Positions 1 to 64,000 of a stretch of DNA of 64,000 bases are shown in pieces. The translations under genes were made by a program, and so were the position numbers. The stretch is from positions 73,067 to 137,066 of the forward strand of contig JAZOLO010000008.1 of NCBI GenBank assembly GCA_045653035.1, read 5' to 3'. Each line of letters opens with the position of its first letter. Position 1 is the first letter of the stretch. The notes below the pieces were generated by a model that did not search any database, had not been told where the DNA came from, and saw only the letters and a program-made list of their open reading frames with translations. Source of the DNA: Eubacteriales bacterium. GTDB taxonomy: Bacteria; Bacillota; Clostridia; Oscillospirales; SIG627.

Positions 1-257
1 TGCAAGACGCAATGACAGCTAAAGCACTTGGATTTACGGGCAAGGCGTCCATTTCACCACGACACATTCAAGCTATAAACGAAGTATTTACTCCCACTAA
101 AGCCGAAATTGATTATGCTTACGAAGTAATGGATGCGATAAGCCTTGCAAAAGAGAGGGGTCTTGGCGCTATATCACTTCATGGTAAAATGATAGATGCC
201 CCTATCGTTGCAAGAGCACAAAAAACCATTTCTATTGCTGAGGCTCTAGGGTTATAA
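1..257 (+). CDS. citE: C-terminal part of citrate/citramalate lyase beta subunit (CitE-like); 5' end lies outside the window
   Basis: The frame is open to the window edge. The tail ..GKASISPRHIQAINEVFTP..EIDYA.. resembles a CitE C-terminus, and the gene ends 13 nt before a CitF-like gene. Confidence 0.7.
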   Translation, partial: QDAMTAKALGFTGKASISPRHIQAINEVFTPTKAEIDYAYEVMDAISLAKERGLGAISLHGKMIDAPIVARAQKTISIAEALGL

Positions 258-270
258 AGGAGGGACACAA

Positions 271-1674
271 ATGAATAAATTAGTAAAGTCTATCCGTGAA
301 ACTATTGTTCTATCGGGCTTAAAAGACGGAATGACGGTTTCTTTTCATCATCATCTTCGCAACGGGGACTACGTTTTGAATATGGTTTTAGAAGAAATAT
401 CAAACCTCGGAATAAAAGACATAACTGTAAATGCAAGCTCACTTTTTGATGTACATATGCCACTCATAAATCACGTAAAGAACAAAGTAGTAACAGGTAT
501 TGCAACTGACTACATTTCTGCTAACCTAGGCAAGGTTTTTTCACAGGGAATATTGGATAAACCTATAGAGTTTCGTACTCATGGGGGCAGACCGAGTGAT
601 ATAGCCTCCGGTAAAACTCCCATTGACGTTGCCTTTATCGCAGCACCTACTTCTGATACCATGGGTAATTGCTCGGGTAAATACGGCAAATCTGCCTGTG
701 GAAGTCTTGGATATGCTTATGCCGATGCTATGTTCGCAAAAAAAACAGTAGTAATTACCGATAATCTGGTACCTTATCCTATGCAGGATTGGTCTATTTC
801 TGAAAATTATATTGACTATGTAGTTAACGTTGATGCTATCGGAGATCCGAGCGGAATTGTTTCGGGAACAACAAGGATTACCCGTGACCCTGTAGGTCTG
901 GTTATGGCAAATCATGCCGCAAAGGTTATAGAAGCATCCGGTCTTCTAAAGGACGGCTTCTCTTTTCAGACGGGTGCGGGCGGTGCATCTCTTGCTGCAG
1001 CAAAGTTCCTAAAGGACATAATGCTTGAAAAAGGTATTGTTGGAAGCTTTGGACTGGGCGGAATAACAGGCTATATGGTAGATATGCTTAGATGCGGTTG
1101 CTTCCGCAATCTTATGGACGTTCAGTGCTTTGACCTTACAGCAGTGGAATCTATAAAAAACGATCCAAGACACAAAGAGATTTCGGCAATGCAATACGCA
1201 TCCCCAACTAGCAAAACTACTGCAGTTGACAGCCTTGACGTTGTTATTTTAGGTGCTACCGAAATTGATACGGATTTTAACGTAAATGTTCATACAGACT
1301 CAAACGGATACATTATGGGTGGCTCGGGCGGTCATAGCGATACAGCGGCAGGGGCTAAGCTTTCTATGATTATTGCTCCTATGTTTAGAGCGAGATTGCC
1401 CATTATTACAGATAGAGTAACCTGCATATCAACTCCTGGCAAAGATATAGACGTTTTGGTAACGCAGGGGGGTATTGCCGTTAATCCAAAAAACAAAGAG
1501 CTAAAGGAACGATTGATAGAAGCTAAGCTTCCTGTTATAGATATTATAGAACTCAAAGAAAAAACCGAACGTATAACGGGCAAACCTCAAAAACTTCCTA
1601 ATGGCGATAAAGTGGTAGCAGAAGTTATCAGTCGTGACGGCAACATTTTAGACAGAATATATAATGTACGGTAA
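271..1674 (+). CDS. citF: Citrate-lyase alpha subunit family CoA-transferase (CitF-like), probably citramalate lyase alpha in this context
   Basis: The N-terminus has GMTVSFHHHLRNGD, typical of CitF. An AGGAGG RBS precedes it and the gene is clustered with a CitE-like gene. Confidence 0.8.
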   Translation: MNKLVKSIRETIVLSGLKDGMTVSFHHHLRNGDYVLNMVLEEISNLGIKDITVNASSLFDVHMPLINHVKNKVVTGIATDYISANLGKVFSQGILDKPIEFRTHGGRPSDIASGKTPIDVAFIAAPTSDTMGNCSGKYGKSACGSLGYAYADAMFAKKTVVITDNLVPYPMQDWSISENYIDYVVNVDAIGDPSGIVSGTTRITRDPVGLVMANHAAKVIEASGLLKDGFSFQTGAGGASLAAAKFLKDIMLEKGIVGSFGLGGITGYMVDMLRCGCFRNLMDVQCFDLTAVESIKNDPRHKEISAMQYASPTSKTTAVDSLDVVILGATEIDTDFNVNVHTDSNGYIMGGSGGHSDTAAGAKLSMIIAPMFRARLPIITDRVTCISTPGKDIDVLVTQGGIAVNPKNKELKERLIEAKLPVIDIIELKEKTERITGKPQKLPNGDKVVAEVISRDGNILDRIYNVR

Positions 1675-1696
1675 ATAAAGGACTGGAGAAAAAGCT

Positions 1697-2536
1697 ATGC
1701 GAGAAATTGATGCTATAAAAATTACTAACACCGTTAAAAAGCTTTGCATTGAGGCAAATTGCCATTTATGCAGTGACGTTAAGGAACGCATAGAAAGCTT
1801 CTGCAAAGACGAAACGTGGCCACAGGCAAAAGAAATATTGGAACGCATTATTGAAAATTATAATATAGCAGATGAAAATAATCAGCCTATTTGTCAGGAT
1901 ACAGGCGTTGCGTGTGTGTTTCTTAAAATCGGTCAGGATATCCATGTAAAAGGAGATATTACAAAAGCAGTAAATGAAGGTGTAAGAGAGGGCTATGAAG
2001 AAGGCTACCTTAGAAAGAGTGTGGTTCGCGACCCACTTGACAGAGTAAATACCGGAGACAATACACCTGCTATGCTTTATTTTGAAATTGTACCCGGAGA
2101 CAAAATAGAAGTTACCGTTGCACCAAAAGGCTTTGGCAGTGAAAATATGAGCAAGATTGCTATGCTTCGACCTTCTGACGGCTTACAGGGCGTTAAAAAC
2201 TTTGTAATAAAAACCGTCGAGGAAGCAGGTGCAAATCCCTGCCCTCCCATTGTTGTAGGAGTAGGTATAGGAGGAACGTTTGATAAGGCTGCTTACCTTG
2301 CAAAAAAAGCACTCCTTCGCCCTGTGAGCGTTCCTAATGATGACTTGTTCTATGCAAATCTTGAAAAAGAACTTCTTGAAGAAATAAACAGCCTTGGCAT
2401 CGGACCGCAAGGCTTTGGCGGAAAGACTACTGCACTTGCAGTTAATATTGAAAAATATCCTACACATATTGCGGGCTTACCTGTTGCCGTTAATATAAAT
2501 TGTCACGTTACAAGGCATTGTACGGAGGTGATATAA
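1697..2536 (+). CDS. Fe-S hydro-lyase alpha subunit (class I fumarase/tartrate dehydratase type), likely mesaconase large subunit
   Basis: The sequence has the CQDTG motif and Cys ligands typical of class I fumarate hydratase N-terminal domains. It is immediately followed by a beta subunit gene. Confidence 0.8.
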   Translation: MREIDAIKITNTVKKLCIEANCHLCSDVKERIESFCKDETWPQAKEILERIIENYNIADENNQPICQDTGVACVFLKIGQDIHVKGDITKAVNEGVREGYEEGYLRKSVVRDPLDRVNTGDNTPAMLYFEIVPGDKIEVTVAPKGFGSENMSKIAMLRPSDGLQGVKNFVIKTVEEAGANPCPPIVVGVGIGGTFDKAAYLAKKALLRPVSVPNDDLFYANLEKELLEEINSLGIGPQGFGGKTTALAVNIEKYPTHIAGLPVAVNINCHVTRHCTEVI

Positions 2537-3097
2537 ATGGCTATTTTTGTTAAAACTCCTCTAACCCGTGAAGATGCTGTAAAGCTTAAAGCAGGTGACA
2601 GCTGTTTAATATCAGGTGTAATATATACAGCAAGAGATGCTGCACATAAGCGCTTGTGTGAGCTTGTTGCACAAGGTAAAGAGCTTCCGCTGGATATAAA
2701 AGACAGCATCATATATTTTGTAGGACCTACACCTGCAAAGCCGGGACAAGCTATAGGCTCTGCAGGACCAACTACATCATATAGAATGGACGCTTACAGC
2801 CCTGATCTGATTGCCATAGGGCAAACCGGTATGATTGGTAAGGGTAAAAGAGGTCCTGAAGTAATTGCTGCTATGAAGAAATACGGTGCAGTATATTTTG
2901 GTGCTATCGGCGGCTGCGGAGCACTTTTGAGCAAGTGCATTAAAAAGGCTGAGGTGATTGCCTATGATGATCTTGGTGCAGAAGCTATCAGAAGACTTGA
3001 AATAGAAGATTTTCCTGCTATTGTAATAATTGACAGTGAAGGAAGAAATCTTTATGAACTAGGCAGAGAAGCTTACCTTCAACAAAAATACAAATAA
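2537..3097 (+). CDS. Fe-S hydro-lyase beta subunit (class I fumarase C-terminal domain type), likely mesaconase small subunit
   Basis: The GPTTSxRMD and GKG motifs are present. The start directly abuts the alpha subunit stop. Confidence 0.8.
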   Translation: MAIFVKTPLTREDAVKLKAGDSCLISGVIYTARDAAHKRLCELVAQGKELPLDIKDSIIYFVGPTPAKPGQAIGSAGPTTSYRMDAYSPDLIAIGQTGMIGKGKRGPEVIAAMKKYGAVYFGAIGGCGALLSKCIKKAEVIAYDDLGAEAIRRLEIEDFPAIVIIDSEGRNLYELGREAYLQQKYK

Positions 3098-3104
3098 ACA
3101 TTTT

Positions 3105-3132
3105 AAGGATACGCATATAATAGCGTATCCTT
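3105..3132 (+). terminator. Hairpin after the hydratase genes (weak T tract)
   Basis: aaggatacgc-N8-gcgtatcctt, a 10 bp stem. Confidence 0.4.
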
Positions 3133-3174
3133 AATTGTTATAAACAGTGTTGACAAAATCACAAAAAAGTATAT

Positions 3175-3192
3175 AATTGTTATATAACAATT
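3175..3192. promoter_or_regulatory. Perfect 18 bp palindrome AATTGTTAT/ATAACAATT, candidate GntR operator
   Basis: It lies 16 nt upstream of the GntR gene start and overlaps a TTGACA-N17-ATAATT-like promoter. The half-site AATTGTTATAA recurs at 3133-3143, and TATAACAATTA recurs upstream of glmS (about 4238-4249). Confidence 0.5.
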
Positions 3193-3207
3193 AAAGGAGC
3201 GAAAATT

Positions 3208-4206
3208 GTGAAATCAATTTATAAAATTAATACAGAGCTTAATATTCCAATATATCAACAGCTTGTTGATGCTATTTGCTCTGCAATAAAAAACGGAAAT
3301 CTTTCATCAGGTCAACAGCTTCCTACTGTTTTTGAAATGACACAAGAACTTGGCGTTGCAAGGGGTACAATAAAAAGAGCGTATGACGAACTGGAACGCA
3401 TCGGATTTATAGAAAAGGTGCAAGGAAGAGGAACTTTTGTAAAATATCAGCCTTTGAATTCTGCAAGCAGAAAAGAACAGGCTATGGCCGCCATCGACGA
3501 AATGCTTAGCCGATTGGAAAGCATGGGCTTATCTGCTCAAGAAATAAACATATTTTTAGACCTCAAGCTTCGCGAATATTCTCAGAAGGAGGCACAGGTA
3601 AAGGTTGCGGTAGTGGAGTGTAATCCCGAAAATCTGTCACAGATATCTGAACAGCTAAGACATATTCATGGTGTTAATTTATATTCCTATACACTTGACA
3701 GTGTAAAACAATACCCTTATAAATTAGGGGAGGATTTTGACCTTATTGTTACAACTTCTCTCCATGCACAATATCTCGAAAGCGTTGTTCCGGAAAAGAA
3801 AAAAGTGGTAAGAGTAGCATTACAACTGTCTACAGGCTGTCTAGCTCATATTTTCAAAATTCGTTCGGAAGAAAGTGTTGGCATAGTGGGATACAGTGAG
3901 CGTTTTGCAAAGCTTATACATTCTTCCTGTGAAATGTACGTTGAAAACATATCTTTAAGCAATCCGTACATTACAAGCACTGCTAAGAATATACAAAGCT
4001 ATCTACGCGATAAAGATACAATTCTTTTACCTAAAAATTATGAAAAATACTTTGATGAAGAAACGCTAAAGCACATAAGGGAATTTAAGGGTAATATTAT
4101 AGATTGCAATTATCAAATGGATGAAGGTTCTGTATTATATCTCGAAACCAAAATAAAAAGACTTCGAGATGAAAAACAATATAAAAACAGCTTTAATTAT
4201 TCTTGA
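3208..4206 (+). CDS. GntR-family transcriptional regulator with a large C-terminal domain
   Basis: The N-terminal wHTH LPTVFEMTQELGVARGTIKRAYDELERIGFIEKVQGRGTFV is typical of GntR. It uses a GTG start with an AAAGGAG RBS. Confidence 0.8.
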   Translation: MKSIYKINTELNIPIYQQLVDAICSAIKNGNLSSGQQLPTVFEMTQELGVARGTIKRAYDELERIGFIEKVQGRGTFVKYQPLNSASRKEQAMAAIDEMLSRLESMGLSAQEINIFLDLKLREYSQKEAQVKVAVVECNPENLSQISEQLRHIHGVNLYSYTLDSVKQYPYKLGEDFDLIVTTSLHAQYLESVVPEKKKVVRVALQLSTGCLAHIFKIRSEESVGIVGYSERFAKLIHSSCEMYVENISLSNPYITSTAKNIQSYLRDKDTILLPKNYEKYFDEETLKHIREFKGNIIDCNYQMDEGSVLYLETKIKRLRDEKQYKNSFNYS

Positions 4207-4286
4207 CAAATGTTATATCTCATTGTATTATATATGTATATAACAATTATCGCTATTTGTCTAAGTAATACAATGGAGGTATTTAT

Positions 4287-4721
4287 ATGGAAGAAAGAAA
4301 GAAAAAGGTGTTGGTCATCGGTGTTATTGGTGCTGATGTTCATGCTGTGGGCAATAAGATTTTATACCATGCTTTTACAGAAGCAGGTTTTGAAGTAGTA
4401 AATCTTGGCGTTATGGTTTCTCAGGAAGAGTATATTGCGGCTGCGATTGAAGCTAGTGCAGATGCAATAGTTGTATCATCTCTTTACGGACAAGGTGAGC
4501 TTGATTGTCGAGGCATGCGTGAAAAATGTGATGAGGCTGGTCTTAAAGGTATTCCTTTGCTTGTTGGAGGAAATATTGTTATAGGAAAGCAGAAGTTTGA
4601 AGATGTAGAAAAGCGCTTCAAAGCAATGGGATTTGACCGTGCATTTCCTCCCGGAACGTCACCTGAAACCACTATCGAAGCTCTTCACGAGCTTTTGGAT
4701 ACGGATGGTGAAAATCAATGA
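4287..4721 (+). CDS. glmS: Glutamate mutase sigma subunit (B12-binding; GlmS/MutS of the methylaspartate pathway, not the glucosamine or mismatch-repair proteins)
   Basis: Close resemblance to clostridial MutS: [33 protein letters not shown]. Confidence 0.9.
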
Positions 4722-6109
4722 GCAATGTTTTGCTGATTGATTTTGGTAGTACATATACAAAGCTTACTGCTGTAGACATAAAAAGTGAGCAAATTCTTGC
4801 AACCGCAGCTGCATATACAACTGTTCAGACCGATATAAACGATGGACTGAATGAAGGTCTTAAGCTTTTGGAGAAAAAAACAGGAAAAATAGAATATGAT
4901 GCCTATTATGCCTGCTCGTCTGCTGCAGGAGGATTACGAATGGTAACAAGCGGTCTTGTTCCTGAACTTACAGTTGAGGCGGCTAAGCTTGCAAGTCTTG
5001 GAGCAGGTGCGAAAGCCGTAGGCAACTACTCATTTGAATTGACCGAAGACGATATCGACGAAATCAGGAAACTCAATCCTGATATATTCTTGCTGGTGGG
5101 CGGGACAGACGGAGGAAACACTGAATGCATCATTCATAATGCCAAAATGATTGCAGAGATGAAGCCAGAGTTTCCTATTGTACTGGCAGGAAACCGTACT
5201 GCCGCAAAAGAGTGTCAGGAAATTCTAAAAGACTGCGAGGTTTACGTTTGTCCCAATGTAATGCCTAAATTTGGCACTTTACACATAGAACCCACACAAA
5301 AGAAGATACGAGAGATTTTTTTGAACCGTATCATACAAGCTAAAGGATTAAGTAAAGCAACAGCACTTCTTTCCGATATAATGATGCCTACACCTTCAGC
5401 AGTGCTTCTGTCTATTGAGCTACTTGCAAAAGGATATGAAGACGAATCGGGAATTGGTGAGCTTGTTGCTATTGATGTAGGCGGTGCAACAACTGACGTT
5501 TATTCAATCGCAGATGGAATGCCCGAACACATGAACACAGTATATAAAGGTCTCCCTGAACCATACTCAAAGAGAACGGTAGAAGGAGATATAGGAATGA
5601 GATACAGCGTGCAGGGTATCGTAGATGCTCAGGGAATAGATAAGATATGCTCTTATTCAGGTCTATCTAAAGAAAGAGTATTGACTCTAATAGAAGACCT
5701 AAAACAAAATCCCGACAAGGTGCCTAATGGAGATACTGAGCTAACGGCACTTGATTTTGCACTGTCTTCGTGTGCTATAGAAGAGGCGGTAACACGACAT
5801 GCGGGTACTATTTCTGAAACGTATACAATGATGGGGCAAACTTTTGTCCAAGAAGGGAAAAATCTTACAAAAGTAAAACAAATTGTGGTTACCGGCGGTA
5901 GTCTTATCCATACCAACGACACAGAGAAAATTGCGGCTCACGCCCTTTACTCACCGCTAAAGCCCGAGTCACTAAAGCCAAAAAGTGCAGATATATGGAT
6001 TGACAGAACATATATTTTAGCTGCGATGGGACTTTTGTCATCTTATCATCCTAAAACTGCTTTAAGAATTATGAAAAAGGAGCTTATACACAATGAATAT
6101 TCAAAATAA
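4718..6109 (+). CDS. glmL: Glutamate mutase-associated protein L (GlmL/MutL; putative reactivase, ASKHA fold)
   Basis: It sits between the S and E subunits. The N-terminal IDFGSTYTK phosphate-1 motif is present, and there is a 4 nt start/stop overlap with glmS. Confidence 0.85.
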
Positions 6110-7544
6110 ACGTATTTCGGATGGTGAATTCAACCGACTTCGACAGGAAGTTTTAATGCAATGGCCCACTGGAAAGGATGTAAATCTTGAAGAAGCTGTA
6201 GCCTATCACAAAGCTATGCCTGAATCAAGAAATTTTTCAAAAAAACTTTTAGATGCCAAGCGTGATAACCGAACTTTAGTTCAACCCCGTGCAGGCGTTC
6301 CCGTTGTCGAGGAACATATAAAGCTTATGCAGTATCTTGAAGAACACGGAGAGGCTGACCTGTTACCTTCAACTATAGACAGCTATACAAGACAAAACCG
6401 CTACGAAGAAGCAGAAAACGGTATTGCAGAATCTTTGCGTTTGGAAAGAGCTATGCTCAACGGCTTTCCAGCAGTTAATCACGGCGTAGCAAAGTGCCGT
6501 CAGGTTATTGAGAGCGTTAACGTTCCTATGCAGGTTCGTCACGGCACTCCTGATGCAAGACTTTTAGCTGAAATTACATACGCAGGTGGCTTTACAAGCT
6601 ACGAGGGCGGTGGCATTTCCTATAATCTTCCCTATTGCAAAAACATTCCTATGGAAAGAACAATTTGCGATTGGCAGTACGTTGACCGCTTGACCGGTAT
6701 TTATGAGGAAATGGGAGTTTCTATTAACCGTGAACCGTATGGCCCTTTGACAGGCACCTTGGTTCCTCCTTGTATCTCTCATGCGGCTGCAATTATTGAG
6801 GCCTTACTTGCGGCTGAACAGGGAGTAAAAAATATAACCGTTGGCTACGGTCAGTGCGGTAATCTTGTTCAGGATATTGCAGCTATTCGCACATTGCAGG
6901 AGCTGACTGATGATTATTTGAAGCAGTACGGATACTCAGACGTTGAAGTTACTACGGTTCTTCACCAGTGGATGGGTGGCTTTCCTGCTGATGAAGCAAA
7001 AGCATTTGGTGTTATTTCTTCTGGAAGCCTTATAGCAGCTTTGTCAAAAGCAACAAAAGTAATTGTAAAAACACCTCACGAGGCCATTGGTATTCCAACA
7101 ATGGAAGCAAACGCTCAGGGGCTACGCTGTACAAAGCAGGTAGTTAATATGCTTGCAGACCAAACGTTCCATTCAGATACATTAGAAGAGGAAAAAGAGA
7201 TAATCCGCCAGGAAACCCGTGCAATTGTTGATAAATGCTTTGAACTTGGAAATGGCGATATAGCAATTGGCGTTTGCCACGGTGTTGAAGCAGGAATTTT
7301 AGACGTTCCATTTGCTCCTTGCCGTGTAAATGCAGGAAAAATGTTGCCATGCCGTGACAATGACGGTGCGGTTCGTATCTTAAACATAGGTAATCTTCCG
7401 TTTAGTCAGGACCTTATTGATTTCCACAGAGAAAAAATTGAAAAGCGTGCAGCTGCTGAAAATCGCAAGGCATCTTTCCAAATGGTAATTGATGACGTGT
7501 ACGCTATCGGTAAAGGTCGCTTGGTTGGTCGCCCAAAATATTGA
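6093..7544 (+). CDS. glmE: Glutamate mutase epsilon subunit (methylaspartate mutase E)
   Basis: The N-terminus ..[22 protein letters not shown]...VQPRAGV matches clostridial MutE. Confidence 0.9.
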
Positions 7545-7562
7545 TATAGGAGAGAAATTATT

Positions 7563-8819
7563 ATGAAAATTTTAGATATTATTTGTTCATCAGGCCGTAC
7601 AGGTTTTTACTTCGATGACCAACGTGCCATCAAGCAGGGGGCAAATCATGATGGTGTGTTTTATAAAGGTAAACCTGTAACAGAGGGATTTAATGCAGTG
7701 CGTCAGGCAGGCGAATCTATCTCCGTTATGATAATACTTGAAGACGGACAGATTGCGTATGGTGACTGTGCCGCTGTTCAGTATTCAGGAGCAGGCGGTC
7801 GCGACCCGCTATTTCTTGCACAAGATTTTATACCGGTTATTGACAAATATATAAAGCCTGAGCTTATCGGAAAAGAAGCTGGTAACTTCCGCGACTTATG
7901 TGCAATGATGGAGGCTATTTGTGTGGACGGTAAGCGTCTTCACACAGCTATTCGTTATGGCGTATCTCAGGCAATACTTGACGCAGTTGCAAAAGCTACA
8001 GGAAGAATGATGTGTGAGGTTGTAGCTGATGAATACGGATGTACCGTGTCAGAAACACCTATCCCGATTTTTACACAGTCGGGTGACGACCGCTACGACA
8101 ATGCAGATAAAATGATTATCAAACAAGCACAGGTTCTTCCACATGCTCTTATCAATAACGTCGAGACAAAGCTTGGCAGAAACGGTGAAAAGCTCAAAGA
8201 ATACGTAGCGTGGCTCCGTGAGCGTATTTTAGCCTTTCGTTCAAGTGAAGATTATACACCTGTTATGCACATAGACGTGTATGGAACAATAGGTGCGGCC
8301 TTTGGCAATAACAACTATAAGGCGATGGCAGACTACATAGAGGAGCTTGGAAAAACAGCAAAGCCCTTCAGACTTCGTATCGAAGGACCTATGGACTGTG
8401 ACTGTGATAGAGAAACACAGCTTACGGCACTCTCAGCTCTTACTAAAGAGCTGGACGACAGAAAATGCGACGTAGAGCTTGTTGCAGACGAATGGTGTAA
8501 CACGCTTGAGGATATAAAGCTTTTTGCTGATAATAAAGCAGGTCATATGGTGCAGATTAAAACTCCTGACCTTGGCGGTATCAATAATACTATTGAAGCA
8601 GTACTTTACTGCAAAGAAAAAGGAATTGGAGCTTATCAGGGAGGTACGTGCAATGAAACCGACCGTAGTGCTCAGGTATGTGTGCATTGTGCTATGGCAA
8701 CAAGGCCTGTTCAAATTCTTGCAAAACCCGGCATGGGTGTTGACGAGGGATATATGATAGTATATAACGAAATGAATCGTATTTTGGCTATCAGAAAAGC
8801 AAAAAATTCAAAAAAATAA
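7563..8819 (+). CDS. mal: 3-methylaspartate ammonia-lyase
   Basis: MKILDIICSSGRTGFYFDDQRAIKQGANHDG.. closely resembles C. tetanomorphum MAL. Confidence 0.9.
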   Translation: MKILDIICSSGRTGFYFDDQRAIKQGANHDGVFYKGKPVTEGFNAVRQAGESISVMIILEDGQIAYGDCAAVQYSGAGGRDPLFLAQDFIPVIDKYIKPELIGKEAGNFRDLCAMMEAICVDGKRLHTAIRYGVSQAILDAVAKATGRMMCEVVADEYGCTVSETPIPIFTQSGDDRYDNADKMIIKQAQVLPHALINNVETKLGRNGEKLKEYVAWLRERILAFRSSEDYTPVMHIDVYGTIGAAFGNNNYKAMADYIEELGKTAKPFRLRIEGPMDCDCDRETQLTALSALTKELDDRKCDVELVADEWCNTLEDIKLFADNKAGHMVQIKTPDLGGINNTIEAVLYCKEKGIGAYQGGTCNETDRSAQVCVHCAMATRPVQILAKPGMGVDEGYMIVYNEMNRILAIRKAKNSKK

Positions 8820-8835
8820 CTATATAAAACAGATC

Positions 8836-8867
8836 AAGGACTCCTTACGATAACGCAAGGAGTCCTT
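8836..8867. terminator. Hairpin between the convergent mal and trpB genes
   Basis: aaggactcctt-N10-aaggagtcctt. The flanking T tracts are weak. Confidence 0.4.
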
Positions 8868-8890
8868 ACTTCATTAAAAGTTAGACGAAA

Positions 8891-10111
8891 TTATCTTATG
8901 CCGTAGTGTTCAATAATATAATCCATATCCTTATCTCCCCTGCCCGAGAGGTTTATAAGTACTGAGCCGTGCTCCATAGTTTTTGCAAGCTTCATACCGA
9001 AGGCTACGGCGTGAGAGGATTCGATAGCGGGGATGATACCCTCGAGACGTGAAAGCTTGTAGAATGCGTCTACGGTTTCCTCGTCGTTGATAACGTCGTA
9101 TTTTACACGTCCAATTTCCTGAAGGAATGCATGCTCAGGACCTGATGAGGGATAGTCGAGACCGCTTGCTACAGAGTATACGGGTGCAGGCTCACCGTTT
9201 TCGTCCTTAAGCATTATAGAGTTGAAGCCGTGCATAATGCCCTCAGTACCGAATTTAAGGCTTGCCGCATGGTCACCGAGCTTTTCACCGCGACCGAGAG
9301 GCTCAATACCATAAATATCAACAGGGTCATTAAGGAAGCCTGAGAAGAGTCCTGCCGCATTGCTTCCGCCGCCAACACACGCAACGATAGCGTTGGGAAG
9401 GTGTCCTGTCATATCAATAAACTGCTCTCTTGCCTCAATTCCCACAACGCTCTGGAAATCCCTAACCATCATGGGAAAAGGATGAGGGCCGAGAACCGAG
9501 CCGATACAGTAGATTGCATCGTTATACTCTTTGCTGTATGCATCAAATGCAGCATCAACAGCCTCTTTAAGAGTCTGAAGTCCGTGAGTTACCTCTACAA
9601 CGTTTGCACCGAGAATCTTCATACGTGCAACGTTAGGTGCCTGCTTCTTAATATCAACAGAGCCCATATAGATATCACATTCAAGTCCGAAATATGCCGC
9701 CGCAGTAGCAAGAGCAACGCCGTGCTGACCTGCACCCGTTTCGGCAATAACCTTCTTCTTGCCCATATACTTTGCAAGGAGTGCTTCACCCATACAATGA
9801 TTGAGCTTGTGTGCACCCGAGTGGTTTAAGTCCTCACGCTTTGCATAAAGCTGTACCTTTCCGCCAAGGGCATCGGAAAGTCTTTCAAGGTGTGAAATGG
9901 GGGTAGGTCTGCCCTGAAATTCACGTCTTATTCTGCGAAGCTCTGCAATAAACTTTCTTGACTGGCAGATAGAGTAATATGCTTCAGTAATCTCTGCCAT
10001 AGCGGCTTTAAGCTTATCGTCAATGTAAACACCGCCGTACTTACCGAAGTATCCGTTTTTATCGGGATAGTTGTTAAAATAGGTTTCAAAATCAACGCCG
10101 TTAAGTTTCAT
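8891..10111 (-). CDS. trpB: Tryptophan synthase beta chain (stand-alone)
   Basis: [16 protein letters not shown] (PLP lysine) and GGGSNA motifs are present. No trpA is adjacent. Confidence 0.85.
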
Positions 10112-10124
10112 AATATTTTTCCTT

Positions 10125-10357
10125 TCAAAAACAAAAAATCTGTCCCCTTTTCGGGACAGATAAATCTGCTATGCCACCCATGAAAGAAGACGCATACTAT
10201 CATATGCACGTCACTGTAACGGTTGACCTCCGTCTCGCCTACTGTAAGTTCAGCTCGCCCTCCCAAGTCCATTCGGCTTCTCACCATTATCGCAATCACA
10301 CCGCCTGCGACTCTCTAAAAACGGCTTCATAAAGCTTACTATTCTTGTTCATCGGTT
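10125..10357 (-). promoter_or_regulatory. T-box leader (Trp specifier) with intrinsic terminator
   Basis: The minus strand reads AGAGAG..GGTGAGA.. in stem I. The specifier-loop candidate GAA-TGG-A has its TGG at about 10269-10271. The T-box sequence TGGGTGGCATAGCAG (10166-10180) is followed by the terminator CTGTCCCGAAAAGGGGACAG+TTTTTTG. Confidence 0.8.
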
Positions 10358-10363
10358 TAAGTA

Positions 10364-10392
10364 ATACTAACACATTATTTCTTTTTTGTCAA
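10364..10392 (-). promoter_or_regulatory. Sigma-A-type promoter for the T-box leader and trpB
   Basis: TTGACA-N17-TAGTAT on the minus strand. Confidence 0.55.
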
Positions 10393-10457
10393 GAGCATTT
10401 TTTTGGGGAGCACCAAAATACTTGGTACTCCCCAAAATCACACTATGAAAACGCTTT

Positions 10458-11963
10458 TTACTGTGCTTTCTTTCCTACAACTGCACGGATAACGAAAATA
10501 GTTGCTATCATCATTACTATTGCAATGGGAAGAACGATAAATGCATTCTGTACAAAGCCTGCGATAACGTAAGCTACTGCGGAAACTGCCGCAACTGTTA
10601 TTGCATAAGGCATCTGTGTTGAAACGTGAGTTATGTGGTTACACTCAGCCCCTGCACTTGACATGATAGTGGTATCGGAAATGGGTGAGCAGTGGTCACC
10701 GCAAACTGAACCTGCAAGACATGCTGACATAGCGATAAGTCCAAGCTCAGAGTCGAGACCGATAGCGGTTGAAACGATAGGGATAAGGATACCGAAGGTT
10801 CCCCATGAAGTTCCTGTCGAGAATGAAAGGAAGCATGCAATAAGGAATACGATAACAGGAAGGAAGGACTTGAATGCACCTGCATCAGCAAGAATACCCT
10901 TAACGTACTCGTCTGCACACATAAGGTTTGTTACGTTCTTAAGAGAAGTTGCAAGGGTAAGAATAAGAATTGCAGGCACCATTGCAATAAAGCCCTGAGG
11001 GATAGATTCCATAGCCTTCTTAAAGGAAACTGTTCGTCTGATAAGGAGATATATAACTGTAACAACAAGTGCTACAATAGAACCGAGAGGAAGACCTACT
11101 GTTGCATCGGTGTTACCAAACGCACCTGCAAGATCCCACTTATACGCACCTGAGAAGAACTCACCAACGTAAAGGAGAGCCGCAACGCATGCAACAATAA
11201 GCACGATTATGGGGAAAAGAAGGTCGAATACAACGCCACGAGGATTGCCCTCAACAGATTCCTCGGATTTTGCAATGTCGTCGGTGTCACCGATGATATC
11301 GCCGTTCTTTGCTTTTATTTCGTACTCTGACATCTTACCGTAATCAAAAGAGATTGCAGAGATAACAACGATAAATACGAGAGTAAGAAGCGAATAGAAG
11401 TTGTAAGGGATAGCCTTGATAAAGTATGTAAGTCCCTGTCCGTCTGCAACGTACTCGGAAACTGCTGCTGCCCATGAAGAAATGGGAGCAATCATACAAA
11501 TGGGAGCCGCTGTTGCATCAATGAGGTATGCAAGCTTTGCACGGGATATCTTGTGAGCATCTGTTACAGGACGCATAACGGAACCAACTGTAAGACAGTT
11601 GAAGTAGTCATCGATGAAGATAAGAACGCCGAGAACGAAGGTTGCAAGGCATGCACCTACTTTTGTCTTAACGTGCTTCTCTGCCCATCTGCCGAAAGCG
11701 GCTGAACCGCCCGACTTATTGATAAGCGCTACCATGATACCGAGAATTACAAGGAATACGAATATTCCCGCGGTATCGGAAACTGCAGCGATGAGACCGT
11801 CGTTTACGATGGTATCAATAGCTACTATGGGGTTAAAGTTTGCGTACATAACACCGCCTGCTATAACACCTATGAAAAGAGATGAGAAAACCTCTTTTGT
11901 GATAAGTGCAAGTACGATAGCAATAACCGGCGGCAAAAGTGACCAGATAGTTGCTTCAAACAT
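10458..11963 (-). CDS. NhaC-family (Na+/H+ antiporter-like) transporter, probable lysine transporter given its riboswitch
   Basis: It is a polytopic membrane protein of NhaC type. I placed the start at MFEATIWSLLPP (GGAGG RBS) because the longer ORF-track start runs into the riboswitch. Confidence 0.75.
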   Translation of the reverse strand: MFEATIWSLLPPVIAIVLALITKEVFSSLFIGVIAGGVMYANFNPIVAIDTIVNDGLIAAVSDTAGIFVFLVILGIMVALINKSGGSAAFGRWAEKHVKTKVGACLATFVLGVLIFIDDYFNCLTVGSVMRPVTDAHKISRAKLAYLIDATAAPICMIAPISSWAAAVSEYVADGQGLTYFIKAIPYNFYSLLTLVFIVVISAISFDYGKMSEYEIKAKNGDIIGDTDDIAKSEESVEGNPRGVVFDLLFPIIVLIVACVAALLYVGEFFSGAYKWDLAGAFGNTDATVGLPLGSIVALVVTVIYLLIRRTVSFKKAMESIPQGFIAMVPAILILTLATSLKNVTNLMCADEYVKGILADAGAFKSFLPVIVFLIACFLSFSTGTSWGTFGILIPIVSTAIGLDSELGLIAMSACLAGSVCGDHCSPISDTTIMSSAGAECNHITHVSTQMPYAITVAAVSAVAYVIAGFVQNAFIVLPIAIVMMIATIFVIRAVVGKKAQ

Positions 11964-11979
11964 AGGAAAAATCCTCCTG

Positions 11980-12185
11980 AAAATAAAAATAGTTATGAGG
12001 TGCTTACACTCATAACCAAAGTCACAAATGATAGCACTCCACATTAAATGTGACAGTTGAATACATATTCTGCATTCACCCAACCTGCAAGAATAAAGCT
12101 CTCCTTACAGATTTCGGCGATATCTCCTTTTACCGTCCCTAGCCTTCGGGGTGTCACGGCTACTTATAGGCATCGCACCTCTATC
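11980..12185 (-). promoter_or_regulatory. Lysine riboswitch (L-box) with terminator
   Basis: The minus strand reads GATAGAGGTGCGATG..AGTAGCC..GGTAAAAGGAGATATCGCCGAAATC..GGAGAGC..TGGGTGAATGCAG..CAACTGTCAC..GGAGTGCTATC. This is followed by the terminator GGTTATGAG-N9-CTCATAAC+TATTTTTATTTT. Confidence 0.85.
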
Positions 12186-12240
12186 GTCATTATGTTAACA
12201 AAAATATCACAATTTGTCAAGATTTTTTTATAATTTGTCG

Positions 12241-12270
12241 AAAAGAAGGAGATGTAAAGATTACATCTCC
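12241..12270 (-). terminator. Intrinsic terminator after the DUF1846 gene
   Basis: GGAGATGTAA-N3-TTACATCTCC followed by TTCTTTT on the minus strand. Confidence 0.8.
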
Positions 12271-12276
12271 CCCTTT

Positions 12277-13764
12277 TTATCTTTGGTGGTAAAGCTTCTT
12301 TGTCTGGTATTTAGGCTCACAAGTGAGATTTATACCAAGCTTCTGAAATACGTTTTCGTCAACTCTTGAAAGAATGACTGTGGAATGTGCTTCGCAATTT
12401 TTAAGTCTTGGAAGCTGTTCCATTGCAAGAGCCGCCGTTTTGTCGGTTACGGCGCTGATAGACAGGGCTATGAGAATTTCGTCTATATGAAGTCTCGGGT
12501 TATTGTTTCCGAGGCTGTTGACCTTAAGCTTCTGTATAGGCTCAATTACAGTGGGTGAAATGAGCATAACGTCGTGGTCAATTCCAGCAAGAGCTTTAAG
12601 TGCATTAAGGATTGCCGCGGCAGATGCACCCAGAAGTGATGAGGTTTTGCCATCGACAATATTTCCGTCGGGAAGCTCTATTGCAACGGCGGGGCCGTTT
12701 GTTTCCTCCGAGCGTTTAATCGCCACGTCAACTATCGGACGGTCGTCTTTTGTAATCGATAGCTTATTCATTATAAGCTCAAGCTTTTTAACCTCTGTTT
12801 CCTCCGACATTCCCTGACGGACAGATGCACAGATATTATAATATCTGCGGAGTATCTCCTGCTTTGACGCAGAAGAAACCGCGTCGTCGTCAAATATGCA
12901 GTTTCCTGCCATATTTACACCCATATCAGTAGGGCTCTTATAAGGAGATACGCCGAGAATTTTTTCAAGCATTGCATTGAGTACCGGGAATATCTCAACA
13001 TCTCTGTTATAGTTTACAGTAGTCTCGCCATACGCCTCAAGGTGGAATGGGTCAATCATATTCATGTCGTTGAGGTCGGCAGTTGCGGCCTCATAAGCAA
13101 GGTTTACAGGGTGGTTGAGGGAAAGATTCCAAACGGGGAAGGTTTCAAACTTGGCGTAGCCTGATTTTATTCCCCTCTTGTGGTCGTGGTAAAGCTGTGA
13201 TAGACAGGTTGCCATCTTTCCGCTACCTGGACCTGGGGCTGTAACCACAACGAGTGAGCGTGTGGTTTCAATATAATCGTTAAGACCAAATCCGTTATCG
13301 CTAACGATAAGAGGTATATTGGAGGGGTAATCAGGAATCACATAATGGCGGTAGGATTTTATGTCCAGAGACGCAAGGCGCTTTTCAAAGAGTATGGCGG
13401 TGGGCTGGTTATGGAAATGAGTTATAACCACACTGCCCACAAAAAGACCTATTCCACGGAAAGCATCTATAAGTCGGAGTGCGTCAAGGTCATAGGTTAT
13501 TCCAAGGTCTCCCCTTCTCTTATTTTTCTCAATGGCATCTGCACTTATAACAATAACTATCTCGGCACTGTCCCGAAGTTCAAGAAGCATCTTGACCTTA
13601 CTGTCGGGCTTGAATCCAGGGAGCACACGGGAAGCATGAAAGTCGTCAAAAAGCTTTCCTCCGAATTCAAGATAAAGCTTTCCTCCGAACATATCAATTC
13701 TGTCTCGTATCTTCTGAGACTGCATTGCTATATATTTGTCATTGTCAAATCCTATTTTATGCAT
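12277..13764 (-). CDS. DUF1846 (UPF0371) family protein
   Basis: The N-terminus GKLYLEFGGKLFDDFHASRVLPGFKPDSK is characteristic of UPF0371. Confidence 0.8.
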   Translation of the reverse strand: MHKIGFDNDKYIAMQSQKIRDRIDMFGGKLYLEFGGKLFDDFHASRVLPGFKPDSKVKMLLELRDSAEIVIVISADAIEKNKRRGDLGITYDLDALRLIDAFRGIGLFVGSVVITHFHNQPTAILFEKRLASLDIKSYRHYVIPDYPSNIPLIVSDNGFGLNDYIETTRSLVVVTAPGPGSGKMATCLSQLYHDHKRGIKSGYAKFETFPVWNLSLNHPVNLAYEAATADLNDMNMIDPFHLEAYGETTVNYNRDVEIFPVLNAMLEKILGVSPYKSPTDMGVNMAGNCIFDDDAVSSASKQEILRRYYNICASVRQGMSEETEVKKLELIMNKLSITKDDRPIVDVAIKRSEETNGPAVAIELPDGNIVDGKTSSLLGASAAAILNALKALAGIDHDVMLISPTVIEPIQKLKVNSLGNNNPRLHIDEILIALSISAVTDKTAALAMEQLPRLKNCEAHSTVILSRVDENVFQKLGINLTCEPKYQTKKLYHQR

Positions 13765-13897
13765 ACTTCCTCCAAAAAATCTAAAGCGTCCCCTTGCGGA
13801 GACGCTCTGTTTAGGTGCCCTATTTATTATATCACTTTGGGTAAAAAATGCAATATGTAAAATATTACAAATTTATGTCCCATTTATTGAACAATTT

Positions 13898-15439
13898 TTA
13901 ATAAGTGTTAAAAATACGGTAAATTGTAAGAACAGATTGCTCTTTGGTATAAAATCCGTTAGGGTCGAATTTTCCGTTCTCTACACCGCCCATCACTCTC
14001 ATTCCCTGTTTGCTCAGAGATGCTGAAACGAAGAATATGCCCTCTTCTCCCCATTGTGCAAATTTGTCACTATCGGTAAATTCAAGCTTTTCTGAGTTAG
14101 GCTCTGATACCCCCATCACCTTTGCGGTGCGGTAAAGCATGGTTGCCGCTTCCTGTCTTGTAATGAAGCCTTCGGGGTCAAATTCATTGTTCCCTTTTCC
14201 GTTTACAATTCCGAGAGCATTGGCAGACAAAATATACGAATCGTGTGTATCGTGGAAAACGTCGTAGTTAAGCTCAAGACCCTTTTCTAAAAGAATATCT
14301 TCAATACTCTTTGAATTTTTTACTGTAAGCATATTTATAACAAGATAACAAAATTCCTGTCTTGTAATCTTATCCTTCATGGTATTATAAAGGGTTTCAA
14401 GTACGAGTCCGTCGTACATTGCAGCTTTGACCTCATTTTCAGCCCATTCAGAAACGCCTGTTCCACCAAGTGTTACGGGACGCTCTAAGATAAGATGCTT
14501 CAGCGAAAGCATTTCGGGGGTTATATCAAAATAGTGAATCAAAGGATTCTCTTCTGTGACTTTTTCTTTGAGTAGTGTCTTGTTATAGCTGTCCCAAGTT
14601 GGGTCCATTATAATCCATCTTCCGTCAACGTAAGCCTCTACCCATGCGTGGTTGGGCTTTAAGGTGACCCCTTTTGTTTCCCTCCAGCTATTAGCAGCGT
14701 CAACACCCAAAGCATATCCCTTTGTTACAAAGGCGGGAATTCCTGCTGAGCGCAGCATTGCTACGGCAAGATTTGAATATCCCTCGCAAACACTTCTTCT
14801 CTCCGTAAGCACCTCTACCGGTGTGAGAGGAGTGAAGGTGGCATAGTTGTTGACATAGTTCATGTCGTAATAAATGTTTTCAGCCACCCATTTATGAATA
14901 GCCTTTGCTTTTTCGTAATCAGTTTTAAGATCCGTGGTTACATTTGTGGTAATCATTTTAACCGCAGATGGTTGCTCGTGATTTATGTGTTCCTTTTCAA
15001 ACACCCAACCAGAAAGCATAGAGGTGTTCTTTTCAAGCACTTCTTCGTCAAAGACAAAAAGATATTTTCCCTCGCTCTTTTCAAGTACTATATCATCACC
15101 AAAAAATATGCTTGTAAATTCCTCTGTCAGCGACTTTCCTAGAAATACGCCAAGCGTTACCCTTTCAGTTTCGATTGCAGTAAGGTCAATTTCGGTCTTG
15201 AATTTCAATTCCGCGGATATAGGAAGAACGTATTTTTTATCAATGGTGATAACGATGTACTGTAATTCTTCGTTATCTACCATACCGCTAACGGTAAGAA
15301 TGTTGTCGCTTACAGAAAAAGCAAGTCCTACAGTATCGTTCGTTACGTTCAAGGAATCCTTGTAAACAGCCGCAGATGCCGTTATAACAAATACTGTAAT
15401 TAGAATTACCGCAAAAAATAATATTTTGATTTTTTTCAT
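13898..15439 (-). CDS. Secreted transglutaminase-like cysteine protease domain protein with C-terminal SLH repeats
   Basis: Signal peptide MKKIKILFFAVILITVFVITASA is present. The transglutaminase core has RRSVCEGYS...NHAWV...DPTW. Three SLH-like repeats (ITRQE..) lie at the C-terminus. The start was moved to the internal Met so it clears the upstream gene. Confidence 0.7.
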   Translation of the reverse strand: MKKIKILFFAVILITVFVITASAAVYKDSLNVTNDTVGLAFSVSDNILTVSGMVDNEELQYIVITIDKKYVLPISAELKFKTEIDLTAIETERVTLGVFLGKSLTEEFTSIFFGDDIVLEKSEGKYLFVFDEEVLEKNTSMLSGWVFEKEHINHEQPSAVKMITTNVTTDLKTDYEKAKAIHKWVAENIYYDMNYVNNYATFTPLTPVEVLTERRSVCEGYSNLAVAMLRSAGIPAFVTKGYALGVDAANSWRETKGVTLKPNHAWVEAYVDGRWIIMDPTWDSYNKTLLKEKVTEENPLIHYFDITPEMLSLKHLILERPVTLGGTGVSEWAENEVKAAMYDGLVLETLYNTMKDKITRQEFCYLVINMLTVKNSKSIEDILLEKGLELNYDVFHDTHDSYILSANALGIVNGKGNNEFDPEGFITRQEAATMLYRTAKVMGVSEPNSEKLEFTDSDKFAQWGEEGIFFVSASLSKQGMRVMGGVENGKFDPNGFYTKEQSVLTIYRIFNTY

Positions 15440-15452
15440 TGTTTCTCCTTTA

Positions 15453-16679
15453 TCAAAACGCCCAGTTCCCGTTTTCAAATATCTTGACGCTTCCGCCTCC
15501 ACGAACATTACCTATGACACAAAGGTCAGCGGTTCCTATCATAAAATCTTCATGGACCATAGAATCGTTTATACCTTTTTTGTGACATTCCTCAAGAGTG
15601 ATTTTATCATAATCTACAAGAGTATTTGTATATCCTGCACCAAGGGCAAGGTGGCAAGATGCATTCTCATCAAAGAGAGTATTATAGAAAGTAAGTCCCG
15701 AATTCTGAATAGGTGAATCGTAAGGGACAAAGGCACATTCTCCAAGATATGCAGCACCCTCGTCCATAGATATAAGCTGTTTTAATAGTTCCTCGTTTTT
15801 CTCCGCATGTACTTCTACCGCTTTACCTTTTTCAAAGCGTATAGAAAAATTCTCTATCATCTCTCCATTATAAGCAAGAGGCTTTGAGGAATATACAATT
15901 CCCTCCGCCTCCCCACGCCTTGGAGAAATGAACACTTCTTCGCTGGGGATATTCGCATTAAAGGGATTGCCTGAGAGAGTTGTTTCGCATCCTCCCATAA
16001 AAGCAGAGCCCTCAATAAGCCCTACTGTGAGGCGTGTACCATTTGATGCTGAATACTCAAGGCTTTCAAGGTTTAGCGAATTGAGGTACTCGCATTTTCT
16101 TCTGACGTTCTCGTTATGCTCCTGCCATGCCTTTATAGGGTCATCGCCGTCGGCACGGGAGGTAAAGAGTATCGCTTCCCAAAGCTTTTCGATTGCCTTT
16201 TTTGAAGAAAGCTCGGGGAACATCTTTTTCGCCCACGCTTTTCCGGGCACTGCTGCAATGCACCATTGATAACGATTTTCCATCTTGTCGCGATAGGGCT
16301 TTATAATCTTATACCTTGCCTGTGAAGCTTTAGCGTACTTTTCTCGGTCAATGCCTTCAAGACCATCTGGGTCCTCTGACAAGAGGTAAATCATACAAGG
16401 AAGAATATCCGCTCTGTGTGAGAGTCTCTCCTCCTCCCATTTTTCAACGGTTGAAAGCACCTCAAGAGTGCGGTATTTCTGATGTATCTTCAAAAGGTGC
16501 TGTACGTCCCATTCAATTTCTACTTTTTTTGCCCCTGCCTTATAACATTCCTCTGTCACCATTATAACAAAGTCGGGCTGGTCAAGGTCTGCACGAATAA
16601 TTACAGTTTGTCCGGGAATAACGTTTACTCCCGATTTAACTATAAGCTTTGCATATTTTTTCAGTTGTGTTTTTTTCAT
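15453..16679 (-). CDS. M29-family aminopeptidase (AmpS/PepS type)
   Basis: The N-terminus LKKYAKLIVKSGVNV..GQ.V.I and overall length are typical of M29. The start was set at MKKTQ. Confidence 0.75.
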   Translation of the reverse strand: MKKTQLKKYAKLIVKSGVNVIPGQTVIIRADLDQPDFVIMVTEECYKAGAKKVEIEWDVQHLLKIHQKYRTLEVLSTVEKWEEERLSHRADILPCMIYLLSEDPDGLEGIDREKYAKASQARYKIIKPYRDKMENRYQWCIAAVPGKAWAKKMFPELSSKKAIEKLWEAILFTSRADGDDPIKAWQEHNENVRRKCEYLNSLNLESLEYSASNGTRLTVGLIEGSAFMGGCETTLSGNPFNANIPSEEVFISPRRGEAEGIVYSSKPLAYNGEMIENFSIRFEKGKAVEVHAEKNEELLKQLISMDEGAAYLGECAFVPYDSPIQNSGLTFYNTLFDENASCHLALGAGYTNTLVDYDKITLEECHKKGINDSMVHEDFMIGTADLCVIGNVRGGGSVKIFENGNWAF

Positions 16680-16760
16680 TATATCACCCAAAATAATAGT
16701 ATCACAAAAATAAGCTTTTTGCAATAGAATTGTTTACCTAAATGGGATAAAAAATACAAT

Positions 16761-16786
16761 AATGGGAGTTCTTTCAAACTCCCATT
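16761..16786 (-). terminator. Terminator after the EF-G paralog
   Basis: aatgggagt-N8-actcccatt with a downstream T run on the minus strand. Confidence 0.6.
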
Positions 16787-16792
16787 AGTTTT

Positions 16793-18856
16793 TTATTCTG
16801 CAAGGTCTCCCTTATGCTCTTCGATAATCTTCTGTGCAATACCGGAGGGTACTTCGCCGTAACGCTGAACCTCATAGGTGTAGGTTGCTCTGCCCTGTGT
16901 TATTGCTCTGAGCTGGATAGCATAATTTGACATTTCGGACTTGGGTACTTCAGCCTCTATTATGCTGACACCCTTCTTTGTCTCCGACTGGTCTGTACCA
17001 AGAACCTTTCCGCGTCGTTTTGTAAGGTCGCCTATTACGTCGCCCATAAGATTATCAGGCATTTCAACAACGAGCTTTCCGAGAGGCTCAAGGATAACGG
17101 GGTTTGCGTTCTTAAGTCCCTCCTTGTATGCAAGGTGAGCCGCAAGCTTGAATGCCATTTCAGAGGAGTCAACGTCGTGGTAGGATCCATCGTAAAGGTT
17201 TGCCTTAAGCTTCACAACAGGGAAGCCTGCAAGTACTCCCTTTTCCATAGCTTCAATAAGTCCCTTTTCAACTGCGGGATGGAAGTTCTTGGGCACGGAG
17301 CCACCAAAGATAGACTCGCTGAAGGTAAGTCCCTCCTCCTCTCCGGGGGCAAACTCTATCTTAACGTGACCGTACTGTCCGTGTCCGCCTGACTGCTTCT
17401 TATGCTTACCTTCTGCCTGGACACTCTTCTTTATAGTTTCCCTGTACGCAATTTTTTCTTCAGAAAGCTTAACAGACGTACCGAAGCGTGTCTTCAGCTT
17501 GGAAGAAAGCACGTCAAGGTGCACATCTCCAAGACCTGAAATTATCATCTGCTTGGTTTCGGCATTGTTAACATAGTTAAGGCTCAAATCTTCCTCGAGG
17601 AGCTTGGAAATCCCCTGTGAAATCTTGTCCTCGTCGCCCTTTGCAAGAGGCTCTATCGCCATAGAATAGTAGGGCTTGGGAAATCTTATCTTATGATAAG
17701 TAATATCACCTGATATAGAAAGTGTGTCGTTTGTATTAGCAAATACAAGCTTTGTGGTAAGACCTATATCACCGCAAACCATTCCCTCAACCTCGGTCTG
17801 CTTCTTACCTCTTGCACAGTAAATTCTTGCAATCTTTTCTTCCTGACCGTTACGTGAGTTCTTAAGTACCTGATCCTTTTTAAGAGAGCCGTTCATAACC
17901 TTGAAAAAGCTCATCTTACCAACAAACGGGTCGGCAACTGTCTTGAAAATAAAGAGAGCTGTCTCGCCTTCAGGGTCAATGGCAATTTCCTCCCCGTCCT
18001 CGCTCATCTCGTGAGTTCTGGAAACAGGGCTGGTAAAGGATTTTGATACCTTATGAATAAAGTAGTCAATACCTTCAAGGGTCAGAGCTGAGCCTGAAAA
18101 TACAGGCACGATGCTTCCCATCTTAAGTCCCGCCTGAAGGGCATCCGTTATCTCATCATCTGTAAACGGAATATCGTCAAAATACTTGAGCATGAGCTCG
18201 TCACTTGTCTGTGCAAGTGCTTCAAAGAGCATGGCTCTGTACTCTAAAATCCAGTCTGCATTGGGATCTGGAACAGGAATTTCTTCTGCTGCTCCGTTTG
18301 TATATTTATATGCCTTAACTGCAATTATATCAACATAACCAACAGTCTTGTGATTTTCAAACAAGGGAACGTAAAGAGGACAGATTGTCTGACCGAAAGT
18401 TTCCTTGAGGGTATTAAGTATTGCGGTAAAGTTGATATTATCCTCATCCATACGGTTGACAAAGAAAGCCTTTGCAACGCCTGCATCGGTAGCTCTCTGC
18501 CATGCAAGCTGTGCACCAACCTCCACGCCCGCCTTCGCATCAATCACTATGACTGCATTTCTTACTATACGAAGCACCTGCTCACTTTCAGCACTGAAAT
18601 CAAGATAACCCGGTGTATCTATAAAATTGATTTTCTTGTTATCATAAAATATGGGTGCAACTGACGCTGAAATTGACATTTCACGCTTAATTTCCTCGGG
18701 GTCAAAATCACATACGGTATTTCCTTCGGTGGTTTTTCCAAGTCTATCAGTCTCTTTTGCATAATAAAGCAATGCTTCTACCAAAGATGTCTTTCCGCTG
18801 CCACCATGTCCTAAAAGACATACGTTTCTGATTTGTCTTGATAAAATATTCGCCAT
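16793..18856 (-). CDS. Elongation factor G paralog (EF-G2-like translational GTPase)
   Basis: P-loop GHGGSGKTS, DTPG and NRMD G motifs are present, followed by EF-G domains II-V. Confidence 0.8.
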   Translation of the reverse strand: MANILSRQIRNVCLLGHGGSGKTSLVEALLYYAKETDRLGKTTEGNTVCDFDPEEIKREMSISASVAPIFYDNKKINFIDTPGYLDFSAESEQVLRIVRNAVIVIDAKAGVEVGAQLAWQRATDAGVAKAFFVNRMDEDNINFTAILNTLKETFGQTICPLYVPLFENHKTVGYVDIIAVKAYKYTNGAAEEIPVPDPNADWILEYRAMLFEALAQTSDELMLKYFDDIPFTDDEITDALQAGLKMGSIVPVFSGSALTLEGIDYFIHKVSKSFTSPVSRTHEMSEDGEEIAIDPEGETALFIFKTVADPFVGKMSFFKVMNGSLKKDQVLKNSRNGQEEKIARIYCARGKKQTEVEGMVCGDIGLTTKLVFANTNDTLSISGDITYHKIRFPKPYYSMAIEPLAKGDEDKISQGISKLLEEDLSLNYVNNAETKQMIISGLGDVHLDVLSSKLKTRFGTSVKLSEEKIAYRETIKKSVQAEGKHKKQSGGHGQYGHVKIEFAPGEEEGLTFSESIFGGSVPKNFHPAVEKGLIEAMEKGVLAGFPVVKLKANLYDGSYHDVDSSEMAFKLAAHLAYKEGLKNANPVILEPLGKLVVEMPDNLMGDVIGDLTKRRGKVLGTDQSETKKGVSIIEAEVPKSEMSNYAIQLRAITQGRATYTYEVQRYGEVPSGIAQKIIEEHKGDLAE

Positions 18857-18905
18857 TTTTTCATTACCTCCTGATTAGTCTTATTTAAGCTTAGTGCTTA
18901 TACTA

Positions 18906-18934
18906 ATTATATAATAAAACTTTTCTACAATCAA
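18906..18934 (-). promoter_or_regulatory. Promoter for the EF-G paralog
   Basis: TTGATT-N17-TATAAT on the minus strand. Confidence 0.5.
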
Positions 18935-18978
18935 TACAGTTTTTTACATTAGTTGGAGTTAGACTGACAAAAATATAG

Positions 18979-19011
18979 CCCCAATTTTGTTTAAAACAAA
19001 CAAAATTGGGG
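18979..19011. terminator. Bidirectional-looking terminator after the ABC operon
   Basis: ccccaattttgttt-N5-aaacaaaattgggg with T runs on both sides. Confidence 0.6.
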
Positions 19012-19064
19012 TTCTTTTATCATTTTTTTTGGTGGTTATGTACTCTTTGTTCGTGATTTTTTGC

Positions 19065-21332
19065 CTATGACATTGATGACATTTTACGCTGTGAAAGTAC
19101 AAGAGAATAGTAAATTCCCTCTTTTTTCATCAGCTCGTCATGAGTACCGAACTCTGCAATTTTGCCCTTGTCAAGTACTATGAGCTTCGTTGCGTTTCGG
19201 AGCGTTGAAAGTCTGTGGGCAATAGCAAAGGTGGTTCGGTCCTTTGTAAGCGAGGATATGGAATCCTGAATAAGACGCTCAGTTTCGGTATCAAGAGCAG
19301 ACGTTGCCTCGTCAAGAATAAGTATCTTGGGGTCACGGAGTATTGCACGGGCGATGGCTATTCGCTGACGTTCACCGCCCGATAAGGTATGTCCCCTCTC
19401 CCCTACCTTAGTGTTATAGCCGTCGGAGAGCTTCATTATAAACTTGTGAGCTCCTGCCATTTTAGCGGCTCTTATTATATCCTCACGGGTGGCTGTCGGG
19501 TCAGCATAAGAAAGGTTGTCGTAAATAGTTCCAGAGAACAGGAAGGTTTCCTGCAAAACTACGCCTATCTGTGAGCGAAGTGAGTGCTGTGAAATTTCCT
19601 TTATATCTATTCCGTCAATAAGTATTTGTCCGTCACGGACGTTGTAAAGACGCATAACGAGATTGATAAGGGTGCTCTTGCCAACACCCGAACGTCCTAC
19701 TATACCAATCATTTCTCCTTTTTTAACGGAGAAGGATATCTTCCGAAGCACGTCCTCGGAATCCTCATAGCCAAAGCTTACGTCACGAAATTCAATGTTT
19801 CCCTCTATTTCATGGTCGATAGCATCAGCTTTGTCCTTTACGTCTATTTCCTCGTCGATGATTTCATATATCTTACGGGTAGATGTTACCATCTGTATAA
19901 ACTGCCTTGGAAGCTTTGTAAGCCAATCAAAGGCATAATATATCTGACCTGTAAAAAAAGTGAACATGGTCATATCACCGAGAGTCATTGTGCCGCCGAG
20001 AATTTTGTTTCCAACGTAAGCAAGTACTATATAGTTACCTATACCTATAAGATAGGTCATATATGGTACAATAAGAGCCCACGTAATTTCGTTTTTCTCG
20101 GATATTTCGGCTACCTTCTTTATTGCCTTATCGTAACGTTTTATTTCTCTTTTTTCCATACCGAAAACTTTAACTACACGAATACCTTGAAAAACATCGT
20201 GAAGTACGGTGTTGGAATTAGATTCCATATACCATTGACGATGATAGAGGCGGTGAGTAAAACGCCACACCTTACGTACAACGTACATGATTATGGGAGC
20301 AGGCACGAGTACCAGAAATGCCAGTTTCCAATCGTAAATGAACATGGCAGTTCCTACAATGAGTATGATGAGCGCATTTTCTGCAAATTGAGGAAGTGCG
20401 TGTACAAAGAAGTTGGAAATTACATTTGTATCTCCTGTAATTCTGTGGATAAGCTCACCTGAAGTTCTTCTTGCAACAGCAGATACCGATAAAAGCTGAA
20501 TTTTTTCAAACAGAGCTGACCTGAGCTTCTTTATCAGCTTGTTATTCACCATCATCAGTATGTTGGTTCTTACAATTTCAAGAAACTTATAAAACGCCTG
20601 TAAAAGGAAGATTGAAAAAGAGATTACCACAAGCCCAAGAAGCAGATTTTCCTTCGGCTCTGTTATGGTTATGTAATCGTCTACCATCTTCTTTTGAAGT
20701 ACGGGATTTATTACCTTTACAAAGCTTAAAAGTCCAAAAAATGCAAATGAAACTATAAGCATCGGTAGCTCTTTTTTTACCATGCTGAAAAGTCTTGTAA
20801 ACATAGACTTTGTATTTGCACAGTGAGAGCACACCGTCATACCTTTTTTGAAGGGACGGTGGCACTTGGGGCAAACTCTCATATCAGGCTCGAATACCAC
20901 ATTGAAATCGGGGTTGTCCTGATTGTCAAGCATGGCATTAAGAGAACGGGAAGCATCAATAACGAGATTGGCAAGTGACATATCCGAGCGGCAAAGCTCT
21001 ACCGTTTTGTTATAATCGGCAGAAACTGCCTCCAAGGCTACGTTTCCTACGTTACGTCTTACCTCAAAGGAAGTATAGTCTGATATATTGAAGACCTCCA
21101 CTATGGTCGGTGATTTATCCTCGTTATCATCAGCTTCCGTTGCACGGAAAATAAAGTCCTGCGTTACGCCTAGAATGCCCAGTCTTGTGCGGTTTTCATT
21201 GTCAAGATTAAAGTTGAACTTGAAAAGCAGTGAGGTTTCGTCAACCTTTTCCCGAAGTCCGTCAAGGAGATGTGTGCGTCTTTTGTTACGCTTGTCTCTG
21301 ATGCTTTTTCTGAGATTTTCTGTTTTACTCAT
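19065..21332 (-). CDS. ABC exporter half-transporter (TMD-NBD) with ~190 aa N-terminal cytoplasmic extension containing a CxxC..CxxC zinc ribbon
   Basis: Walker A GRSGVGKST, signature LSGGERQR and Walker B ILILDEA are present. The N-terminal extension carries CPKCHRPFKKGMTVCSHC. Confidence 0.85.
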   Translation of the reverse strand: MSKTENLRKSIRDKRNKRRTHLLDGLREKVDETSLLFKFNFNLDNENRTRLGILGVTQDFIFRATEADDNEDKSPTIVEVFNISDYTSFEVRRNVGNVALEAVSADYNKTVELCRSDMSLANLVIDASRSLNAMLDNQDNPDFNVVFEPDMRVCPKCHRPFKKGMTVCSHCANTKSMFTRLFSMVKKELPMLIVSFAFFGLLSFVKVINPVLQKKMVDDYITITEPKENLLLGLVVISFSIFLLQAFYKFLEIVRTNILMMVNNKLIKKLRSALFEKIQLLSVSAVARRTSGELIHRITGDTNVISNFFVHALPQFAENALIILIVGTAMFIYDWKLAFLVLVPAPIIMYVVRKVWRFTHRLYHRQWYMESNSNTVLHDVFQGIRVVKVFGMEKREIKRYDKAIKKVAEISEKNEITWALIVPYMTYLIGIGNYIVLAYVGNKILGGTMTLGDMTMFTFFTGQIYYAFDWLTKLPRQFIQMVTSTRKIYEIIDEEIDVKDKADAIDHEIEGNIEFRDVSFGYEDSEDVLRKISFSVKKGEMIGIVGRSGVGKSTLINLVMRLYNVRDGQILIDGIDIKEISQHSLRSQIGVVLQETFLFSGTIYDNLSYADPTATREDIIRAAKMAGAHKFIMKLSDGYNTKVGERGHTLSGGERQRIAIARAILRDPKILILDEATSALDTETERLIQDSISSLTKDRTTFAIAHRLSTLRNATKLIVLDKGKIAEFGTHDELMKKEGIYYSLVLSQRKMSSMS

Positions 21333-21853
21333 AAATACAGCTCAATCCTTCTGAAGCTTGCCTTGTCAAGAGATGACAAGCTTTCTATTTCATATCTGTT
21401 AGCGTCTTCATCTATTACTATTGCACGGTCGTCACCTATGTGTATAATACTCTTGAAGGTATCCTTCAAGGACATTACCCTCATTCCGTTTGGCGTTTCC
21501 ACAGTCCACGTAGAGTTGCCAAAGCGTTCTTCAACATTCAGTATTTTAAGTATTTTGGCTGCAAAATATTTCTTTTCAAGCTCGTGCCTAATAATATCCC
21601 TTGCCTTTTCGTCAAAGTCCTCAAGAGTTCGTATTATTCCTATTTCATTCTGCTCTTCATCGCTAACCGAAATAAATTCAAAAGGAAGGTCGTGAGGAAA
21701 AACACGGCTGAGGAACACTCTTTTGAATTCTTCCGCACCATCAAGCTTTGCTGCAACAAATCCGTTTTCGGTTGCCTTAAATTCAGCGTTTTGGGGATTT
21801 ATATAATATAGCTCGGCACTTTGCTTTATGCCTATTCTTTCATTGTTTTTCAT
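21329..21853 (-). CDS. DUF1854-like small cytoplasmic protein, translationally coupled between two ABC genes
   Basis: It has a 4 nt ATGA overlap with the downstream ABC gene and a 2 nt gap to the upstream one. The DUF1854 assignment is from memory of this family's ABC association. Confidence 0.55.
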   Translation of the reverse strand: MKNNERIGIKQSAELYYINPQNAEFKATENGFVAAKLDGAEEFKRVFLSRVFPHDLPFEFISVSDEEQNEIGIIRTLEDFDEKARDIIRHELEKKYFAAKILKILNVEERFGNSTWTVETPNGMRVMSLKDTFKSIIHIGDDRAIVIDEDANRYEIESLSSLDKASFRRIELYL

Positions 21854-21855
21854 AA

Positions 21856-24225
21856 TTATTCCTCCACTCCGATAAGCTTAAGTGCATCGAGCTGCATCTT
21901 ATAAAGGGTATAATAATCGCCCTTCTTTTCAATGAGCTCACGATGTGTGCCCGTTTCGGTCATCCTTCCGTCTTCTATAACTATAAGCCTGTTCGCATCC
22001 TTAAGAGTTGACAAACGGTGAGCTATAATAATCGTAGTTTTTCCTCTTGTAATATCCGTTATAGCCTTTTGTATCTTCAACTCCGTTGCAGTATCCATTG
22101 CCGCTGTTGCTTCGTCAAGAATTAGTATCTTGGGATTTTTGAGGATTGCACGGGCTATTGATATACGCTGACACTCACCGCCCGAAAGTCCTTTGTTTCC
22201 AAAGCCTATCTGGGTGTTGTAACCGTCAGGATATTTTACAATAAAGTCGTGTGCTCCTGCCGCCTTTGCCGCCTCAACCACCTCTTCGTCGGTTGCATCG
22301 GGTGCGGCATATCTTATGTTATCTGCAATAGAACCGCGGAAAAGATAGGTTTCCTGTGATACGATTGCAATATTATCACGGATAAAGCTCATGGGAAGGT
22401 CTTTTACGTTGTTGCCGTCAACAAGCACCGCACCTTCGGTAACGTCGTAAAGTCTCATAATAAGATTTACAATAGTTGACTTACCTGCACCAGTGTGACC
22501 GACAATACCGATTGTTTCTCCCGCCTCAACCTTAAAGCTTACTTTTTCAATTACACGGCGGTTTTTAACGTATTCAAAGGAAACATCCTTAAATTCTACT
22601 GTACCATCAAGCTTTTCGGGAATGATAGGGTCGGGTCTGTCCATTACGTCGGGCACTGTATCCATTATCTCAAAAAGGCGGTGTGCGGCGTTCATACATT
22701 CAGAAAGCTGCTGACCGAATCGATTAAAGAAATCAAGCGGTGCATAAGCCATGGCAAGCATGGAAATATAAGTTACAAGAGTACCATAGGTGAATATTTC
22801 GTTTCCGCTGATAGCCCCCTTTGCAACCATGTATCCGCCGAAAGCCCATGCGGAATATGTGCCAACCTCAAGAATAAGAGTTACCGGATATATAAACCAG
22901 TTGGTCTTTACAGTTCCGTCATAAACAGAGTCCGCATAAGCGTAGCTTCTTTTATCAAACTTCTTTTGTTCAAGGTCTTCATGGGAAAATGCCTTTACAA
23001 CTCGGTTACCTGTAAGTACGTCAGCAACAAAGGAGTTAAAAATTCTGGATCTGGAATAATTACGGGCATGGATTTTTCTGGCAAATCGGTAAAGTGAGCG
23101 TCTCACTGCTACGTAAATAGGAATGGGAAGCATTACAATAAGAGACACCTGCCAGTTCATGACAAAGAGTAATATAACTATTGCTACAAACTGAACGATG
23201 TTGGTTACGAAATAAGGAAGTCCGTCAACAAAGAACCAATAAAGAGAACGGGAGTCCTGATTTATCTGAGTCATAAGACCGCCCGTCTGTCTCGATGAGA
23301 AGAATGAAAGGGACAGTCTTTGGATAGATTCAAAAATCGTCTTTTTAAGGTCGTAAACGACCCTTGCCGAAATTTTTGCGGTAACAATAGAATGTACCAT
23401 CATAAATACAGTTGAGAGAAGTTTAGTTCCTGCAATGATTATTATAGCCTTTGCTATCTGTCCGTAAAAGGAGCCCTTAAGGTTAAGCACTTCGTCGATA
23501 AAGAAAGCACCGCTTACGTACGGCGAGAGAAGTCCGAGGAGTGACGAAAGCACAACCATTATAAGAACTATAACCGTATACCATTTATATTTCAGAAAAA
23601 ACGGTAAAAGCTTTGATATAAGCCGTTTGGTTTCTCCGCTTTTAATACCTTTTAAAAAGCTGTTTTTTCCGTCACCGTGCGGAGGTCTTGGAGAAGGAGT
23701 TCCCGATATGCCGTCTCCTTTACGCATGTCAGGCCCGCCCTCTATTTCTCTTTTTCCAAAAATAATTTCTTCCTGTGTTACGGTGTCGTCGGTTATTCCG
23801 TGGCAAAGAGTATATATGCCGTCCTTAACGGTGTTGGAAAAATAAAGAACAAGTGTATCAAGTCCACTGTTTTTATCCCTTGCTACTACTCTTCCGCCTG
23901 ACAAAAACTCCTCTAAATGGAAATTCTCATAGTCTTCAAGTGAATAAGTTCTGAAGCTTCGTTCGACAATATCAGTCTTTGTTTTTTTCATATCAAAGAC
24001 ATTATGCGTCTTACGGGGAAAGATACCGCCAAGTGTTTCAAGAACAACAAGCTCAGTATCGGTAAGAACTGCAAAGCAGTCACAAAACTCCATTTCAATA
24101 CCCATATCGGACTTACAAAAAAGTCGTATGTTGGCTTCGGGTATACCTTTTTCCAAAAGCTTATTGATAATATGAAAAGGCAAATTCATACTATCTTTTT
24201 GCCTTTCATTCATTCTTTCCATCAT
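21856..24225 (-). CDS. ABC exporter half-transporter (TMD-NBD) with ~235 aa N-terminal cytoplasmic extension
   Basis: Walker A GHTGAGKST, signature LSGGECQR and Walker B ILILDEA are present. The start was set at ATGATGGAAAGA (AGAGG RBS). The longer ORF-track start would abut the divergent gpmI. Confidence 0.8.
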   Translation of the reverse strand: MMERMNERQKDSMNLPFHIINKLLEKGIPEANIRLFCKSDMGIEMEFCDCFAVLTDTELVVLETLGGIFPRKTHNVFDMKKTKTDIVERSFRTYSLEDYENFHLEEFLSGGRVVARDKNSGLDTLVLYFSNTVKDGIYTLCHGITDDTVTQEEIIFGKREIEGGPDMRKGDGISGTPSPRPPHGDGKNSFLKGIKSGETKRLISKLLPFFLKYKWYTVIVLIMVVLSSLLGLLSPYVSGAFFIDEVLNLKGSFYGQIAKAIIIIAGTKLLSTVFMMVHSIVTAKISARVVYDLKKTIFESIQRLSLSFFSSRQTGGLMTQINQDSRSLYWFFVDGLPYFVTNIVQFVAIVILLFVMNWQVSLIVMLPIPIYVAVRRSLYRFARKIHARNYSRSRIFNSFVADVLTGNRVVKAFSHEDLEQKKFDKRSYAYADSVYDGTVKTNWFIYPVTLILEVGTYSAWAFGGYMVAKGAISGNEIFTYGTLVTYISMLAMAYAPLDFFNRFGQQLSECMNAAHRLFEIMDTVPDVMDRPDPIIPEKLDGTVEFKDVSFEYVKNRRVIEKVSFKVEAGETIGIVGHTGAGKSTIVNLIMRLYDVTEGAVLVDGNNVKDLPMSFIRDNIAIVSQETYLFRGSIADNIRYAAPDATDEEVVEAAKAAGAHDFIVKYPDGYNTQIGFGNKGLSGGECQRISIARAILKNPKILILDEATAAMDTATELKIQKAITDITRGKTTIIIAHRLSTLKDANRLIVIEDGRMTETGTHRELIEKKGDYYTLYKMQLDALKLIGVEE

Positions 24226-24398
24226 GCAATATACCTCTTTTTTGCGGAACATTCTCTTTAACTGTAATATATCACATGAAAAACCGCGAGTCAATAGAAA
24301 TACACCAAATATCCGCATATTTTTTTCTTTCCAAAAGCTTGTCTTTTTTTGTAATATATGGTAAACTAAAATATATGCTATAAACAAGGAGTAAAGCC

Positions 24399-26039
24399 AT
24401 GCTTAAAAAACTTAATTCAAGACCTACAAAGGGTCCTCTTACACTTATTGTTATGGACGGTGTCGGTTTAGGAAAAGAAAACGAAGGAAATGCCGTTTTC
24501 TCCGCACGCACACCAAATCTTGATATGCTCATGAAAAACTACCCTACCCTTTCGCTCAAGGCTCACGGTACTGCCGTTGGTCTTCCTTCTGACGATGATA
24601 TGGGCAACTCCGAGGTAGGACACAACGCCATAGGTGCAGGACAGGTTTATGCACAGGGTGCAAAGCTTGTTTCCTCCTCCATTGAATCTGGAAAAATTTT
24701 CACTTCCGATACATGGAAAGCTCTTACCTCAAACTGCAAAGAGAACGACTCAACTCTTCACTTCCTCGGTCTTTTCTCCGACGGAAACGTTCATTCTCAC
24801 ATTGACCATCTTAAGGCACTTGTAGAAAGAGCAAAAGCAGATAATATTACTAAAGTAAGAGTCCATATTCTTCTTGACGGACGCGACGTTGGTGAAACCT
24901 CAGCTCTTGACTACGTTCTTCCTTTTGAAGAATTTCTCGACACTCTCCGCGATACTTCCTTTGATGTTAAGATTGCATCAGGTGGCGGAAGAATGAATAT
25001 CACCATGGACCGTTATGAAGCAAACTGGGATATGGTAAAGCGCGGTTGGGACATTCACGTGCTTGGCGAAGGCAGACAGTTCTCCACCGCAAAGGAAGCT
25101 ATCGAAACCTACAGAAGCGAGGGCGGATACGTTGACCAGGACCTTCCAGGATTTGTTATTGCTGAAAACGGCAAGGCTGTGGGTACTGTAAACGACGGCG
25201 ACAGTGTTGTATTCTTCAACTTCAGAGGTGACCGTTCTATAGAAATTTCCCGTGCATTTGAGGAGGAAAGCTTTGATAAATTTGACAGAGTACGTTTCCC
25301 CAAGACAGTTTTCGCAGGTATGCTTGAATACGACGGTGACCTTCACATTCCTTCAAGATATCTTGTTTCTCCTCCCGAAATTACAGATACTCTCGGCGAG
25401 TACCTTGCAGGTGAGAAAATCACTCAGCTCGCACTTTCTGAGACTCAGAAGTATGGTCACGTAACTTATTTCTGGAACGGAAACAAATCGGGTAAGTACG
25501 ATGAAGAAACCGAAACTTATATAGAGATTCCCTCTGACGTTGTTCCCTTCGAGCAGAGGCCCTGGATGAAATGCGCTGAAATCACAGATACTCTCATTGA
25601 GGCACTTGAAAGCGGAAAGTACGAATTTATAAGAGTAAACTTTCCCAATGGTGACATGGTAGGTCATACAGGAAGCCTTGAAGCTACTATCGTTTCTATG
25701 GAAGCTCTCGACCTTTGTATCGGCAGAATTCTCAAGGCGGCAGACAAAATAGGTGCAACAGTACTCTTTACTGCTGACCACGGAAATGCTGATGAGTGTC
25801 TTGAAAAGGACAAGAAGACAGGCGGATTTGCTATTGACAAGGAAACAGGTCTCCCCAAGGCAAAGACAAGCCATACACTCAATCCCGTTCCTTTCATTTT
25901 CTATGACAAGAACAATGACGGCAAATATGACGTAATTGAAGGAAGCTATGGTCTTTCAAACATTGCGGCAACAGTTGCAAATCTTCTGGGCTACGAAGCA
26001 CCTGAAAAATGGGATGCAAGTATGATAAAGGTTAAGTAA
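24399..26039 (+). CDS. gpmI: 2,3-bisphosphoglycerate-independent phosphoglycerate mutase
   Basis: LIVMDGVGL, MGNSEVGHNAIGAG and ADHGNA motifs are present. Confidence 0.9.
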   Translation: MLKKLNSRPTKGPLTLIVMDGVGLGKENEGNAVFSARTPNLDMLMKNYPTLSLKAHGTAVGLPSDDDMGNSEVGHNAIGAGQVYAQGAKLVSSSIESGKIFTSDTWKALTSNCKENDSTLHFLGLFSDGNVHSHIDHLKALVERAKADNITKVRVHILLDGRDVGETSALDYVLPFEEFLDTLRDTSFDVKIASGGGRMNITMDRYEANWDMVKRGWDIHVLGEGRQFSTAKEAIETYRSEGGYVDQDLPGFVIAENGKAVGTVNDGDSVVFFNFRGDRSIEISRAFEEESFDKFDRVRFPKTVFAGMLEYDGDLHIPSRYLVSPPEITDTLGEYLAGEKITQLALSETQKYGHVTYFWNGNKSGKYDEETETYIEIPSDVVPFEQRPWMKCAEITDTLIEALESGKYEFIRVNFPNGDMVGHTGSLEATIVSMEALDLCIGRILKAADKIGATVLFTADHGNADECLEKDKKTGGFAIDKETGLPKAKTSHTLNPVPFIFYDKNNDGKYDVIEGSYGLSNIAATVANLLGYEAPEKWDASMIKVK

Positions 26040-26048
26040 GAAAAAGTA

Positions 26049-26084
26049 AAAATCCTGAACGCTTAAGTGTTCAGGATTTTTGTT
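26049..26084 (+). terminator. Intrinsic terminator after gpmI
   Basis: aaaatcctgaac-N8-gttcaggatttt plus a T run. Confidence 0.85.
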
Positions 26085-26102
26085 TAACTATCTTTATATT
26101 CT

Positions 26103-26702
26103 TTATATTTTGCCGTTTTGTACCCATTCGGGGATTGATTCAAATGTTAAGGTTTTATCTTTATACGGAAAAGTAAGCTTTGTTGAATAGAGCATAGGAG
26201 ATAACACCTTGTCCCTTGCACCGTATTTTCTGTCTCCTACAAGCGGAAATCCGCGGGACGCAAACTGTACTCTTATCTGGTGGCTTCTTCCTGTATCAAG
26301 CTTTATTCTCACAAGAGAAGTGTCCCCCTCGCTGAGTCTTGTATATTCAAGCCTTGCCTTTTTTACGCCTTTGCGTTCACTCTTTACCACAAACACCTTG
26401 TTCTTAGAGCTATCCTTGAATAAAAGGTCTTCAAAAATACCCTCTTTATCGGGAGTTCCGTGAACACACGCTATGTATTCCTTTATCATTTTGCCTTCAG
26501 TTATTGCACGGGATAGTTCTGCGGCAGCTTTTTTGTTTCTGGAATACACCATAACACCGCCAACGTTCATGTCCAGTCGGTGTACTGTAAAGAAGTCTCC
26601 ACCGAGTGTCTCACAAAGCTTTTTGGGAACATCTTTTTCACTGTCAAGTCCCACAGGCTTTACAATAACCGCTAAATCTGAATTTTCAAAAATAATTTCC
26701 AA
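26103..26702 (-). CDS. RluA-family pseudouridine synthase (short form)
   Basis: The HRLDMNVGG catalytic motif is present. Confidence 0.75.
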   Translation of the reverse strand: MEIIFENSDLAVIVKPVGLDSEKDVPKKLCETLGGDFFTVHRLDMNVGGVMVYSRNKKAAAELSRAITEGKMIKEYIACVHGTPDKEGIFEDLLFKDSSKNKVFVVKSERKGVKKARLEYTRLSEGDTSLVRIKLDTGRSHQIRVQFASRGFPLVGDRKYGARDKVLSPMLYSTKLTFPYKDKTLTFESIPEWVQNGKI

Positions 26703-26704
26703 AA

Positions 26705-27718
26705 TTATTCCTCAGGGTATCCTATTTCGCTTTCAAATTCCATCATCTTATCAAAAATTCTAAGTCCGTCGATAGAATTCTTTTCAGTAAGGTTACATCC
26801 TGCAGCGGCACCCGCTACTCGAAGTGAGTATTCAGGGTCGAACTCCTTGTAAAGAGAATAGAGCATTCCTGCACAGAAGGCATCTCCTGCACCTACCTTG
26901 CCCTTTATCATATCCTTTGTAAGGTTAAGCGCTGCTTGATAGTAAATAGCACTTCCCTTTCTTGCAAACCAGCCGCCCTCAGGTGCGTGAATACACACTA
27001 CCTCGCGTACACCCTTTTCAAAGAGTGCATTTATAACCTGCTTCATGGCACTCTGTGAAATCTTGCCTTCCTCGTCTCTTACCTTTATTCCTGTAACCTG
27101 TGCCGCTTCTACCTCATTGAAAATAAGATAGTCGCAATACTTAAGACAAGGTGTTACAATCCTTGAAAAGCGGTCACCCTCTTCACTTACTACGTCAATA
27201 GAGGTCTTTATGCCAAGACTGCTTACCTTTGCAAGTGTTCTTGCCATCACAGTTCCGTACTCGTCATCGGGCTTATCAAACTCGTCAAGAAGTAGAGCGT
27301 AGCCTATATGAAAAATATCTACGTTGAGCTTGTCAAAATCAATATCGTTCATAGAAAACTTGGCATTAGCACCTCTCGCCTGAAAGAAGGTTCTTTCGTT
27401 TGACGACATATCTGACATTACGTCTGTGTAAGAAGTATCAGCGTCATTTACGGTGATAACTCCGTTTATATCAACTCCAAGGTCGGAAAGAACAGCTTTA
27501 GTATATTCTCCGTCAGCGTCGTTGCCTACCTTGCCAAGTACCACAACGTTAATCTCAGGGTCAATTTTAGCAATATCTGCCGCGGTATTTCCTGCACATC
27601 CGCCGATGCACTTGGAGGTCTCTCTTATATTTGTAAGCATTCCGGGAGCAGGGTAATTATCAATAAGTTTTACGTGGTCAACAATAATGTTTCCGACTAT
27701 TGCAATGCCTTTATTCAT
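26705..27718 (-). CDS. PfkB-family carbohydrate/nucleoside kinase
   Basis: An N-terminal GG motif and the C-terminal GAGDAFCAG motif are present. Confidence 0.75.
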   Translation of the reverse strand: MNKGIAIVGNIIVDHVKLIDNYPAPGMLTNIRETSKCIGGCAGNTAADIAKIDPEINVVVLGKVGNDADGEYTKAVLSDLGVDINGVITVNDADTSYTDVMSDMSSNERTFFQARGANAKFSMNDIDFDKLNVDIFHIGYALLLDEFDKPDDEYGTVMARTLAKVSSLGIKTSIDVVSEEGDRFSRIVTPCLKYCDYLIFNEVEAAQVTGIKVRDEEGKISQSAMKQVINALFEKGVREVVCIHAPEGGWFARKGSAIYYQAALNLTKDMIKGKVGAGDAFCAGMLYSLYKEFDPEYSLRVAGAAAGCNLTEKNSIDGLRIFDKMMEFESEIGYPEE

Positions 27719-27789
27719 AGTAAATCCTCACTTTTATATTATACTCAATTAAGTATATCACACTTTGTAATTTTTTGCAAGTATTTGTA

Positions 27790-28992
27790 TTATTTGCAGT
27801 AAAAGGTTCTCTTTAAAATTGCAAAAAACGTGTCAAGGACCCCTGCCTTCGGGATATCCTCCCCTACCCTTACATCCGTTTCAAAAAGAGTGGTATCTCC
27901 TATATTATATTTGATTTTTCCTATTACGTCACCCTTTTTAAGAGGTGCTTTCAAATCCTTTTCTATATCTATCGTCTCTTCAATTTTGTTTTCTTCTCCC
28001 TTTTTAACAAGGTATGGTGTTATGATAGTATCAAGCTTTACCGTGTCCTTTTTACCGCCCCATACTCGTACAGGCTCTAGTTTTTCAGTCTTTGGATAGT
28101 ATACCGAATAATTAGAAAAGCCATAGTCGAGAAGCCCCTTTGCGGCAGAAAAGCGCTCAGCACTTGTGGGTGCACCCAGAACTACTGCAATAAGCTTTAC
28201 TCCGTTTCTTTCAGCCGTTGCAGAAAGGCAAAATCTTGCCTTTGAGGTAGATCCTGTTTTAAGCCCTGTAGCACCGTCATAAAAGCGAATTAGCTTATTG
28301 GTGTTGGAAAGTCCGAATTTTCCGTCGCGTATGGAGTCCATCCAAATAGTAGTATATTCAAAAATGCGAGGGTGCGAAATTAGTGCTCTTGACATAATTG
28401 CAACGTCTCTTGCTGAAGAATAGTGCATTTCCTTATCGTCAAGACCCGTACAGTTTACAAATTCCGTTGAGGTCATTTGAAGCTCTTTGCATTTTTGGTT
28501 CATTAGCTTTACAAACTCACCCTCACTTCCTGCAAGGTGCTCTGCCAGTGCTACCGCACCGTCGTTACAGCTTGAAACAGATACTGCTTTGAGCATATCG
28601 TGTACGCTCATTTTCTCTCCTGCCTCCATAAATGCCTGACTTCCGCCCATTGAAGCGGCGTTTTCGCTGACAGTAACTATATCGTCAAGTTTAATACGCT
28701 CATCGTCAAGAGCTTCCATTACAAGAAGCATGGTCATTACTTTCGTAACCGAGGCAATGGGAAGCTTTTCATCGGGATTATGTTCAAAGAGTACCTCTCC
28801 GCTTTCTGCCTCCATAAGTATAGCGCCTGCTGCACAGTCGGCAAGGGCATCCACTGATATTGCATCATTTACACCAAGTGTATAATCGTCAGCTGAAAAA
28901 ACAGGTCTTTCGTCCTCAGCTAAGTCAGCTAAAGCTGTTAGGGCAGGCAAAAAGCACAAAAGACATAAAAAAAGTGCAATAAATCTTTTCAT
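27790..28992 (-). CDS. D-alanyl-D-alanine carboxypeptidase (S11, PBP5 type)
   Basis: SVTK, SCND and KTGST motifs plus a signal peptide are present. The start was set at the second ATG, which has an AAGGAG RBS. Confidence 0.8.
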   Translation of the reverse strand: MKRFIALFLCLLCFLPALTALADLAEDERPVFSADDYTLGVNDAISVDALADCAAGAILMEAESGEVLFEHNPDEKLPIASVTKVMTMLLVMEALDDERIKLDDIVTVSENAASMGGSQAFMEAGEKMSVHDMLKAVSVSSCNDGAVALAEHLAGSEGEFVKLMNQKCKELQMTSTEFVNCTGLDDKEMHYSSARDVAIMSRALISHPRIFEYTTIWMDSIRDGKFGLSNTNKLIRFYDGATGLKTGSTSKARFCLSATAERNGVKLIAVVLGAPTSAERFSAAKGLLDYGFSNYSVYYPKTEKLEPVRVWGGKKDTVKLDTIITPYLVKKGEENKIEETIDIEKDLKAPLKKGDVIGKIKYNIGDTTLFETDVRVGEDIPKAGVLDTFFAILKRTFYCK

Positions 28993-29043
28993 AAAAGTTC
29001 TCCTTCGTTTTTTATACATTTTATGCTGGAAGGAAGAGTTTAT

Positions 29044-29078
29044 GAAAAAAATAGAGTTGTTACCGAAGTAACAACTCT
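29044..29078 (-). terminator. Intrinsic terminator after rpmB
   Basis: agagttgttac-N4-gtaacaactct followed by ATTTTTTTC on the minus strand. Confidence 0.8.
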
Positions 29079-29096
29079 TTTCTCTTTCTTTGAAAG

Positions 29097-29282
29097 TTAC
29101 GCTCTTGTAACTGCATCAGAACGCAGGCAACGAGAACAAACGTACATACTCTTATGAGTACCGTTTACAACTGCCTTTACCTTTCTGATATTAGGCTTCC
29201 AAGTGCGATTTGTCTTTCTGTTAGAGTGTGATACCTTCAAACCGAAAGCAACGCTCTTTCCGCAGATTTCACATTTTGCCAT
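29097..29282 (-). CDS. rpmB: 50S ribosomal protein L28
   Basis: MAKCEICGK...SHSNRKTNRTWKPN is typical of L28. Confidence 0.9.
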   Translation of the reverse strand: MAKCEICGKSVAFGLKVSHSNRKTNRTWKPNIRKVKAVVNGTHKSMYVCSRCLRSDAVTRA

Positions 29283-29407
29283 TTTGCAGACACCTCCTAT
29301 ATGAAGCCGTTTAGCAAAACGGCATCTCGTTTTTCGTCAACATTTGCAATTATAACACAAGTATTTAATAAAATCAAGTATTTCTTGCAAAATTTATTAT
29401 CTTTTTA

Positions 29408-30475
29408 TTACTTGTTTCCGTTAAGCATAGCAATTATGTCTTCAAGGTCATCAATTTTCTTATCTGTGATAATGTCATCGCTTATTGTGTCAGCAGTTTC
29501 CTTGGGCTCTTCCTTCTTCTTGTCACTGTCAAAGCCTGTTGCAATAACTGTAATCTTCATTTCATCTTCAAGAGACTCATCGAAGGTAGCACCCCAAATA
29601 AGAGTTGCATCGGGACTTGCCTCTGCCTTAATCATGTTAGCAGCATAGTCAATCTCGTCAAGTCCGATATCAGGTGATGCGGTAACGTTGAAGATAATAC
29701 CCTTAGCACCTGCAATTGTTGTTTCAAGAAGAGGACTGGATATAGCCATACGAGCTGCAAGCTCTGCCTTATCCTTACCCTTTCCGTTACCAACGCCCAT
29801 GTGTGCAAGACCTGCATCTGCCATAACTGTTGTTACGTCTGCGAAGTCAAGGTTTACTATACCGTCAACGTTAATAAGCTCAGAGATACTCTGCACACCG
29901 CGACAAAGAACACTATCTGCAATTTCAAATGCATTGAGAAGTGTGATTCTTGTCTCAGAAACCATCTTGAGTCTTTCGTTAGGAATAACGAGGAGTGCAT
30001 CAACGTACTCAGCAAGTTCCTTGATACCAACCTCTGCCTTGTCCATACGTGACTGACCTTCAAATGCGAAGGGCTTTGTTACTACACCTACTGTAAGTAT
30101 TCCGCGGCTCTTTGCTGCTTTTGCAACAATAGGAGATGCACCTGTACCTGTACCGCCTCCCATACCTGTGGTTACAAATACCATATCTGCATCTTCAATA
30201 GCCTTTGTAATCTCATCAAGGGATTCTTCTGCAGCCTTACGTCCGATATCGGGGTTAGAGCCTGCACCTCGTCCTCTTGTGAGCTTTTCGCCGATTATAA
30301 TCTTTGTACTGGCATTTGATTTCTTGAGAGTCTGCTGATCAGTATTGATAGCTATGTAATCAATACCTGCAACGCCCTGCTTAATCATTCTGTTTACTGT
30401 ATTGTTTCCGCCGCCTCCGACGCCAACAACTTTAATTTTTACGAGAGTTTCTTCTACTTCAAAAGGCATTTCCAT
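29408..30475 (-). CDS. ftsZ: Cell division GTPase FtsZ
   Basis: GVGGGGNN and GGGTGTG tubulin signature motifs are present. Confidence 0.95.
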
Positions 30476-30578
30476 GTCCTCCTATTTTTTTAGATATCAT
30501 TCTTAGTTTACATTGTAATATATTTTTTTGACTTTTGCAACACATTTTTGAAAAAAACTTAAATTTTATACAAATTTA

Positions 30579-31379
30579 CTAATTAGCCACATTTCCAGTA
30601 AACTTAACAAGTGCCTTAGAGGGGTCGGAAATATCAATTGTTCCCATGGAGTCCTTCCATATCTCATTATCCATCATTTCACTGAGCAATTTCACCTTTG
30701 CATTAGCTTTTTCAAATGTACCGAATGTTATTTCAAAACGGTTTTCATAGGTGAGCTTTACGTTGAATTTGTCGGTTGTATCAATATCCGTCATGTGCGA
30801 TATCATAGAGTGCTCTTCAAGGGCTTTTGTTATTTCGCACAAAATTTCAAGTCTTTCGGGCTTGTCGAATACTATGTTTTCTCCGCAGATACAGCGCTTT
30901 ACCTCAGCCGTCAGAAGCTTTGTTCTCTTTATTCCGTCATAAAACGGGTCGGTAACAATCTCGAGTACACGTCCTTCAGATGAAAGAATAAAGATGTCCG
31001 TCCCAAGTTCTACGTAAAGAGTACCCTTATTTTCCGTTATATTTATTTCGAGAATCGAAGGCAGTTTCTTCTTTATATTTACTTCCTTGATATATGGAAA
31101 CTCATAAAGAAGTGCCTCCTCTGCCCTCCCCGACTTATAGGTTATAAGATTTGTGTCCTTTGGGATGTTTAAAAACTTCGACACGTCCTCTGCATTGTAT
31201 GGAACGGCAGCAGAAATTCCATTGACACTTATGGTCTTTATGTTAAAAAGATTTTCAAAAGCCATAATCAAAAAGAACAGCACTGCTATTACGGTAAGAA
31301 ATATTGCGAAGTATTTACCTGCTTTATTCCTTCTTTCTGCTTTTCTTTTTATTTGTTCCAGCTTGACCTTGTCATTCAT
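30579..31379 (-). CDS. ftsQ: FtsQ/DivIB-type division protein (single TM plus POTRA)
   Basis: It lies between murG and ftsZ. An N-terminal TM segment is followed by a POTRA-like IKTISVNG. Confidence 0.65.
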   Translation of the reverse strand: MNDKVKLEQIKRKAERRNKAGKYFAIFLTVIAVLFFLIMAFENLFNIKTISVNGISAAVPYNAEDVSKFLNIPKDTNLITYKSGRAEEALLYEFPYIKEVNIKKKLPSILEINITENKGTLYVELGTDIFILSSEGRVLEIVTDPFYDGIKRTKLLTAEVKRCICGENIVFDKPERLEILCEITKALEEHSMISHMTDIDTTDKFNVKLTYENRFEITFGTFEKANAKVKLLSEMMDNEIWKDSMGTIDISDPSKALVKFTGNVAN

Positions 31380-32500
31380 TTTTTAGCCTCCAGCGTTCCC
31401 TTTACGACTCCGTATATTCTGTCATCGGTATCGGGAATAGCAAGCTTCTTCATACACTCTGACATTTTTTTAAGTCTTTCTTTGTCAAAAATTAGTTTTT
31501 CTATTTCTTTTTCAAGTACCTCGGGAGTAAGATTTTTTTCCTCTATTACTACAGCGCCTCCAGCTTCTGCCACAACCATCGCATTTTTGTACTGATGATT
31601 ATTTGTAACGTTAGGCGACGGAATAAGGATAGCGGGCTTGCCAAGGGTTGCAAGCTCTGCCAGAGTTATTGCACCCGCCCTTGAAATTACAAGGTCGGCT
31701 GCCGCCATCTTTGACGACATATCATAAATATACTCCGTAAGCTCGGTATCCTTTTTTTCGTGAAGTGAGAATTTCTTTATCTCTTCTTCTCTCACCTTCC
31801 ACTCGTATGAGCCTACTCCGTGAGTGTGGTGAAGCCTTCCTTCAAAGGCTCCTTTTTTTATTATTTCAAAAACGTTATTGTTTATCGTTCGAGCCCCCAG
31901 ACTTCCGCCGTAAGAAAGAAGATATGGCTTCTCCCCTATTCCGAGCTTTCTTCTTTCCTCTTCCTTTGAAGCACGCATCATATCAGGGTTTACAGGATTT
32001 CCTACAAGAACAATCTTATTTTTATCCCCTTCAAGCTCTGCTCTTGATTCCTCAAAGCTTATCATAACCTTATCAACTATTTTGGAAAGCATCCTTGTGG
32101 TAACTCCAACAACGGCATTCTGCTCATGTATTGCCGTAGGAATTCCCTTAGACGCCGCGGCACGAAGTACGGGCCAGCTTACGTATCCTCCCGTTCCTAT
32201 TACTATGTCGGGTGCAAAGCTTTTAATGATTTTCGCAGCCACAAGTGGTGAAGTTATCGCACGGTACAAAACTCCTACATTCTGAACCATAGCTTTAACG
32301 CTCTTTTTTCTTATAAAGCCCTTTACATCAACGTGGTATATGGGATATCCTGCTCTTGTAACAAGCTTATTCTCCATACCCGTCGGTGTACCAACAAATG
32401 CTATTTCCGCATCGGGATGCTCTTTTTTTATTATGGAGGCAATAGCGAGGGCAGGATTTATATGTCCTGCCGTTCCGCCTCCCGAAAGTAATACTCTCAT
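31376..32500 (-). CDS. murG: UDP-N-acetylglucosamine--LPS/lipid I GlcNAc transferase MurG
   Basis: GGGTAGHINPALA is present, together with dcw cluster context. Confidence 0.9.
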   Translation of the reverse strand: MRVLLSGGGTAGHINPALAIASIIKKEHPDAEIAFVGTPTGMENKLVTRAGYPIYHVDVKGFIRKKSVKAMVQNVGVLYRAITSPLVAAKIIKSFAPDIVIGTGGYVSWPVLRAAASKGIPTAIHEQNAVVGVTTRMLSKIVDKVMISFEESRAELEGDKNKIVLVGNPVNPDMMRASKEEERRKLGIGEKPYLLSYGGSLGARTINNNVFEIIKKGAFEGRLHHTHGVGSYEWKVREEEIKKFSLHEKKDTELTEYIYDMSSKMAAADLVISRAGAITLAELATLGKPAILIPSPNVTNNHQYKNAMVVAEAGGAVVIEEKNLTPEVLEKEIEKLIFDKERLKKMSECMKKLAIPDTDDRIYGVVKGTLEAKK

Positions 32501-32506
32501 AAAATA

Positions 32507-33682
32507 CTACCCTTTCGAGTGATATGAATATTTTGAAATGTTGAGTACTATGCCCATTTCAGCCATAAGCATCATAAGTGACGTGCCTCCGTAGCTGAAA
32601 AACGGAAGCGATATACCTGTACTTGGCAGTGTATTCGTAACTACCGCAAAATTCAGAAGCGCCTGTATCGCAACCTGTGTAACTATTCCTATAACCACAA
32701 GAGATGCATAGGTACTGGGAGCGTGCTTTGCGATATATATACCTCTCCATACAAGCGCTACAAAAAGAAGTACTACGAAAGCTGCAAAAATAAAGCCAAG
32801 CTCTTCACAGAGAATAGCGAATATGTAGTCGTTCTGTGGCTCGGGAAGGTATAGGTGCTTTTGTGTACTTTGACCAAGACCTACTCCCCAAAGTCCTCCT
32901 GAACCTATGGCAAAAAGCGACTGAAGGGGCTGCCAGCCTCCGCTTTGAAGGTGCTCCTCAGGGTGCCACCAAACCTGAAGTCGTGCCACCGCATGTCCTG
33001 ATAAGAAAATTATCGCAGCAAGTATAATTCCTGATGCAAGTCCCAAAAGAACAAGCTGCTTCATGGGAACGTCTCCGAAGAACATAAGGACTGCTATAAG
33101 ACAAATAACTATTATAAGACACGAAATGTGCGGCTCAAGAACGAGGGTTACTGCCATATATAAGGCTACGCTCACATAAGGCAATAGCTGTCTTATGGTG
33201 GACTTGCCTGCATTCTTTTTGGAGCTTATATGCTCTGAAAAGTAAAGGATTATCGCAAGCTTTGCAAGCTCTGAGGGCTGTAAGCTGAACGCACCTATCT
33301 GAAACCAACGTGTAGCTTCGTTTGCCTCAGTACCGAAGAAAAGTACCAACGTCATAAGAAGCATAACCACGTAAAAGAACGGCTTTTGAAAGCGTCTTAT
33401 TATAAGATAATCCAAAACGTGTGCAAAAAAGAGCATTGCTCCCGTGCCTAGGATTACCCATCTGAGCTGTCTTACAGCAAAAAAGTAACTGTCTTCAAAC
33501 TTCGACTGTGCATAAGCATAGCTTGCGGTAAATACCATTACCGTACCTATGGCAACAAGGAGTATTACTATTATAAGAAACGGTCTGTCGATACCCGATT
33601 TTATTCTGACAACGCTTTTTCTATCGGGTGTAAGAGTATTTTTCCGTGATAACTGTTTCTTTTTGGTAGTGATTTTTGCCAA
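32507..33682 (-). CDS. ftsW: SEDS-family peptidoglycan polymerase (FtsW/SpoVE)
   Basis: It is polytopic, with SEDS motifs (LQPSE.AK, LPEPQNDYIF, GISLPFFSYGGTS). It uses a TTG start with an AGGAGG RBS. Confidence 0.85.
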   Translation of the reverse strand: MAKITTKKKQLSRKNTLTPDRKSVVRIKSGIDRPFLIIVILLVAIGTVMVFTASYAYAQSKFEDSYFFAVRQLRWVILGTGAMLFFAHVLDYLIIRRFQKPFFYVVMLLMTLVLFFGTEANEATRWFQIGAFSLQPSELAKLAIILYFSEHISSKKNAGKSTIRQLLPYVSVALYMAVTLVLEPHISCLIIVICLIAVLMFFGDVPMKQLVLLGLASGIILAAIIFLSGHAVARLQVWWHPEEHLQSGGWQPLQSLFAIGSGGLWGVGLGQSTQKHLYLPEPQNDYIFAILCEELGFIFAAFVVLLFVALVWRGIYIAKHAPSTYASLVVIGIVTQVAIQALLNFAVVTNTLPSTGISLPFFSYGGTSLMMLMAEMGIVLNISKYSYHSKG

Positions 33683-33700
33683 AAGAAAGACCTCCTGCTT

Positions 33701-34681
33701 TTATATAAATGAAAAATAGGCTATTATGCACATAACTGCGGTAAAAAGAGAAAATACTCTGACAATTTTATGCTCCGTCCACGAGCACATTTCAAAATGA
33801 TGATGTATGGGTGTCATCTTGAACACTCTCTTTCCGAATATTTGAAAAGAGAATACCTGTATCATAACCGAAACAGACTCTATCATATACCACATTCCTG
33901 CAAAGAATATAAGGAACGGAGAGTTGAATATATAGGCAAAACCAACCACCATACCTCCAAGGAAAAGCGACCCTGTGTCCCCCATGAATATACGCGCGGG
34001 ATTTATATTATACCAAAGGAATCCTATAAGTCCTCCTATTGCGGCACCTGTTAATGCTATCACGGCAGTATTTGAAAATATAAAGGCAAGAAGTGCAAAA
34101 AGCAAACTGATAACAAGAGTAACACTTCCTGCAAGTCCGTCTATTCCGTCGGTGAGGTTTACGCTGTTTACTATAAAAGTAATAAATACTACGCTTATAA
34201 CGTAATAAAATCCACCTAGCTCTACTGCTTTATCGGTAAAAGGCAGGTCAAGAGTTGTATCAATATATCCCATATATGCCATTGAGGCTATGTAAAGAGC
34301 GGCTACAACAAACTGCAAAACAAGCTTTTGAAGTGCCGTAAGTCCTTTATTCTGCTTTTTTACAAACTTGGTATAATCGTCAATGAAGCCTATAACACCA
34401 AAAAGAAGCATCATAATAAGTGTAATTATAACGGAAAAATCTCCCGTTTTATACGCCTCAATTCCACCTAGTATTAGGGTCACAAGAGCTATAGCGGTAA
34501 TAAAGAAAATTCCGCCCATTGTGGGAGTGCCTTCCTTTGACTTATGCCAACGGGGACCGATTTCAAGAATTACCTGTCCCATTTTTATTCTCATAAGAAA
34601 AGGAATAAACTTTTTTTCAAGAATAAGTGTTATTATAAGGCTTATTACAAGTGATAGCAAAAAAATTATACCTTGTGTCAT
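33701..34681 (-). CDS. mraY: Phospho-N-acetylmuramoyl-pentapeptide transferase
   Basis: PTMGG, NLTDGIDGLA and GDTGSL motifs are present. Confidence 0.9.
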   Translation of the reverse strand: MTQGIIFLLSLVISLIITLILEKKFIPFLMRIKMGQVILEIGPRWHKSKEGTPTMGGIFFITAIALVTLILGGIEAYKTGDFSVIITLIMMLLFGVIGFIDDYTKFVKKQNKGLTALQKLVLQFVVAALYIASMAYMGYIDTTLDLPFTDKAVELGGFYYVISVVFITFIVNSVNLTDGIDGLAGSVTLVISLLFALLAFIFSNTAVIALTGAAIGGLIGFLWYNINPARIFMGDTGSLFLGGMVVGFAYIFNSPFLIFFAGMWYMIESVSVMIQVFSFQIFGKRVFKMTPIHHHFEMCSWTEHKIVRVFSLFTAVMCIIAYFSFI

Positions 34682-34704
34682 TGTTATCTCCGATTATTTT
34701 AAAT

Positions 34705-36054
34705 TTAAAGTCCTGTCATGGCAATTATTTCTTCAAGCTTCATTCCGCGACTTCCCTTGAAAAGTACGGTGTCGCCCTTGGAAAGATTTTCTGAAAGCTT
34801 CCTTGCAAGTTTCTCTTTCGTGTCAAAATGATAAGAAATAACTCCTGCGGAAGACGCTTTTTTATGTATGTTTTCTGCCGCATCACCGTAAGTGAGAAGT
34901 AAATCAAGCTTCCCATCGGCACATTTTTCTCCAATCATGGAATGAGCATCAGGACTTATTTCGCCTAGCTCCAGCATATCCGCAAGTACGGCTATGCGTT
35001 TCCCCTCACACTTAAGCTCGGAAAGCATGGAAAGTGCAGCCGTCATTGATTCAATACCTGCATTATAGCAGTCCGCTATCACCGTGACTCCGCTTTTTTC
35101 ATAAATCTTCTGTCTGAGTCCTACAGATTTATAATTGAGTAGGCCCGACTTTATTCTGTCGAGTGAAATACCCTCAAGGCGTCCTACAGCTACCGCAAAA
35201 AGCGAGTCAACAACATTGTGCTTTCCTGTGCAAGGCAAAATCACCTTATCACTTTCGCCAAAGGCATGAAGCGTATATTCTACCTCTGTATCACTCATGG
35301 CAATATCCTCTGCCCACACATCAAGTCCTTGTTTTAAACCCACTCTCACTATTCTGCCGTCAAAGGTTATATTATCAAGGAGTGGCTCATCACCGTTTAC
35401 AATAAGTGTTCCTCCGTGCTTTACACCCTCTGTGATTTCCATTTTTGCGTCCCTTATGTTTTCACGGCTTCCGAGGTTTTCTATGTGAGAATGTCCGATA
35501 TTGGTGATTATCGCCATATCGGATGGAATAAGGCTTGTAAGGTATGAAAGCTCACCCTTGTGGTTCATACCCATTTCACAAACCAAGGCCTCATGCTCTT
35601 TTTCAAGAGACAGGAGTGTCACGGGCACGCCTATATGGTTGTTGAGGTTCCCTTGTGTGCGGTAGGTGTTGTATTTTTCAGAAAGTACAGCTGAGGTCAT
35701 TTCCTTGGTAGTGGTCTTTCCGACACTTCCCGTAAGAGCTACCCGAATCTTTGGTGAAACCTTTTCTGTTACGTAATATTTCGCAAGCTTGCCCAGTGCT
35801 TCAAGTGTATCCTCCACTACAATGAGCGGATAAGAAACCTTTTCAAATCGGTGGGAAATAGAGGCACTGACCTTGCCGTCAAGCTCATGAAGAAAATCCG
35901 CACCGTCAAATCTTTCACCTTTGAGTGCTACAAAAAGCGCTTTATCGGTTACTTTTCTGCTATCGGTGGTAACTGTGTTTACTAAAACGTTTTCATCACC
36001 GTAAAGCTTGCCTCCTACTGCAAGGGCAATTTCGCCCGCCTTAAGTTCGGTCAT
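34705..36054 (-). CDS. murF: UDP-MurNAc-tripeptide--D-Ala-D-Ala ligase
   Basis: It has a Mur ligase fold with GSVGKTTTKEM and lies after murE. Confidence 0.85.
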   Translation of the reverse strand: MTELKAGEIALAVGGKLYGDENVLVNTVTTDSRKVTDKALFVALKGERFDGADFLHELDGKVSASISHRFEKVSYPLIVVEDTLEALGKLAKYYVTEKVSPKIRVALTGSVGKTTTKEMTSAVLSEKYNTYRTQGNLNNHIGVPVTLLSLEKEHEALVCEMGMNHKGELSYLTSLIPSDMAIITNIGHSHIENLGSRENIRDAKMEITEGVKHGGTLIVNGDEPLLDNITFDGRIVRVGLKQGLDVWAEDIAMSDTEVEYTLHAFGESDKVILPCTGKHNVVDSLFAVAVGRLEGISLDRIKSGLLNYKSVGLRQKIYEKSGVTVIADCYNAGIESMTAALSMLSELKCEGKRIAVLADMLELGEISPDAHSMIGEKCADGKLDLLLTYGDAAENIHKKASSAGVISYHFDTKEKLARKLSENLSKGDTVLFKGSRGMKLEEIIAMTGL

Positions 36055-36063
36055 TATTACTCC

Positions 36064-37533
36064 TTATTTTGCCTTAAAATATTCTTTAACTATCTCACGC
36101 TCGGAAAAAGGAACTTTTCCGTTTATTCCTATTTCATACTCCTCGTGTCCTTTGCCGAGAAGAAGAACAATGTCTCCCTTTTCTGCAACAAGAAGAGCTC
36201 TGTGTATTGCATCTTTTCTGTCGGGCACTACTTCAAAATTACTCTTGCCGCAGGTACCAGCCACAATATCCTTTATAATATCATCTATGCTTTCGGTTCT
36301 TGAATTATCTGACGTAATTATAACGTAGTCGGACATTTCTACAGACATTTTACCCATTATAGGACGCTTGGTTTTATCTCTGTCTCCTCCGCATCCGAAA
36401 AGGGTAATAATTCGTTTTTCGGCAAAGCCCCTTACTGTCTTAAGTACGTTTTCCATTGCATCGGGTGTATGTGCAAAGTCTATAATAACCGAGAACGGTG
36501 CTTCGACTTCAACTCTGTCCACTCTGCCGTCAATACGTGCGGTACTCTGAAGTCCTTTTATAATTGTATCACAGCCTATACCTACTGTCAATGCCGTAGT
36601 GCCTGCCGCAAGAGAATTATATACTGTAAAATTTCCTGGGATATTTACCTTTACTCTGAATATAAGCTCCTTTGCAAGAAGCTCGTATTCCACACCGAGA
36701 GCACCTTTAAGTCTTACGTTCTTAGCTGTAAAATCACTGCTGTTTCTGTCGATTGAATAAGTTTTTACAGGGCAGGTTGCTCTCGTTATCATTTCAGATG
36801 AGGCAGGGTCGTCCTCGTTAACTATTCCCATATCACACATAGAAAAGAGCTTAGCCTTTGCCTTTTTGTAATTGTCAAAATCGTGGTGAAAGTCAAGGTG
36901 GTCACGTGTAAGATTAGTGAACACACCTCTTGTGAAATGCATTCCGTAAATCTTGCCAAGCTCCAATGCATGAGAGGACACTTCCATGACAAGTGCTTCC
37001 ACTCCCTTTTCACGCATCAGGGCAAGAAGCGACCAGAAGTTTTCAGAGTCGGGAGTTGTCAGATGGTTTCCATCTGACTCACTGTTATATTCCTCGTCTC
37101 CGATGAGATACTTCATAGTGCCTATGAGTCCTACCTTCATACCTGCTTCTTCAAATATATTTTTAAGCATTACAGAGGTTGAGGTCTTTCCGTTTGTACC
37201 TGTTATTCCTACAGATACCTTAAAGGAATCCTGTGGTCTTCCATAGAAATTTGAAAGCATCATAGAAAGGCTTTCTCTCACGTTTTCCACAAGAACGTAA
37301 GGTACGTCAGAAACGGGCGGTGTATCGGTAACAACGCATACCGCACCCATATCCATGGCATTCGGTATAAACGCGTTTCCATCAAATCGCGTACCTTTAA
37401 TGGCTGCAAAAACAAAGCCCTGTTCTATCTTTTTACTGTTCCCTGTTATTCCGCATATTTCAAGTGAAAGGTCTGCCGCGACCTTGACCGATTTTATATC
37501 TTTCAAAATGTCTCTCAGTTGCATACATTTCAC
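36064..37533 (-). CDS. murE: UDP-MurNAc-L-Ala-D-Glu--2,6-diaminopimelate (or L-Lys) ligase
   Basis: It has a Mur ligase fold with GTNGKTS and a DNSR motif near the C-terminus. Confidence 0.85.
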   Translation of the reverse strand: MKCMQLRDILKDIKSVKVAADLSLEICGITGNSKKIEQGFVFAAIKGTRFDGNAFIPNAMDMGAVCVVTDTPPVSDVPYVLVENVRESLSMMLSNFYGRPQDSFKVSVGITGTNGKTSTSVMLKNIFEEAGMKVGLIGTMKYLIGDEEYNSESDGNHLTTPDSENFWSLLALMREKGVEALVMEVSSHALELGKIYGMHFTRGVFTNLTRDHLDFHHDFDNYKKAKAKLFSMCDMGIVNEDDPASSEMITRATCPVKTYSIDRNSSDFTAKNVRLKGALGVEYELLAKELIFRVKVNIPGNFTVYNSLAAGTTALTVGIGCDTIIKGLQSTARIDGRVDRVEVEAPFSVIIDFAHTPDAMENVLKTVRGFAEKRIITLFGCGGDRDKTKRPIMGKMSVEMSDYVIITSDNSRTESIDDIIKDIVAGTCGKSNFEVVPDRKDAIHRALLVAEKGDIVLLLGKGHEEYEIGINGKVPFSEREIVKEYFKAK

Positions 37534-37536
37534 CTC

Positions 37537-39876
37537 TTAGTCTGTAATATTAGAGTAGTTTCTGAAGTCTACCTTTACTACCGTACCTCTGTCTACTGTG
37601 TCACCTGCTGCTACCGACTGGCTTACCGCTATTGCGGAATCCATGTGGTCAGGGTTTGTTCCTACAACAGTTATGTTAAGTCCTGCATCCACAAGTGTCT
37701 TATTTGCTGCGGCAGGCGTCATTCCCACAACGTTCGGAACAAGTGTCTTACCTGAGGTAGTGTCGTCTGTATAAAGCACAATAGTTCCCTCATGAGCAAG
37801 TGATTCTCCTGCCTTGGGTACCTGTCTTATAACTGTAAGTCCGCTACCTATAACCTTGTACTTATAGTTATTCTTCAAAATTTTAGCAGATGCATCTGTT
37901 ACTGTATTTCCAACGTAGCTTTCAACGCTATAAGCTACATTCTCAAGCTCTTCCTCGTCATACTGAGGCTCAACGCCGAGATAAGGAAGAACGTCGGCGA
38001 GAACTCTCGATACGACGGGTGCCGCAACAGTACCACCGTAATATGAGCCCACAGGCTCGTCAACGAGTACCATTACCGCAACCTGAGGGTCGTCAGCAGG
38101 AGCAAAAGCTACGCATGAGCTTATGTACTTAGTTTCGCCTGTCTGTGAACGTAGTGCCGTCTTAACTGTTGTTCCTGTTTTTGCGGCAACTCTATAGCCT
38201 TGTACGTAAGCGTTTCTTGCAGAGCCTCCGCTATTTACGCCACCCTCCATATAGGAGACTATTTCAGCACTTGTTTCCTTTGATATTACCTGTCGCTTCA
38301 TTGCGTTTTCTTTAGTTGATATAACGTTTCCGTCCTCATCAAGAGTGGCTTTCAGAAGATGTGGTGTACCGAGATATCCTCCGTTAGCAACGGCGGCAAC
38401 TGCCGCTATATGCTGAATAGGTGTTACAGTAAAGGTTTGTCCGAATGCCGAAACTGCGAGCTCGACTGTATTGAAGCGTTCAAACCACAATCCAAGACGT
38501 TCACCGGGTAAATCAATACCTGTTTTATTCATATAGCCAAAGGCTTTGAAATACTTGAAAAAGCGTTCAGTGCCCATTCTGAGTCCCATCGTAACGAATA
38601 CAGGGTTACAGGAATGCCAGAGTGATTCCTCAAAGGTCTGTACTCCGTGTCCCGACCTTAAGTGACATCCGATAGGCTTGGGATATCCGTCGACTCTTAT
38701 AGAGCCTGAGCAGTTAAAGGTCTCGTTCGGCTTGACAAGCCCTTCCTCTATAACACTTGCGGCTACTACCATCTTAAAGGTAGAGCCTGGCTCGTAGGTG
38801 TCGGTTATCATACGGTTTTCCCAAAGTCCGTAGATAAGCTCGTTATATTTATTGTTTTTTTCTTCCTCTGTACCAACGAAGCTGTCAAGAATACTCTGGG
38901 ATTTTTCATCAAGGGTATAGGGGTCGTTGCAGTCGAAGTTAGGAAGAATTGCCATGCCAAGAATTTCATAGGTGTCAACATCCATGACAACACCCATTAC
39001 ACCCGATTCCGCCTGTGTGTCGCTATATGCGGTTTCAAGGTTCTTTTCAAGCATTCTCTGTATATTGGCATCGAGTGTAAGCATTACGTTGGTGCCGTCA
39101 GTTGCAGGTATGTAGCTTTCATATTTATACGGCATCTGGTCGCCTACGCCGTTCACTGCCTTTATGACCTTGCCGTTTATTCCTGCAAGCATTGTATCGT
39201 AGTAAAGCTCTATTCCAGCAAGTCCAGTGTTATCCGTTCCTGTAAATCCAAGAATATGAGATGCAAGCTTTCCGTAAGGGTAGCTTCTCCTTGTATCCTC
39301 TTCGAGATAAACACAGCCTGAGTAATGCTTTGCACTTATCATGTCACGCACAAGGTCTGCTGTGTTTTCATCAACCTTTTTCTTTATGGTTTCGTCCTTG
39401 CGATTGGTCTTTGCCACCTTTTCCATTATCATGGACTTTTCAACGCCGAGAATTTCTGAAAGCTCATTTGCAATATCCTCGCCGACAGTTATAGAGAGGT
39501 CGTCAAAAACAGCTGTGAGTCTCGCCTTTTCCTCTGCCTTTTTATCGTCCTTTGAGTTCATATTTTCAACGTAATCGTCAATATATTCTCTGACCGTCAT
39601 GTTTGGAATATCTGCAGGAGAAATAAATATTCTTTCAACGGTAACGCTTACCGACAATATATTAAGATTTCTGTCGTAAATAGTTCCTCTCGATGCTTTT
39701 ATGGTAGATTCGGTTACCGACTGAGCAATCGTTTTATTCTGATATTCGTCATATCTGTATATTGAATAATACGCTATTCTACCAATAAGAACAACAGCAG
39801 CTATACATACGAAAATAAGCAAAATATTGCTTTTTTTATTTATTCTGTGGCGTGATGCCTCGAAACGGTACTTCAA
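37537..39876 (-). CDS. Class B penicillin-binding protein (FtsI/SpoVD type) with C-terminal PASTA domains
   Basis: STFK, SCN and KTGT motifs are present, with two PASTA-like repeats at the C-terminus. It uses a TTG start with an AGGAGG RBS. Confidence 0.85.
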   Translation of the reverse strand: MKYRFEASRHRINKKSNILLIFVCIAAVVLIGRIAYYSIYRYDEYQNKTIAQSVTESTIKASRGTIYDRNLNILSVSVTVERIFISPADIPNMTVREYIDDYVENMNSKDDKKAEEKARLTAVFDDLSITVGEDIANELSEILGVEKSMIMEKVAKTNRKDETIKKKVDENTADLVRDMISAKHYSGCVYLEEDTRRSYPYGKLASHILGFTGTDNTGLAGIELYYDTMLAGINGKVIKAVNGVGDQMPYKYESYIPATDGTNVMLTLDANIQRMLEKNLETAYSDTQAESGVMGVVMDVDTYEILGMAILPNFDCNDPYTLDEKSQSILDSFVGTEEEKNNKYNELIYGLWENRMITDTYEPGSTFKMVVAASVIEEGLVKPNETFNCSGSIRVDGYPKPIGCHLRSGHGVQTFEESLWHSCNPVFVTMGLRMGTERFFKYFKAFGYMNKTGIDLPGERLGLWFERFNTVELAVSAFGQTFTVTPIQHIAAVAAVANGGYLGTPHLLKATLDEDGNVISTKENAMKRQVISKETSAEIVSYMEGGVNSGGSARNAYVQGYRVAAKTGTTVKTALRSQTGETKYISSCVAFAPADDPQVAVMVLVDEPVGSYYGGTVAAPVVSRVLADVLPYLGVEPQYDEEELENVAYSVESYVGNTVTDASAKILKNNYKYKVIGSGLTVIRQVPKAGESLAHEGTIVLYTDDTTSGKTLVPNVVGMTPAAANKTLVDAGLNITVVGTNPDHMDSAIAVSQSVAAGDTVDRGTVVKVDFRNYSNITD

Positions 39877-39956
39877 CTTGTCCTCCTGATGTTTTTGTCA
39901 AAAAAGAGTAAAGAGACTTTTCTTCCCTTTACTCTTTTTACATTACTATGTTTTTA

Positions 39957-40655
39957 CTAATTTATATATGATAAAAGATTTGAAATTGATTTTGCAAAAC
40001 CCGACATTAACGCTCCGGGAGCCACCTCTTCGTTTTGCATATCAATTATCTCAATGTCGTCTTTGCTGTCCGGAGTAATGTATTCCTTGGGAAGCTGGTC
40101 GGCACTTACCATGCCGTATTCTTCTCTGGCAATTCTTTCAATCTCTTCAAGGTCATACATGTTATTTTTCTTTATTTCAAGTGCCGTCTCTTCCCTTTTC
40201 ATATCTACTATAAGATTGTTATAATCGGTAAGCTCGGCGTTAAGGTCATCAATTTCAATATAAAGATGTATGACGTAAAGAAAAATTACGGTAAGAAGCA
40301 TTATACAAACTATGTAAGGAATTGGAAATGGAGTTTTAGCAACCTCTTTTCTTGTTTCCATCTGTCCTATCGCAACTTTTTTTCTGGTCTTTCGAGGTGC
40401 TGTGCTCTTTTTCAAACTTACAGCACTCTTCGCAGGTACAGGTGTTTTCGCAAGTGAATCGTTGAGACGTACTTTATTAGAGGCTGCATAATTTGCAGGC
40501 ACTCTGTCTTTTCCGCCGTTTATCTCTCTTGGCTTTACCTGTCTTTCATAGCCCTTCTCCTGAAGGAAGTTTTCTGCAAGGTCTTTATGTGCAGTGTCTT
40601 TAGTATTATTCTTTTTTTGAGCGATTATATCGCTTGATGTGTAGTACTGAGACAT
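39957..40655 (-). CDS. ftsL: FtsL/DivIC-like septum formation protein with a long basic N-terminal extension
   Basis: It lies between rsmH and the PBP gene. A single TM is followed by a coiled coil and ..IERIAREEYGMV. The start was placed at MSQYY (GAGGGAAAG RBS), downstream of the rsmH stop. Confidence 0.6.
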   Translation of the reverse strand: MSQYYTSSDIIAQKKNNTKDTAHKDLAENFLQEKGYERQVKPREINGGKDRVPANYAASNKVRLNDSLAKTPVPAKSAVSLKKSTAPRKTRKKVAIGQMETRKEVAKTPFPIPYIVCIMLLTVIFLYVIHLYIEIDDLNAELTDYNNLIVDMKREETALEIKKNNMYDLEEIERIAREEYGMVSADQLPKEYITPDSKDDIEIIDMQNEEVAPGALMSGFAKSISNLLSYIN

Positions 40656-40668
40656 TAACTTTCCCTCT

Positions 40669-41601
40669 CTATATTTTTTCTGCTCCTCGAAGCTTTGCAC
40701 TTCTTGAACGGCTGTTTTCTTCAAGCTCGTTCTCACTTGCAGTAATAGGCTTTCTTGTAAGATTTACTATTTCGGGTTTAAATCCGCATACACATACGGG
40801 GAAGCTCGGCGGACAGGTGCATCCGTCGGTTTTTGCACGAAAGACTTCCTTGACAGCTCTGTCTTCAAGGGAATGAAAGGTAATAACTGCAAGTCTTCCC
40901 TTCTCTGCAAGGCAGTCAATCATTGACTCAACTGCACCCTTAAGCATTCCTATTTCGTCGTTTACTTCTATTCTTAGTGCCTGAAACGTTCTTCGTGCAG
41001 GATGCTTATCAATCTGTGATGCACGAGGCATAGCACTCTTTATTATCTCTACCAGTTCAAAGGTAGTTTCTATTTCTTTCTTTTCTCTTGATTTAACTAT
41101 CTCTCTCGCTATACGAGATGCAAACTTTTCTTCGCCGTACTCCGATATAACTCTTGTAAGCTCGTTCTCGGAATAGGTGTTTACAAGTGTTTTTGCATCA
41201 AAGTGCTCAGTTCTTGTCATTCTCATGTCAAGAGGGGCATCGGCATGGTAGGAAAACCCTCTCTCTGCCGTATCAAGCTGATAAGAGGATACTCCAAGGT
41301 CTGCAGTTATTCCGTCTACCTTTTCGATACCAAGCTCCGAGAGTATGTATTTTATATTTTTGAAATTATCGTTTACAAAGGTTACTCTGTCCGACCACGC
41401 TTCAAGTCTTTTTTTGCCCGCCTCAATGGCATCGGCATCACGGTCTATTGCTATAAGGCGACCTGTGGTAAGTCTTTTAGCAATTTCAGAGGAATGTCCT
41501 CCTCCACCCATGGTACAGTCAACGTATATTCCGTCGGGCTTTACCGCAAGCATATCCACCGTTTCACGAAGCATTACCGAATAGTGCCTAAACTCACCCA
41601 T
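40669..41601 (-). CDS. rsmH: 16S rRNA (cytosine1402-N4)-methyltransferase
   Basis: [18 protein letters not shown] and SLEDR motifs are present. Confidence 0.9.
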
Positions 41602-42020
41602 CAGAAACCGAGCTCCGTTAAGGTTTCGAGCATATCATCGGGCTTCTGGTCTTCCATATATCCGTTATATCTTTCAACGTTCCAAATTTCGGCGTGGTCG
41701 TTTACACCGATTATAACAACTTCCTTTTCAATACCTGCGTATTCGCGAAGCTGTTGTGATAAAACAACTCTTCCCTGTGCATCGGTACTTGCCTCAACTG
41801 CTGTAGAGAAAACGAAACGTCTTATCCCTCTTGCCTTGGTTTCTGGGAGCACCGAAAGCTTTGCAACGTATGCTTCCCACATTTCCATGGAGTATATTGC
41901 AATACAAGGGTCCATGCTCTTTGCAAGAACAAAGGTCTCACCAAGCTGTTCCTTGAGCTTTGCGGGAACAAATACACGGCCTTTAGCGTCTACGTTATAA
42001 TCAAACTGACCAAGTAACAT
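41601..42020 (-). CDS. mraZ: Transcriptional regulator MraZ
   Basis: [19 protein letters not shown]... has two SpoVT/AbrB-like halves. The start was placed at the ATG (MLLG) rather than the upstream GTG. Confidence 0.9.
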
Positions 42021-42080
42021 GATTTGCACCCCTTCCCCTTAAAAATTGTGGAAAACTCTGTGGGTTTTGTGGGAAATTCA

Positions 42081-42105
42081 TCCATCTCTCACCACTTTTC
42101 ACCAC
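42081..42105 (-). promoter_or_regulatory. Candidate MraZ operator: GTGGT-N5-GTGGT-N5-ATGGA direct repeats
   Basis: The minus strand reads GTGGTgaaaaGTGGTgagagATGGA, starting 10 nt after the -10 box. The periodicity matches the described MraZ repeat architecture. Confidence 0.55.
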
Positions 42106-42115
42106 TTCTGCATAT

Positions 42116-42144
42116 ATTATAAACTACTTGAGGGGAAATTTCAA
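42116..42144 (-). promoter_or_regulatory. dcw (mraZ) promoter
   Basis: TTGAAA-N17-TATAAT on the minus strand. Confidence 0.6.
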
Positions 42145-42151
42145 GTAGTTT

Positions 42152-42628
42152 TTAAATATTTTTGTAGAAATATTCAGCTGTTTTTTGTGCATTTTGCGGT
42201 ATAAGCTTTTTCCAGTCCCCACCGTCTTTTATCAGGGAACGGACAAGTGTTGAGGATATTTCCTCTTTCTCCTCATCGGCAAAGGAGAAAATAGTTTCAA
42301 CACCCGAGTGCGAAAAGTTAAAACGTGCCATTTCCTTCTCATATTCAAGGTCGCGTGCGTTACGTATTCCCTTGAATAAAACAGAGTCGGGACTTTTTTT
42401 GAGATACTCATAGAGCCACCCTTTGTGCTCCTCTGCCCTGACGTTTGGAAACGCTTCTGCCGTAAGCCTTACAAGCTCAAGACGCTGTTCGGGAGTGAGA
42501 AGCGTTACCTTGTTGAAATTCTGGCAGACTAGCACTACCACCTCGTCAAAAATAACACTAGCCTTTTTTATAAGAGCCTCATGACCCGTAGTTATAGGGT
42601 CAAAGGTACCTGTAATAATTGCTTTCAT
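42152..42628 (-). CDS. coaD: Phosphopantetheine adenylyltransferase
   Basis: GTFDPITTGHEALI (HxGH type) is present, and the length is 158 aa. Confidence 0.9.
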   Translation of the reverse strand: MKAIITGTFDPITTGHEALIKKASVIFDEVVVLVCQNFNKVTLLTPEQRLELVRLTAEAFPNVRAEEHKGWLYEYLKKSPDSVLFKGIRNARDLEYEKEMARFNFSHSGVETIFSFADEEKEEISSTLVRSLIKDGGDWKKLIPQNAQKTAEYFYKNI

Positions 42629-43176
42629 TGTTTTTTCCCTATCATGTGAACGTAAGTTTTTCCATATTTATACTTCTTCTTTATTTCGATGCCGTATTCT
42701 TCCACGCCCTCAAGCTCGATTTCAGAGTCCTCACCCTCGCAAATAATAATTCCATCCTCATGAAGAACGCCGTACTTCATTATCTTCTTTACTACCTCGG
42801 GAATAAGCTTCTTACCGTAAGGCGGGTCAACGAATATAAAATGGAAGGTGTCAGAGCTTTTCTTAAGAAAATCGGTAAAATCCATCCTTACTATTCTGCA
42901 CTGTGAAAAGAGCTTTGATTTCTGTGCATTCTTTTTTACCATATCAACGGATGCCTGTGATTCGTCTACGAACACTGCACTTTCGGCGCCACGGCTGAGG
43001 GCTTCAAGACCAAGCTGACCGCTTCCCGCAAAAAGGTCAAGTACCCTTCTTGAGTCAAGGTCGAACTGAATTGCACTGAATATACCCTCCTTTGCCATTT
43101 CGGTGGTGGGGCGTACTGCATCCCCTGCTACTGTATCAAGCTTTATTCCTCTTGCTTTTCCTGTAATTATTCTCAT
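42625..43176 (-). CDS. rsmD: 16S rRNA (guanine966-N2)-methyltransferase
   Basis: MRIITGKARG, VLDLFAGSGQLGLEALSRGA and DPPY motifs are present. It overlaps coaD by 4 nt. Confidence 0.9.
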   Translation of the reverse strand: MRIITGKARGIKLDTVAGDAVRPTTEMAKEGIFSAIQFDLDSRRVLDLFAGSGQLGLEALSRGAESAVFVDESQASVDMVKKNAQKSKLFSQCRIVRMDFTDFLKKSSDTFHFIFVDPPYGKKLIPEVVKKIMKYGVLHEDGIIICEGEDSEIELEGVEEYGIEIKKKYKYGKTYVHMIGKKQ

Positions 43177-43482
43177 TTATTCTCTCCAATTTTTAAGTTT
43201 ATAGATTATGATGCTTATTCATATCACATCTGCCGAAATAATGGTATCCCTCACATACTTAGTTCACAATATGTCCCTCGTTCATATACTCTTCAATAAG
43301 AGGCATAAGCGATACAGCTATAACACTATGCTTCTCATGATCCTAATATATAATTCTCACCTATACCGACGAACACGTTTGTAATATATGAATTTAAAAT
43401 TAACAGATATATTTATTTTGTAACATAAAACGCAAAAAAAGTCAAGAAAAAGAGTTGTTTTGCAGTATTTTTCTCTTTTCTA

Positions 43483-43512
43483 TTGACAACGATACAAATA
43501 TTCGTTTATAAT
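43483..43512 (+). promoter_or_regulatory. gdhA promoter
   Basis: TTGACA-N18-TATAAT. Confidence 0.55.
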
Positions 43513-43544
43513 GTATTTATTATTTTTCAAGGAGGAATAAACAA

Positions 43545-44891
43545 ATGAAAAATCAGTATATGTTAAGCGTTCTCGAGAACGTAAAGAAGAGAAATGCAAA
43601 TGAGCCCGAATTCATTCAAACTGTCGAAGAAGTTTTTGAAAGTATCGAGCCCGTTATAGATGCTCGTCCCGATTTTGTTGATGCAGGAATTCTTGAAAGA
43701 ATAGTTGAACCCGAAAGACAGATTACCTTCAGAGTACCGTGGGTTGATGACAACGGCAAGGTTCAGGTAAACCGTGGCTTCAGAGTTCAGTTCAACTCCG
43801 CTATAGGTCCTTACAAGGGCGGTATCAGATTTGCCCCCAACGTATACTCCGGTATTATGAAATTTCTCGGCTTTGAGCAGACCTTTAAGAACAGCCTCAC
43901 CTCCCTCCCCATGGGTGGTGCAAAGGGCGGTGCAGACTTTGACCCTCAGGGCAAGTCCGATGCAGAGGTTATGCGTTTCTGCCATAGCTTTATGACAGAG
44001 CTTTCACGCCACATTGGTGCAGACATTGACGTACCCGCAGGCGATATCGGCGTTGGTGCAAGAGAAATAGGCTATATGTTCGGTCAGTACAAGAGACTCA
44101 AAAACGAGTTCACAGGAGTTCTTACAGGAAAGGGACTTTCCTTCGGTGGCTCACTTATCAGGCCCGAGGCAACAGGCTACGGTGCCGTATATTATATGGT
44201 AGAAATGCTCAAGCACTTCGGCGATGATATCAACGGCAAAACTGTTGCTATATCAGGCTTCGGAAACGTTGCTTGGGGTACTGCAAAGAAGATTGCAGAG
44301 CTTGGAGGTAAGGTTGTTACCATTTCAGGTCCCGACGGATACATATATGACGAAGACGGTGTAATTACCGAAGAAAAGATAAACTTCATGCTTGAAATGC
44401 GTGCTTCATGTCGCAACAGAGTAGAGGATTATGCTGACAAGTTCGGTGTTCCCTTCTTCAAGGGCGAAAAGCCTTGGGGAATTAAGGCAGATATTATCAT
44501 GCCTTGTGCAACACAGAATGAGGTTGGAATGGCAGAAGCAGAAAAGATAGTTGCAAACGGCATTAAGTACTACGTTGAGGTTTCCAATATGCCTACCACA
44601 AACGAGGCACTTGCATACCTTAAGGCAAACGGCTTGAAGATTGCTCCTTCCAAGGCTGTTAATGCAGGAGGTGTTGCGACGTCAGGTCTTGAAATGTCTC
44701 AGAACTCCATGCGTTACAGCTGGATGGCCGAAGAGGTTGACGAAAAGCTCCACCAGATAATGAAGAATATCTTCGACAGCTCAATTAAAGCGGCAAACGA
44801 ATACGGCTTCGGCGACGACCTTGTTGCAGGTGCAAACATTGCAGGCTTCCTCAAGGTTGCAGAGGCTATGAAAGCTCAGGGTTGCGTATAA
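43545..44891 (+). CDS. gdhA: NAD(P)-specific glutamate dehydrogenase (hexameric GdhA type)
   Basis: GPYKGGIRF, LPMGGAKGG and GFGNVAWG motifs are present. Confidence 0.9.
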   Translation: MKNQYMLSVLENVKKRNANEPEFIQTVEEVFESIEPVIDARPDFVDAGILERIVEPERQITFRVPWVDDNGKVQVNRGFRVQFNSAIGPYKGGIRFAPNVYSGIMKFLGFEQTFKNSLTSLPMGGAKGGADFDPQGKSDAEVMRFCHSFMTELSRHIGADIDVPAGDIGVGAREIGYMFGQYKRLKNEFTGVLTGKGLSFGGSLIRPEATGYGAVYYMVEMLKHFGDDINGKTVAISGFGNVAWGTAKKIAELGGKVVTISGPDGYIYDEDGVITEEKINFMLEMRASCRNRVEDYADKFGVPFFKGEKPWGIKADIIMPCATQNEVGMAEAEKIVANGIKYYVEVSNMPTTNEALAYLKANGLKIAPSKAVNAGGVATSGLEMSQNSMRYSWMAEEVDEKLHQIMKNIFDSSIKAANEYGFGDDLVAGANIAGFLKVAEAMKAQGCV

Positions 44892-45125
44892 TATAAAAAA
44901 AGGTGCAGCGATACACCCTTTCTTTGAAGTAAGAAGAGTACCGAAGAGGTAAGAAGCGAGGACAATTTGCTACGGCAAATTCACATTTTAGTTATGGCTT
45001 TCCAAAACCTTTCTTCCTTATATTGAAAAAATAGAGCCATAAAAATACTTTTTATAGCTCTTTTATTGCATTTTATATTTTGTTATGGTATAATAGGTCG
45101 TTATTTGAGTAATCAGGAGGAGAAT

Positions 45126-46343
45126 ATGAAAGAGTTTAAAAGATCAAACAAACTCGCACTTGTACATTCTGATATAAGGGGTCCCGTTTTCCAGGAGGCT
45201 CTCCGAATGGAAAAAGCAGGAGACAAGGTACTCAAGCTCAACACAGGTAACCCAGGAAAATTTGGCTTCGGTATGCCCGACAGCGTAAAGGAAGCTCTTG
45301 CAAATCATCTTGACGAAGCAGTTCCCTACTGTGACCTTAAGGGTATGCCTGCAGCACGTGCCGCTATCAAGGCTTACCATGAGTCCACAGGAATTGAATA
45401 CGTTGATGAAAACAATATCTTTGTAGGTAACGGTGTAAGTGAAGTTGTCAGCATGGTTACTACCGCTTTCCTTAACGAAGGTGACGAGATACTCGTTCCC
45501 TGCCCCTGCTACTCCATCTGGCCTAACTGTACTTACATAGCAGGGGCCGTGCCCGTTCACTATATGTGTGACGAGCAGTCGAACTGGTATCCCGACATTG
45601 AGGATATCAAGAAGAAAATTACACCCAAGACAAGAGCAATTCTTATCATAAACCCCAACAACCCCACAGGTGCTGTTTACCCTAAAGAAATTCTTGAACA
45701 GATTGCGGATATTGCAAGAGAACACGACCTTGTTATCTTTGCTGACGAAATCTACGACAGACTTCTTATGGACGGCATCAAGCACACACCTATGGCGAGC
45801 GTTGCTCCCGACGTGCTTGTTGTTACCATGAACGGTCTTTCCAAGTCTCACATTGTTTGCGGCTTCCGTTGCGGTTGGATGGTTATTACAGGTCCTACAG
45901 AAGAAGCACGTGACTTCATCGAGGGTATTGTAGCTCTTGCTTCTATGAGACTTTGCTCCAACGCTTTGATGCAGCTCGTTATTCCCGCAGCCCTTCAAGA
46001 CAGAGCAAGTACCGAAGCAATGATGGTACCTGGTGGCAGACTCTACGAGCAGAGAGAGGCGGCTTGCCGTGCTATGGACGAAAGCCCTGAGCTTACCTAC
46101 GTTAAGAACCACGCAGCGTTCTATATGTTCCCTAAGTTTGATGCAAAGAAGCACAACATTACAGACGACAGAAAGTTTGCATACGACCTTCTCAAAGCAA
46201 AGAAAATTCTTATCGTTCCGGGTAGCGGATTTGACTATCCCACTCCCGACCATTTCAGAATAGTTATGCTTCCCAAGCCCGACGACCTCTACCACGCAAT
46301 GACCGAAATCGGCGACTTCCTCGAAAGCTACAAGCAAAACTGA
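45126..46343 (+). CDS. Class I pyridoxal-phosphate aminotransferase (AlaA-like)
   Basis: NPNNPTGAVY and LSKSHIVCGFRCGW (PLP lysine) are present. The start was placed at MKEFK, which has an AGGAGG RBS. Confidence 0.8.
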   Translation: MKEFKRSNKLALVHSDIRGPVFQEALRMEKAGDKVLKLNTGNPGKFGFGMPDSVKEALANHLDEAVPYCDLKGMPAARAAIKAYHESTGIEYVDENNIFVGNGVSEVVSMVTTAFLNEGDEILVPCPCYSIWPNCTYIAGAVPVHYMCDEQSNWYPDIEDIKKKITPKTRAILIINPNNPTGAVYPKEILEQIADIAREHDLVIFADEIYDRLLMDGIKHTPMASVAPDVLVVTMNGLSKSHIVCGFRCGWMVITGPTEEARDFIEGIVALASMRLCSNALMQLVIPAALQDRASTEAMMVPGGRLYEQREAACRAMDESPELTYVKNHAAFYMFPKFDAKKHNITDDRKFAYDLLKAKKILIVPGSGFDYPTPDHFRIVMLPKPDDLYHAMTEIGDFLESYKQN

Positions 46344-46351
46344 CAAAAAGC

Positions 46352-46385
46352 AACACGCTCTCAATAGGAGAGCGTGTTTTATTGT
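46352..46385 (+). terminator. Intrinsic terminator after the aminotransferase
   Basis: aacacgctctc-N5-gagagcgtgtt plus a T run. Confidence 0.85.
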
Positions 46386-46466
46386 TGTTTTATTTGGTTT
46401 TTGATTAAGTTTTTAGCTTTTTCCAAAAAAACTGTGGATTATTTTTGATTTTTGTGTTGTTTTGTA

Positions 46467-46494
46467 TTGACTTTTCAAAAGTTTGTGATACAAT
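46467..46494 (+). promoter_or_regulatory. Aldolase promoter
   Basis: TTGACT-N16-TACAAT with an upstream TG (extended -10). Confidence 0.5.
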
Positions 46495-46538
46495 GTATAT
46501 AGAAAATAAACTATGTATACATATAGGAGGACTTTCAA

Positions 46539-47471
46539 ATGCTTGTTAATATGAATGAAGTGCTCTATCCTGCAAAAAAGGGTAAGTACGGTATCGGACT
46601 TTTTAACGCTGTTAACCTTGAGCTTGCACGCGGTATCATTTCTGCTGCTGAACAGACAGGCTCTCCCGTTATTATGGGTACTGCAGAAGTACTCTTCCCC
46701 TACGGACCTCTCGAAGAGGTTTCCTACTACCTCATCCCTATGGCAAAGAAGGCTAAGGTGCCCGTAGTTGTTCACCTTGACCACGGTCTTAAGAAAGAGA
46801 CTTGTATCAAGGCTCTTGAGCTTGGCTTTACATCTATCATGTACGACTGCTCTACCGACCCTTACGAAGAGAACATCAAGAAGGTTCGTGAAATGGCTGA
46901 CATTGCACACTCTTACGGTGCTACCATTGAGGGTGAGCTCGGTCACGTAGGCGGAGCAGAGGGTGCAACAGAGGCTTCCATGGAGGACGCTTCTAAGTTC
47001 TACACAGACCCCGAACAGGCAAGAGACTTTGTTGAGAGAACAAAGGTTGACGCTCTTGCGATTGCTGTAGGTACTGCACACGGTGCTTACAAGCTCCCCC
47101 CCAAGCTTGACTTTGAAAGAATTGAAACTATCGCAAATACAATTGACGTTCCCCTTGTACTTCACGGCGGTTCAGGTCTTACAGACTACGACTTCAAAAC
47201 CGCTATCGAAAAGGGTATCAGCAAGGTTAACATCTTCACAGATATTAACATTGCTGCAGTTGAAGCTGAATTCCGTGCATTCACAGATATGAATAAGGGT
47301 ATTATCGACCTTATCCCTGCATCTGTTGAAGCTATCAAGAAGGCAGTTATCAAGAAGCTTGAGCTTTTCGGAAGCTGTGGCACAGCAGTTAGCTACGGTG
47401 TTAAGGCTACCGACGAGCTTGTTGCAAGAATTACAAGAGAGGTTCTTGAACAGCTTAAGAACGGCAAGTAA
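46539..47471 (+). CDS. fba: Class II ketose-bisphosphate aldolase (fructose/tagatose-bisphosphate aldolase family)
   Basis: VHLDHG, GELG and LVLHGGSG motifs are present. Confidence 0.85.
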   Translation: MLVNMNEVLYPAKKGKYGIGLFNAVNLELARGIISAAEQTGSPVIMGTAEVLFPYGPLEEVSYYLIPMAKKAKVPVVVHLDHGLKKETCIKALELGFTSIMYDCSTDPYEENIKKVREMADIAHSYGATIEGELGHVGGAEGATEASMEDASKFYTDPEQARDFVERTKVDALAIAVGTAHGAYKLPPKLDFERIETIANTIDVPLVLHGGSGLTDYDFKTAIEKGISKVNIFTDINIAAVEAEFRAFTDMNKGIIDLIPASVEAIKKAVIKKLELFGSCGTAVSYGVKATDELVARITREVLEQLKNGK

Positions 47472-47511
47472 AAAAATTGAGGACGCTTTCAGCGTCCTGT
47501 CAGCCTGTCGT

Positions 47512-47549
47512 AAAAAGTCCATCTCGCTTATGCGAAGATGGACTTTTTT
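47512..47549 (+). terminator. Intrinsic terminator after the aldolase
   Basis: gtccatct-N11-agatggac followed by TTTTTT. Confidence 0.85.
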
Positions 47550-47630
47550 GATATAGAAAGAAAGTAATTCAGAGTATATGAAGTTTCTCGTAGTGGATAT
47601 TAGATTGGAAAATTCAAAGATGTGCTTCTT

Positions 47631-47656
47631 TCACACTTCCAATATTGGAAGTGTGA
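47631..47656. repeat. Perfect 26 bp palindrome TCACACTTCCAAT/ATTGGAAGTGTGA
   Basis: Read directly from the sequence. It lies in a convergent intergenic region and has no flanking T tract. Confidence 0.9.
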
Positions 47657-47819
47657 TGACTTGAACCAAGTTATTACCGACCTGTCTTTTACTTCAATTA
47701 CATAAAACCTATTGGGAAGTTAAACCGAAAACCGCCTGTTCAATTCATGATTGAACAGGCAGCTTAATAATTTTTGTGTCTACAAAGTATTGACTACTTC
47801 ATTAAATGCACATCACTTA

Positions 47820-48716
47820 TTATCTTATTTTCTTGAAATTACCACAGGTTTCGTTTACTGTTTCACAAAATGCAAAAGTATCTCCATATTTGTTAAGTAT
47901 ATTTTTGAAATCTGCTATCTGGTGATTATTGACAACGCAAATAAGAACAGTTTTTTCTTCCTTGCTATGAGAGCCAAGAGCTGTAATCTGTGTTGAGCCG
48001 TGTCGTAAATATTTAGTAATGTCTTCTGTTATCTCATTAGGATGTGAAGTGATTACCGTAAATTTAGAGGCGGATTTCGAGCCTCTTATTATATGGCTTC
48101 CAACGAAGCTTGACAAGAAACAATAGAGTATGCAAAGGCACACCGGCCTGTAGTCGTAGATGAGCGAGCCTGTGCCATCCGGCTTTGCATAAACGAAGAA
48201 TGAGGTTATTGCTACCGCAGTATTTATAGTAAAAGTCACCCAGAAAAAATCCATATGGGGGTTTTTCTTGCTTATGTATTTTGAAACTATATCAGTACCG
48301 CCCGTAGATGCATTTGACCTAAAGCAAATACCGTAAACGAAGCCACTTATAACACCGCTGAGTATTACGGGGAATACAGTATCGTGACCTCCCGCATCGT
48401 ACTGAAAAGCGGTAAGCCCCAGCTTTTGAAGATAAAGAAAAAATAAAGAATATACAAGGCAAAAAGTAAGAGAACGTTTGGCAAAAACCTTATCTACAAA
48501 AAAATATGCAAGAACACACAAAGGTACGTTTATAATAAGTGACATGTAGCCTATGCTAAAGCCAGTTTTATACTGTATCATTGTAGCAATACCGTTAAGT
48601 CCCGCAGGAGCAAAGTCATTTATGACTATAAAAAGCTGGTAGTTGAAGCCAAGAAGCATTGCCACAAGAATTATTCTCATATATGCTAAAGCAGATTGCT
48701 TTTTTGTAATTACCAT
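47820..48716 (-). CDS. YitT-family membrane protein (with C-terminal DUF2179-like domain)
   Basis: Five to six TM segments with a YitT-like pattern are followed by a soluble C-terminal domain. Confidence 0.7.
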   Translation of the reverse strand: MVITKKQSALAYMRIILVAMLLGFNYQLFIVINDFAPAGLNGIATMIQYKTGFSIGYMSLIINVPLCVLAYFFVDKVFAKRSLTFCLVYSLFFLYLQKLGLTAFQYDAGGHDTVFPVILSGVISGFVYGICFRSNASTGGTDIVSKYISKKNPHMDFFWVTFTINTAVAITSFFVYAKPDGTGSLIYDYRPVCLCILYCFLSSFVGSHIIRGSKSASKFTVITSHPNEITEDITKYLRHGSTQITALGSHSKEEKTVLICVVNNHQIADFKNILNKYGDTFAFCETVNETCGNFKKIR

Positions 48717-48914
48717 AAAATATCCTTTTTATAAATTTTCCTTTACTGTTATTAGGCAAAAAAAGTATATCACGACGTCTTTGTAAAGTCAATATTAAAT
48801 CTCTGAAATTTATCATTCCAGAGATTTCAAATTACCTTATTGCCTCCTGTCCTGTTGTGTCATACATCACACGGACGTGCTTTTCACGAATGAGCTTGTA
48901 ACACATTCCTTCAG

Positions 48915-49079
48915 TTAATTGCCTCTTTCGTATGCACAAGATTTCTTGCTTTCCTCCAAGCAAGAACAGTTATAGGGACAGCCTATACATTTTTTACCAC
49001 GTTTTTTTGATTTATAAATATAAACAGCTATCAATATAACCAAAACCACAAGAATTGATATTATTATAAAGTTTTCCAT
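48915..49079 (-). CDS. Small FeoB-associated Cys-rich membrane protein (54 aa; below the ORF-track cutoff)
   Basis: My translation is MENFIIISILVVLVILIAVYIYKSKKRGKKCIGCPYNCSCLEESKKSCAYERGN: one TM plus a Cys-rich tail. It starts 6 nt after the feoB stop. Confidence 0.65.
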   Translation of the reverse strand: MENFIIISILVVLVILIAVYIYKSKKRGKKCIGCPYNCSCLEESKKSCAYERGN

Positions 49080-49084
49080 AAAAC

Positions 49085-51130
49085 TTAAGCCACCGTTTTT
49101 ATTTTTTTGAGAGTAGCTTCTTCCTTGAGCTTTTTGTTCGCTCTTATGCTAAGAAAAGCTATTATCAATGCAAATACTGCTATCGCAACAAATCCGAGAA
49201 CGGCAGGAATCACTGCAAGGCTCTTGGGTGCAGTTATAAGAGTTCCGACAGTGTATACCAAATAACTCGCAGTAAAGCCTATGCCCAGCTGAAATCCTAT
49301 TCCGCCCCAAAGCCATTTCGCACTCTTCATTTCGGCATTCATAGCACCGATAGCCGCAAAGCAAGGAGGCGTATAAAGGTTAAACATAAGATATGCAAGT
49401 GCCGCAACCTTTGTGATTGCCATAATACCTGCAACCTCTGCACCCGTACCTTCCAGCATAGCCAGTTCGTCCATGTCGATAAGGTTTTCAAGACCGACAA
49501 AGCAAACAGCAAGCGTTCCGACAACGTTTTCTTTAGCAATAAATCCCGTAATAGCTGCAGCTGCCATTTGCCATGAAAGTACCCCGATAACTGGAAGAAG
49601 AAGATAAGCAAAAGGAGAAGCTATAGATGCAAGAATTGAAGCGTCAGCACTTTCTGCAATCTCAAAGCTCCATGTGAAGCTTTGCATCAACTGTACCGCC
49701 ATATTGCAAAGGAGGATAATCGTAGCGGCTTTTACGATATAAGCCCAACCTCGACTGCACATAGACTTAAATGCACCCAAAAAAGAAGGAGTCTTGTATG
49801 CGGGAAGCTCTATGATAAAGAAGGTTTTTTTTGCACGGTATCCCGTAATAAGATTGATAATGAGTGCACCTATGAAAATAAGTGCAATGCCTGCAAAATA
49901 CATCAATGCACTAACCCACCAAGCGTTGTCAAAAAATGCACCTGCAAAAAGAGATATGACGGGAATTTTTGCACCGCATGGCATAAAAGGTGCAAGCATC
50001 GCGGTTGCTCTTCTTTCGCGTTCATTACGTATCGTACGGCTTGCCATAATACCTGGGACAGCACATCCGACTGTAATTACAAAAGGAATAACAGATTTAC
50101 CCGAAAGACCTACTCTTTTAAAAATGGGGTCAAGAACAACGGCTGCACGTGACATATATCCGCAATCCTCAAGAAGTGCAATAAGAAAATACATAACCAT
50201 AACAAGAGGAAGGAAGCCTACTACGGCAACCACGCCCCCAATTACGCCGTCAACAAGAATAGCGGAAATAAGAGGATTTGCATCACCAAATAATTCGCCT
50301 ACCCAGCTCTGAAAGCCTTCAAGGAGCGGAACAAGTCCGGGGATAAACGTTCCGTTCTCAAATTCGTAGCCGTCGGCAATCCACGCCCCCAGCGTGCTTT
50401 GAGAAATATAGAACACCAGAAACATAACGACTGCAAAAATCGGAATGCCAAGCCATTTATTCGTAAGCACTGAGTCTATCTTATCTCCGACATTCTTATC
50501 CTTGGTAAGAACCTTACGTATTTCAACCTCTTTTACGATGGCATTAACAAACTCAAAACGCCTACGGTCTGCCTCCTCCGCCTCTGCCCTATTAGTAAGG
50601 TCGATATCTTCCTGTACGTATGGCGCGGTTTGCTCTTTACCTGCTTGTGCTACAGCAGATTCAATAAGCACCTTTAAGCCGTCTGCCGAAGTTGAAACGG
50701 TTTTTACTATCGGACAGCCAAGCCTTTGTGACAGAGCATCAACGTCGATACTGTTTCCTTTCTTTTTACCGATATCACTCTTGTTGAGAGCAACAACCAT
50801 AGGTATTCCAAGCTCCAGAAGCTGTGTGGTAAAGAAAAGACTACGGCTCAAATTATCAGCATCTACAATATTTATTATAACGTCGGGGGTTTCGTTTCTG
50901 ACGTATGAGCTGGTTACGCCTTCCTCGCTTGTAAACGGAGACATCGAGTATGCACCGGGAAGGTCAACGGCAATAATATGTTCACTTCCTGCATACGCCT
51001 TTTTTATCGTATTCTCCTTCTTGTCTACCGTAACACCTGCCCAGTTTCCGACCTTTTCATTTCTTCCGGTCAGAGCATTATACATTGTGGTCTTACCAGA
51101 GTTTGGATTTCCTGTTAAAGCAATTCTCAT
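49085..51130 (-). CDS. feoB: Ferrous iron transporter FeoB
   Basis: The N-terminal G domain GNPNSGKTT plus DLPG is followed by a large polytopic domain. Confidence 0.9.
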   Translation of the reverse strand: MRIALTGNPNSGKTTMYNALTGRNEKVGNWAGVTVDKKENTIKKAYAGSEHIIAVDLPGAYSMSPFTSEEGVTSSYVRNETPDVIINIVDADNLSRSLFFTTQLLELGIPMVVALNKSDIGKKKGNSIDVDALSQRLGCPIVKTVSTSADGLKVLIESAVAQAGKEQTAPYVQEDIDLTNRAEAEEADRRRFEFVNAIVKEVEIRKVLTKDKNVGDKIDSVLTNKWLGIPIFAVVMFLVFYISQSTLGAWIADGYEFENGTFIPGLVPLLEGFQSWVGELFGDANPLISAILVDGVIGGVVAVVGFLPLVMVMYFLIALLEDCGYMSRAAVVLDPIFKRVGLSGKSVIPFVITVGCAVPGIMASRTIRNERERRATAMLAPFMPCGAKIPVISLFAGAFFDNAWWVSALMYFAGIALIFIGALIINLITGYRAKKTFFIIELPAYKTPSFLGAFKSMCSRGWAYIVKAATIILLCNMAVQLMQSFTWSFEIAESADASILASIASPFAYLLLPVIGVLSWQMAAAAITGFIAKENVVGTLAVCFVGLENLIDMDELAMLEGTGAEVAGIMAITKVAALAYLMFNLYTPPCFAAIGAMNAEMKSAKWLWGGIGFQLGIGFTASYLVYTVGTLITAPKSLAVIPAVLGFVAIAVFALIIAFLSIRANKKLKEEATLKKIKTVA

Positions 51131-51186
51131 CTATATAGCCTCCTGATTATTAACTATATATATTATCGTATTAAGTTACAAAATGC

Positions 51187-51204
51187 AGTTAGCAATGGCT
51201 AACT
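51187..51204. promoter_or_regulatory. Palindromic box AGTTAGC-N4-GCTAACT (copy 2, feoA-feoB spacer)
   Basis: It shares 7 bp perfect inverted arms with the box at 51493-51510. Confidence 0.5.
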
Positions 51205-51247
51205 GATTGGTTGAAAAAAACAAGCCAACGCTCATTTTAGCATAAAT

Positions 51248-51460
51248 TCAAATGATGATGGCTTTTGCGAGCTGAGCATCAATGCTATACCGTGCATCTT
51301 TTATAGAAACAGTGCAACCTCCCTTGCGGTGTGCAATCACTGTTATAGGCTCACCCGCATAACAACCGAGAGAAAAAAGAAAAGCATTCAGCTCCTCGTC
51401 GTCTGTTTCGATACTTTTAATTATGTATTCAACGCCTTCTTTGGCTTCGCTTAAATTCAT
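51248..51460 (-). CDS. feoA: FeoA-family iron transport protein
   Basis: It is a 70 aa SH3-like FeoA located upstream of feoB. Confidence 0.85.
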   Translation of the reverse strand: MNLSEAKEGVEYIIKSIETDDEELNAFLFSLGCYAGEPITVIAHRKGGCTVSIKDARYSIDAQLAKAIII

Positions 51461-51492
51461 ATCCCGTCTCCGTCAAATAGTGTACAATCGCT

Positions 51493-51510
51493 AGTTAGCA
51501 TCGGCTAACT
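51493..51510. promoter_or_regulatory. Palindromic box AGTTAGC-N4-GCTAACT (copy 1), candidate metalloregulator operator
   Basis: It lies 15 nt downstream of the predicted feoA -10 box. Confidence 0.5.
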
Positions 51511-51525
51511 GTCTTCCTACTTGGT

Positions 51526-51554
51526 ATATTACACCAAGTTAGCTCATTTGTCAA
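51526..51554 (-). promoter_or_regulatory. feoA promoter
   Basis: TTGACA-N17-TAATAT on the minus strand. Confidence 0.6.
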
Positions 51555-51583
51555 GAGATTTTTCAAAAATACTTTTTCCTATG

Positions 51584-51620
51584 AAAAAGGTTGGCAGATT
51601 TGAACATCTGCCAACCTTTT
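51584..51620 (-). terminator. Intrinsic terminator after the APC permease
   Basis: aaggttggcagat-N6-atctgccaacctt followed by TTTTTC on the minus strand. Confidence 0.8.
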
Positions 51621-51635
51621 ACAAGTTATTTTAAT

Positions 51636-53042
51636 TTAATCTTCTGTGTTTTCGGGCTGATTTTTAGACTTTCTCAAAAGAGCACCAACTACCATTATAA
51701 CTGCGAAAAGAATGAGGTAGAAAAGAACAGGGAACGAGAAGGTTCCGTTTGCCTTTGCTGTGAGGAAGGGTGTTACACCGTGTGCATATACTGCCGCGAA
51801 CACCATGAAGACACACGCTATAATTGATGCTATAGGAAGAATGAAGCGCTTGAACACTCCAAGATCCTTTTCTTTAATCATCCACGCAATGAAGATGGGG
51901 ATATACATACCGTAAATAGTAACGATAGGAAGTTCGGAGGAGTCAAAGTTGAAAAGCCCGAACCAACCGCTTGTAAGGTTTGCACCGTAGAAGTAAATAA
52001 GCCAGCATGCACAGATGAAAAGACCCCAGATAGAGGAGTTTGTCGTCATATTAGTAGCCTTGTCTACCTGACCGAACATTTCGGGACGGGGACCTTCTTT
52101 ACGTGCCGCAATAGCGTACATACCACGGGTTGCACCTACCATAAGACCGTTAAGTGTACCAAGACATGAAATAACAATACAAACGTTAAGTAAAGTTCCG
52201 CCTACTTTTCCGAAGATATTGGAGAAGGCAGTAGTTGCACCCTCGTTCATAAGAACCGCATTGGTAGCACCGCCTGCAACACCTATGTAGTAGAGAACAT
52301 AAATTGCAACAACGATAAGTGAGCCTATAATAAGTGCAAGAGGAAGATTCTTCTTGGGATTTTCGAGCTCTGCGTTAATAGAGGTTGCAACTATCCATCC
52401 CTCGTATGCGAATACTGTTGCGATAATTGCTGCAAAGAGCGCACCGCTTGTACCGCCTGCAATGTCCTTTATAACAACTTCGGTGAAGTTGGTTGTAAGA
52501 GTACCGCTGGTAAGACCTACAATTGTTCCGACGATTGCCATAAGAAGAAGTGGTATGAGCTTGATTACAGTAGCACTTACCTGGAATTTACCCGCAATCT
52601 TAGGTGAAAGAGCGTTAATAGTGTATGATGTAATAAGGAAAAATCCTGAAAGTGCAAGAACCTCTGCACTGGCAAGATGCCATCCGACAAGAACACCGAA
52701 GTATCTTGCAGATACCCATGCAAGAACCGAGGTCATGCCGGGGTAGTAAATGTTTACCATGAACCATGCAAGATAGTAAGCATAGCCTTTTCCGCAGGTT
52801 GCTTCTGCATAGTCAACTACACCGCTTACCTTCTCGTACTTGGTTGCCATTGTTGCAAACTGGAGTGAGCAAATAATCATGAGGAAGCCTGTGATAACCC
52901 AAGCGGCAATACCAAGAGGCATGTTTCCGCCTGTTGCGTTCAGAACGTTTTGTGCCTTAAAGAAGACACCTGAGCCGATTACGGTACCAACTACCATACA
53001 AATAGCGGTAATAAGACCGTATTTTCTTGTTAATTTTTCCAT
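51636..53042 (-). CDS. APC-superfamily amino acid permease
   Basis: It has 12 TM segments and the N-terminal motif VVGTVIGSGVFFK. Confidence 0.8.
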   Translation of the reverse strand: MEKLTRKYGLITAICMVVGTVIGSGVFFKAQNVLNATGGNMPLGIAAWVITGFLMIICSLQFATMATKYEKVSGVVDYAEATCGKGYAYYLAWFMVNIYYPGMTSVLAWVSARYFGVLVGWHLASAEVLALSGFFLITSYTINALSPKIAGKFQVSATVIKLIPLLLMAIVGTIVGLTSGTLTTNFTEVVIKDIAGGTSGALFAAIIATVFAYEGWIVATSINAELENPKKNLPLALIIGSLIVVAIYVLYYIGVAGGATNAVLMNEGATTAFSNIFGKVGGTLLNVCIVISCLGTLNGLMVGATRGMYAIAARKEGPRPEMFGQVDKATNMTTNSSIWGLFICACWLIYFYGANLTSGWFGLFNFDSSELPIVTIYGMYIPIFIAWMIKEKDLGVFKRFILPIASIIACVFMVFAAVYAHGVTPFLTAKANGTFSFPVLFYLILFAVIMVVGALLRKSKNQPENTED

Positions 53043-53118
53043 TGATTTTCTCCTAATAAATTTTTAGGGATTTGCTAATTTTAATTATAACACTTGAAAG
53101 AAAAAATGTAAAGTTTTT

Positions 53119-53472
53119 TTAAAATATAAAATAATATTTTTTGAAAATGATAAAAATGTTAAGAAATTTTGCACATATTGACGAAATCAGCATTACTCTA
53201 ATGCTCGTACAGGCGGAATCAAGATTTTTATAGAAAAGTTCAAGCCAACAACCTGTTTCGTTGGCTTCTTTGAGTGCAATTTGAAGTTTTGATATAAAGT
53301 CTGCTTTACCGTGAGCATATTGCGCTTTGCGGATGTTTGCGCCGATAGAGGTGCCGCTTCTGCCGATTTGGTTAGATATTATGGATTCTCGTTTTTCTTT
53401 AAGTGATTTTACAAGATTTATGATTTGAACTGCAAAATCTAACGACATATCTCGTAATTTGCTTTCGGACAT
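53119..53472 (-). CDS. Four-helix-bundle protein (23S rRNA intervening-sequence protein/Avd-like family), variant copy with aberrant C-terminus
   Basis: RSGTSIGANIRKAQ and KLQIALKEANET motifs are present. Relative to the copy at 57257-57607 it lacks about 13 aa and reads through into a hydrophobic tail. Confidence 0.65.
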   Translation of the reverse strand: MSESKLRDMSLDFAVQIINLVKSLKEKRESIISNQIGRSGTSIGANIRKAQYAHGKADFISKLQIALKEANETGCWLELFYKNLDSACTSIRVMLISSICAKFLNIFIIFKKYYFIF

Positions 53473-53493
53473 TTATATCACTCCTTATATTTT

Positions 53494-53522
53494 ATTATAC
53501 TACAGTTTTTAGTGAAGTGCAA
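53494..53522 (-). promoter_or_regulatory. Possible promoter between ladder 1 and its four-helix-bundle gene
   Basis: TTGCAC-N17-TATAAT on the minus strand. The -35 overlaps the last 7-mer of the ladder. Confidence 0.35.
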
Positions 53523-53683
53523 GGCTTTGCCTTACATGAAGTTATGGCTTACGCCATAATGAAGTTTTGTGTTACGCACAAAGTGAAGTTAAGTGTGCCA
53601 CCCACGCCCGCAGGCACTTCACTTGCCAAAGGCATACTTCACGCACCGAAGGTGTGCTTATCGTGCCGCAAGGCACACTTAGT
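53512..53683 (-). repeat. Hairpin ladder 1: four RTGAAGT 7-mers, then ACTTCAC x2 plus two degenerate copies, separated by unrelated short hairpins
   Basis: Plus-strand 7-mers lie at 53512, 53536, 53559 and 53583. Their complements lie at 53616 and 53636, with degenerate copies near 53657 and 53677. The intervening 13-17 nt segments are each self-complementary. Confidence 0.8.
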
Positions 53684-53685
53684 TG

Positions 53686-53719
53686 AAAAAAGACCTTGTC
53701 TTTTGACAAGGTCTTTTTT
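53686..53719 (-). terminator. Intrinsic terminator of the tRNA operon
   Basis: aaaaaagaccttgtc-N4-gacaaggtctttttt. Confidence 0.85.
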
Positions 53720-53720
53720 C

Positions 53721-53805
53721 TGGTGGGAGCGGGTGGATTCGGACCACCGAAGTCACTGACAACAGATTTACAGTCTGCCCCCTTTGGCCACTCGGGAACG
53801 CTCCC
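53721..53805 (-). tRNA. tRNA-Tyr (GTA), long variable arm, encoded CCA
   Basis: My manual cloverleaf has the acceptor stem GGGAGCG/CGCTCCC, the anticodon loop CTGTAAA and the T-arm GGTGG-TCCGAAT-CCACC. Confidence 0.85.
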
Positions 53806-53811
53806 ATGTTA

Positions 53812-53886
53812 TGGAGCTGGTGAAGGGAATCGAACCCCCAACCTGCTGATTACAAATCAGCTGCTCTACCGTTGAGCCACACCAGC
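53812..53886 (-). tRNA. tRNA-Thr (TGT), encoded CCA
   Basis: My manual cloverleaf has the acceptor stem GCTGGTG/CACCAGC, the anticodon stem-loop GCTGA-TTTGTAA-TCAGC and a TTCGATT T-loop. Confidence 0.85.
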
Positions 53887-53917
53887 AATTTTCACGCTGT
53901 CAATCGACAACGCTAGA

Positions 53918-53946
53918 ATTATATCATAACGCATTGTATTTGTCAA
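53918..53946 (-). promoter_or_regulatory. tRNA operon promoter
   Basis: TTGACA-N17-TATAAT on the minus strand. Confidence 0.65.
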
Positions 53947-53971
53947 CACTTTTTTGAAAAAAGTTTTTTAT

Positions 53972-54664
53972 TCACAAAAAGAATTTTCTCTCCACACTTT
54001 CCCTTGCCACAGGGCACATAGCAAAGAACAAAACTGTGACTCCGACTATCACCAAAGCCGACATAGGTATGAGCGACCACCATATAAATTTAATACCGAA
54101 GGTAATGCTCAAAAACAGCTCCATCAGTGGCATAAAGCCTCCTAAGGTGATAATTGCACCACCAAATATATAAAGTCTGCCACGCTTTATGAAAGTCGTT
54201 AATGCTATAACCGCTGTGGTTAAAATTCCTATTATTCCAACTACGGGAAAAGCAAAGCTTAAAAACCATTTTCCGCCTGTAAACAGATTTATAAAGAGAA
54301 GATAACCTCCCACCGTCAAAAATGATACGGGCACAAAAATCAAGGAGCATGGCTTTTTAAACCAAAACGGCAGAACAAAGCATATATATGCTGTAAGGAT
54401 AGCACCTATAACGTATGCAGACCAGGTAACAGAGCCTGATATTTCAATATCACAAAGAAAAGCAATTATGAGAGCTATAAGGAATGAAGCGCTTACTATT
54501 ACCTTAAGTCCTATATGGCTTACACTGTTTTTAGGGTATGTTTTATTCGGATACAAATCTATCGCTTCTGACATAATCAAATCGGGATGATAGAGTACTG
54601 TACCGCAAAGAGGACAAGCCTTTTCGGTGTCGGACAGCTTGACACCGCAATTTATACAATACAT
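53972..54664 (-). CDS. Zinc-ribbon domain polytopic membrane protein (function unknown)
   Basis: MYCINCGVKLSDTEKACPLCG is followed by about 6 TM segments. The ATG start has an AAAGGTG RBS and lies 5 nt after the upstream stop. Confidence 0.65.
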   Translation of the reverse strand: MYCINCGVKLSDTEKACPLCGTVLYHPDLIMSEAIDLYPNKTYPKNSVSHIGLKVIVSASFLIALIIAFLCDIEISGSVTWSAYVIGAILTAYICFVLPFWFKKPCSLIFVPVSFLTVGGYLLFINLFTGGKWFLSFAFPVVGIIGILTTAVIALTTFIKRGRLYIFGGAIITLGGFMPLMELFLSITFGIKFIWWSLIPMSALVIVGVTVLFFAMCPVARESVERKFFL

Positions 54665-54669
54665 AAAAT

Positions 54670-56835
54670 TCACCTTTCTTTCAAGTTACTTTCCACCTCA
54701 TCATGAATTTCCTGTCTTTGCAAAACGCGGTGGAAGCTCATTTCAAGCTCGGGTTCTCTTATATTCCTTATGAAGTTAACGTTTACTGTATCGCCGAAGG
54801 TAATTACACCGCAGTTATGAGGGGCGGTTGCCTGTACTCCTAAAATAAAATCAAAACGCTCAACGTAAGGCATCATTTCATCGGGCAGGTCAACCTTTCC
54901 AAGGTTCGACATGGTAATACAGGATTTCTTCTCCCCTACTGTGTCAAACACCGCTTTCATCACGGCATTTTTAACAAAAAGAGGCATTATTCTCACAAAA
55001 GGATTTTTTTCGCTGTTTACGTTAGAGGCAATTTTGGAGCTCATTTGCTTTGCCGTCACGTCAAGACCCACTCTGTGAGTAATGGCAGAGCAAATTTCCT
55101 CGAAAGTATACTCTCCAAGTCTTGGGTCTATTTCGGGAGTTGTGTAGTATGCGAAATTACGCATTGTAGTACTTCCGAAAAGCCGTCTTAAATTTACGGG
55201 CACAAGCACCTTTATGGGCTTTCGGCGTGAGAGAGTCGCTACTTTCTCCTTTTGCAGTTCAAGCAGTGCCTCCATAAGGCACGCAGTAAGATATGTATTT
55301 ACACTGACACCGTAGCTCTTAGCTTTTTCCTTCACCTCGGAAAGCGGAAGCTTGAAACAAACAAGGTTCAAAAATCCGCCGTGCTCAGGTGTTCCCCAAA
55401 GATGCCATGCGTTGCTTTCTCTTCGACTGGCGTTGACTTTACCTGCATATTTTAGAAAGCTGTCCTCAAGCTCTTCGTCACTTGGTTCTTCAAGTCTTGG
55501 GAGCACTCCCTGTTCCGCGGTAACAGAAACTCCGTATTTTTGTGAAATATATTCGGCTGTAAGGGTTTTCAGGAAGATAAGGGCTCCTGTCCCGTCTGTC
55601 AGCGAGTGGAACACCTCAAAGGCTATTCTTTTGTCGTATGCTATTACTCTAAAGGCACAGGTGGATATTTCCTTTGAAGTCATTCTTGACAAGGGGTAGC
55701 TGTTCTCATGAAGTATTTCGGGAGCGGAGCAAATCTCTTCAAGGTAGTACCAAAAAGCACCTTTTTTTAGTTTTGCTGAAATAGAGGGAAATCTGCGGAC
55801 AGTTACGTCAAGTGCAGATTTCAATATATCCCTGTCCACCTTCTCCTTCAAGGTGACGGAAACTCTGAAAACGTTACTCCAGTTCTGTCTTCTTGCGGCA
55901 GGATAAATCTTTGCAGCGTTATCAAGCTTCATCCATCGAAGCTTGTTTTCACGTGACATTACTCTGTTGAGAAAAGCATTTAAGTAGTTGAAATCACCTC
56001 TGTCCTCCTTAAGTGCATACAAAAGATACACGTGCCAACGCTCGGGTTTTATTATAAGCTGGGAATCGCATCCGAAGCGTTGAAGTAAGAGGTGCATATC
56101 CTCGGCATCGCTTTTCATTATTTCATCACCGCCCACGAAAATCAATGAGGGCGGAAATCCAGTCATATCGGAAAAGATAGGTGAAACGAGAGGATTTTTT
56201 AAATCATTAGAATAACATGAGGCATAAAATTTGAGAGACTTGTCCGACATAGTGGGATCAACGTGTCGGTTTTCATTATAAGACGCACCTGATGAGGTCA
56301 AATCTGTCCAAGGGGAGATGGCAATTACTCCCGAAGGAAGTTCCTTTTTCTCCTCCCTCAGCTTCAAAAGCAATGAATAGCAAAGACCTCCGCCCGAGCT
56401 TTCACCTGCAAGAACGATTTTATCGGGAGTATATCCCTTTGTTAAAAGATATAAATACGCCTCAAATGCATCATCGAGAGCTGCAGGGAAAGGATTTTCA
56501 GGTGCAAGTCTGTAGGCTGGTGTAAAAACTACAGTACCGCTTTCCACAGCTAAAACGCTTCCAAAGCCTTTTGCGTATTCCAAATCTCCTGCACAAAAGC
56601 CACCACCGTGAAGATAGAGTATTACTCCGCTTCTTCTCTCGTCACGAGGAATAATCCATGCGGAATTAAAGTTTTCAAACGAGTGCTCTTTGATTATAAC
56701 ACTGCTACCCGAGGAAACGGACATAAGCTCACCTATTCTGTTCTGACCACGGCGAAGAGTATCAAGTGACACCCCTGCAAGAACTGGCTTCATAATCTGA
56801 AGCTGTTTTTTTAGTGTTTTTGCTGAAATCGCCAT
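54670..56835 (-). CDS. Fusion protein: N-terminal alpha/beta-hydrolase (HGGG / GESSGG, family IV esterase-like) plus C-terminal HxxxD acyltransferase (condensation / WS-DGAT / PapA5-like)
   Basis: LYLHGGGF, AGESSGG and FHSLTDGTG motifs are present. The start was placed at MAISAK, which has an AAAGGAG RBS. Confidence 0.7.
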   Translation of the reverse strand: MAISAKTLKKQLQIMKPVLAGVSLDTLRRGQNRIGELMSVSSGSSVIIKEHSFENFNSAWIIPRDERRSGVILYLHGGGFCAGDLEYAKGFGSVLAVESGTVVFTPAYRLAPENPFPAALDDAFEAYLYLLTKGYTPDKIVLAGESSGGGLCYSLLLKLREEKKELPSGVIAISPWTDLTSSGASYNENRHVDPTMSDKSLKFYASCYSNDLKNPLVSPIFSDMTGFPPSLIFVGGDEIMKSDAEDMHLLLQRFGCDSQLIIKPERWHVYLLYALKEDRGDFNYLNAFLNRVMSRENKLRWMKLDNAAKIYPAARRQNWSNVFRVSVTLKEKVDRDILKSALDVTVRRFPSISAKLKKGAFWYYLEEICSAPEILHENSYPLSRMTSKEISTCAFRVIAYDKRIAFEVFHSLTDGTGALIFLKTLTAEYISQKYGVSVTAEQGVLPRLEEPSDEELEDSFLKYAGKVNASRRESNAWHLWGTPEHGGFLNLVCFKLPLSEVKEKAKSYGVSVNTYLTACLMEALLELQKEKVATLSRRKPIKVLVPVNLRRLFGSTTMRNFAYYTTPEIDPRLGEYTFEEICSAITHRVGLDVTAKQMSSKIASNVNSEKNPFVRIMPLFVKNAVMKAVFDTVGEKKSCITMSNLGKVDLPDEMMPYVERFDFILGVQATAPHNCGVITFGDTVNVNFIRNIREPELEMSFHRVLQRQEIHDEVESNLKER

Positions 56836-56894
56836 ACTCCGTCTCCTTTCGTTTTTATGTATTGTAGAATTCGTGCACAATTTAGATGCAAGCG

Positions 56895-57239
56895 TTATTT
56901 AATACTGTCTATCACTTTTAAATAGTTGCCTATATCTTTTGTTTCATGCCACTCTGAACAGCACTCACCTGCTTCAAGATACCACTCTGGAATTTCATCA
57001 ATAAATCTAATATGATTAAATGCTTTGAACGTAAAGTGATTACCGTTTTCATCCTCATAGTCTTTTCCTTTTGGCATATCCGGACTAATAACTGCACATA
57101 ATATTTCTTTTTCATATCCACTTAATTTAAACGAGTCACTCCATATTATGCGATAAAACAGTTCACCTTCTACATCTATTACTTTATCACTTCTTAATTT
57201 TCAAGCTTCATAAGCTTTTGTAACTTCTGACATTTTCAT
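56895..57239 (-). pseudogene. Hypothetical gene interrupted by an in-frame TGA at codon 13 (57201-57203)
   Basis: My translation is MKMSEVTKAYEA-TGA-KLRSDKVIDVEGELFYRIIW...MPKGKDYEDENG..., continuous in one frame. Only the distal 60 aa appears in the ORF track. Confidence 0.5.
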
Positions 57240-57256
57240 CACCTCAAACAGGTTCG

Positions 57257-57607
57257 TCAATTTTTCTTTGCTGTAGTTATAGAAGCAATAAGCAGTTTTC
57301 TAATTTTACTGCATTTGTCAAACATATCCGCGTACTCATCTTCAGCTATCATTTTAGTATCTTTAAAAAGTCCTAACCAGTAATCACTTTCATAACATTC
57401 TTTCAAGGCTATCTGAAACTTATTTATAAAATCTGCTTTACTCGCTGCATAATTTGCTTCGTGGATATTAGCTCCAATGCTTGTGCCACTTCTCAAAAGT
57501 TGATTTAACAGCACATTTCCTTTTCTGTTTTCCTTTATCTCTGTACACAGATTAACAATATCAACTGCAAATTGTTTTGATAAATCTACAAGTTTATTTT
57601 CTTTCAT
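57257..57607 (-). CDS. Four-helix-bundle protein (23S rRNA intervening-sequence protein/Avd-like family), intact copy
   Basis: RSGTSIGANIHEANYA and KFQIALKECYESDYWL motifs are present. It is 116 aa long with a GGAG RBS. Confidence 0.75.
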   Translation of the reverse strand: MKENKLVDLSKQFAVDIVNLCTEIKENRKGNVLLNQLLRSGTSIGANIHEANYAASKADFINKFQIALKECYESDYWLGLFKDTKMIAEDEYADMFDKCSKIRKLLIASITTAKKN

Positions 57608-57623
57608 ATCATTACTCCATTTA

Positions 57624-57808
57624 ATGAATTGACAACTCCGTTGTCATGAATTGGTGTCTCGCCATGAATTGTTGTAAGCAACATGAATTGAATTGCCTTT
57701 AAAATGCACGAAGTGCAATTCATGAGCCACAAGGCTCAATTCATGAAATCGCAGATTTCAATTCACGCCGTCAGGCAATTCATTGATTTCAAGCTTCGCT
57801 TGAAATCA
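57624..57808 (-). repeat. Hairpin ladder 2: ATGAATT x4, central stem-loop, AATTCAT/C x4, separated by unrelated short hairpins; terminal 11 bp-arm palindrome
   Basis: Plus-strand 7-mers lie at 57624, 57646, 57664 and 57683. Their complements lie at 57717, 57738, 57760 and 57777. Hairpins such as gacaac-tcc-gttgtc, gttg-taag-caac, gagcc-acaa-ggctc and gaaatc-gca-gatttc sit between them. The palindrome tgatttcaagc-ttc-gcttgaaatca spans 57784-57808. Confidence 0.85.
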
Positions 57809-57836
57809 TTGTAGCACATTTAATCAAAATTTGCAA
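57808..57836 (-). promoter_or_regulatory. Promoter reading into ladder 2 and the four-helix-bundle gene
   Basis: TTGCAA-N17-TACAAT with an upstream TG, on the minus strand. The -10 abuts the terminal palindrome. Confidence 0.5.
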
Positions 57837-57840
57837 CTAA

Positions 57841-57866
57841 AAGAAAAACCGCCCAAAGGCGGTTTC
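57841..57866 (-). terminator. Intrinsic terminator after the LOG-family gene
   Basis: aaaccgcc-N4-ggcggttt followed by TTCTTTT on the minus strand. Confidence 0.85.
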
Positions 57867-57868
57867 CT

Positions 57869-58447
57869 CTATTTCTTAAGTTCATCAACGGTGAGAGTAG
57901 TTCCTTTATCATTTTCAATAAAGTCGAGAAGCTCATCGGCATCATCGAAAACAGAATAAAGAGTATTCACTGCCTCGTTTATAAACTTCTTGCCGATTGA
58001 GTGTTCCATCATTTCAAGAAGCTCGACATAATAGTTATTATAGTTAAAAACGGCAATAGGCTTTTTTAGCTGTTCTAGCTGTTTTAAGGTGAGAATTTCA
58101 AAAAATTCTTCAAAGGTACCTATACCGCCCGGTGTCATAATAAAGGCATCTGACAAATCCTCCATGTTTTGCTTTCTTTCACGCATGGTCTCGGTATATA
58201 TTACCTCATCGCAATGGTCTGCCACAATTTCAACATTCTTATCAAGAAAGAAGGTTGGAATTACGCCTATAACCTTTCCTCCACCATCAGACACGCCCTT
58301 TGCAACAGCACCCATGAGTCCTGTGCCTCCTGCACCGAATACAAGGTCGTGACCTCTTTCTGCTATCTTAAAGCCCAGTTCTTCGGTAGCTGTGATGAAG
58401 CTTTTGTCTATTTTACTACTTGCACCGCCATATACACATATTTTCAT
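57869..58447 (-). CDS. LOG-family protein (TIGR00730-type nucleotide phosphoribohydrolase, often misnamed lysine decarboxylase)
   Basis: GAGGTGLMG and PGGIGTFEE motifs are present. Confidence 0.8.
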   Translation of the reverse strand: MKICVYGGASSKIDKSFITATEELGFKIAERGHDLVFGAGGTGLMGAVAKGVSDGGGKVIGVIPTFFLDKNVEIVADHCDEVIYTETMRERKQNMEDLSDAFIMTPGGIGTFEEFFEILTLKQLEQLKKPIAVFNYNNYYVELLEMMEHSIGKKFINEAVNTLYSVFDDADELLDFIENDKGTTLTVDELKK

Positions 58448-58604
58448 ATTTGTTCCCTCCGTTATAACTATATTATGTCAAAAAGCTACGTTTGTTAACA
58501 GTTAAAGTCGTATTTGAATAAGTATTTCTATTTATTTATTTTATCACATTACTCTTTTTTAGTCAACAAAATTTCTTCTGTCAATTTACTTTTTCTATTA
58601 CAAT

Positions 58605-58633
58605 AAAAAAATCACTCTTTCGAGTGATTTTTT
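58605..58633 (-). terminator. Intrinsic terminator after the symporter gene
   Basis: aaaaaaatcactc-N4-gagtgatttttt. Confidence 0.85.
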
Positions 58634-58637
58634 ATCT

Positions 58638-60044
58638 TTATTTCTTTGCAGCTTTTTTTACTAAATTACAAAGTGCTATAAGACCGATAACGTTGGGAAG
58701 TACCATGAGGTAGTTGAAGAAGTCGGTAAGCTCCCATACAAGGTCGTTCTTAAGAGTTGTTCCAAGGAAGATAAATACAATTGCTACGATTGAGTAAATA
58801 ACTGTTGCAGCCTTTGAGTTCTTGAAGAGGTACTGAACGTTTATCTTACCAAAGAAGTTCCAGCTAAGAATTGTGGAATAAGCAAAGAAGAGAAGACAAA
58901 TTGCAACAAATACACTGCCTATAGCATCGGGCACGACTGTACCGTAAGCCATCTGCATAGCGTTTGTCTTCATGATACCCTGTTCAGCAATAGCCGCAGC
59001 ATAATCAGAGCTTGCAAGAAGTCCGCCCTCTCCAACGTAAAGTGTGGAGATAACAACGAGTGCGGTCATTGTAAGAACTATGAAGGTGTCGATGAATACA
59101 CCGATCATAGCAACAACGCCCTGGTCGTGAGGCTTCTCAACGTTTGCCTGCGCGTGAGCATGAGGTGTTGAACCCATACCTGCTTCGTTAGAGAAAAGAC
59201 CTCTCTTTGCACCCTGACTGATTGCAGTCTTAAGAGCGTAGCCTATACCACCACCGATAAGAGCATCGGGAGTGAATGCATACTTAAAGATTGCACCGAT
59301 GGTTGCTGGGAGATACTGAATACGGCAAGCAAGAATAACGATACCGCCCACAAGGAAAAGACCTGCCATGAAAGGAACCATCTTTTCTGTGACGGATGCA
59401 ATTCTCTGTATACCGCCTATAAAGATGATAGCTGAAACTACCGCAAGAATAACACCTATAATCCAGCCCCATGCAGTATAATCAACCTTTGCGGCAGAGC
59501 AAATTGCCTCTGCAATTGAGTTGGACTGTACCATTGAACCCATAAAGCCGAGAGCAAGGATAGCGGCAATAGAGAAGAACACTGCAAGGAATTTACCAAA
59601 TCCGCCTGTAAATGCTTTCTTTATGTAGTAAACGGGACCGCCGTGTACTTCACCGTTTTCATCAACTGCTCTTGTTTCCTGTGCAAGTACTGCCTCGGCA
59701 TAGATTGTTGCCATACCAAGGAAAGCTATAACCCACATCCAGAAGATTGCACCGGGACCACCGATTAGGATTGCACCTGACGCACCAACGATGTTACCTG
59801 TTCCTACCTGTGCGGCAATTGCAGTAGCGAGTGCCTGGAAGGAGCTGAGTCCTCCCGCCTGCTTTCCGCCCGAAAGCTTGAAGTTGCCAAATACCTTTTT
59901 CATTCCTTCGCCAAAGCAGCGAAGCTGAACGAAGCGTGTTTTAATCGAAAACAGAAGACCTGTACCTACGAGAAGGATTATAAGGATATAATCCGACAGG
60001 TAGGCGTTTGCTGCTGCTACGATTTCAAGAATTTTGTCTTGCAT
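58638..60044 (-). CDS. Alanine/glycine:cation symporter (AGCS family)
   Basis: It shows an AGCS-type N-terminus and topology, and it sits downstream of a glycine riboswitch. Confidence 0.85.
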   Translation of the reverse strand: MQDKILEIVAAANAYLSDYILIILLVGTGLLFSIKTRFVQLRCFGEGMKKVFGNFKLSGGKQAGGLSSFQALATAIAAQVGTGNIVGASGAILIGGPGAIFWMWVIAFLGMATIYAEAVLAQETRAVDENGEVHGGPVYYIKKAFTGGFGKFLAVFFSIAAILALGFMGSMVQSNSIAEAICSAAKVDYTAWGWIIGVILAVVSAIIFIGGIQRIASVTEKMVPFMAGLFLVGGIVILACRIQYLPATIGAIFKYAFTPDALIGGGIGYALKTAISQGAKRGLFSNEAGMGSTPHAHAQANVEKPHDQGVVAMIGVFIDTFIVLTMTALVVISTLYVGEGGLLASSDYAAAIAEQGIMKTNAMQMAYGTVVPDAIGSVFVAICLLFFAYSTILSWNFFGKINVQYLFKNSKAATVIYSIVAIVFIFLGTTLKNDLVWELTDFFNYLMVLPNVIGLIALCNLVKKAAKK

Positions 60045-60060
60045 GATAAGACCTCCTAAA

Positions 60061-60262
60061 AATAAAAAAAGTTACTGTAAAAGTAACTCCGGAAAAAATA
60101 CACAATACACACCATTTGTGGCTTGTGTTAACTCTATCCTTTTGCCTGAGAGATTCGGCTTACAGCCTTGCACCTTCGGCACTCAAATGAATGAGATTCT
60201 CCAGAGTTCCCTGATTTTACGGTTCTTTCGTTCCGCAAAACTTCAGCGGGTATTTAATTTAC
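60061..60262 (-). promoter_or_regulatory. Glycine riboswitch leader (one clear aptamer) with terminator
   Basis: The minus strand reads CTCTGGAGAATCTC..GTGCCGAAGGTGCAAGGC..CTCTCAGGCAAAAGGATAGAG (about 60133-60212). This is followed by the terminator AGTTACTTTTACAGTAACT+TTTTTTATTTTT. Confidence 0.8.
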
Positions 60263-60268
60263 TCATGC

Positions 60269-60297
60269 ATTATAACATACCTTTTTACAAAAAGCAA
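60269..60297 (-). promoter_or_regulatory. Promoter of the glycine riboswitch leader
   Basis: TTGCTT-N17-TATAAT on the minus strand. Confidence 0.5.
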
Positions 60298-60317
60298 TAG
60301 TTTTTTAGAAAAATAGC

Positions 60318-60344
60318 AAAAGAGCTCAAAAAATGAGCTCTTTT
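60318..60344 (-). terminator. Intrinsic terminator after the serpin gene
   Basis: aaaagagctca-N5-tgagctctttt. Confidence 0.8.
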
Positions 60345-60354
60345 GTATAAATAT

Positions 60355-61647
60355 TTAGTCAACATTAAGTACAGTACCCATAAATAGCGGTGCATTTGAT
60401 TCGTTTTCTATAATCATAAACACGAAGGGACGGTTTGCAATAACCTTTTTTGTGTCGATTATTTCCATCGCAGATTCGCACTTGACGTTCACCACGGTCA
60501 CTGCTGCAGCTTTTGTTCCCTTTTCAGCTACCTCTATAAAGGTCTTATGAATGACGTCGGACACATAGAGATTACCAAGGCTTGACGTGCCGATTTCTGA
60601 CAGGTCAGAGACACTTGAATCAAAAGCATCGGTGAGAAGAAGCTCCTGTAATACTTCCTTGAGAGACTTGTCATACTCAAAGGTGAATTTTGGCATTACT
60701 GTATCAACGCTTGTGGTCTCGGCATTTTCCAAAAGTGCTTGTATCTTATCCCCCGTAAGAGAGGATACGTACGAGTCGATATCATCTTCTTTTGGAAGGA
60801 GCAAGACGAAGCTGTATTCGTCACCAATATAAGGCTTTACAAAGCCTGTGCTGTTTTCGTCCTCAAGATATTTGTTTTCGGTGGATACAAGACCCGTGGT
60901 CTGAACACTTTCACCGTCTTTGTTTATAAATCTGAAGTATTCGTTGGTATCGGTATATTTGCTTTTCCAATCCGCTTCAAAGGACAAAGCGTTTATGAGA
61001 TACATTACAGTCATGGGGTCGATTTCGTTTATTACCTCTTTTATCATTCCATCTGTTTCGTCCTTGACCCATTTATTTATATCTCTCACCGTTGACTTAT
61101 TAAAGGGCGATAAAAAAACGTCTGCATCGAAGTAATCGTCGCAAAAATCAAGAAATGATTTTTTAACGGTTATCATATCCTTGTTATCTCTTATCCAAAC
61201 GGAATTTGCAACGTTGATGTCGTTCTTTTCGCTTTCGTCAAATCTTTCAGAGATAGCTTTATAAAAGTTATTCATCTCCAACATGGGCACTCCCCTGCCG
61301 AGAAGTGCTTCAAACTGACCAAGGGTATTTCCTCCGCTTCCGCCTGCGGTCATGGCAAGGGCAATAGATACGCTTATGGGAGAAATGAGTGTATTCTTAT
61401 CTGTTTCATAGGTGTTTTTAAAAAGCTCTGCTCCAAATTCTAAGAGTGCTTCCTCGGGAGTTTCTGCCGTTCCCGTGGCAGGCTCACTCTTTACAGGCTT
61501 GGGTTCATTTTCTTTTACGTCTTCTATAACGCCCGATAGGTTTTTACCGTTTCTCAATTCATCAGTAAGGTTTGTTGAGACGGGTGAACATGCTGCAAAT
61601 ATGAGTACAAGGGAAAGAATCAATATGCAAGAAATTATTCTTTTCAT
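60355..61647 (-). CDS. Serpin-family protease inhibitor, predicted lipoprotein
   Basis: A lipobox-like LIFAAC is present. The inhibitory-type hinge EKGTKAAAVTVV is followed by ..RPFVFMI. Confidence 0.8.
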   Translation of the reverse strand: MKRIISCILILSLVLIFAACSPVSTNLTDELRNGKNLSGVIEDVKENEPKPVKSEPATGTAETPEEALLEFGAELFKNTYETDKNTLISPISVSIALAMTAGGSGGNTLGQFEALLGRGVPMLEMNNFYKAISERFDESEKNDINVANSVWIRDNKDMITVKKSFLDFCDDYFDADVFLSPFNKSTVRDINKWVKDETDGMIKEVINEIDPMTVMYLINALSFEADWKSKYTDTNEYFRFINKDGESVQTTGLVSTENKYLEDENSTGFVKPYIGDEYSFVLLLPKEDDIDSYVSSLTGDKIQALLENAETTSVDTVMPKFTFEYDKSLKEVLQELLLTDAFDSSVSDLSEIGTSSLGNLYVSDVIHKTFIEVAEKGTKAAAVTVVNVKCESAMEIIDTKKVIANRPFVFMIIENESNAPLFMGTVLNVD

Positions 61648-61700
61648 AGCTTACCTCCTTATCATTTGTTTTTTAGACAGTAAGTTAAGAAAAAAGTTCC

Positions 61701-61731
61701 AAAAAAATGCACCTCTTCTACAGAGGTGCAT
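61701..61731 (-). terminator. Intrinsic terminator after the LRR protein gene
   Basis: atgcacctct-N5-agaggtgcat followed by TTTTTTT on the minus strand. Confidence 0.8.
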
Positions 61732-61741
61732 AATTTTTTAT

Positions 61742-64000
61742 TTACCAGATTTGATAGCTCGATTCGTTATCTTCGGGGAGAATGGGTGCAGCGTTAATAA
61801 GCTTGAAGTAATCTCTTGATTCAACGTAATAATTATACAAAGCTTTTACTAAAAGAGCAAGAGGTCTTTCAAAAGAAAGATTGTCTTCAATTACCTTCTT
61901 CACGTAGCTAAGAGGTCCGTATACAAACTTTGCTGACTGAACGCCATCAGAAACAGTAACAACTCTCATTTCGCCAAGCTTATGGGCAAGGATGTTCTCT
62001 ACGTCAACATAGTAGTAGGAGCCCTTCTGTACGGGTGTAAGAGGTGTGGTTCCGTCTACGGTGAAGGTGTAATCCTCAATTGAAGCTCCCTCTTCAAGCT
62101 TGAAGTAATGTCTGAGCGTTGTGTTACTTTCAAGAAGAAGGCTGGAGCTGTAGATACTGATACCACTCACAGAACCTACCTTTACTGGAGAGTATCCTGA
62201 AGAGATGCTGATTTCTGCATCTGAAAGGTCAGGGGCAGGAGTTATATCAGCTCCTGTGAAGTAAGCTCTTGAATATTCACCATAATTGTACATTGCATTG
62301 ATAAGGTTTATTGAATCTGCAAAAAGAGCACTGTTATTGTTTATATAGTCAACATAGGTCTTAACACTTACAGTTTCAGTTTCTGTTGTGTCTGACAATT
62401 CAATGGTAAAGGTTATGCTCTCATGCATTTCCTTTGCGGAAACGTAGAACTTTGCATAATAAAGAGATCTGTCGGCTTTATCTCCTGCATTCACAAGAGT
62501 AATGGGATAATTTTTTCCCTTATAGGTTACCGTTGATACGATATCGTCAAAGTTTAGTATAGCAAAGGGTGTAAGCTTTACGTATGCCTTGATACCAATG
62601 CTTCCCTCAAGAATTAGGCTATATTTTGTTATGAAAAGGTTATCGACTATATTTGCCTTGAAGTATGATTTTAGAGAGCCGAGATATACGGAAACGTTGG
62701 CATTGTCACCTGATACATTAGGAGGATTAGAGCCGAGTCTTATAAGAGGCATTACGTCAAGCGCTCCGCTTACTGCGGTAAAGCCTGTAAGGTCAATCAT
62801 GTCTCCCGTCTGATATTCATTATCGGTAGGAGTAACTGTAAATGTATTATTAAGGAAGGTTACCGTGGTGAAACAGTCATTTCCTTCAACCTCTGACCAC
62901 TCGGAAGACGTTCCTATATAATAAACATTATTTACTGTATCAAATGAGTTTGCAGCAATGCTTTTTACTGTTTTGTCAAGAATAAGAGTATCAATTTCAA
63001 CTCCGCTAAACGCATTTGCCAAAACATTTTCTCCTACAAGGATAGTACGAAGTGTTTCGGGAACGGCTGTTTGATTGTCGAAAGCAGAAGTTGCACCAAA
63101 AACATATCCTACGAAAGGATAGCTTCCGTCAGCTTTTTCTCCTGCAAAGGGAAGTACTATGTTTTCAAGGTTGTTACATCCGCCAAATGCACCAAATCCT
63201 ATAGATACTACTGTGTGAGGAATTGCTATATTCTGAAGTTCTGTACATCCACGGAAAGCGTAGTCACCAATGGTGCAAATAGAATCAGGAATAAATATTT
63301 CCTTGAGATTTGCACACCCATCAAAGGTTTTATATCCAATAGCCTTTATTCCTGTGCTTATACCAACGGTTTTAAGTGAAGTACATCCGCGGAAGGCGTT
63401 GTATCCAAGACTCTTAAGTGTAAAAGGAAGAACAATGTGCTGAAGTGAAGTAGCTCCTCTGAATGCACCATTACCGATATATTCAACTGAGTTACCCATA
63501 TTAACAATTGAAAGTCCTTTGCAGTTTTTAAAGGCAAGAGATCCGATGTATTCTGTACTGAAAGGAATGTCTACACTATAAAGTGCGGAGCATCCGTTAA
63601 AAGCACTGTCTCCGATAACCTTAAGTCCTTCAGGTAAAACTACCGTAGCAAGAACTTTGCAGTTAGCAAAAGCAAGAGGTGCTATAATCTGTGTGTTGGG
63701 GTTAAGAGTACATGAAGTAATTTCGGTATTACTTGCAGATACTAGAATCATGTGAGGATTTGTGTCTGAACCTATATATTTTGCTTTGTCATATTCTATA
63801 GTATTGAGAGGACAGCCTGCGAAAGCAAGAACACCCACTTTCTCCGGAGTAGAATTGAATTCAACGTCAGTAAGAGACTCACAATCAGCAAAAGCAGAGT
63901 TTCCAATGTACTTTACATGAAGTCCGAATTCAACACTTTCAATAGAATCGCAGTTTCTGAAAGCACCATCTCCAATAGAAATTACAGAATCGGGAATAGT
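61742..64000 (-). CDS. Large surface protein with BspA-type leucine-rich repeats; 5' end lies outside the window
   Basis: There are many ~23 aa repeats of the form IP.SV..IG..AF..C..L. The frame stays open upstream of the ORF-track Met to the window edge (..TIPDSVISIGDGAFRNCDSIESVEF..). Confidence 0.8.
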   Translation of the reverse strand, partial: TIPDSVISIGDGAFRNCDSIESVEFGLHVKYIGNSAFADCESLTDVEFNSTPEKVGVLAFAGCPLNTIEYDKAKYIGSDTNPHMILVSASNTEITSCTLNPNTQIIAPLAFANCKVLATVVLPEGLKVIGDSAFNGCSALYSVDIPFSTEYIGSLAFKNCKGLSIVNMGNSVEYIGNGAFRGATSLQHIVLPFTLKSLGYNAFRGCTSLKTVGISTGIKAIGYKTFDGCANLKEIFIPDSICTIGDYAFRGCTELQNIAIPHTVVSIGFGAFGGCNNLENIVLPFAGEKADGSYPFVGYVFGATSAFDNQTAVPETLRTILVGENVLANAFSGVEIDTLILDKTVKSIAANSFDTVNNVYYIGTSSEWSEVEGNDCFTTVTFLNNTFTVTPTDNEYQTGDMIDLTGFTAVSGALDVMPLIRLGSNPPNVSGDNANVSVYLGSLKSYFKANIVDNLFITKYSLILEGSIGIKAYVKLTPFAILNFDDIVSTVTYKGKNYPITLVNAGDKADRSLYYAKFYVSAKEMHESITFTIELSDTTETETVSVKTYVDYINNNSALFADSINLINAMYNYGEYSRAYFTGADITPAPDLSDAEISISSGYSPVKVGSVSGISIYSSSLLLESNTTLRHYFKLEEGASIEDYTFTVDGTTPLTPVQKGSYYYVDVENILAHKLGEMRVVTVSDGVQSAKFVYGPLSYVKKVIEDNLSFERPLALLVKALYNYYVESRDYFKLINAAPILPEDNESSYQIW

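What the first reader, a model, noticed from the sequence alone, without database searches (positions are those of the whole stretch)
19065..24225. ABC - DUF1854-like - ABC operon whose half-transporters both carry large N-terminal cytoplasmic domains
The three genes are translationally coupled (2 nt gap, then a 4 nt ATGA overlap). Both exporters have canonical TMD-NBD cores. Each is preceded by about 190-235 aa of soluble sequence with a similar beta-rich pattern (..DCFAVLTDTELVVLE.. / ..LGVTQDFIFRATE..). One also carries a CPKC..CSHC zinc ribbon just before TM1. The 174 aa protein between them has no enzymatic motif I can see. I recall DUF1854 being linked to ABC transporters and, in some annotation, to cyanophycin metabolism, but I cannot verify that here. 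Substrate and role of the extra domains are unknown.
Basis: partly seen in the sequence, partly recalled or inferred. Interest (0 to 1): 0.5.

Follow-up and report, generated by a model that had tools for sequence, protein, structure and literature searches.

The report
PH-domain ABC exporter pair with DUF1854
This is a real, conserved three-gene operon of gut Clostridia that encodes a two-part ABC export pump plus a small DUF1854 helper protein; it is a duplicated version, not linked to cyanophycin genes, of a transporter family that is already catalogued but whose cargo is unknown.

Summary
On the minus strand, ABC1 (24225..21856, 789 aa), a DUF1854 protein (21853..21329, 174 aa) and ABC3 (21332..19065, 755 aa) are joined by a 2-nt gap and an ATGA overlap. 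A sigma-70-like promoter and an intrinsic terminator frame the unit.

The small protein is a true DUF1854 (PF08909, E 2.5e-31). The two N-terminal extensions are homologous to each other (hhalign 98.6%). They are also homologous to the N-domain of single-gene DUF1854-linked ABC transporters in other phyla. The ABC1 N-domain models as a PH-like fold. The zinc ribbon is ancestral to both halves and was lost from ABC1 only in this clade.

ABC-DUF1854-ABC is conserved in about 35 Clostridia loci, 32 of them with all three genes on the contig. The two paralogues form mirror-image trees, which indicates an old duplication and an obligate heterodimer.

The best NCBIfam hits are the "cyanophycin metabolism-associated" ABC and DUF1854 models, but all three proteins score far below the cut-offs. 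I saw no cyanophycin synthetase gene near any of the 42 loci or in the window.

My reading is a cphA-unlinked, heterodimeric variant of the known DUF1854-coupled exporters. The PH-like domains, zinc ribbon and DUF1854 probably act as a cytoplasmic cargo-recruiting or gating platform. The cargo is unknown. Interest is moderate.

The parts
24266..24294 (-). Sigma-70-like promoter TTGACT-17-TATATT with a TG extension. It lies about 40 nt upstream of the ABC1 start.
   Evidence: 10 of 12 matches, TG before the -10 hexamer; sequence.
21856..24225 (-). ABC1, the upstream half-transporter (789 aa): N-terminal PH-like domain, G/P-rich linker, TMD, NBD.
   Evidence: RBS AAGAGG precedes the start. ABC_membrane covers 218-489 and ABC_tran 560-708. 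Walker A, Q-loop, LSGGE, Walker B-DE and H-loop are all canonical.
23776..24183 (-). ABC1 N-terminal PH-like domain (residues about 15-150): a short helix, seven beta-strands and a C-terminal helix.
   Evidence: In the AF2 model the 10-residue blocks from residue 21 to 150 average 80-98 pLDDT, most above 90. Nearly all top Foldseek hits are PH domains, with probability 0.9-1.0 but weak E-values of 0.01-0.2.
23653..23748 (-). Gly/Pro-rich, predicted-disordered linker in ABC1. It occupies the position of the zinc ribbon found in ABC1 orthologues of other clades.
   Evidence: Residues 164-191 have pLDDT below 50. Translation. The zinc ribbon is absent in window plus 9/9 close relatives and present in 23/23 other ABC1 orthologues (alignment).
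22759..23574 (-). ABC1 transmembrane domain (type IV exporter fold).
   Evidence: PF00664, E 3.4e-33.
22102..22548 (-). ABC1 nucleotide-binding domain.
   Evidence: PF00005, E 7.1e-33; motifs.
21329..21853 (-). DUF1854 protein (174 aa), cytosolic, with two beta-rich subdomains each capped by a helix. Conserved motifs include RxFP, E-G-I-I and D-x-[DN]-[AS]-N-R-[YF]-E-I, and the conservation runs through to the C-terminal residue.
   Evidence: PF08909, E 2.5e-31. Alignments. AF2 mean pLDDT 85. No TM segment.
19065..21332 (-). ABC3, the downstream half-transporter (755 aa): basic N-tail, PH-like domain, zinc ribbon, TMD, NBD.
   Evidence: NF052233 aligns over residues 32-751, so it includes the N-domain.
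20928..21230 (-). ABC3 N-terminal PH-like domain (residues about 35-135). It is homologous to the ABC1 N-domain, and R115 is invariant.
   Evidence: hhalign N1 vs N3 98.6%, E 1.4e-15, and N3 vs single-ABC N-domains 99.3%. Alignment A3. bPH_3 is hit by 2 of 34 members, best E 0.0049. This domain was not modelled directly.
20820..20873 (-). CxxC-x11-CxxC zinc ribbon (CPKCHRPFKKGMTVCSHC) immediately before the elbow helix and TM1 of ABC3.
   Evidence: DZR and Zn_ribbon families are hit in 32 of 34 family members. The motif is present in 33/33 downstream ABCs.
19938..20759 (-). ABC3 transmembrane domain.
   Evidence: PF00664, E 6.8e-38.
19299..19748 (-). ABC3 nucleotide-binding domain.
   Evidence: PF00005, E 1.9e-36; motifs.
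18979..19011 (-). Intrinsic-terminator-like hairpin (15-bp stem plus T-run), 54 nt after the ABC3 stop. It closes the operon.

Best explanation
The operon encodes one machine. It consists of a heterodimeric ABCB-type (type IV fold) exporter built from two ancient paralogues, ABC1 and ABC3, plus a cytosolic DUF1854 subunit. It is the Clostridial, duplicated form of the DUF1854-coupled ABC exporters that occur as ABC-DUF1854 gene pairs in other phyla. In Betaproteobacteria those pairs are genetically tied to cphA/cphA'; this operon is not linked to cphA.

SHOWN
- The operon structure.
- Two complete half-transporters with consensus ATP-site motifs in both halves.
- N-domains that are homologous to each other.
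- A PH-like fold for the ABC1 N-domain.
- An ancestral zinc ribbon just before TM1, lost from ABC1 in this clade.
- A soluble DUF1854 protein with two subdomains.
- Strict three-gene conservation with mirror-image phylogenies.
- No cphA in any neighbourhood examined.

INFERRED
- ABC1 and ABC3 pair as an obligate heterodimer.
- DUF1854 binds them in the cytoplasm. Its two unequal subdomains would suit the two unequal PH-like domains or NBDs.
- Together with the zinc ribbon(s) at the membrane-cytoplasm interface, these parts form a platform that recruits or gates a cytoplasm-made hydrophilic cargo, which both ATP sites then drive outward. C39/CLD domains play this role for peptide exporters, and the Wzt C-terminal domain does so for O-antigen.
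- The cargo in Clostridia is unknown. An oligomeric or polymeric envelope or secreted product is the most economical guess.
For: - Operon: coupling, RBS, promoter and terminator.
- Family: PF08909 is hit above its cut-off. The best NCBIfam hits for all three proteins are NF052233 and NF052234, and the NF052233 alignment covers the ABC3 N-domain.
- N-domain homology: N1 vs N3 98.6%, N3 vs single-ABC N-domains 99.3%, N1 vs single-ABC N-domains 97.4%.
- PH-like fold: model blocks from residue 21 to 150 average 80-98 pLDDT, with seven strands followed by a helix. Top Foldseek hits are TBC1D23, GRK2, Tiam1, USP37, Sin1 and bacterial PH domains. bPH_3 gives weak hits.
- Zinc ribbon: present in 33/33 downstream ABCs, 23/33 upstream ABCs and 6/7 single ABCs.
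- Both NBDs carry canonical motifs in all loci.
- About 35 Clostridia loci carry ABC-DUF1854-ABC, and 7 loci from Armatimonadota, Planctomycetota and Lentisphaeria carry ABC-DUF1854.
- In the NJ tree the upstream and downstream ABCs form two mirror clades, and the single ABCs are sister to the downstream clade.
- DUF1854 as a transporter subunit: cofitness with the ABC and cphA genes in two Betaproteobacteria, and ABC-DUF1854 fusions in some genomes (Price et al., 10.1101/072470).
- The core is closest to the solved exporters ABCB1/ABCB4, TM287/288, Sav1866, BmrCD and TmrAB.
Against: - No physical interaction was tested, because no multimer prediction was available.
- The PH-like call rests on one AF2 model built from an 18-sequence alignment. 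Its Foldseek E-values are only 0.01-0.2.
- The ABC3 N-domain was not modelled.
- The DUF1854 model has no significant PDB match (best E 0.027, TM at most 0.23), so its role is argued from context only.
- Direction of transport is assumed. A few type IV-fold ABC proteins are importers (established knowledge: YbtPQ, IrtAB, Rv1819c).
- No cargo-synthesis gene is conserved next to the operon, so cargo recruitment cannot be told apart from pure regulation.
Confidence: 0.55

Rival explanations
1. It does the same job as the proteobacterial "cyanophycin metabolism-associated" transporter. It would export a CphA/CphA'-made amino-acid polymer, with the synthetase gene encoded elsewhere in the genome.
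For: - NF052233 and NF052234 are the top NCBIfam hits for all three proteins.
- The N-domain and DUF1854 are shared with that family.
Against: - Scores are far below the equivalog cut-offs: 488 and 525 against 880, and 71 against 150.
- No ORF of cphA size or domain make-up was found within 10 kb in any of the 42 loci. All ORFs of 550 aa or more were listed, and 10 ambiguous ones were scanned against Pfam.
- No such ORF was found in the 64-kb window either. Its only Mur-ligase proteins are the 449-aa and 489-aa ligases inside the dcw cluster.
- The seven non-Clostridial ABC-DUF1854 loci also lack cphA. The linkage is therefore specific to some lineages, not a property of the whole family.
Confidence: 0.15
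2. It is a general drug or lipid efflux pump of the BmrCD, LmrCD or TM287/288 type. The PH-like domains and DUF1854 would be purely regulatory (autoinhibitory or signal-sensing) parts and would not bind cargo.
For: - The core is most similar to multidrug/lipid ABCB exporters and to bacterial heterodimeric exporters.
- No cargo-synthesis genes are linked.
- PH-like domains often bind lipids or small ligands (established knowledge).
Against: - Both ATP sites are consensus, unlike the degenerate-site heterodimers BmrCD and TM287/288.
- DUF1854 and the N-domain are strictly retained with the transporter across several phyla. In Betaproteobacteria the system is cofit with polymer synthetases, not with drug stress.
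- No adjacent regulator gene is conserved.
Confidence: 0.2
3. It is a peptide or bacteriocin secretion system of the PCAT or type I secretion kind. The N-domain would play the role of a C39 peptidase or C39-like domain.
For: An N-terminal cytoplasmic domain of about 150 aa on an ABCB-type half-transporter is the PCAT/HlyB layout. NHLP/bacteriocin ABC models appear among the weaker NCBIfam hits.
Against: - No Peptidase_C39 hit was found, and the N-domain fold is PH-like, not papain-like.
- No conserved small precursor ORF, immunity gene or membrane-fusion gene lies next to the operon.
- The NCBIfam alignments to bacteriocin exporters start only at the TMD.
Confidence: 0.05
4. It is an importer with the exporter fold, like YbtPQ, IrtAB or Rv1819c, and its cytoplasmic domains process the imported substrate.
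For: Precedent from established knowledge only: IrtA carries an N-terminal cytoplasmic siderophore-interaction domain.
Against: - There is no enzymatic motif or cofactor-binding family in the N-domain or in DUF1854.
- No metal- or siderophore-related genes are nearby.
Confidence: 0.05

Closest known systems
Cyanophycin metabolism-associated ABC transporter plus DUF1854 protein (NCBIfam NF052233 / NF052234), the Acidovorax/Cupriavidus system of Price et al.
   Same: Both have an ABCB-type half-transporter with a cytoplasmic N-domain of about 170 aa. The NF052233 profile aligns to ABC3 from residue 32. Both have a DUF1854 gene immediately downstream, and both use the signature LSGGE.
   Different: Here there are two diverged paralogous ABC genes flanking DUF1854, not one. 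Scores are well below the equivalog cut-offs. No cphA/cphA' is nearby. The ABC1 N-domain is too diverged to align to the NF052233 profile and has lost its zinc ribbon.
Single-gene ABC-DUF1854 pairs of Armatimonadota, Planctomycetota and Lentisphaeria (loci L036-L042)
   Same: They share the same N-domain (hhalign 99.3% to N3), the zinc ribbon, the DUF1854 partner and the tight gene coupling. They are also not linked to cphA.
   Different: They are presumed homodimers. The Clostridial system duplicated the ABC gene, and the downstream copy stays closer to the single-gene form.
Bacterial heterodimeric ABC exporters TM287/288, BmrCD (YheI/YheH), TmrAB and LmrCD
   Same: They share the type IV exporter core, the two-gene heterodimer layout, and 300-350 bit similarity to solved structures.
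   Different: Those lack any N-terminal PH-like or zinc-ribbon domain and any DUF1854 partner. They typically have one degenerate ATP site, whereas both sites here are consensus.
PCAT and HlyB-type exporters (N-terminal C39 peptidase or C39-like domain)
   Same: The functional layout is the same: a cytoplasmic N-terminal accessory domain on an ABCB half-transporter, which in those systems recruits the cargo (established knowledge).
   Different: The fold differs (PH-like, not papain-like), there is no C39 match, and there are no precursor or accessory genes.
Bacterial PH-like domains (Pfam bPH_1-6, e.g. PF14470 bPH_3; PDB 3b77)
   Same: The topology of seven strands plus a C-terminal helix is shared. 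There are weak sequence hits to bPH_3 in 2 of 34 members, and 3b77 is among the Foldseek hits.
   Different: There is no hit at Pfam thresholds. This domain is so far seen only fused to these ABC transporters and is followed by a zinc ribbon.

Membership tests
DUF1854 (Pfam PF08909) | Score above the Pfam gathering threshold across the whole domain. | tested here: met
   108.7 bits against 26.8, with residues 43-171 aligned to profile positions 1-128 of 130.
NF052234 cyanophycin metabolism-associated DUF1854 protein (equivalog) | Score at or above the curated cut-off of 150 bits. | tested here: not met
   71.1 bits.
NF052233 cyanophycin metabolism-associated ABC transporter (equivalog) | Score at or above the curated cut-off of 880 bits. 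| tested here: not met
   ABC1 scores 487.6 bits, aligned from residue 201 only. ABC3 scores 524.7 bits, aligned from residue 32.
NF052233 / NF052234 cyanophycin-associated system | Genomic association with cphA/cphA' or other cyanophycin metabolism genes. | tested here: not met
   No cphA-like ORF was found within 10 kb in the 42 loci or in the 64-kb window. Whether cphA lies elsewhere in the genome could not be tested.
Type IV (ABCB-like) ABC exporter half-transporter | ABC_membrane (six-TM exporter TMD) followed by ABC_tran, with Walker A, Q-loop, signature, Walker B-DE and H-loop. | tested here: met
   PF00664 plus PF00005 in both proteins. Motifs are intact in both. Solved relatives.
Degenerate-site heterodimeric exporters (TM287/288, BmrCD class) | One ATP site with a non-consensus Walker B glutamate, H-loop or signature. 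| tested here: not met
   Both halves carry ILILDE, AHR and LSGGE in the window and in the loci checked.
PH-like fold (structural superfamily) | A seven-stranded beta-sandwich closed by a C-terminal alpha-helix. | tested here: met
   The ABC1 N-domain model has strands at 35-41, 47-54, 58-70, 82-95, 99-106, 110-117 and 123-130, followed by a helix at 131-145. PH domains dominate the Foldseek list, but E-values are only 0.01-0.2. For ABC3 the fold is inferred from homology.
Pfam bacterial PH families (bPH_1-6) | Score above the gathering threshold for one of the models. | tested here: not met
   Only 2 of 34 members touch bPH_3, at E of 0.0049 or weaker. The window proteins do not hit it at all.
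Zinc ribbon | Two CxxC knuckles with conserved spacing; metal binding. | tested here: inconclusive
   ABC3 has CPKC-x11-CSHC, and the four Cys are at least 90% conserved. Hits to DZR and Zn_ribbon are weak. Metal binding cannot be tested here. The motif is absent from ABC1 of this window.
PCAT / C39-domain peptide exporters | An N-terminal Peptidase_C39 domain with a catalytic Cys/His, and a cognate leader-peptide gene. | tested here: not met
   No C39 hit. The fold is PH-like. No conserved small ORF is nearby.
Anti-phage defence systems (PADLOC) | A match to a specific defence protein model beyond a generic ATPase core. | tested here: not met
   Only generic ABC-ATPase overlaps were found. 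DUF1854 and the N-domains gave nothing.

The most novel reading that the evidence does not exclude
The PH-like domains, zinc ribbon and DUF1854 form a previously unrecognised cytoplasmic cargo-selection module for ABC-driven export of a non-ribosomally made amino-acid (cyanophycin-like) or other hydrophilic polymer. Gut Clostridia would use the duplicated version to put such a polymer into their envelope or surroundings. [quoted passage not shown]
Probability: 0.12. Interest if true: 0.7.

Novelty: new variant of a known kind. Interest (0 to 1): 0.4.

Why it matters
DUF1854-coupled ABC transporters are widespread, yet only one paper in the searched library mentions them. No solved structure matches either accessory part.

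This operon shows three things:
- The family exists independently of cyanophycin synthetase genes, so the NCBIfam product name should not be propagated to it.
- Its hallmark N-domain is a PH-like fold followed by a zinc ribbon.
- In Clostridia, many of them gut or rumen MAGs, it became an obligate-looking heterodimer. That makes it a natural asymmetric system for working out what DUF1854 and the PH-like domains do.

If the cargo turns out to be a polymer, this would be a new export route for Gram-positive anaerobes. If not, it is simply one more accessory-domain ABC exporter.

Tried and rejected
- BLASTP between the two N-domains and DUF1854 found nothing. Only profile-profile comparison revealed the N1-N3 homology.
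- DUF1854 as a third copy of the N-domain is rejected at the sequence level: hhalign gives under 1% for the whole protein and for each half.
- An internal duplication within DUF1854 is only weakly suggested (29% probability).
- Word-indexed homologue searches with the isolated N-domains returned only 2 and 1 hits. The exhaustive search found just 20 representatives for N1.
- Foldseek of the DUF1854 model against the PDB gave no significant match. The best partial resemblances were to small OB-like barrels and tandem HIN domains, at TM of about 0.2.
- Sequence searches of the PDB with DUF1854 and with the N-domain profile gave nothing beyond zinc-ribbon look-alikes.
- An exact look-up of the window's DUF1854 protein in the contig index found no record.
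- Conserved-neighbour analysis found no extra component. EF-G, the M29 peptidase and gpmI are syntenic only in close relatives.
- No riboswitch or other Rfam element lies in or before the operon.
- The defence-system reading is rejected.
- Literature searches for PH-like domains on ABC exporters, or for newer work on DUF1854, found nothing.
Full report
**1. What is in the sequence**

On the minus strand of 19065-24225 there are three co-directional ORFs:
- ABC1: 24225..21856, 789 aa.
- A 174-aa protein: 21853..21329.
- ABC3: 21332..19065, 755 aa.

The ABC1 stop is followed by two bases and then the ATG of the small gene. The small gene's stop overlaps the ABC3 start as ATGA.

The mechanical ORF for ABC1 runs up to a TTG at 24387. 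The ATG at 24225 is the likely start, because it has an AAGAGG ribosome-binding site and it coincides with the start of the orthologues.

A TTGACT-17-TATATT promoter-like site with a TG extension lies at 24294-24266. A 15-bp hairpin with a T-run lies at 19011-18979, right after ABC3. A separate promoter-like site precedes the next gene, an EF-G paralogue. The unit is therefore a discrete three-gene operon. No Rfam element lies in or before it.

**2. Family assignments**

Both large proteins carry ABC_membrane plus ABC_tran. The small protein hits DUF1854 (PF08909) at 108.7 bits, E 2.5e-31.

In NCBIfam the best model for both ABC proteins is NF052233, "cyanophycin metabolism-associated ABC transporter". 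The best model for the small protein is NF052234, "cyanophycin metabolism-associated DUF1854 family protein". All three scores are far below the curated cut-offs: 487.6 and 524.7 against 880, and 71.1 against 150.

The ABC3 alignment to NF052233 starts at residue 32, so the N-terminal extension is already part of that curated model. The ABC1 alignment starts only at residue 201.

The transporter cores are most similar to the solved ABCB-type exporters ABCB1/ABCB4, TM287/288, Sav1866, BmrCD and TmrAB. None of those alignments reaches into the N-domain.

**3. The N-terminal domains**

Neither N-region has a hydrophobic segment; the first TM lies at about 216 in ABC1 and about 190 in ABC3. DUF1854 has no hydrophobic segment either. 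All three accessory parts are therefore cytoplasmic, given the known topology of type IV exporters (established knowledge).

BLASTP finds no similarity between the two N-domains. Profiles built from 33 orthologues of each align at 98.6% probability (E 1.4e-15). Both also align to the N-domain of single-gene relatives from other phyla, at 99.3% and 97.4%.

An AF2 model of the ABC1 N-domain was built from an 18-sequence alignment. Its 10-residue blocks from residue 21 to 150 average 80-98 pLDDT, most above 90. The model shows a short helix, seven beta-strands and a C-terminal helix. Its Foldseek hits against the PDB are almost all PH domains: TBC1D23, GRK2, Tiam1, USP37, SSRP1, Sin1, NF1 and the bacterial PH protein 3b77. 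Probabilities are 0.9-1.0, but E-values are modest at 0.01-0.2, and TM normalised to the target is about 0.5-0.63.

At the sequence level only 2 of 34 family members touch Pfam bPH_3. I therefore call the fold PH-like but do not file the domain in any Pfam PH family.

**4. The zinc ribbon**

ABC3 carries CPKCHRPFKKGMTVCSHC at 20873-20820, directly before the elbow helix and TM1. The four cysteines are at least 90% conserved. Zinc-ribbon families are hit weakly by 32 of 34 members.

The motif is present in 33/33 downstream ABCs, 6/7 single ABCs and 23/33 upstream ABCs. The ten upstream ABCs that lack it are exactly the window and its nine closest relatives. In those, a Gly/Pro-rich linker takes its place. 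The model predicts that linker to be disordered (pLDDT below 50 for residues 164-191).

**5. DUF1854**

The 39-sequence alignment gives a model with mean pLDDT 85. It has two beta-rich subdomains, each ending in a helix. Conservation is strong across phyla and runs to the very last residue. Conserved motifs include RxFP, E-G-I-I, W-x-V-x-T and D-x-[DN]-[AS]-N-R-[YF]-E-I.

There is no significant PDB match by fold (best E 0.027, TM at most 0.23) or by sequence. DUF1854 is not detectably related to the N-domains. A hint of internal duplication is weak (29%).

**6. Distribution and evolution**

A scan of one genome per GTDB species returned 42 loci.

- Loci L001-L035 are Clostridia, labelled as Oscillospiraceae, Acutalibacteraceae, Ruminococcus, Lachnospiraceae or unclassified Eubacteriales; many are gut, rectal or faecal MAGs. 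All 35 have the ABC-DUF1854-ABC layout where the contig allows: 32 have all three genes on the contig and 3 are cut by a contig end.
- Loci L036-L042 come from Armatimonadota, Planctomycetota and Lentisphaeria and carry ABC-DUF1854 only.
- Every ABC protein in the set has the N-extension of about 150-220 aa.

A neighbour-joining tree of the cores puts all upstream copies in one clade and all downstream copies in another. The two clades have mirror-image topology, and the single-gene forms are sister to the downstream clade. This points to one old duplication followed by co-evolution, as expected for an obligate heterodimer.

Both nucleotide-binding domains keep consensus Walker A, Q-loop, LSGGE, Walker B-DE and H-loop motifs. 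This is unlike the degenerate-site heterodimers.

**7. Neighbourhood**

In the window the neighbouring genes are:
- On one side: gpmI, an RluA-family synthase, a sugar kinase, a DacA-type carboxypeptidase and the dcw cluster.
- On the other side: an EF-G paralogue, an M29 aminopeptidase, a transglutaminase-like protein, PRK13663, a riboswitch-controlled antiporter-family gene and trpB.

These neighbours are shared only with the closest relatives. No gene family other than the three operon genes is conserved across the loci.

I found no cyanophycin synthetase. No ORF of the right size or domain content occurs within 10 kb in any locus or in the window. All ORFs of 550 aa or more were listed, and ten ambiguous ones were scanned against Pfam.

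One subclade has a VanY-type carboxypeptidase directly upstream. I treat that as a note, not as evidence.

**8. What is known**

The only paper in the searched library that mentions DUF1854 is Price et al. (bioRxiv 10.1101/072470). In Acidovorax and Cupriavidus, DUF1854 is cofit with an adjacent ABC transporter and with cphA/cphA'. Some genomes fuse DUF1854 to the transporter. [quoted passage not shown]

A later cyanophycin paper states that no cyanophycin export process is known (PMC9974463).

I found nothing on the N-domain fold or on the Clostridial arrangement.

**9. Interpretation**

The identity of the system is well supported: a heterodimeric, cphA-unlinked variant of the DUF1854-coupled ABC exporters.

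The mechanism is inferred. I propose that DUF1854 and the two PH-like domains, with the zinc ribbon at the membrane interface, form a cytoplasmic platform that recruits or gates a hydrophilic, cytoplasm-made cargo. This is analogous to the accessory domains of PCAT/HlyB or Wzt.

The rival readings are listed with their evidence in the rival-explanations section: cyanophycin-type polymer export with cphA encoded elsewhere, a regulated drug or lipid pump, peptide secretion, and import. None is excluded, except that peptide secretion and a defence role have no support.

**10. Verdict**

The finding is real and correctly read. It is not a new kind of system, because Pfam, NCBIfam and one fitness study already link DUF1854 to such transporters. 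It is an undescribed variant. Its accessory domains have no solved structure and no function shown by direct experiment. Interest is moderate.

Noticed in passing
window 12024-12191 (-), upstream of ORF 10458-12083 (-): A lysine riboswitch (RF00168, 108 bits) precedes a gene of the NhaC/Tet(35)-like Na+/H+ antiporter family. The mechanically called TTG start at 12083 overlaps the aptamer, so the real start must lie further downstream.
   Followed up: partly
window 60124-60214 (-), upstream of 58638-60044 (-): A glycine riboswitch aptamer (RF00504, 63.8 bits) lies upstream of a gene of the sodium:alanine symporter family.
   Followed up: partly
window 16793-18856 (-): An EF-G family protein (687 aa, NF009381 at 834 bits) lies immediately downstream of the operon. 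It has its own promoter-like site at 18934-18906. It is syntenic with the operon only in the closest relatives, so it is probably unrelated.
   Followed up: partly
window 29408-39876 (-): A dcw-type cell-wall and division cluster sits a few kb upstream of the operon. It comprises a PBP with a PASTA domain, two Mur ligases, MraY, FtsW, MurG, FtsQ and FtsZ, and is followed by a DacA-type D-Ala-D-Ala carboxypeptidase at 27790-29019.
   Followed up: partly
L014, L018, L020-L023, L025, L026 (e.g. L026:5989-7674): In one Clostridial subclade, a protein of about 560 aa lies directly upstream of the first ABC gene, abutting or overlapping it on the same strand. It has a VanY D-Ala-D-Ala carboxypeptidase domain and a Cu_amine_oxidN1 domain. 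This may be a cell-wall link or may be only synteny.
   Followed up: partly
window 13898-15508 (-): A 536-aa protein has a signal-peptide-like N-terminus and a transglutaminase-related core. Its C-terminal region weakly resembles cell-wall-anchoring repeats. It diverges fast, at about 50% identity in relatives whose neighbouring genes are about 75-90% identical.
   Followed up: no
window 53721-53886 (-): A tRNA-Tyr(GTA) and tRNA-Thr(TGT) pair.
   Followed up: no
L037:7126-9795: The single ABC of a Brocadiia MAG is 889 aa. It has about 300 aa before the core, and its zinc ribbon is at position 137. This is either an extra inserted segment or a mis-called start.
   Followed up: no

Follow-up and report, generated by a model that had tools for sequence, protein, structure and literature searches.

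An extended Gut-1-type ladder of hairpins and complementary words between a tRNA operon and an Avd-like gene in a Clostridia genome

In a 64,000-nucleotide stretch of DNA from a Eubacteriales bacterium (the whole of which we call the window), the sequence that separates a PF05635 four-helix-bundle (Avd-like) gene from the terminator of the tRNA-Thr/Tyr operon is a copy of a conserved element, modular and structured, that extends the Gut-1 motif. Each unit consists of a 7-nt word and a GC-rich hairpin whose sequence is free to vary. The words of the first four or so units read RUGAnnU; those of the next five or so read AnnUCAY, their exact complement. P1, a long-range helix, forms between the first word with the 5′ arm of hairpin 1 and the centre with the first complementary word. 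The window holds two such modules, and at the one considered first (copy 2) the ladder is intact whereas the gene is damaged.

The copy 2 ladder spans 53512-53683 on the gene-sense (minus) strand, where RUGAAGU-type words come first and ACUUCAY words second, with a different GC-rich hairpin between each. On the plus strand a word search finds RTGAAGT at 53512, 53536, 53559 and 53583 and its complement at 53616-53622 and 53636-53642, as a previous sequence-only reading of this DNA had reported. Six of the 32 matches to this word in the window fall within these 131 bases; at a background rate of about 2.5e-4 per position and strand, about 0.07 would be expected in such a stretch. The predicted fold of the ladder is far more stable than that of shuffled sequence (z = -6.1).

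Read along the minus strand, the element is preceded by hp0 (53685-53720), a symmetric A-tract/T-tract terminator hairpin with 16-bp arms, which abuts the first word; a hairpin occupies this position in all related ladders. The word W1′, ACUAAGU, and the 5′ arm of hairpin 1 follow (53672-53683), including 10 nt that are 100% complementary to the 3′ strand of P1. Hairpin 1, GUGCC-UUGC-GGCAC (53663-53676), is 100% paired, and four of its five pairs have changed on both sides. Next come a GAUAAG linker (53657-53662), which recurs in relatives as GATAAG or GATATG beside a GGCAC or GGAAC arm, and hairpin 2, the segment with CCUUCGG (53643-53656). Two GUGAAGU words, at 53636-53642 and 53616-53622, flank hairpin 3, UGCC-UUU-GGCA (53623-53635). 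The first half ends at 53600-53615 with hairpin 4, GCC-UGCG-GGC (53606-53615), and the centre linker GUGGGU (53600-53605). The second half opens with the 3′ strand of P1 (53590-53599), composed of a′ (GGCAC) and C0 (ACUUA), and continues over 53512-53589 with the words ACUUCAC (53583-89), ACUUCAU (53559-65), ACUUCAU (53536-42) and ACUUCAC (53512-18), all on the minus strand. Hairpins 5-7 lie between them (53566-82, 53543-58 and 53519-35) and are 87-88% paired, with five of six pairs covarying in each. The interspersed segments are all hairpins and all different in sequence, as previously described, and they covary among relatives.

The 5′ strand of P1, UAAGUGUGCC (53672-53681, minus strand), pairs with 53590-53599. 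Among 12 relatives P1 is 100% paired with four covarying pairs, and it is mutually exclusive with hairpin 1, which competes for the same bases. None of 500 shuffles reaches the values observed for P1, hairpin 1 or the hairpins of the second half. In copy-1-type ladders the P1 arm extension has a mean of 4.4, compared with 2.6 for controls across loci. P1 always has the same orientation with respect to transcription, and U.G pairs occur in it on the sense strand in four of the 12 sequences, and on that strand only. These pairs, together with word variants compatible with G-U pairing, make the gene-sense strand the better RNA strand, which agrees with the earlier hint of an RNA-level structure. 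The compensatory evolution of the hairpins and P1 implies long-term selection on structure.

These observations also correct the sequence-only reading, which had described the copy 2 ladder as partly decayed with two degenerate words, TTATCGT and ACTTAGT. Both words were placed correctly, but neither is degenerate: the first is the recurrent GATAAG linker seen on the other strand, and the second is invariant in 12 aligned relatives and provides one strand of the covarying P1. AACTAAGT and ACTTAACTTCAC are invariant in the same 12 relatives and form a conserved helix, which contradicts decay of the ladder. Of the two stable RNA loops that had been proposed, GUAA in tatggcGTAAgccata is a proper GNRA loop. 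The other, a c-UUCG-g tetraloop in cacaccTTCGgtgc, was a misreading, as no C-G-closed UUCG is possible in register; pairing there is best as CACC/GGUG around a UUC triloop or as GCAC/GUGC around a loop of 7 nt.

The ladder begins directly behind the 16-bp hairpin that follows tRNA-Tyr (GUA; 53721-53805, minus strand; ARAGORN and Rfam), the gene directly upstream; tRNA-Thr (UGU; 53812-53886, minus strand; ARAGORN, Rfam tRNA 72 bits) is the first gene of this operon. The position after the operon terminator was described correctly before. A terminator or tRNA trailer alone does not account for the region: about 170 bases beyond the terminator are conserved in architecture behind different tRNAs. 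A candidate promoter between ladder and gene, TTGCAC-N17-TATAAT (53522 to 53494, minus strand), is likewise present as described. It was read in the sequence; with only three of six consensus bases in its first hexamer, it was missed by a simple promoter scan. Its -35 box overlaps the last C-type word. Equivalent promoters abut the last C-type word in most copy-2-type loci.

The copy 2 gene (53119-53472, minus strand) matches the HMMs of PF05635, the family of Avd, the accessory variability determinant (68.8 bits, cut-off 33.8), and TIGR02436 (77.3 bits, cut-off 24), although it covers the PF05635 profile only at positions 6-81 of 106. It carries a unique deletion of ten residues that are present in 28 relatives, its ANIxE motif reads ANIRK in place of ANIRE (Glu-to-Lys), and its aberrant, non-homologous C-terminus runs into the promoter of the next gene. 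It thus lacks the full-length four-helix domain with a conserved ANIxE, which is complete in copy 1. The deleted and altered C-terminal part was noticed before and is borne out by the relatives, and the gene is probably decaying. The idea that copy 2 is a decaying duplicate accordingly survives for the gene only: the ladder is not decayed, and copies 1 and 2 come from two distinct paralogous clades, both widespread, and their proteins are only 50% identical.

Copy 1 has its promoter (TTGCAA-17-TACAAT with TG; 57808-57836, minus strand) upstream of the ladder, and a conserved TGnTATAAT (extended -10) stands directly before hp0 in its own-promoter relatives. The ladder, with hp0 (57785-57807), occupies 57624-57807 on the minus strand. 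Four AUGAAUU-type words (57777-83, 57760-66, 57738-44 and 57717-23) are followed by AAUUCAU words at 57683-89, 57664-70, 57646-52 and 57624-30 with C0 at 57689-94, so that the array (57624-57783) holds ATGAATT four times and AATTCAT four to five times; P1 pairs 57774-57782 with 57689-57697. The intact gene (57257-57607, minus strand) encodes a homolog of PDB entry 2RLD with HMM scores of 88.1 bits (Pfam) and 99.2 bits (TIGR02436), above the cut-offs. Copy-1-type proteins are 84-95% identical across genomes of 80 species, and in 79 of 80 genomes with this gene a ladder of the same layout lies directly upstream. These ladders form the 5′ UTR, with about 16 nt and a Shine-Dalgarno sequence from the last word to the ATG. 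A ladder is also found at most of the roughly 30 copy-2-type loci.

Rfam Gut-1 (RF01706) matches 53611-53685 on the minus strand at 42.7 bits (E 2e-7), short of the gathering score of 50; copy 1 gives no Gut-1 match at E<=10. Close relatives of copy 2 score 64.3 and 50.8 bits (L087, above the gathering score with both halves, the latter match being in the other half on the opposite strand) and 47.1, 44.9, 41.8 and 38.4 bits (L096, L062, L113 and L086, respectively). The defining features of Gut-1 are found here, namely at least three consecutive hairpins separated by a RUGAnnU 7-mer, with covarying stems, and a gut-associated host, the related loci coming from human and ruminant gut Clostridia MAGs. 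The copy 2 ladder is a homologous but divergent member. Gut-1 was described from the first half only, as short GC-rich hairpins (at least three) with a repeated RUGAAAU-like 7-mer in gut bacteria, of sRNA type and "not cis-regulatory", without a function, gene link or organism (PMC2864571). In contrast to the published motif, the ladder adds the inverted complementary half, a P1 that alternates with hairpin 1 and several word classes, and it is tightly linked to PF05635 genes, tRNA terminators and rlmD. The flanks of the original seed alignment already hold the complementary half. A literature search found no follow-up on Gut-1 since its description in 2010.

Word and complement change together across about 130 related loci, with core classes AG/CT, AT/AT, TA/TA, TG/CA and AA/TT (n=5), which extends the covariation first noted between the two window copies. 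The top W-type core (that of the first-half words) is complementary to the top C-type core (that of the second half) in 34 of 40 loci, and word positions 1 and 7 also compensate, for example GTGAAGT/ACTTCAC versus ATGAAGC/GCTTCAT. Independent variation of the two halves had been named as what would refute pairing; this test is not decisive, because inverted double-stranded protein-binding sites would also covary, and W:C covariation alone is no proof of pairing. Ladders typically have four W-type and five C-type words; 63 of 77 have five of the C type, among them some with just two W-type words. These counts do not support a strict one-to-one rung ladder. Nor could a fixed rung register be assigned: variant words favour nested pairing in L113 and L088 and same-index pairing in L082, L086 and L096. 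In copy-1-type ladders many C-type words (AAATCAT) mismatch the W-type word.

Hairpin stems are nearly pure Watson-Crick, with about 1% G.U, equally rare as A.C, so that a strand test from these counts is uninformative. Such stems are unusual for RNA. Loops are mirrored, U..C in the W-half and G..A in the C-half, closed by 5′C-G3′, which suggests that the two halves may be optimised on opposite strands. A replication bubble was considered as the cause and rejected, since L119 has the halves in the opposite order with unchanged unit polarity.

Several of these features bear on a DNA-level element, a reading that we regard as unlikely. Here, DNA hairpin or cruciform arms with 7-bp words, extruded from supercoiled or transiently single-stranded DNA, would be bound by the Avd-like protein or another factor, and the array, set against a promoter, would serve as an operator or have an architectural role, in the fashion of a target of a diversity-generating retroelement (DGR). 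GNA loops of the d(GCGAAGC) type are exceptionally stable in DNA, and most ladder loops read C(GNA)G or C(GNNA)G on one strand, with the mirror image in the other half. Stems that are Watson-Crick on both strands, the reversed order of halves in L119 and the position of the ladder against the -35 box (copy-2-type) or -10 box (copy-1-type) would fit, and inverted double-stranded sites would explain the W/C covariation trivially. DGR target recognition, moreover, depends on a hairpin or cruciform in DNA whose GC-rich stem varies in sequence while its GRNA loop is sequence-specific; Avd may contact it (PMC3240598). The ladder shares with this hairpin, which lies downstream of VR, the variable GC-rich stems, the strand-specific G..A loop and an Avd-family protein. 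The DGR target, however, consists of one DNA hairpin of 7-10 bp capped by a 4-nt loop (PMC3240598), whereas the ladder contains several hairpins of 3-7 bp, most with loops of 3-4 nt, and 7-nt words. Against a DNA-level element, the copy-1-type array is necessarily transcribed whole as the 5′ UTR, U.G in P1 is tolerated on the sense strand only, the words are spaced about 9 to 23 bp apart without helical phasing, and it is RNA that is bound in the one solved Avd complex.

Our preferred reading, held at somewhat less than even confidence, is that the ladder may be the cognate RNA platform of the adjacent pentameric Avd-like protein, by analogy with Avd, which binds RNA stem-loops, and from the five C-type words. 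The closest PDB homolog, 2RLD, has five chains; it was found by sequence instead of by a fold search, because the AlphaFold model of the two window proteins (mean pLDDT 49) was too poor for use. In a DGR the Avd pentamer binds an RNA stem-loop with bases inserted in crevices between protomers, and 207 of 278 DGRs have a stem-loop of this type, capped by GNRA or UNCG (bioRxiv 10.1101/2023.10.23.563531). The window proteins share with DGR Avd the PF05635 four-helix bundle of a pentameric family. DGR Avd takes a GC-rich RNA stem-loop with a GNRA/UNCG cap, the equivalent pockets of different protomers accepting unpaired bases; that stem-loop is single and of 9-11 bp, unlike the ladder of eight to nine short hairpins with repeated words, and binding here is putative. 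The locus itself does not look like a DGR: no reverse transcriptase or integrase was seen among ten large ORFs scanned between 45 and 64 kb, and no TR/VR-like long repeat near the copies. A literature search on PF05635-type proteins found functional data only for DGRs.

On the platform reading, the ladder would act as RNA on the gene-sense strand. Its repeated words would be putative binding sites of the adjacent pentamer, each protomer crevice taking up one of them; this applies chiefly to the five C-type words that lie nearest the gene between stem-loops. Masking or exposure of these sites would fall to the hairpin 1/P1 switch and to the W-type words, which are their complement. In copy 1, where the ladder is the 5′ UTR, binding could feed back on the translation or mRNA stability of the protein's own message. 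In most copy-2-type loci, the window included, the promoter lies between ladder and gene; there the 5′ UTR of the gene does not include the ladder, which only transcription running through the tRNA terminator would reach. Word and protein would have diverged together, so that paralogous modules such as copies 1 and 2 avoid cross-talk; two modules with different words also occur together in L075 and L018. The correlation of word and protein is by itself no proof of recognition, because adjacent gene and ladder are inherited together. Also counted against the platform are this promoter position in copy-2-type loci, the near-pure Watson-Crick stems, the mirrored loops, orphan ladders, the AAATCAT mismatches and the only mildly basic character of the proteins (pI 8.4-9.2).

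Orphan ladders without the four-helix-bundle gene (the Gut-1 seeds, L062, L070, L087 and L210) also bring up an RNA module that is independent of the protein. In this distinctly unlikely alternative, Gut-1 "sRNA" itself, or a trailer or leader, would insulate, stabilise or direct processing of transcripts reading out of stable-RNA operons, the gene being a frequent passenger. Ladders typically lie, with the gene, behind a tRNA-operon terminator or an rlmD-like gene, and those of copy-2 type follow tRNA terminators, usually upstream of the gene's own promoter. The consistent placement after a tRNA terminator (17 of 31 loci, many different tRNAs), orphan ladders behind terminators and the fold stability noted above (z = -6.1) fit such a module, as do intact ladders beside broken genes (window copy 2, L075 with an in-frame stop, and truncated L087, L089, L097 and L100). 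It leaves unexplained, however, that the words of one element are identical and change together although its hairpins drift, that the number of C-type words stays at five and that 79 of 80 copy-1-type genes retain the ladder.

We consider it quite improbable that the ladder, with or without the small gene, is a selfish duplicative or mobile repeat (REP/BIME-like or MITE-like) settled behind hairpins and terminators with no host function. The tandem triplication of ladder and promoter in L008, duplicates in L028 and L044 that extend into the rlmD 3′ end (about 60 nt) and take in the first codons of the gene, ladders behind many different tRNAs, frequent pseudogenes and second ladders within 3 kb at several loci would suit such an origin. 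Nevertheless, no transposase, integrase or target-site duplications were seen, the window neighbours are ordinary chromosomal genes, and only two copies occur in these 64 kb. The strong conservation of the copy-1-type protein over 80 species and the long-term structural selection implied by the hairpins and P1 also argue against it. In viral contigs an ATGAATT x3 pattern returned mostly AT-rich giant-virus repeats, with real ladders in one of 120 loci (L210).

Known systems offer partial parallels to the platform reading. TRAP (11 GAG/UAG repeats) and HutP are oligomeric regulators that bind repeat RNA, and autoregulatory mRNA leaders are also known. The concept of a ring-shaped homo-oligomer reading a word repeated once per subunit in a 5′ leader is similar, but fold and words differ, the ladder spacers are hairpins rather than 2-4 nt, and there is a complementary anti-array. 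ToxIN, a type III toxin-antitoxin system, combines ToxI, made of identical 36-nt tandem units, with a terminator and an endoribonuclease toxin. There too a small gene has a repeat array immediately in front of it, and its product would bind RNA from that array; in the ladder, however, only the 7-mers repeat and the hairpins all differ, so that it is not of type III form, and nothing in the ladder gene points to nuclease activity or toxicity. PADLOC returned no family for copy 2 and a weak SduA match below significance for copy 1, and PHROGs gave nothing meaningful.

Four further ideas were set aside. Frames between the AUG and UGA of the words are not conserved, as a leader peptide would require; no conserved anti-Shine-Dalgarno was found for ribosome-binding-site masking; loops are unmatched within elements, which speaks against loop-loop kissing between halves; and matches of the words to 23S rRNA, anticodon or T-loop are inconsistent.

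Within the very large PF05635 family only the DGR Avd proteins are understood, and Gut-1 has been an orphan motif since 2010, previously seen only in metagenome fragments. New here are the tie of Gut-1 to PF05635 in about 130 loci, the two-part inverted array with a switchable closing helix and the co-evolution of word and complement in step with the neighbouring protein. Linkage, array and co-evolution lead to one directly testable hypothesis, namely cognate RNA binding by the pentamer. A wider proposal, possible though doubtful, is that stand-alone Avd-like pentamers and Gut-1 ladders may form an unrecognised class of RNA-protein module, in which a five-fold word array wraps or caps a pentamer, the anti-array and the hairpin 1/P1 switch gate the words, paralogous word/protein pairs are orthogonal and the whole is wired to stable-RNA transcription (tRNA read-through, rlmD, 23S IVS). 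Were this so, an Rfam motif that has been an orphan and the large share of PF05635 outside DGRs would both gain a function. That ladders recur behind tRNA operons and beside a gene for a 23S rRNA methyltransferase hints that the protein family is linked to stable-RNA biology. PF05635 was originally discovered inside 23S rRNA intervening sequences (IVS), and a stable-RNA link would echo that origin.

The second ladder of the window, an array of 7-nt words set between hairpins (hp), is read here, like all element sequences, on the minus strand, the coding sense of the genes on either side. This strand carries, in order, tRNA-Thr (53886-53812), tRNA-Tyr (53805-53721), a symmetric terminator hairpin of 16 bp (53720-53685), the array, a Shine-Dalgarno sequence and an ORF of 117 codons (53472-53119); the promoter of the tRNA operon (53918-53946, minus strand) is a perfect consensus, TTGACA-17-TATAAT with TG. 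The first half of the array reads ACUAAGU-hp1-GAUAAG-hp2-GUGAAGU-hp3-GUGAAGU-hp4 (W-type words, RUGAnnU), the centre GUGGGU-GGCAC-ACUUA, and the second half ACUUCAC-hp5-ACUUCAU-hp6-ACUUCAU-hp7-ACUUCAC (C-type words, AnnUCAY). The ORF product is a four-helix-bundle protein of PF05635/TIGR02436, the '23S rRNA intervening sequence protein' family, which includes the DGR protein Avd. A paralog with 50% identity (57607-57257; copy 1, the present module being copy 2) stands beside an array of the same kind, with AUGAAUU four times and then AAUUCAU four to five times. Within 131 bases of the copy-2 array fall six of the 32 RTGAAGT matches in the window, against a chance expectation of about 0.07. Owing to this clustering and to the like array at copy 1, the repeated words, complementary half and hairpins described in the sequence-only reading are correct, and the finding is real and non-random. 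Of the two stable loops proposed there, GUAA is a genuine GNRA loop; cUUCGg is impossible in register, a UUC triloop being the best pairing. The window also holds a lysine riboswitch (12024-12191, minus strand, 108 bits) and a glycine riboswitch (60124-60214, minus strand, 63.8 bits), the latter upstream of a sodium:alanine symporter gene (58638-60044).

A genome scan with both window proteins yielded 80 copy-1-type loci from 80 gut Clostridia species, with proteins 84-95% identical to copy 1, and a metagenome scan with the copy-2 protein yielded 49 loci. An ATGAATT/AATTCAT ladder lies directly upstream of the gene in 79 of the 80 copy-1-type loci, and the contig of the sole exception extends just 6 nt upstream. 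An rlmD-like 23S rRNA m5U methyltransferase gene precedes the ladder in 45 of the 80, and its 3' end forms hp0, the hairpin before the first word; the remaining loci have their own promoter (TTGnnn-17-TGnTATAAT), positioned for transcription to start at hp0, so that the ladder is necessarily 5' UTR. In loci after rlmD (e.g. L010, L018-L026), the rlmD-like ORF passes its usual ...HVESVVCL end, continues across hp0 and the first word, and ends at a UGA within the second; ribosomes would thus unwind the start of the ladder. A purine-rich segment, GGAGCGNAGCGAG, is conserved just after the first AATTCAT in copy-1-type loci (e.g. L001, L010) and is absent from window copy 1; it forms no Watson-Crick hairpin, includes a GCGNAGC minihairpin in which tandem G.A pairs may form, and sometimes has a GGCGGAACGCC hairpin inserted within it. 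About 30 copy-2-type loci, at 66-83% identity, share the copy-2 ladder, which in 17 of 31 lies 212-314 nt downstream of a varied tRNA gene (Ala, Arg, Tyr, Gly, Gln, Glu, Ser, Cys, Pro and others). Most have, between the last C-type word and the gene, a good promoter whose -35 box touches or overlaps that word, and the TTGCAC-N17-TATAAT noticed earlier at copy 2 matches this placement. The two copies belong to different, widely distributed clades; contrary to the earlier suggestion of a duplicate, copy 2 did not arise by recent duplication of copy 1.

The words and their complements vary together across loci (GTGAAGT/ACTTCAC, ATGAAGC/GCTTCAT, ATGAAGA/TCTTCAT, GTGATGT/ACATCAC, ATGAATT/AATTCAT, GTGATAT/ATATCAC and GTGAAAT/ATTTCAC). 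In 34 of 40 loci the commonest TGAnn core is the complement of the commonest nnTCA core, with five core classes represented, and only word positions U2, G3 and A4 are invariant; the covariation first seen between the two copies is thereby borne out many times over. It is not by itself proof of pairing, since a double-stranded site present in both orientations would covary too. A strict ladder of one rung per word is disfavoured by unequal counts, W-type words numbering four in 64 of 77 copy-1-type ladders and C-type words five in 63 of 77 (five loci have merely two W-type words yet five C-type words), and by the frequent C-type word AAATCAT, which is mismatched to ATGAATT.

The copy-2 ladder had been read as partly decayed, with a degenerate ACTTAGT. 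On the gene strand this word is ACUAAGU, and, combined with the 5' arm of hairpin 1, forms the 5' strand of a long-range helix, P1, in which UAAGUGUGCC (53681-53672) is complementary to GGCACACUUA (53599-53590) in the element centre. Across 12 aligned copy-2-type ladders, AACTAAGT and ACTTAACTTCAC do not vary and P1 is paired in 100% of cells, with both-side changes in four of its ten pairs and, in four sequences, a U.G pair that is functional only on the gene-sense strand. Hairpin 1 shares this 5' arm with P1; its pairing is likewise 100%, four of its pairs covary, and the two structures are thus conserved alternatives. In the C-half, pairing of the hairpins stands at 87-88% and five of six pairs covary in each; none of 500 shuffles reached the observed values. 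Copy 1 (57774-57782 with 57689-57697) and its copy-1-type relatives also have P1; the arm pairs of the relatives differ by locus (e.g. GCC/GGC, GCAACC/GGTTGC, GCCGT/ACGGC, GCGCG/CGCGC) and their arm extension averages 4.4 against 2.6 in cross-locus controls, with a few recombinant exceptions (L049 and L058). The copy-2 ladder is intact, with every architectural part of the related L086 and L088 ladders present, and its supposedly degenerate word is a strand of a conserved, covarying helix.

Decay is confined to the copy-2 gene, where the earlier suspicion of damage holds. Compared with 28 relatives, its protein uniquely lacks 10 residues (LYKTNYIxExE), has Lys for the conserved Glu of the ANIxE motif and ends in a non-homologous tail (…ICAKFLNIFIIFKKYYFIF), with the ORF extending into the promoter of the next gene (53112-53084). 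That promoter (53084-53112, minus strand) has an 11-of-12 consensus and belongs to an amino-acid permease gene. Premature stops or early truncation also occur in L075, L087, L089, L097, L100 and L111, beside apparently intact ladders; truncated copy-2-type genes may be frequent pseudogenes or, for some, assembly errors.

Four observations argue for the ladder acting as RNA on the gene-sense strand: the position of promoters in copy-1-type loci, the U.G pairs of P1, the constant direction of P1 with respect to transcription, and a fold energy far lower than after shuffling (copy 1, z = -5.4; copy 2, z = -6.1). The ladder may also have a role as DNA hairpins, which would parallel the GC-rich, GRNA-looped DNA hairpin required by DGR targets (PMC3240598). 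A simple RNA reading is countered by stems in which nearly all pairs are Watson-Crick: distinct hairpins have 199 WC, 1 GU and 2 AC pairs in the W-half and 325, 2 and 1 in the C-half of copy-1-type loci, and 87, 1 and 1 and 207, 3 and 1, respectively, in copy-2-type loci. The strand asymmetry of the loops is mirrored (U..C in the W-half, G..A in the C-half, nearly always closed by 5'C-G3'), so that the true unit is a hairpin C(GNA/GNNA)G plus AnnUCAY on one strand, in two orientations. A simple RNA reading is also opposed by L119 (880-1150), where a 39%-identical protein lies behind tRNA-Thr/Tyr and the halves are reversed with unit polarity unchanged, and by copy-2-type loci, in which the ladder is not part of the transcription unit of the gene itself. 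The order in L119 is TATATCATCA-type words and then TGATGATATA-type, with the link between word orientation and loop type kept.

Near the window copies lie genes for FeoB, an amino-acid permease, a LOG-family protein, a Na:Ala symporter, a serpin and an LRR protein; reverse transcriptase, integrase and defence genes are found near neither. The recurring neighbours are all linked to stable RNA: tRNA operons, rlmD and, for the family at large, 23S intervening sequences. To some degree the element also behaves as a repeat, as signs of duplication indicate. In L008 (2300-3010), three tandem units, each of promoter -10, hp0, four W-type and five C-type words, precede the four-helix-bundle gene. In L028 (2250-2480) and L044 (2200-2480) a further ladder lies some 1.3 kb downstream of the gene, behind a decayed rlmD 3'-end fragment; in L028 it is followed by about nine first codons of the four-helix-bundle gene with a mutated ATG. 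These arrangements show segmental duplication of the module. GTGAAGT-type ladders, each preceded by an rlmD-like 3' fragment, also occur about 0.5 kb downstream of the copy-1-type gene in L062 (2170-2390) and L070 (925-1100); the former is followed by a 351-aa protein without a Pfam family rather than the four-helix-bundle gene. L210, an IMG/VR contig, is the only viral-collection contig with true ladders; its two, on opposite strands, have GCGAAGC/GCGAAAGC minihairpin spacers and no adjoining four-helix-bundle gene.

The PF05635 family forms pentamers, on the basis of the homolog PDB 2RLD (E 6e-27), which has five chains. In the one solved complex, the Avd pentamer grips a tetraloop-capped RNA stem-loop whose unpaired bases enter the crevices between protomers, the same residues of different protomers making the contacts; among 278 DGRs, 207 have a predicted stem-loop of this kind with a GNRA or UNCG loop (bioRxiv 10.1101/2023.10.23.563531). 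Since the ends of a hairpin are a fixed distance apart at any length, hairpin spacers would set consecutive words at constant pitch, which would explain why folding is required while sequence and length are free. Words identical within an element whose hairpins differ imply a common reader rather than recent duplication, and five C-type words would fit five protomers. From these points we tentatively propose, at somewhat below even confidence for the whole, that the C-array is a putative binding platform for the adjacent four-helix-bundle protein, that the W-array and the hp1/P1 switch would mask or expose it, and that the ladder as 5' UTR would confer autoregulation. The window, L075 and L018 each contain modules that differ in their words, which fits diverged, non-cross-reacting pairs of word and protein.

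Half of this element is already known. In a permissive Rfam scan, Gut-1 (RF01706), whose consensus is four GUGAAAU words with three hairpins between them, matches 53611-53685 (minus strand) with 42.7 bits (E about 2e-7), below the gathering score of 50 bits. Gut-1 was described from 43 human-gut metagenome fragments and rated 'RNA: yes; cis-regulatory: no', without an organism, gene link or function (Weinberg et al., 2010; PMC2864571); our literature search found no later work on it. Complementary words (GUGAUAU...AUAUCAC and GUGAAAU...AUUUCAC) already mark a second half in the flanks of its seed alignment; this half is absent from the model and previously lay outside the motif. In L087, a copy-2-type locus, the model matches one half on the plus strand (64.3 bits) and the other on the minus strand (50.8 bits), and the ladder is thus two inverted Gut-1-like arrays. 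These matches, above the gathering score, lie in an orphan ladder right after tRNA-Leu (477-648); a second ladder follows about 800 nt beyond, before a four-helix-bundle gene. The copy-2 ladder is a divergent member of this extended Gut-1 family, which gives Gut-1 ladders a concrete, testable link to an orphan protein family.

What the first reader, a model, noticed from the sequence alone, without database searches (positions are those of the whole stretch)
57608..57836. Hairpin ladder upstream of an intact four-helix-bundle (23S-IVS/Avd-like) gene
The 230 nt between a good promoter (TTGCAA-N17-TACAAT) and the gene's RBS has a strict architecture. ATGAATT occurs 4 times, each followed by a different short self-complementary segment. 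A central stem-loop follows. Then the exact complement AATTCAT(/C) occurs 4 times, again interleaved with unrelated hairpins. If the 7-mers pair in nested fashion (4th with 5th, 3rd with 6th, and so on), the transcript would fold into a stack of four-way junctions. The last AATTCAT lies 16 nt from the start codon, right next to the GGAG RBS. Conserved 7-mers combined with variable but always palindromic spacers is the opposite of REP/BIME or CRISPR logic. I cannot match it to a riboswitch or leader family I know. The outermost 11 bp-arm palindrome overlaps the -10/TSS, so a DNA operator role is also possible.
Basis: seen in the sequence. Interest (0 to 1): 0.72.

Follow-up and report, generated by a model that had tools for sequence, protein, structure and literature searches.

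The report
Dyad hairpin-array repeat, Gut-1 relative
The "hairpin ladder" is real and is one copy of a widespread, two-armed array of mini-hairpins separated by a fixed 7-letter word; its left arm is the orphan Rfam motif Gut-1, it travels with matching clades of an uncharacterised four-helix-bundle gene family, and its function is still unknown.

Summary
The region holds an 11-bp-arm palindrome at the promoter, four [A/G]TGAATT words each followed by a different G...C mini-hairpin, an AT-rich centre, and four AATTCAT words with hairpins, ending 16 nt before the start of a PF05635 four-helix-bundle (4HB) gene.

It is not unmatched. The left arm is a sub-threshold relative of Rfam Gut-1 (RF01706). 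The published Gut-1 alignment carries the unannotated right arm in its flanks.

I collected about 100 copies from gut Oscillospirales. All units of one element share one 7-mer, with the reverse complement in the right arm. Six 7-mer types each go with their own 4HB group. Hairpins change by compensatory substitution.

One long-range helix covaries (P1: first word plus first hairpin arm with the centre).

In a protein-blind sample, most ladders stand alone after gene ends.

Loop classes are mirror-symmetric (TNC left, GNA/GNNA right, matching the stable DNA mini-hairpin motif), and mini-hairpins show no G·U excess. This leans towards reading as DNA.

My best guess, at low confidence, is that the hairpins display the 7-mers to a type-specific binder, probably the neighbouring 4HB protein.

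The parts
57808..57836 (-). Sigma-A type promoter TTGCAA-N17-TACAAT with TG upstream of the -10.
   Evidence: In related 'type a' copies, equivalent promoters (TTGAAA/TTGCAA-N17-TGTGnTATAAT) abut the first palindrome.
57784..57808 (-). Hairpin0: anchor palindrome TGATTTCAAGC-GAA-GCTTGAAATCA. It overlaps the -10 and the expected transcription start.
   Evidence: A hairpin flush with the first 7-mer is present in 49 unique relatives. Its mismatches are G.U 9 to A.C 1.
57717..57783 (-). Left arm. L1 57777-57783, H1 57767-57776, L2 (GTGAATT) 57760-57766, H2 57745-57759, L3 57738-57744, H3 57724-57737, L4 57717-57723.
   Evidence: H2 and H3 show compensatory changes in 47 aligned relatives.
57706..57716 (-).
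57774..57782 (-). P1, 5' strand: TGAATT of L1 plus GCC, the 5' arm of H1.
   Evidence: It pairs with 57689-57697. Covariation is shown across elements.
57689..57705 (-). AT-rich centre ATTTTAAA followed by the P1 3' strand GGC+AATTCA (57689-57697).
57624..57689 (-). Right arm. R1 57683-57689, Ha 57671-57682, R2 57664-57670, Hb 57653-57663, R3 57646-57652, Hc 57631-57645, R4 57624-57630.
   Evidence: The loop classes of this arm across relatives are GNA/GNNA.
57605..57623 (-). TAAAT-GGAG-N7-ATG: ribosome-binding site and start codon of the 4HB gene.
57257..57607 (-). Four-helix-bundle gene, 116 aa (PF05635 / TIGR02436).
   Evidence: Pfam E = 5e-25 and NCBIfam E = 1.5e-28. PDB 2RLD E = 6e-27. 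More than 8000 homologues.
53512..53719 (-). Second copy, GTGAAGT type. It comprises the tRNA terminator acting as hairpin0 (53686-53719), the P1 5' strand CTAAGTGTGCC (53672-53682), left words at 53636-53642 and 53616-53622 plus degenerate ones, the centre with the P1 3' strand GGCACACTTA (53590-53599), and right words at 53583-53589, 53559-53565, 53536-53542 and 53512-53518.
   Evidence: Gut-1 hit 53611-53685, 42.7 bits.
53494..53522 (-). Promoter-like TTGCAC-N17-TATAAT downstream of the copy-2 ladder. Its -35 overlaps the last hairpin and the last 7-mer.
   Evidence: Read directly from the sequence. The consensus scan did not list it.
53140..53472 (-). Paralogous 4HB gene, 50% identical. 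It appears to be decaying: it has an internal gap and an aberrant C-terminus compared with L080.

Best explanation
The stretch is one copy of a modular, two-armed hairpin-array element of gut Oscillospirales. Rfam models only its left arm, as 'Gut-1'.

A unit is an AT-rich 7-mer followed by a GC-rich mini-hairpin. The stem runs G...C, the closing pair is C-G, and the loop is 3-4 nt of free sequence. About four units make the left arm and about four units with the reverse-complement word make the right arm. A longer anchor hairpin precedes the array.

Shown:
- The hairpins, and one long-range helix, are kept by compensatory change. The helix (P1) joins the first word plus the 5' arm of the first hairpin to the centre.
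- The 7-mer is uniform within an element but differs between element types.
- Each type sits next to its own group of 4HB genes.

Inferred mechanism: the palindromes fold out of a single strand, or out of a melted duplex. This leaves the AT-rich 7-mers exposed as a regular array of recognition sites for a type-specific factor. The best candidate for that factor is the pentamer-type 4HB protein encoded alongside. Because the array lies between promoter and ribosome-binding site (copy 1) or over the -35 (copy 2), binding would feed back on the 4HB gene. Stand-alone arrays elsewhere would be further sites for the same factor.

Whether the strand that is read is DNA or RNA is not settled. The mirror symmetry of the loops and the working half-arrays of either orientation make me favour DNA, or both.
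For: Conservation:
- Virtually all of the 80 best genome hits carry the ladder directly upstream of the start codon. Each hit comes from a different GTDB species, and the proteins are 82-95% identical.
- The gene is old, not recently spread. Amino-acid identity is 0.91, but third-codon identity is only 0.57.

Single-strand folding:
- 238 unique spacers pair flush at 69% Watson-Crick against 27% when shuffled.
- H2 and H3 pairs show 15-27 double changes in 47 sequences.
- P1 has a covariation score of 0.218 against 0.085 +/- 0.011 (0 of 500 shuffles reach it), with three or four pair types at two positions. The same test with L4 gives 0.110 against 0.090.
- Unit length varies from 16 to 23 nt, so there is no helical phasing for plain duplex sites.

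Type-specific word:
- ATGAATT, GTGAAGT, GTGATAT, GTGAGAT, TCGATAT and RTGAAAT are each homogeneous within an element and are linked to six 4HB groups.
- L283 keeps ATGAATT together with a protein whose N-terminal half alone stays similar.

Reading that does not depend on orientation:
- Left-only arrays (L340, 14 contigs) and right-only arrays (L345, 24+ contigs) precede intact 4HB genes.

Leaning towards DNA:
- Left-arm loops are TNC/TNNC and right-arm loops are GNA/GNNA. First base T versus G gives Fisher p = 5e-15. Together with the near-universal C-G closing pair, this is cGNAg/cGNNAg, the extraordinarily stable DNA mini-hairpin motif (PMC13037366, PMC3201870). It lies on opposite strands in the two arms.
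- Most right-arm tetraloops are not RNA-type GNRA.
- Mini-hairpin mismatches are G.U 11 and A.C 10.
- Copy 2, and several Gut-1 examples, start right after an intrinsic terminator with no promoter in between.
- The closest solved relative, 2RLD, has five chains of this sequence in its one PDB entry. PF05635 is structurally related to Avd of diversity-generating retroelements (PMC10053308).
Against: - No binding data exist, and 4HB proteins are not known to bind nucleic acid sequence-specifically. By my count from the sequence, this one has a net charge of only about +2.
- The link between 7-mer type and protein group could be plain co-inheritance of neighbours.
- Most ladders in the protein-blind sample have no 4HB gene beside them. 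The matching gene would then have to act in trans, which I could not check.
- Strand-specific features point to a sense-strand RNA. Hairpin0 tolerates G.U but not A.C (9 to 1). The element is almost always co-oriented with the upstream gene. In 'type a' copies a strong promoter makes it a 5' UTR.
- P1 breaks the dyad symmetry.
- The G.U = A.C result rests on only 21 mismatches in very short stems.
Confidence: 0.35

Rival explanations
1. Sense-strand RNA element. It would act as the 5' leader of the 4HB mRNA, and as a 3'-UTR or intercistronic element elsewhere. It folds into alternative structures, either the first hairpin H1 or the long-range P1, with or without pairing between left and right words. 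In this way it would control translation or protect the transcript. Rfam classes Gut-1 as an sRNA.
For: - A promoter abuts the array in type-a copies, and the last word lies 4-16 nt from the Shine-Dalgarno sequence.
- There is no terminator between the methyltransferase gene and the ladder in about half of the loci.
- One stand-alone ladder is followed by an intrinsic terminator (L241).
- Hairpin0 mismatches are G.U 9 to A.C 1.
- H1 and P1 are mutually exclusive, as in expression platforms.
- The minimum free energy has z = -4.87.
- Weinberg et al. rated Gut-1 as 'certainly' an RNA.
Against: - The mirror-image loop classes have no explanation in a single RNA. Loop-loop kissing is not supported: 20 complementary pairs observed against 19.6 expected.
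- The mini-hairpins show no G.U excess.
- R2 and R4 carry conserved mismatches.
- Right-only and left-only arrays would give unrelated single-stranded words in RNA.
- Copies sit directly behind terminators.
- The uniformity of the word within an element is not needed for pairing.
Confidence: 0.25
2. REP/BIME- or REPIN-like repeated extragenic palindrome family. It would spread or be maintained through folded ssDNA by a recombinase or nuclease acting in trans. The 4HB gene would be either cargo or a RAYT-like single-copy partner flanked by its cognate repeats.
For: - The identical protein plus ladder occurs in at least 6 genomic contexts, with reassorted flanks.
- There are ladder-4HB-ladder direct repeats (L092) and tandem ladders (L037, L064; Gut-1 hits every 240 nt in BAAZ01000130).
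- Unit number varies (L060, L063).
- Ladders occur preferentially just after terminators, tRNA genes and the 3' end of m5U methyltransferase genes.
- Stand-alone copies lie in intergenic regions.
- Each repeat type is paired with one protein clade, as in RAYT-REPIN systems (that comparison is my own knowledge).
Against: - No transposase or recombinase is linked to the element in any locus examined.
- Hairpin sequences are not conserved between copies, unlike REP.
- The methyltransferase-ladder-4HB locus is old and appears vertically inherited.
- 4HB proteins have no known nuclease motifs.
- No empty site was recovered.
Confidence: 0.25
3. Integron-like attC recombination site that bounds gene cassettes.
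For: - Ladders lie upstream of successive unrelated ORFs in the same orientation (L037, L065, L315).
- Partial copies of the methyltransferase 3' end (..THVESVVCL..) recur behind cassettes.
- Structure is conserved while sequence is variable, and 7-bp complementary boxes are present.
- Cargo is defence-like.
Against: - No integrase is seen in the 3-10 kb flanks that I examined.
- The architecture differs from attC: 4+4 boxes with branching hairpins, not R''-L''/L'-R'.
- Many ladders are isolated.
- Half-ladders exist.
Confidence: 0.08

Closest known systems
Rfam Gut-1 RNA motif (RF01706; Weinberg et al. 2010, PMC2864571)
   Same: Gut-1 has three hairpins of free sequence separated by a conserved 7-mer (GUGAAAU) and comes from the human gut. 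The Gut-1 model aligns end to end with the left arm of copy 2 and with other ladders. Flanks in the published alignment contain the right arm and P1, and in one case a 4HB gene.
   Different: Rfam models only 77 nt. The right arm, the anchor hairpin, P1, the alternative 7-mer types and the gene association are not described. Copy 1 (ATGAATT type) is not detected at all, and every ladder tested scores below the gathering threshold. No function is known for Gut-1.
REP/BIME and REPIN-RAYT systems of proteobacteria
   Same: Both are extragenic palindromic units clustered in direct and inverted orientation after gene ends, with a short conserved word next to each hairpin. In both, a repeat class is paired with a flanked, conserved, single protein gene.
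   Different: Here the hairpin sequence is free and only the 7-mer is fixed. The partner is a 116-aa helical bundle, not an HUH tyrosine transposase. Mobility is not shown.
ssDNA initiation and priming signals that use cGNAg/cGNNAg mini-hairpins (phage G4, St-1 and alpha3 origins; RSF1010 ssiA/ssiB; N4 promoters; PMC13037366)
   Same: The loop and closing-pair chemistry is the same. In RSF1010 the signals lie on opposite strands around a centre (that last point is my own knowledge).
   Different: Those are single hairpins on replicons. Here there are arrays with a type-specific word, on chromosomes, placed at a gene start.
Avd / PF05635 proteins of diversity-generating retroelements
   Same: The gene belongs to the family (Pfam and NCBIfam hits). 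DGR targets also use a DNA hairpin or cruciform (own knowledge).
   Different: None of the identified neighbours is a reverse transcriptase. By sequence the protein matches only 2RLD in the PDB, not Avd.
Multi-site protein-binding RNAs and arrays (TRAP leader, RsmZ, type III ToxI repeats)
   Same: All have repeated short motifs presented between or beside hairpins, upstream of the partner gene.
   Different: The complementary right arm and the mirror-symmetric loops have no counterpart there. ToxI units are identical repeats and are cut off from the gene by a terminator.

Membership tests
Rfam Gut-1 (RF01706) | Three consecutive hairpins separated and flanked by a conserved GUGAAAU-like 7-mer. 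| tested here: met
   The architecture is identical. The covariance model aligns positions 1-77 to copy 2 and to ATGAATT-type and GTGAAGT-type ladders.
Rfam Gut-1 (RF01706) | Score at or above the curated gathering threshold (50 bits). | tested here: not met
   Copy 1 gives no hit even at E <= 10. Copy 2 scores 42.7 bits. Relatives score 33.6-44.9 bits.
Rfam Gut-1 (RF01706) | Acts as a free-standing small RNA (the Rfam type). | not testable with these tools
   No expression data are available. The contexts are mixed: 5' UTR, 3' of genes, and behind terminators.
PF05635 / TIGR02436 four-helix-bundle protein (the adjacent gene) | Profile match above the curated cut-off. | tested here: met
   Pfam 88.1 bits (cut-off 33.8). 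TIGR02436 99.2 bits (cut-off 24).
DGR accessory protein Avd | Encoded next to a reverse transcriptase with a template/variable repeat pair. | tested here: not met
   The neighbours are a LOG-family gene and an alpha/beta hydrolase. No RT appears in any annotated related locus.
REP/BIME | The palindrome sequence itself is conserved among copies in a genome. | tested here: not met
   Eight different hairpins occur within one element, and hairpins vary widely between elements. Only the 7-mer and the G/C ends are fixed.
REP/BIME | Extragenic, clustered after the 3' ends of genes, in both orientations. | tested here: met
REP/BIME | Cognate RAYT (Y1 HUH) gene. | tested here: inconclusive
   None is present in the flanks examined.
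Integron attC / gene cassette | Adjacent intI integrase and attI. | tested here: not met
   No recombinase family appears in the annotated flanks.
Integron attC / gene cassette | A single imperfect palindrome with R''/L'' and L'/R' boxes. | tested here: not met
   The element has 4+4 identical boxes separated by branch hairpins, and half-arrays exist.
CRISPR array | Conserved repeats of 24-48 nt with unique non-palindromic spacers. | tested here: not met
   The repeat is 7 nt, the spacers are palindromes, and the orientation flips at the centre.
Riboswitch or other Rfam cis-regulatory leader | Match to a curated model. | tested here: not met
   No other family reaches significance in the region.

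The most novel reading that the evidence does not exclude
PF05635 four-helix-bundle proteins, a very large orphan family that includes Avd, are sequence-specific readers of 7-nt words that are displayed between extruded DNA mini-hairpins. Each clade would co-evolve with its own genome-wide set of dyad hairpin arrays. This would be a new kind of protein-repeat partnership, comparable to RAYT-REPIN but without a transposase. It would regulate the 4HB gene itself and the cassette genes behind other arrays.
Probability: 0.2. Interest if true: 0.85.

Novelty: new variant of a known kind. Interest (0 to 1): 0.66.

Why it matters
Gut-1 has been an orphan motif since 2010, and PF05635 is a very large orphan protein family. 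My search alone returned more than 8000 close homologues. The family occurs in rRNA intervening sequences, inside CRISPR-cas loci and in diversity-generating retroelements.

Three findings turn both orphans into one testable system. The published Gut-1 model covers only one arm of a larger two-armed element. The element comes in types defined by a 7-nt word. Each type sits beside its own 4HB clade. A gel-shift assay with swapped ladder types would give a direct answer.

The design is also unusual for natural nucleic acids. The word is fixed, the hairpins are free, the loop chemistry is mirror-symmetric, and one helix (P1) competes with the first hairpin. Annotation would benefit too, because gene callers currently read through these arrays. 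Many family members are called at 150-198 aa instead of about 117 aa.

Tried and rejected
- Nested four-rung pairing. It was tested through word variants by position, extension of complementarity for every L/R combination and per-element folds. It is not supported as a conserved structure. RNAalifold on the left domain does propose L4:R0 and L1:R1, but all those pairs are invariant.
- Loop-loop kissing between the arms. There is no within-element enrichment.
- Viral origin. A scan of viral contigs gave only chance and satellite matches and no real ladder.
- Known defence system. PADLOC gives nothing meaningful for the 4HB protein. Some neighbours match AbiTii and a Fic-type candidate.
- HEPN relationship of PF05635, which I recalled from memory. 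It is not mentioned in the HEPN survey paper, so I dropped it.
- Recent horizontal spread as the reason for 90% protein identity. Rejected, because synonymous sites are near saturation.
- Strict correspondence between 7-mer type and protein clade. L283 is 56% identical overall yet has an ATGAATT ladder. Only its N-terminal half resembles the main clade.
- Literature. No paper in the library uses 'Gut-1 RNA' or 'Gut-1 motif'. The original paper says only that the motif is confined to the human gut.
- The exact window protein is not on record in the assembly index.
- The promoter scan did not list the copy-2 promoter, although it is visible in the sequence.
- I did not run a structure prediction or a whole-library profile search, because they would not discriminate between the models.

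Full report
**What is in the window**

On the minus strand the region reads as follows.
- The LOG-family gene ends in an intrinsic terminator (57839-57865).
- A promoter follows: TTGCAA-N17-TACAAT with TG (57836-57808). The consensus scan also lists it.
- Next comes a palindrome with 11-bp arms that starts on the last base of the -10 (hairpin0, 57808-57784).
- Four words follow: ATGAATT, GTGAATT, ATGAATT, ATGAATT. Each is followed by a different G...C hairpin (H1-H4).
- The centre is AT-rich and ends in GGCAATTC.
- Four AATTCAT words are interleaved with three more hairpins.
- The region ends with TAAAT-GGAG-N7-ATG of a 116-aa gene.

The gene is a PF05635/TIGR02436 four-helix-bundle (4HB) protein. 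By sequence it matches only 2RLD in the PDB.

Seven of the window's 16 exact ATGAATT sites fall in this region. A generic ladder detector finds nothing in 50 shuffles of the window. The RNA fold has z = -4.87. The observation therefore stands, with one correction: one left word is GTGAATT.

A second copy lies at 53512-53719 (-), directly behind two tRNA genes and their terminator. It has words GTGAAGT / ACTTCAC(T) and a 50%-identical 4HB paralogue that looks decayed. In that copy a good promoter, TTGCAC-N17-TATAAT, lies downstream of the array and overlaps its last unit.

**A known relative**

A permissive Rfam scan hits the left arm of copy 2 with Gut-1 (RF01706) over the whole model. The score is 42.7 bits against a gathering score of 50. 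Copy 1 is not detected.

The Gut-1 consensus is three free hairpins separated by GUGAAAU. Weinberg et al. (PMC2864571) reported it as a likely RNA found only in human gut data and said nothing more.

Their Stockholm file includes flanks, and the unannotated flanks show several features.
- They hold the right arm, for example GUGAUAU x3-4 followed by AUAUCAC x4, and GUGAAAU followed by AUUUCAC.
- They show the same placement behind a tRNA plus terminator.
- They show tandem copies every 240 nt.
- One case has a 4HB gene.

The Gut-1 model also hits the left arms of ATGAATT and GTGAAGT ladders from other loci, at 33-45 bits. The element is therefore a sub-threshold relative of Gut-1, and Gut-1 models only one arm of it.

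**Distribution**

The 4HB protein has more than 8000 homologues, and the top 120 clusters are all 88-96% identical. A genome scan gave more than 548 relatives. The 80 best come from 80 different species of gut Clostridia (Oscillospiraceae, Acutalibacteraceae and others). Virtually all carry the ATGAATT ladder directly upstream.

This is an old arrangement. Among 38 loci the proteins are 91% identical, but third-codon positions are only 57% identical.

In about half of the loci the ladder abuts the 3' end of a TRAM/m5U RNA methyltransferase gene. Hairpin0 is then formed by the codons for ..VESVVCL.. and their complement, and the stop codon lies in the first word. Other 4HB clades sit behind the same kind of gene.

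Elsewhere the identical protein plus ladder occurs in at least six contexts. A 195-bp ladder can flank the gene on both sides (L092). Ladders also occur in tandem or precede other genes (L037, L065, L315).

**Protein-blind sample**

I scanned metagenomes for CATGAATTG x3, a search that takes no account of the protein.
- The scan returned 120 loci, of which 17 also had a run of the complementary word.
- 16 of these are real ladders, and only 2-3 adjoin a 4HB gene.
- The rest stand alone after gene ends or terminators, or between convergent genes.
- They are nearly always co-oriented with the upstream gene.
- A scan of viral contigs yielded no real ladder.

**Structure under selection**

Hairpins:
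- Spacers between words pair flush at 69% Watson-Crick, against 27% when shuffled.
- In 47 aligned left domains, H2 and H3 show 15-27 double substitutions per pair.
- The closing pair is almost always C-G, and loops are 3 nt (99 cases) or 4 nt (72 cases).

A long-range helix, P1:
- TGAATT of the first word plus the 5' arm of H1 (and sometimes its loop) is complementary to the sequence just before and including the first AATTCA at the centre.
- Complementarity beyond the word averages 3.9 nt for this combination and about 1 nt for all others.
- Permutation gives 3.61 against 2.28 +/- 0.11, reached in 0 of 5000 shuffles.
- On a gap-free alignment the covariation score is 0.218 against 0.085 +/- 0.011 (0 of 500). 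Pair types are CG/GC/AU and CG/UA/AU/GC at the two positions next to the invariant part. The L4 control gives 0.110 against 0.090.
- P1 is present in the other types too. Copy 2 has CTAAGTGTGCC with GGCACACTTA, where the first and central words deviate from the canonical word in a complementary way. L350 has a 14-bp P1. The canonical Gut-1 examples also have it.
- H1 and P1 exclude each other.

**The nested ladder**

The evidence does not support it.
- R2 is AAATCAT in most elements, and R4 as well in the methyltransferase-linked lineage. Each gives an A.A mismatch with ATGAATT.
- Predicted minimum-energy folds switch between ladder-like and P1-closed forms from element to element.
- L340 (14 contigs) has five GTGATAT units and no right arm. 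L345-349 (24+ contigs) have only a right arm, with ATCTCAC. Both types precede intact 4HB genes.

Pairing between the arms is therefore possible but not required.

**Words and proteins**

Six word types were seen: ATGAATT, GTGAAGT, GTGATAT, GTGAGAT, TCGATAT and RTGAAAT. Each is uniform within its element, and each sits next to a distinct 4HB group.

Pairing alone would not force all words of an element to be the same. A shared trans-acting reader would. The 4HB protein is the only consistent neighbour.

**DNA or RNA**

For RNA:
- Hairpin0 mismatches are G.U 9 to A.C 1.
- The element is co-oriented with upstream genes.
- Strong promoters fused to the array make it a 5' UTR in many loci. There, however, the expected transcription start lies inside hairpin0.

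For DNA:
- Mini-hairpin mismatches are G.U 11 to A.C 10.
- Left-arm loops are TNC/TNNC and right-arm loops are GNA/GNNA, with p = 5e-15. These are exact complements as classes but not within elements.
- With the C-G closing pair, this is the cGNAg/cGNNAg mini-hairpin known for extreme stability in DNA and found at ssDNA priming sites (PMC13037366, PMC3201870). It lies on the strand running 5' to 3' away from the centre in both arms.
- Most right-arm tetraloops (GATA, GTTA, GACA) are not RNA-type GNRA.
- Half-arrays of either orientation serve the same genes.
- Some copies lie directly behind terminators.
- Variable unit length (16-23 nt) argues against plain duplex operator sites and for folded-out hairpins.

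**Verdict**

The finding is real, conserved and unusual. It is an extended, typed variant of a catalogued motif rather than something without precedent. Its mechanism remains open.

I favour display of type-specific 7-mers between extruded hairpins to a cognate binder, probably the 4HB protein. An RNA leader or sRNA and a REPIN-like repeat system are close rivals.

Noticed in passing
window 53140-53472 (-): The 4HB paralogue behind copy 2 lacks about 14 residues and has an unrelated C-terminal tail compared with its relative in L080, which itself has an in-frame stop. This clade seems to be decaying in both genomes, while its ladder stays intact.
   Followed up: partly
window 12024-12191 (-), 10149-10361 (-), 60124-60214 (-): A lysine riboswitch (108 bits), a T-box-like leader just under threshold (83 bits against 93), and a glycine riboswitch. 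The glycine riboswitch lies upstream of the 468-aa membrane-protein ORF at 58638-60044.
   Followed up: no
L095 1085-2420 (and the left edge of ladders in L001-L010, L083, L309): Small ORFs are separated by junction elements of about 215 bp, bounded by inverted repeats TACTCGTGTCAAG. Several ladder modules begin immediately after the right repeat (CCTGACTTGACAYGAG). This looks like a second, unrelated repeat or cassette system nested with the ladders.
   Followed up: partly
L019, L027, L030, L031, L035, L037, L047, L048, L050, L056, L061, L065 (100-3000 nt downstream of the 4HB gene): Partial copies of the methyltransferase 3' end (..PFGVLTHVESVVCL..) recur. Each is preceded by a conserved stretch of about 70 nt (TTTCCACCCC..GAGACCTTTTGGAGTCTTGACC), and another ladder often follows. 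This resembles repeated insertion at one attachment site.
   Followed up: partly
L001, L004, L008, L095, L096 downstream of the 4HB gene: The genes behind ladder-4HB units are often defence-like or orphan: AbiTii, a Fic protein matching PADLOC candidate PDC-S72 (E = 2e-161), DUF4379, DUF559, zinc-ribbon proteins.
   Followed up: partly
L340 1-1763; L350, L351: 4HB genes of other ladder types also sit directly behind TRAM/m5U RNA methyltransferase genes. In L340 the 4HB gene lies between two of them. From memory, the 23S rRNA target of RumA (GCGAAAUUCC) resembles the UGAAAU/UGAAUU words. This was not tested.
   Followed up: no
Proteins P0121-P0201: Many database gene calls for this family are 150-198 aa instead of about 117 aa. 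This is probably because ATG/GTG-starting words let gene callers read through the ladder.
   Followed up: no
window 53494-53522 (-): TTGCAC-N17-TATAAT matches the consensus at 11 of 12 positions, but the promoter scan did not report it although it meets the stated rule.
   Followed up: yes
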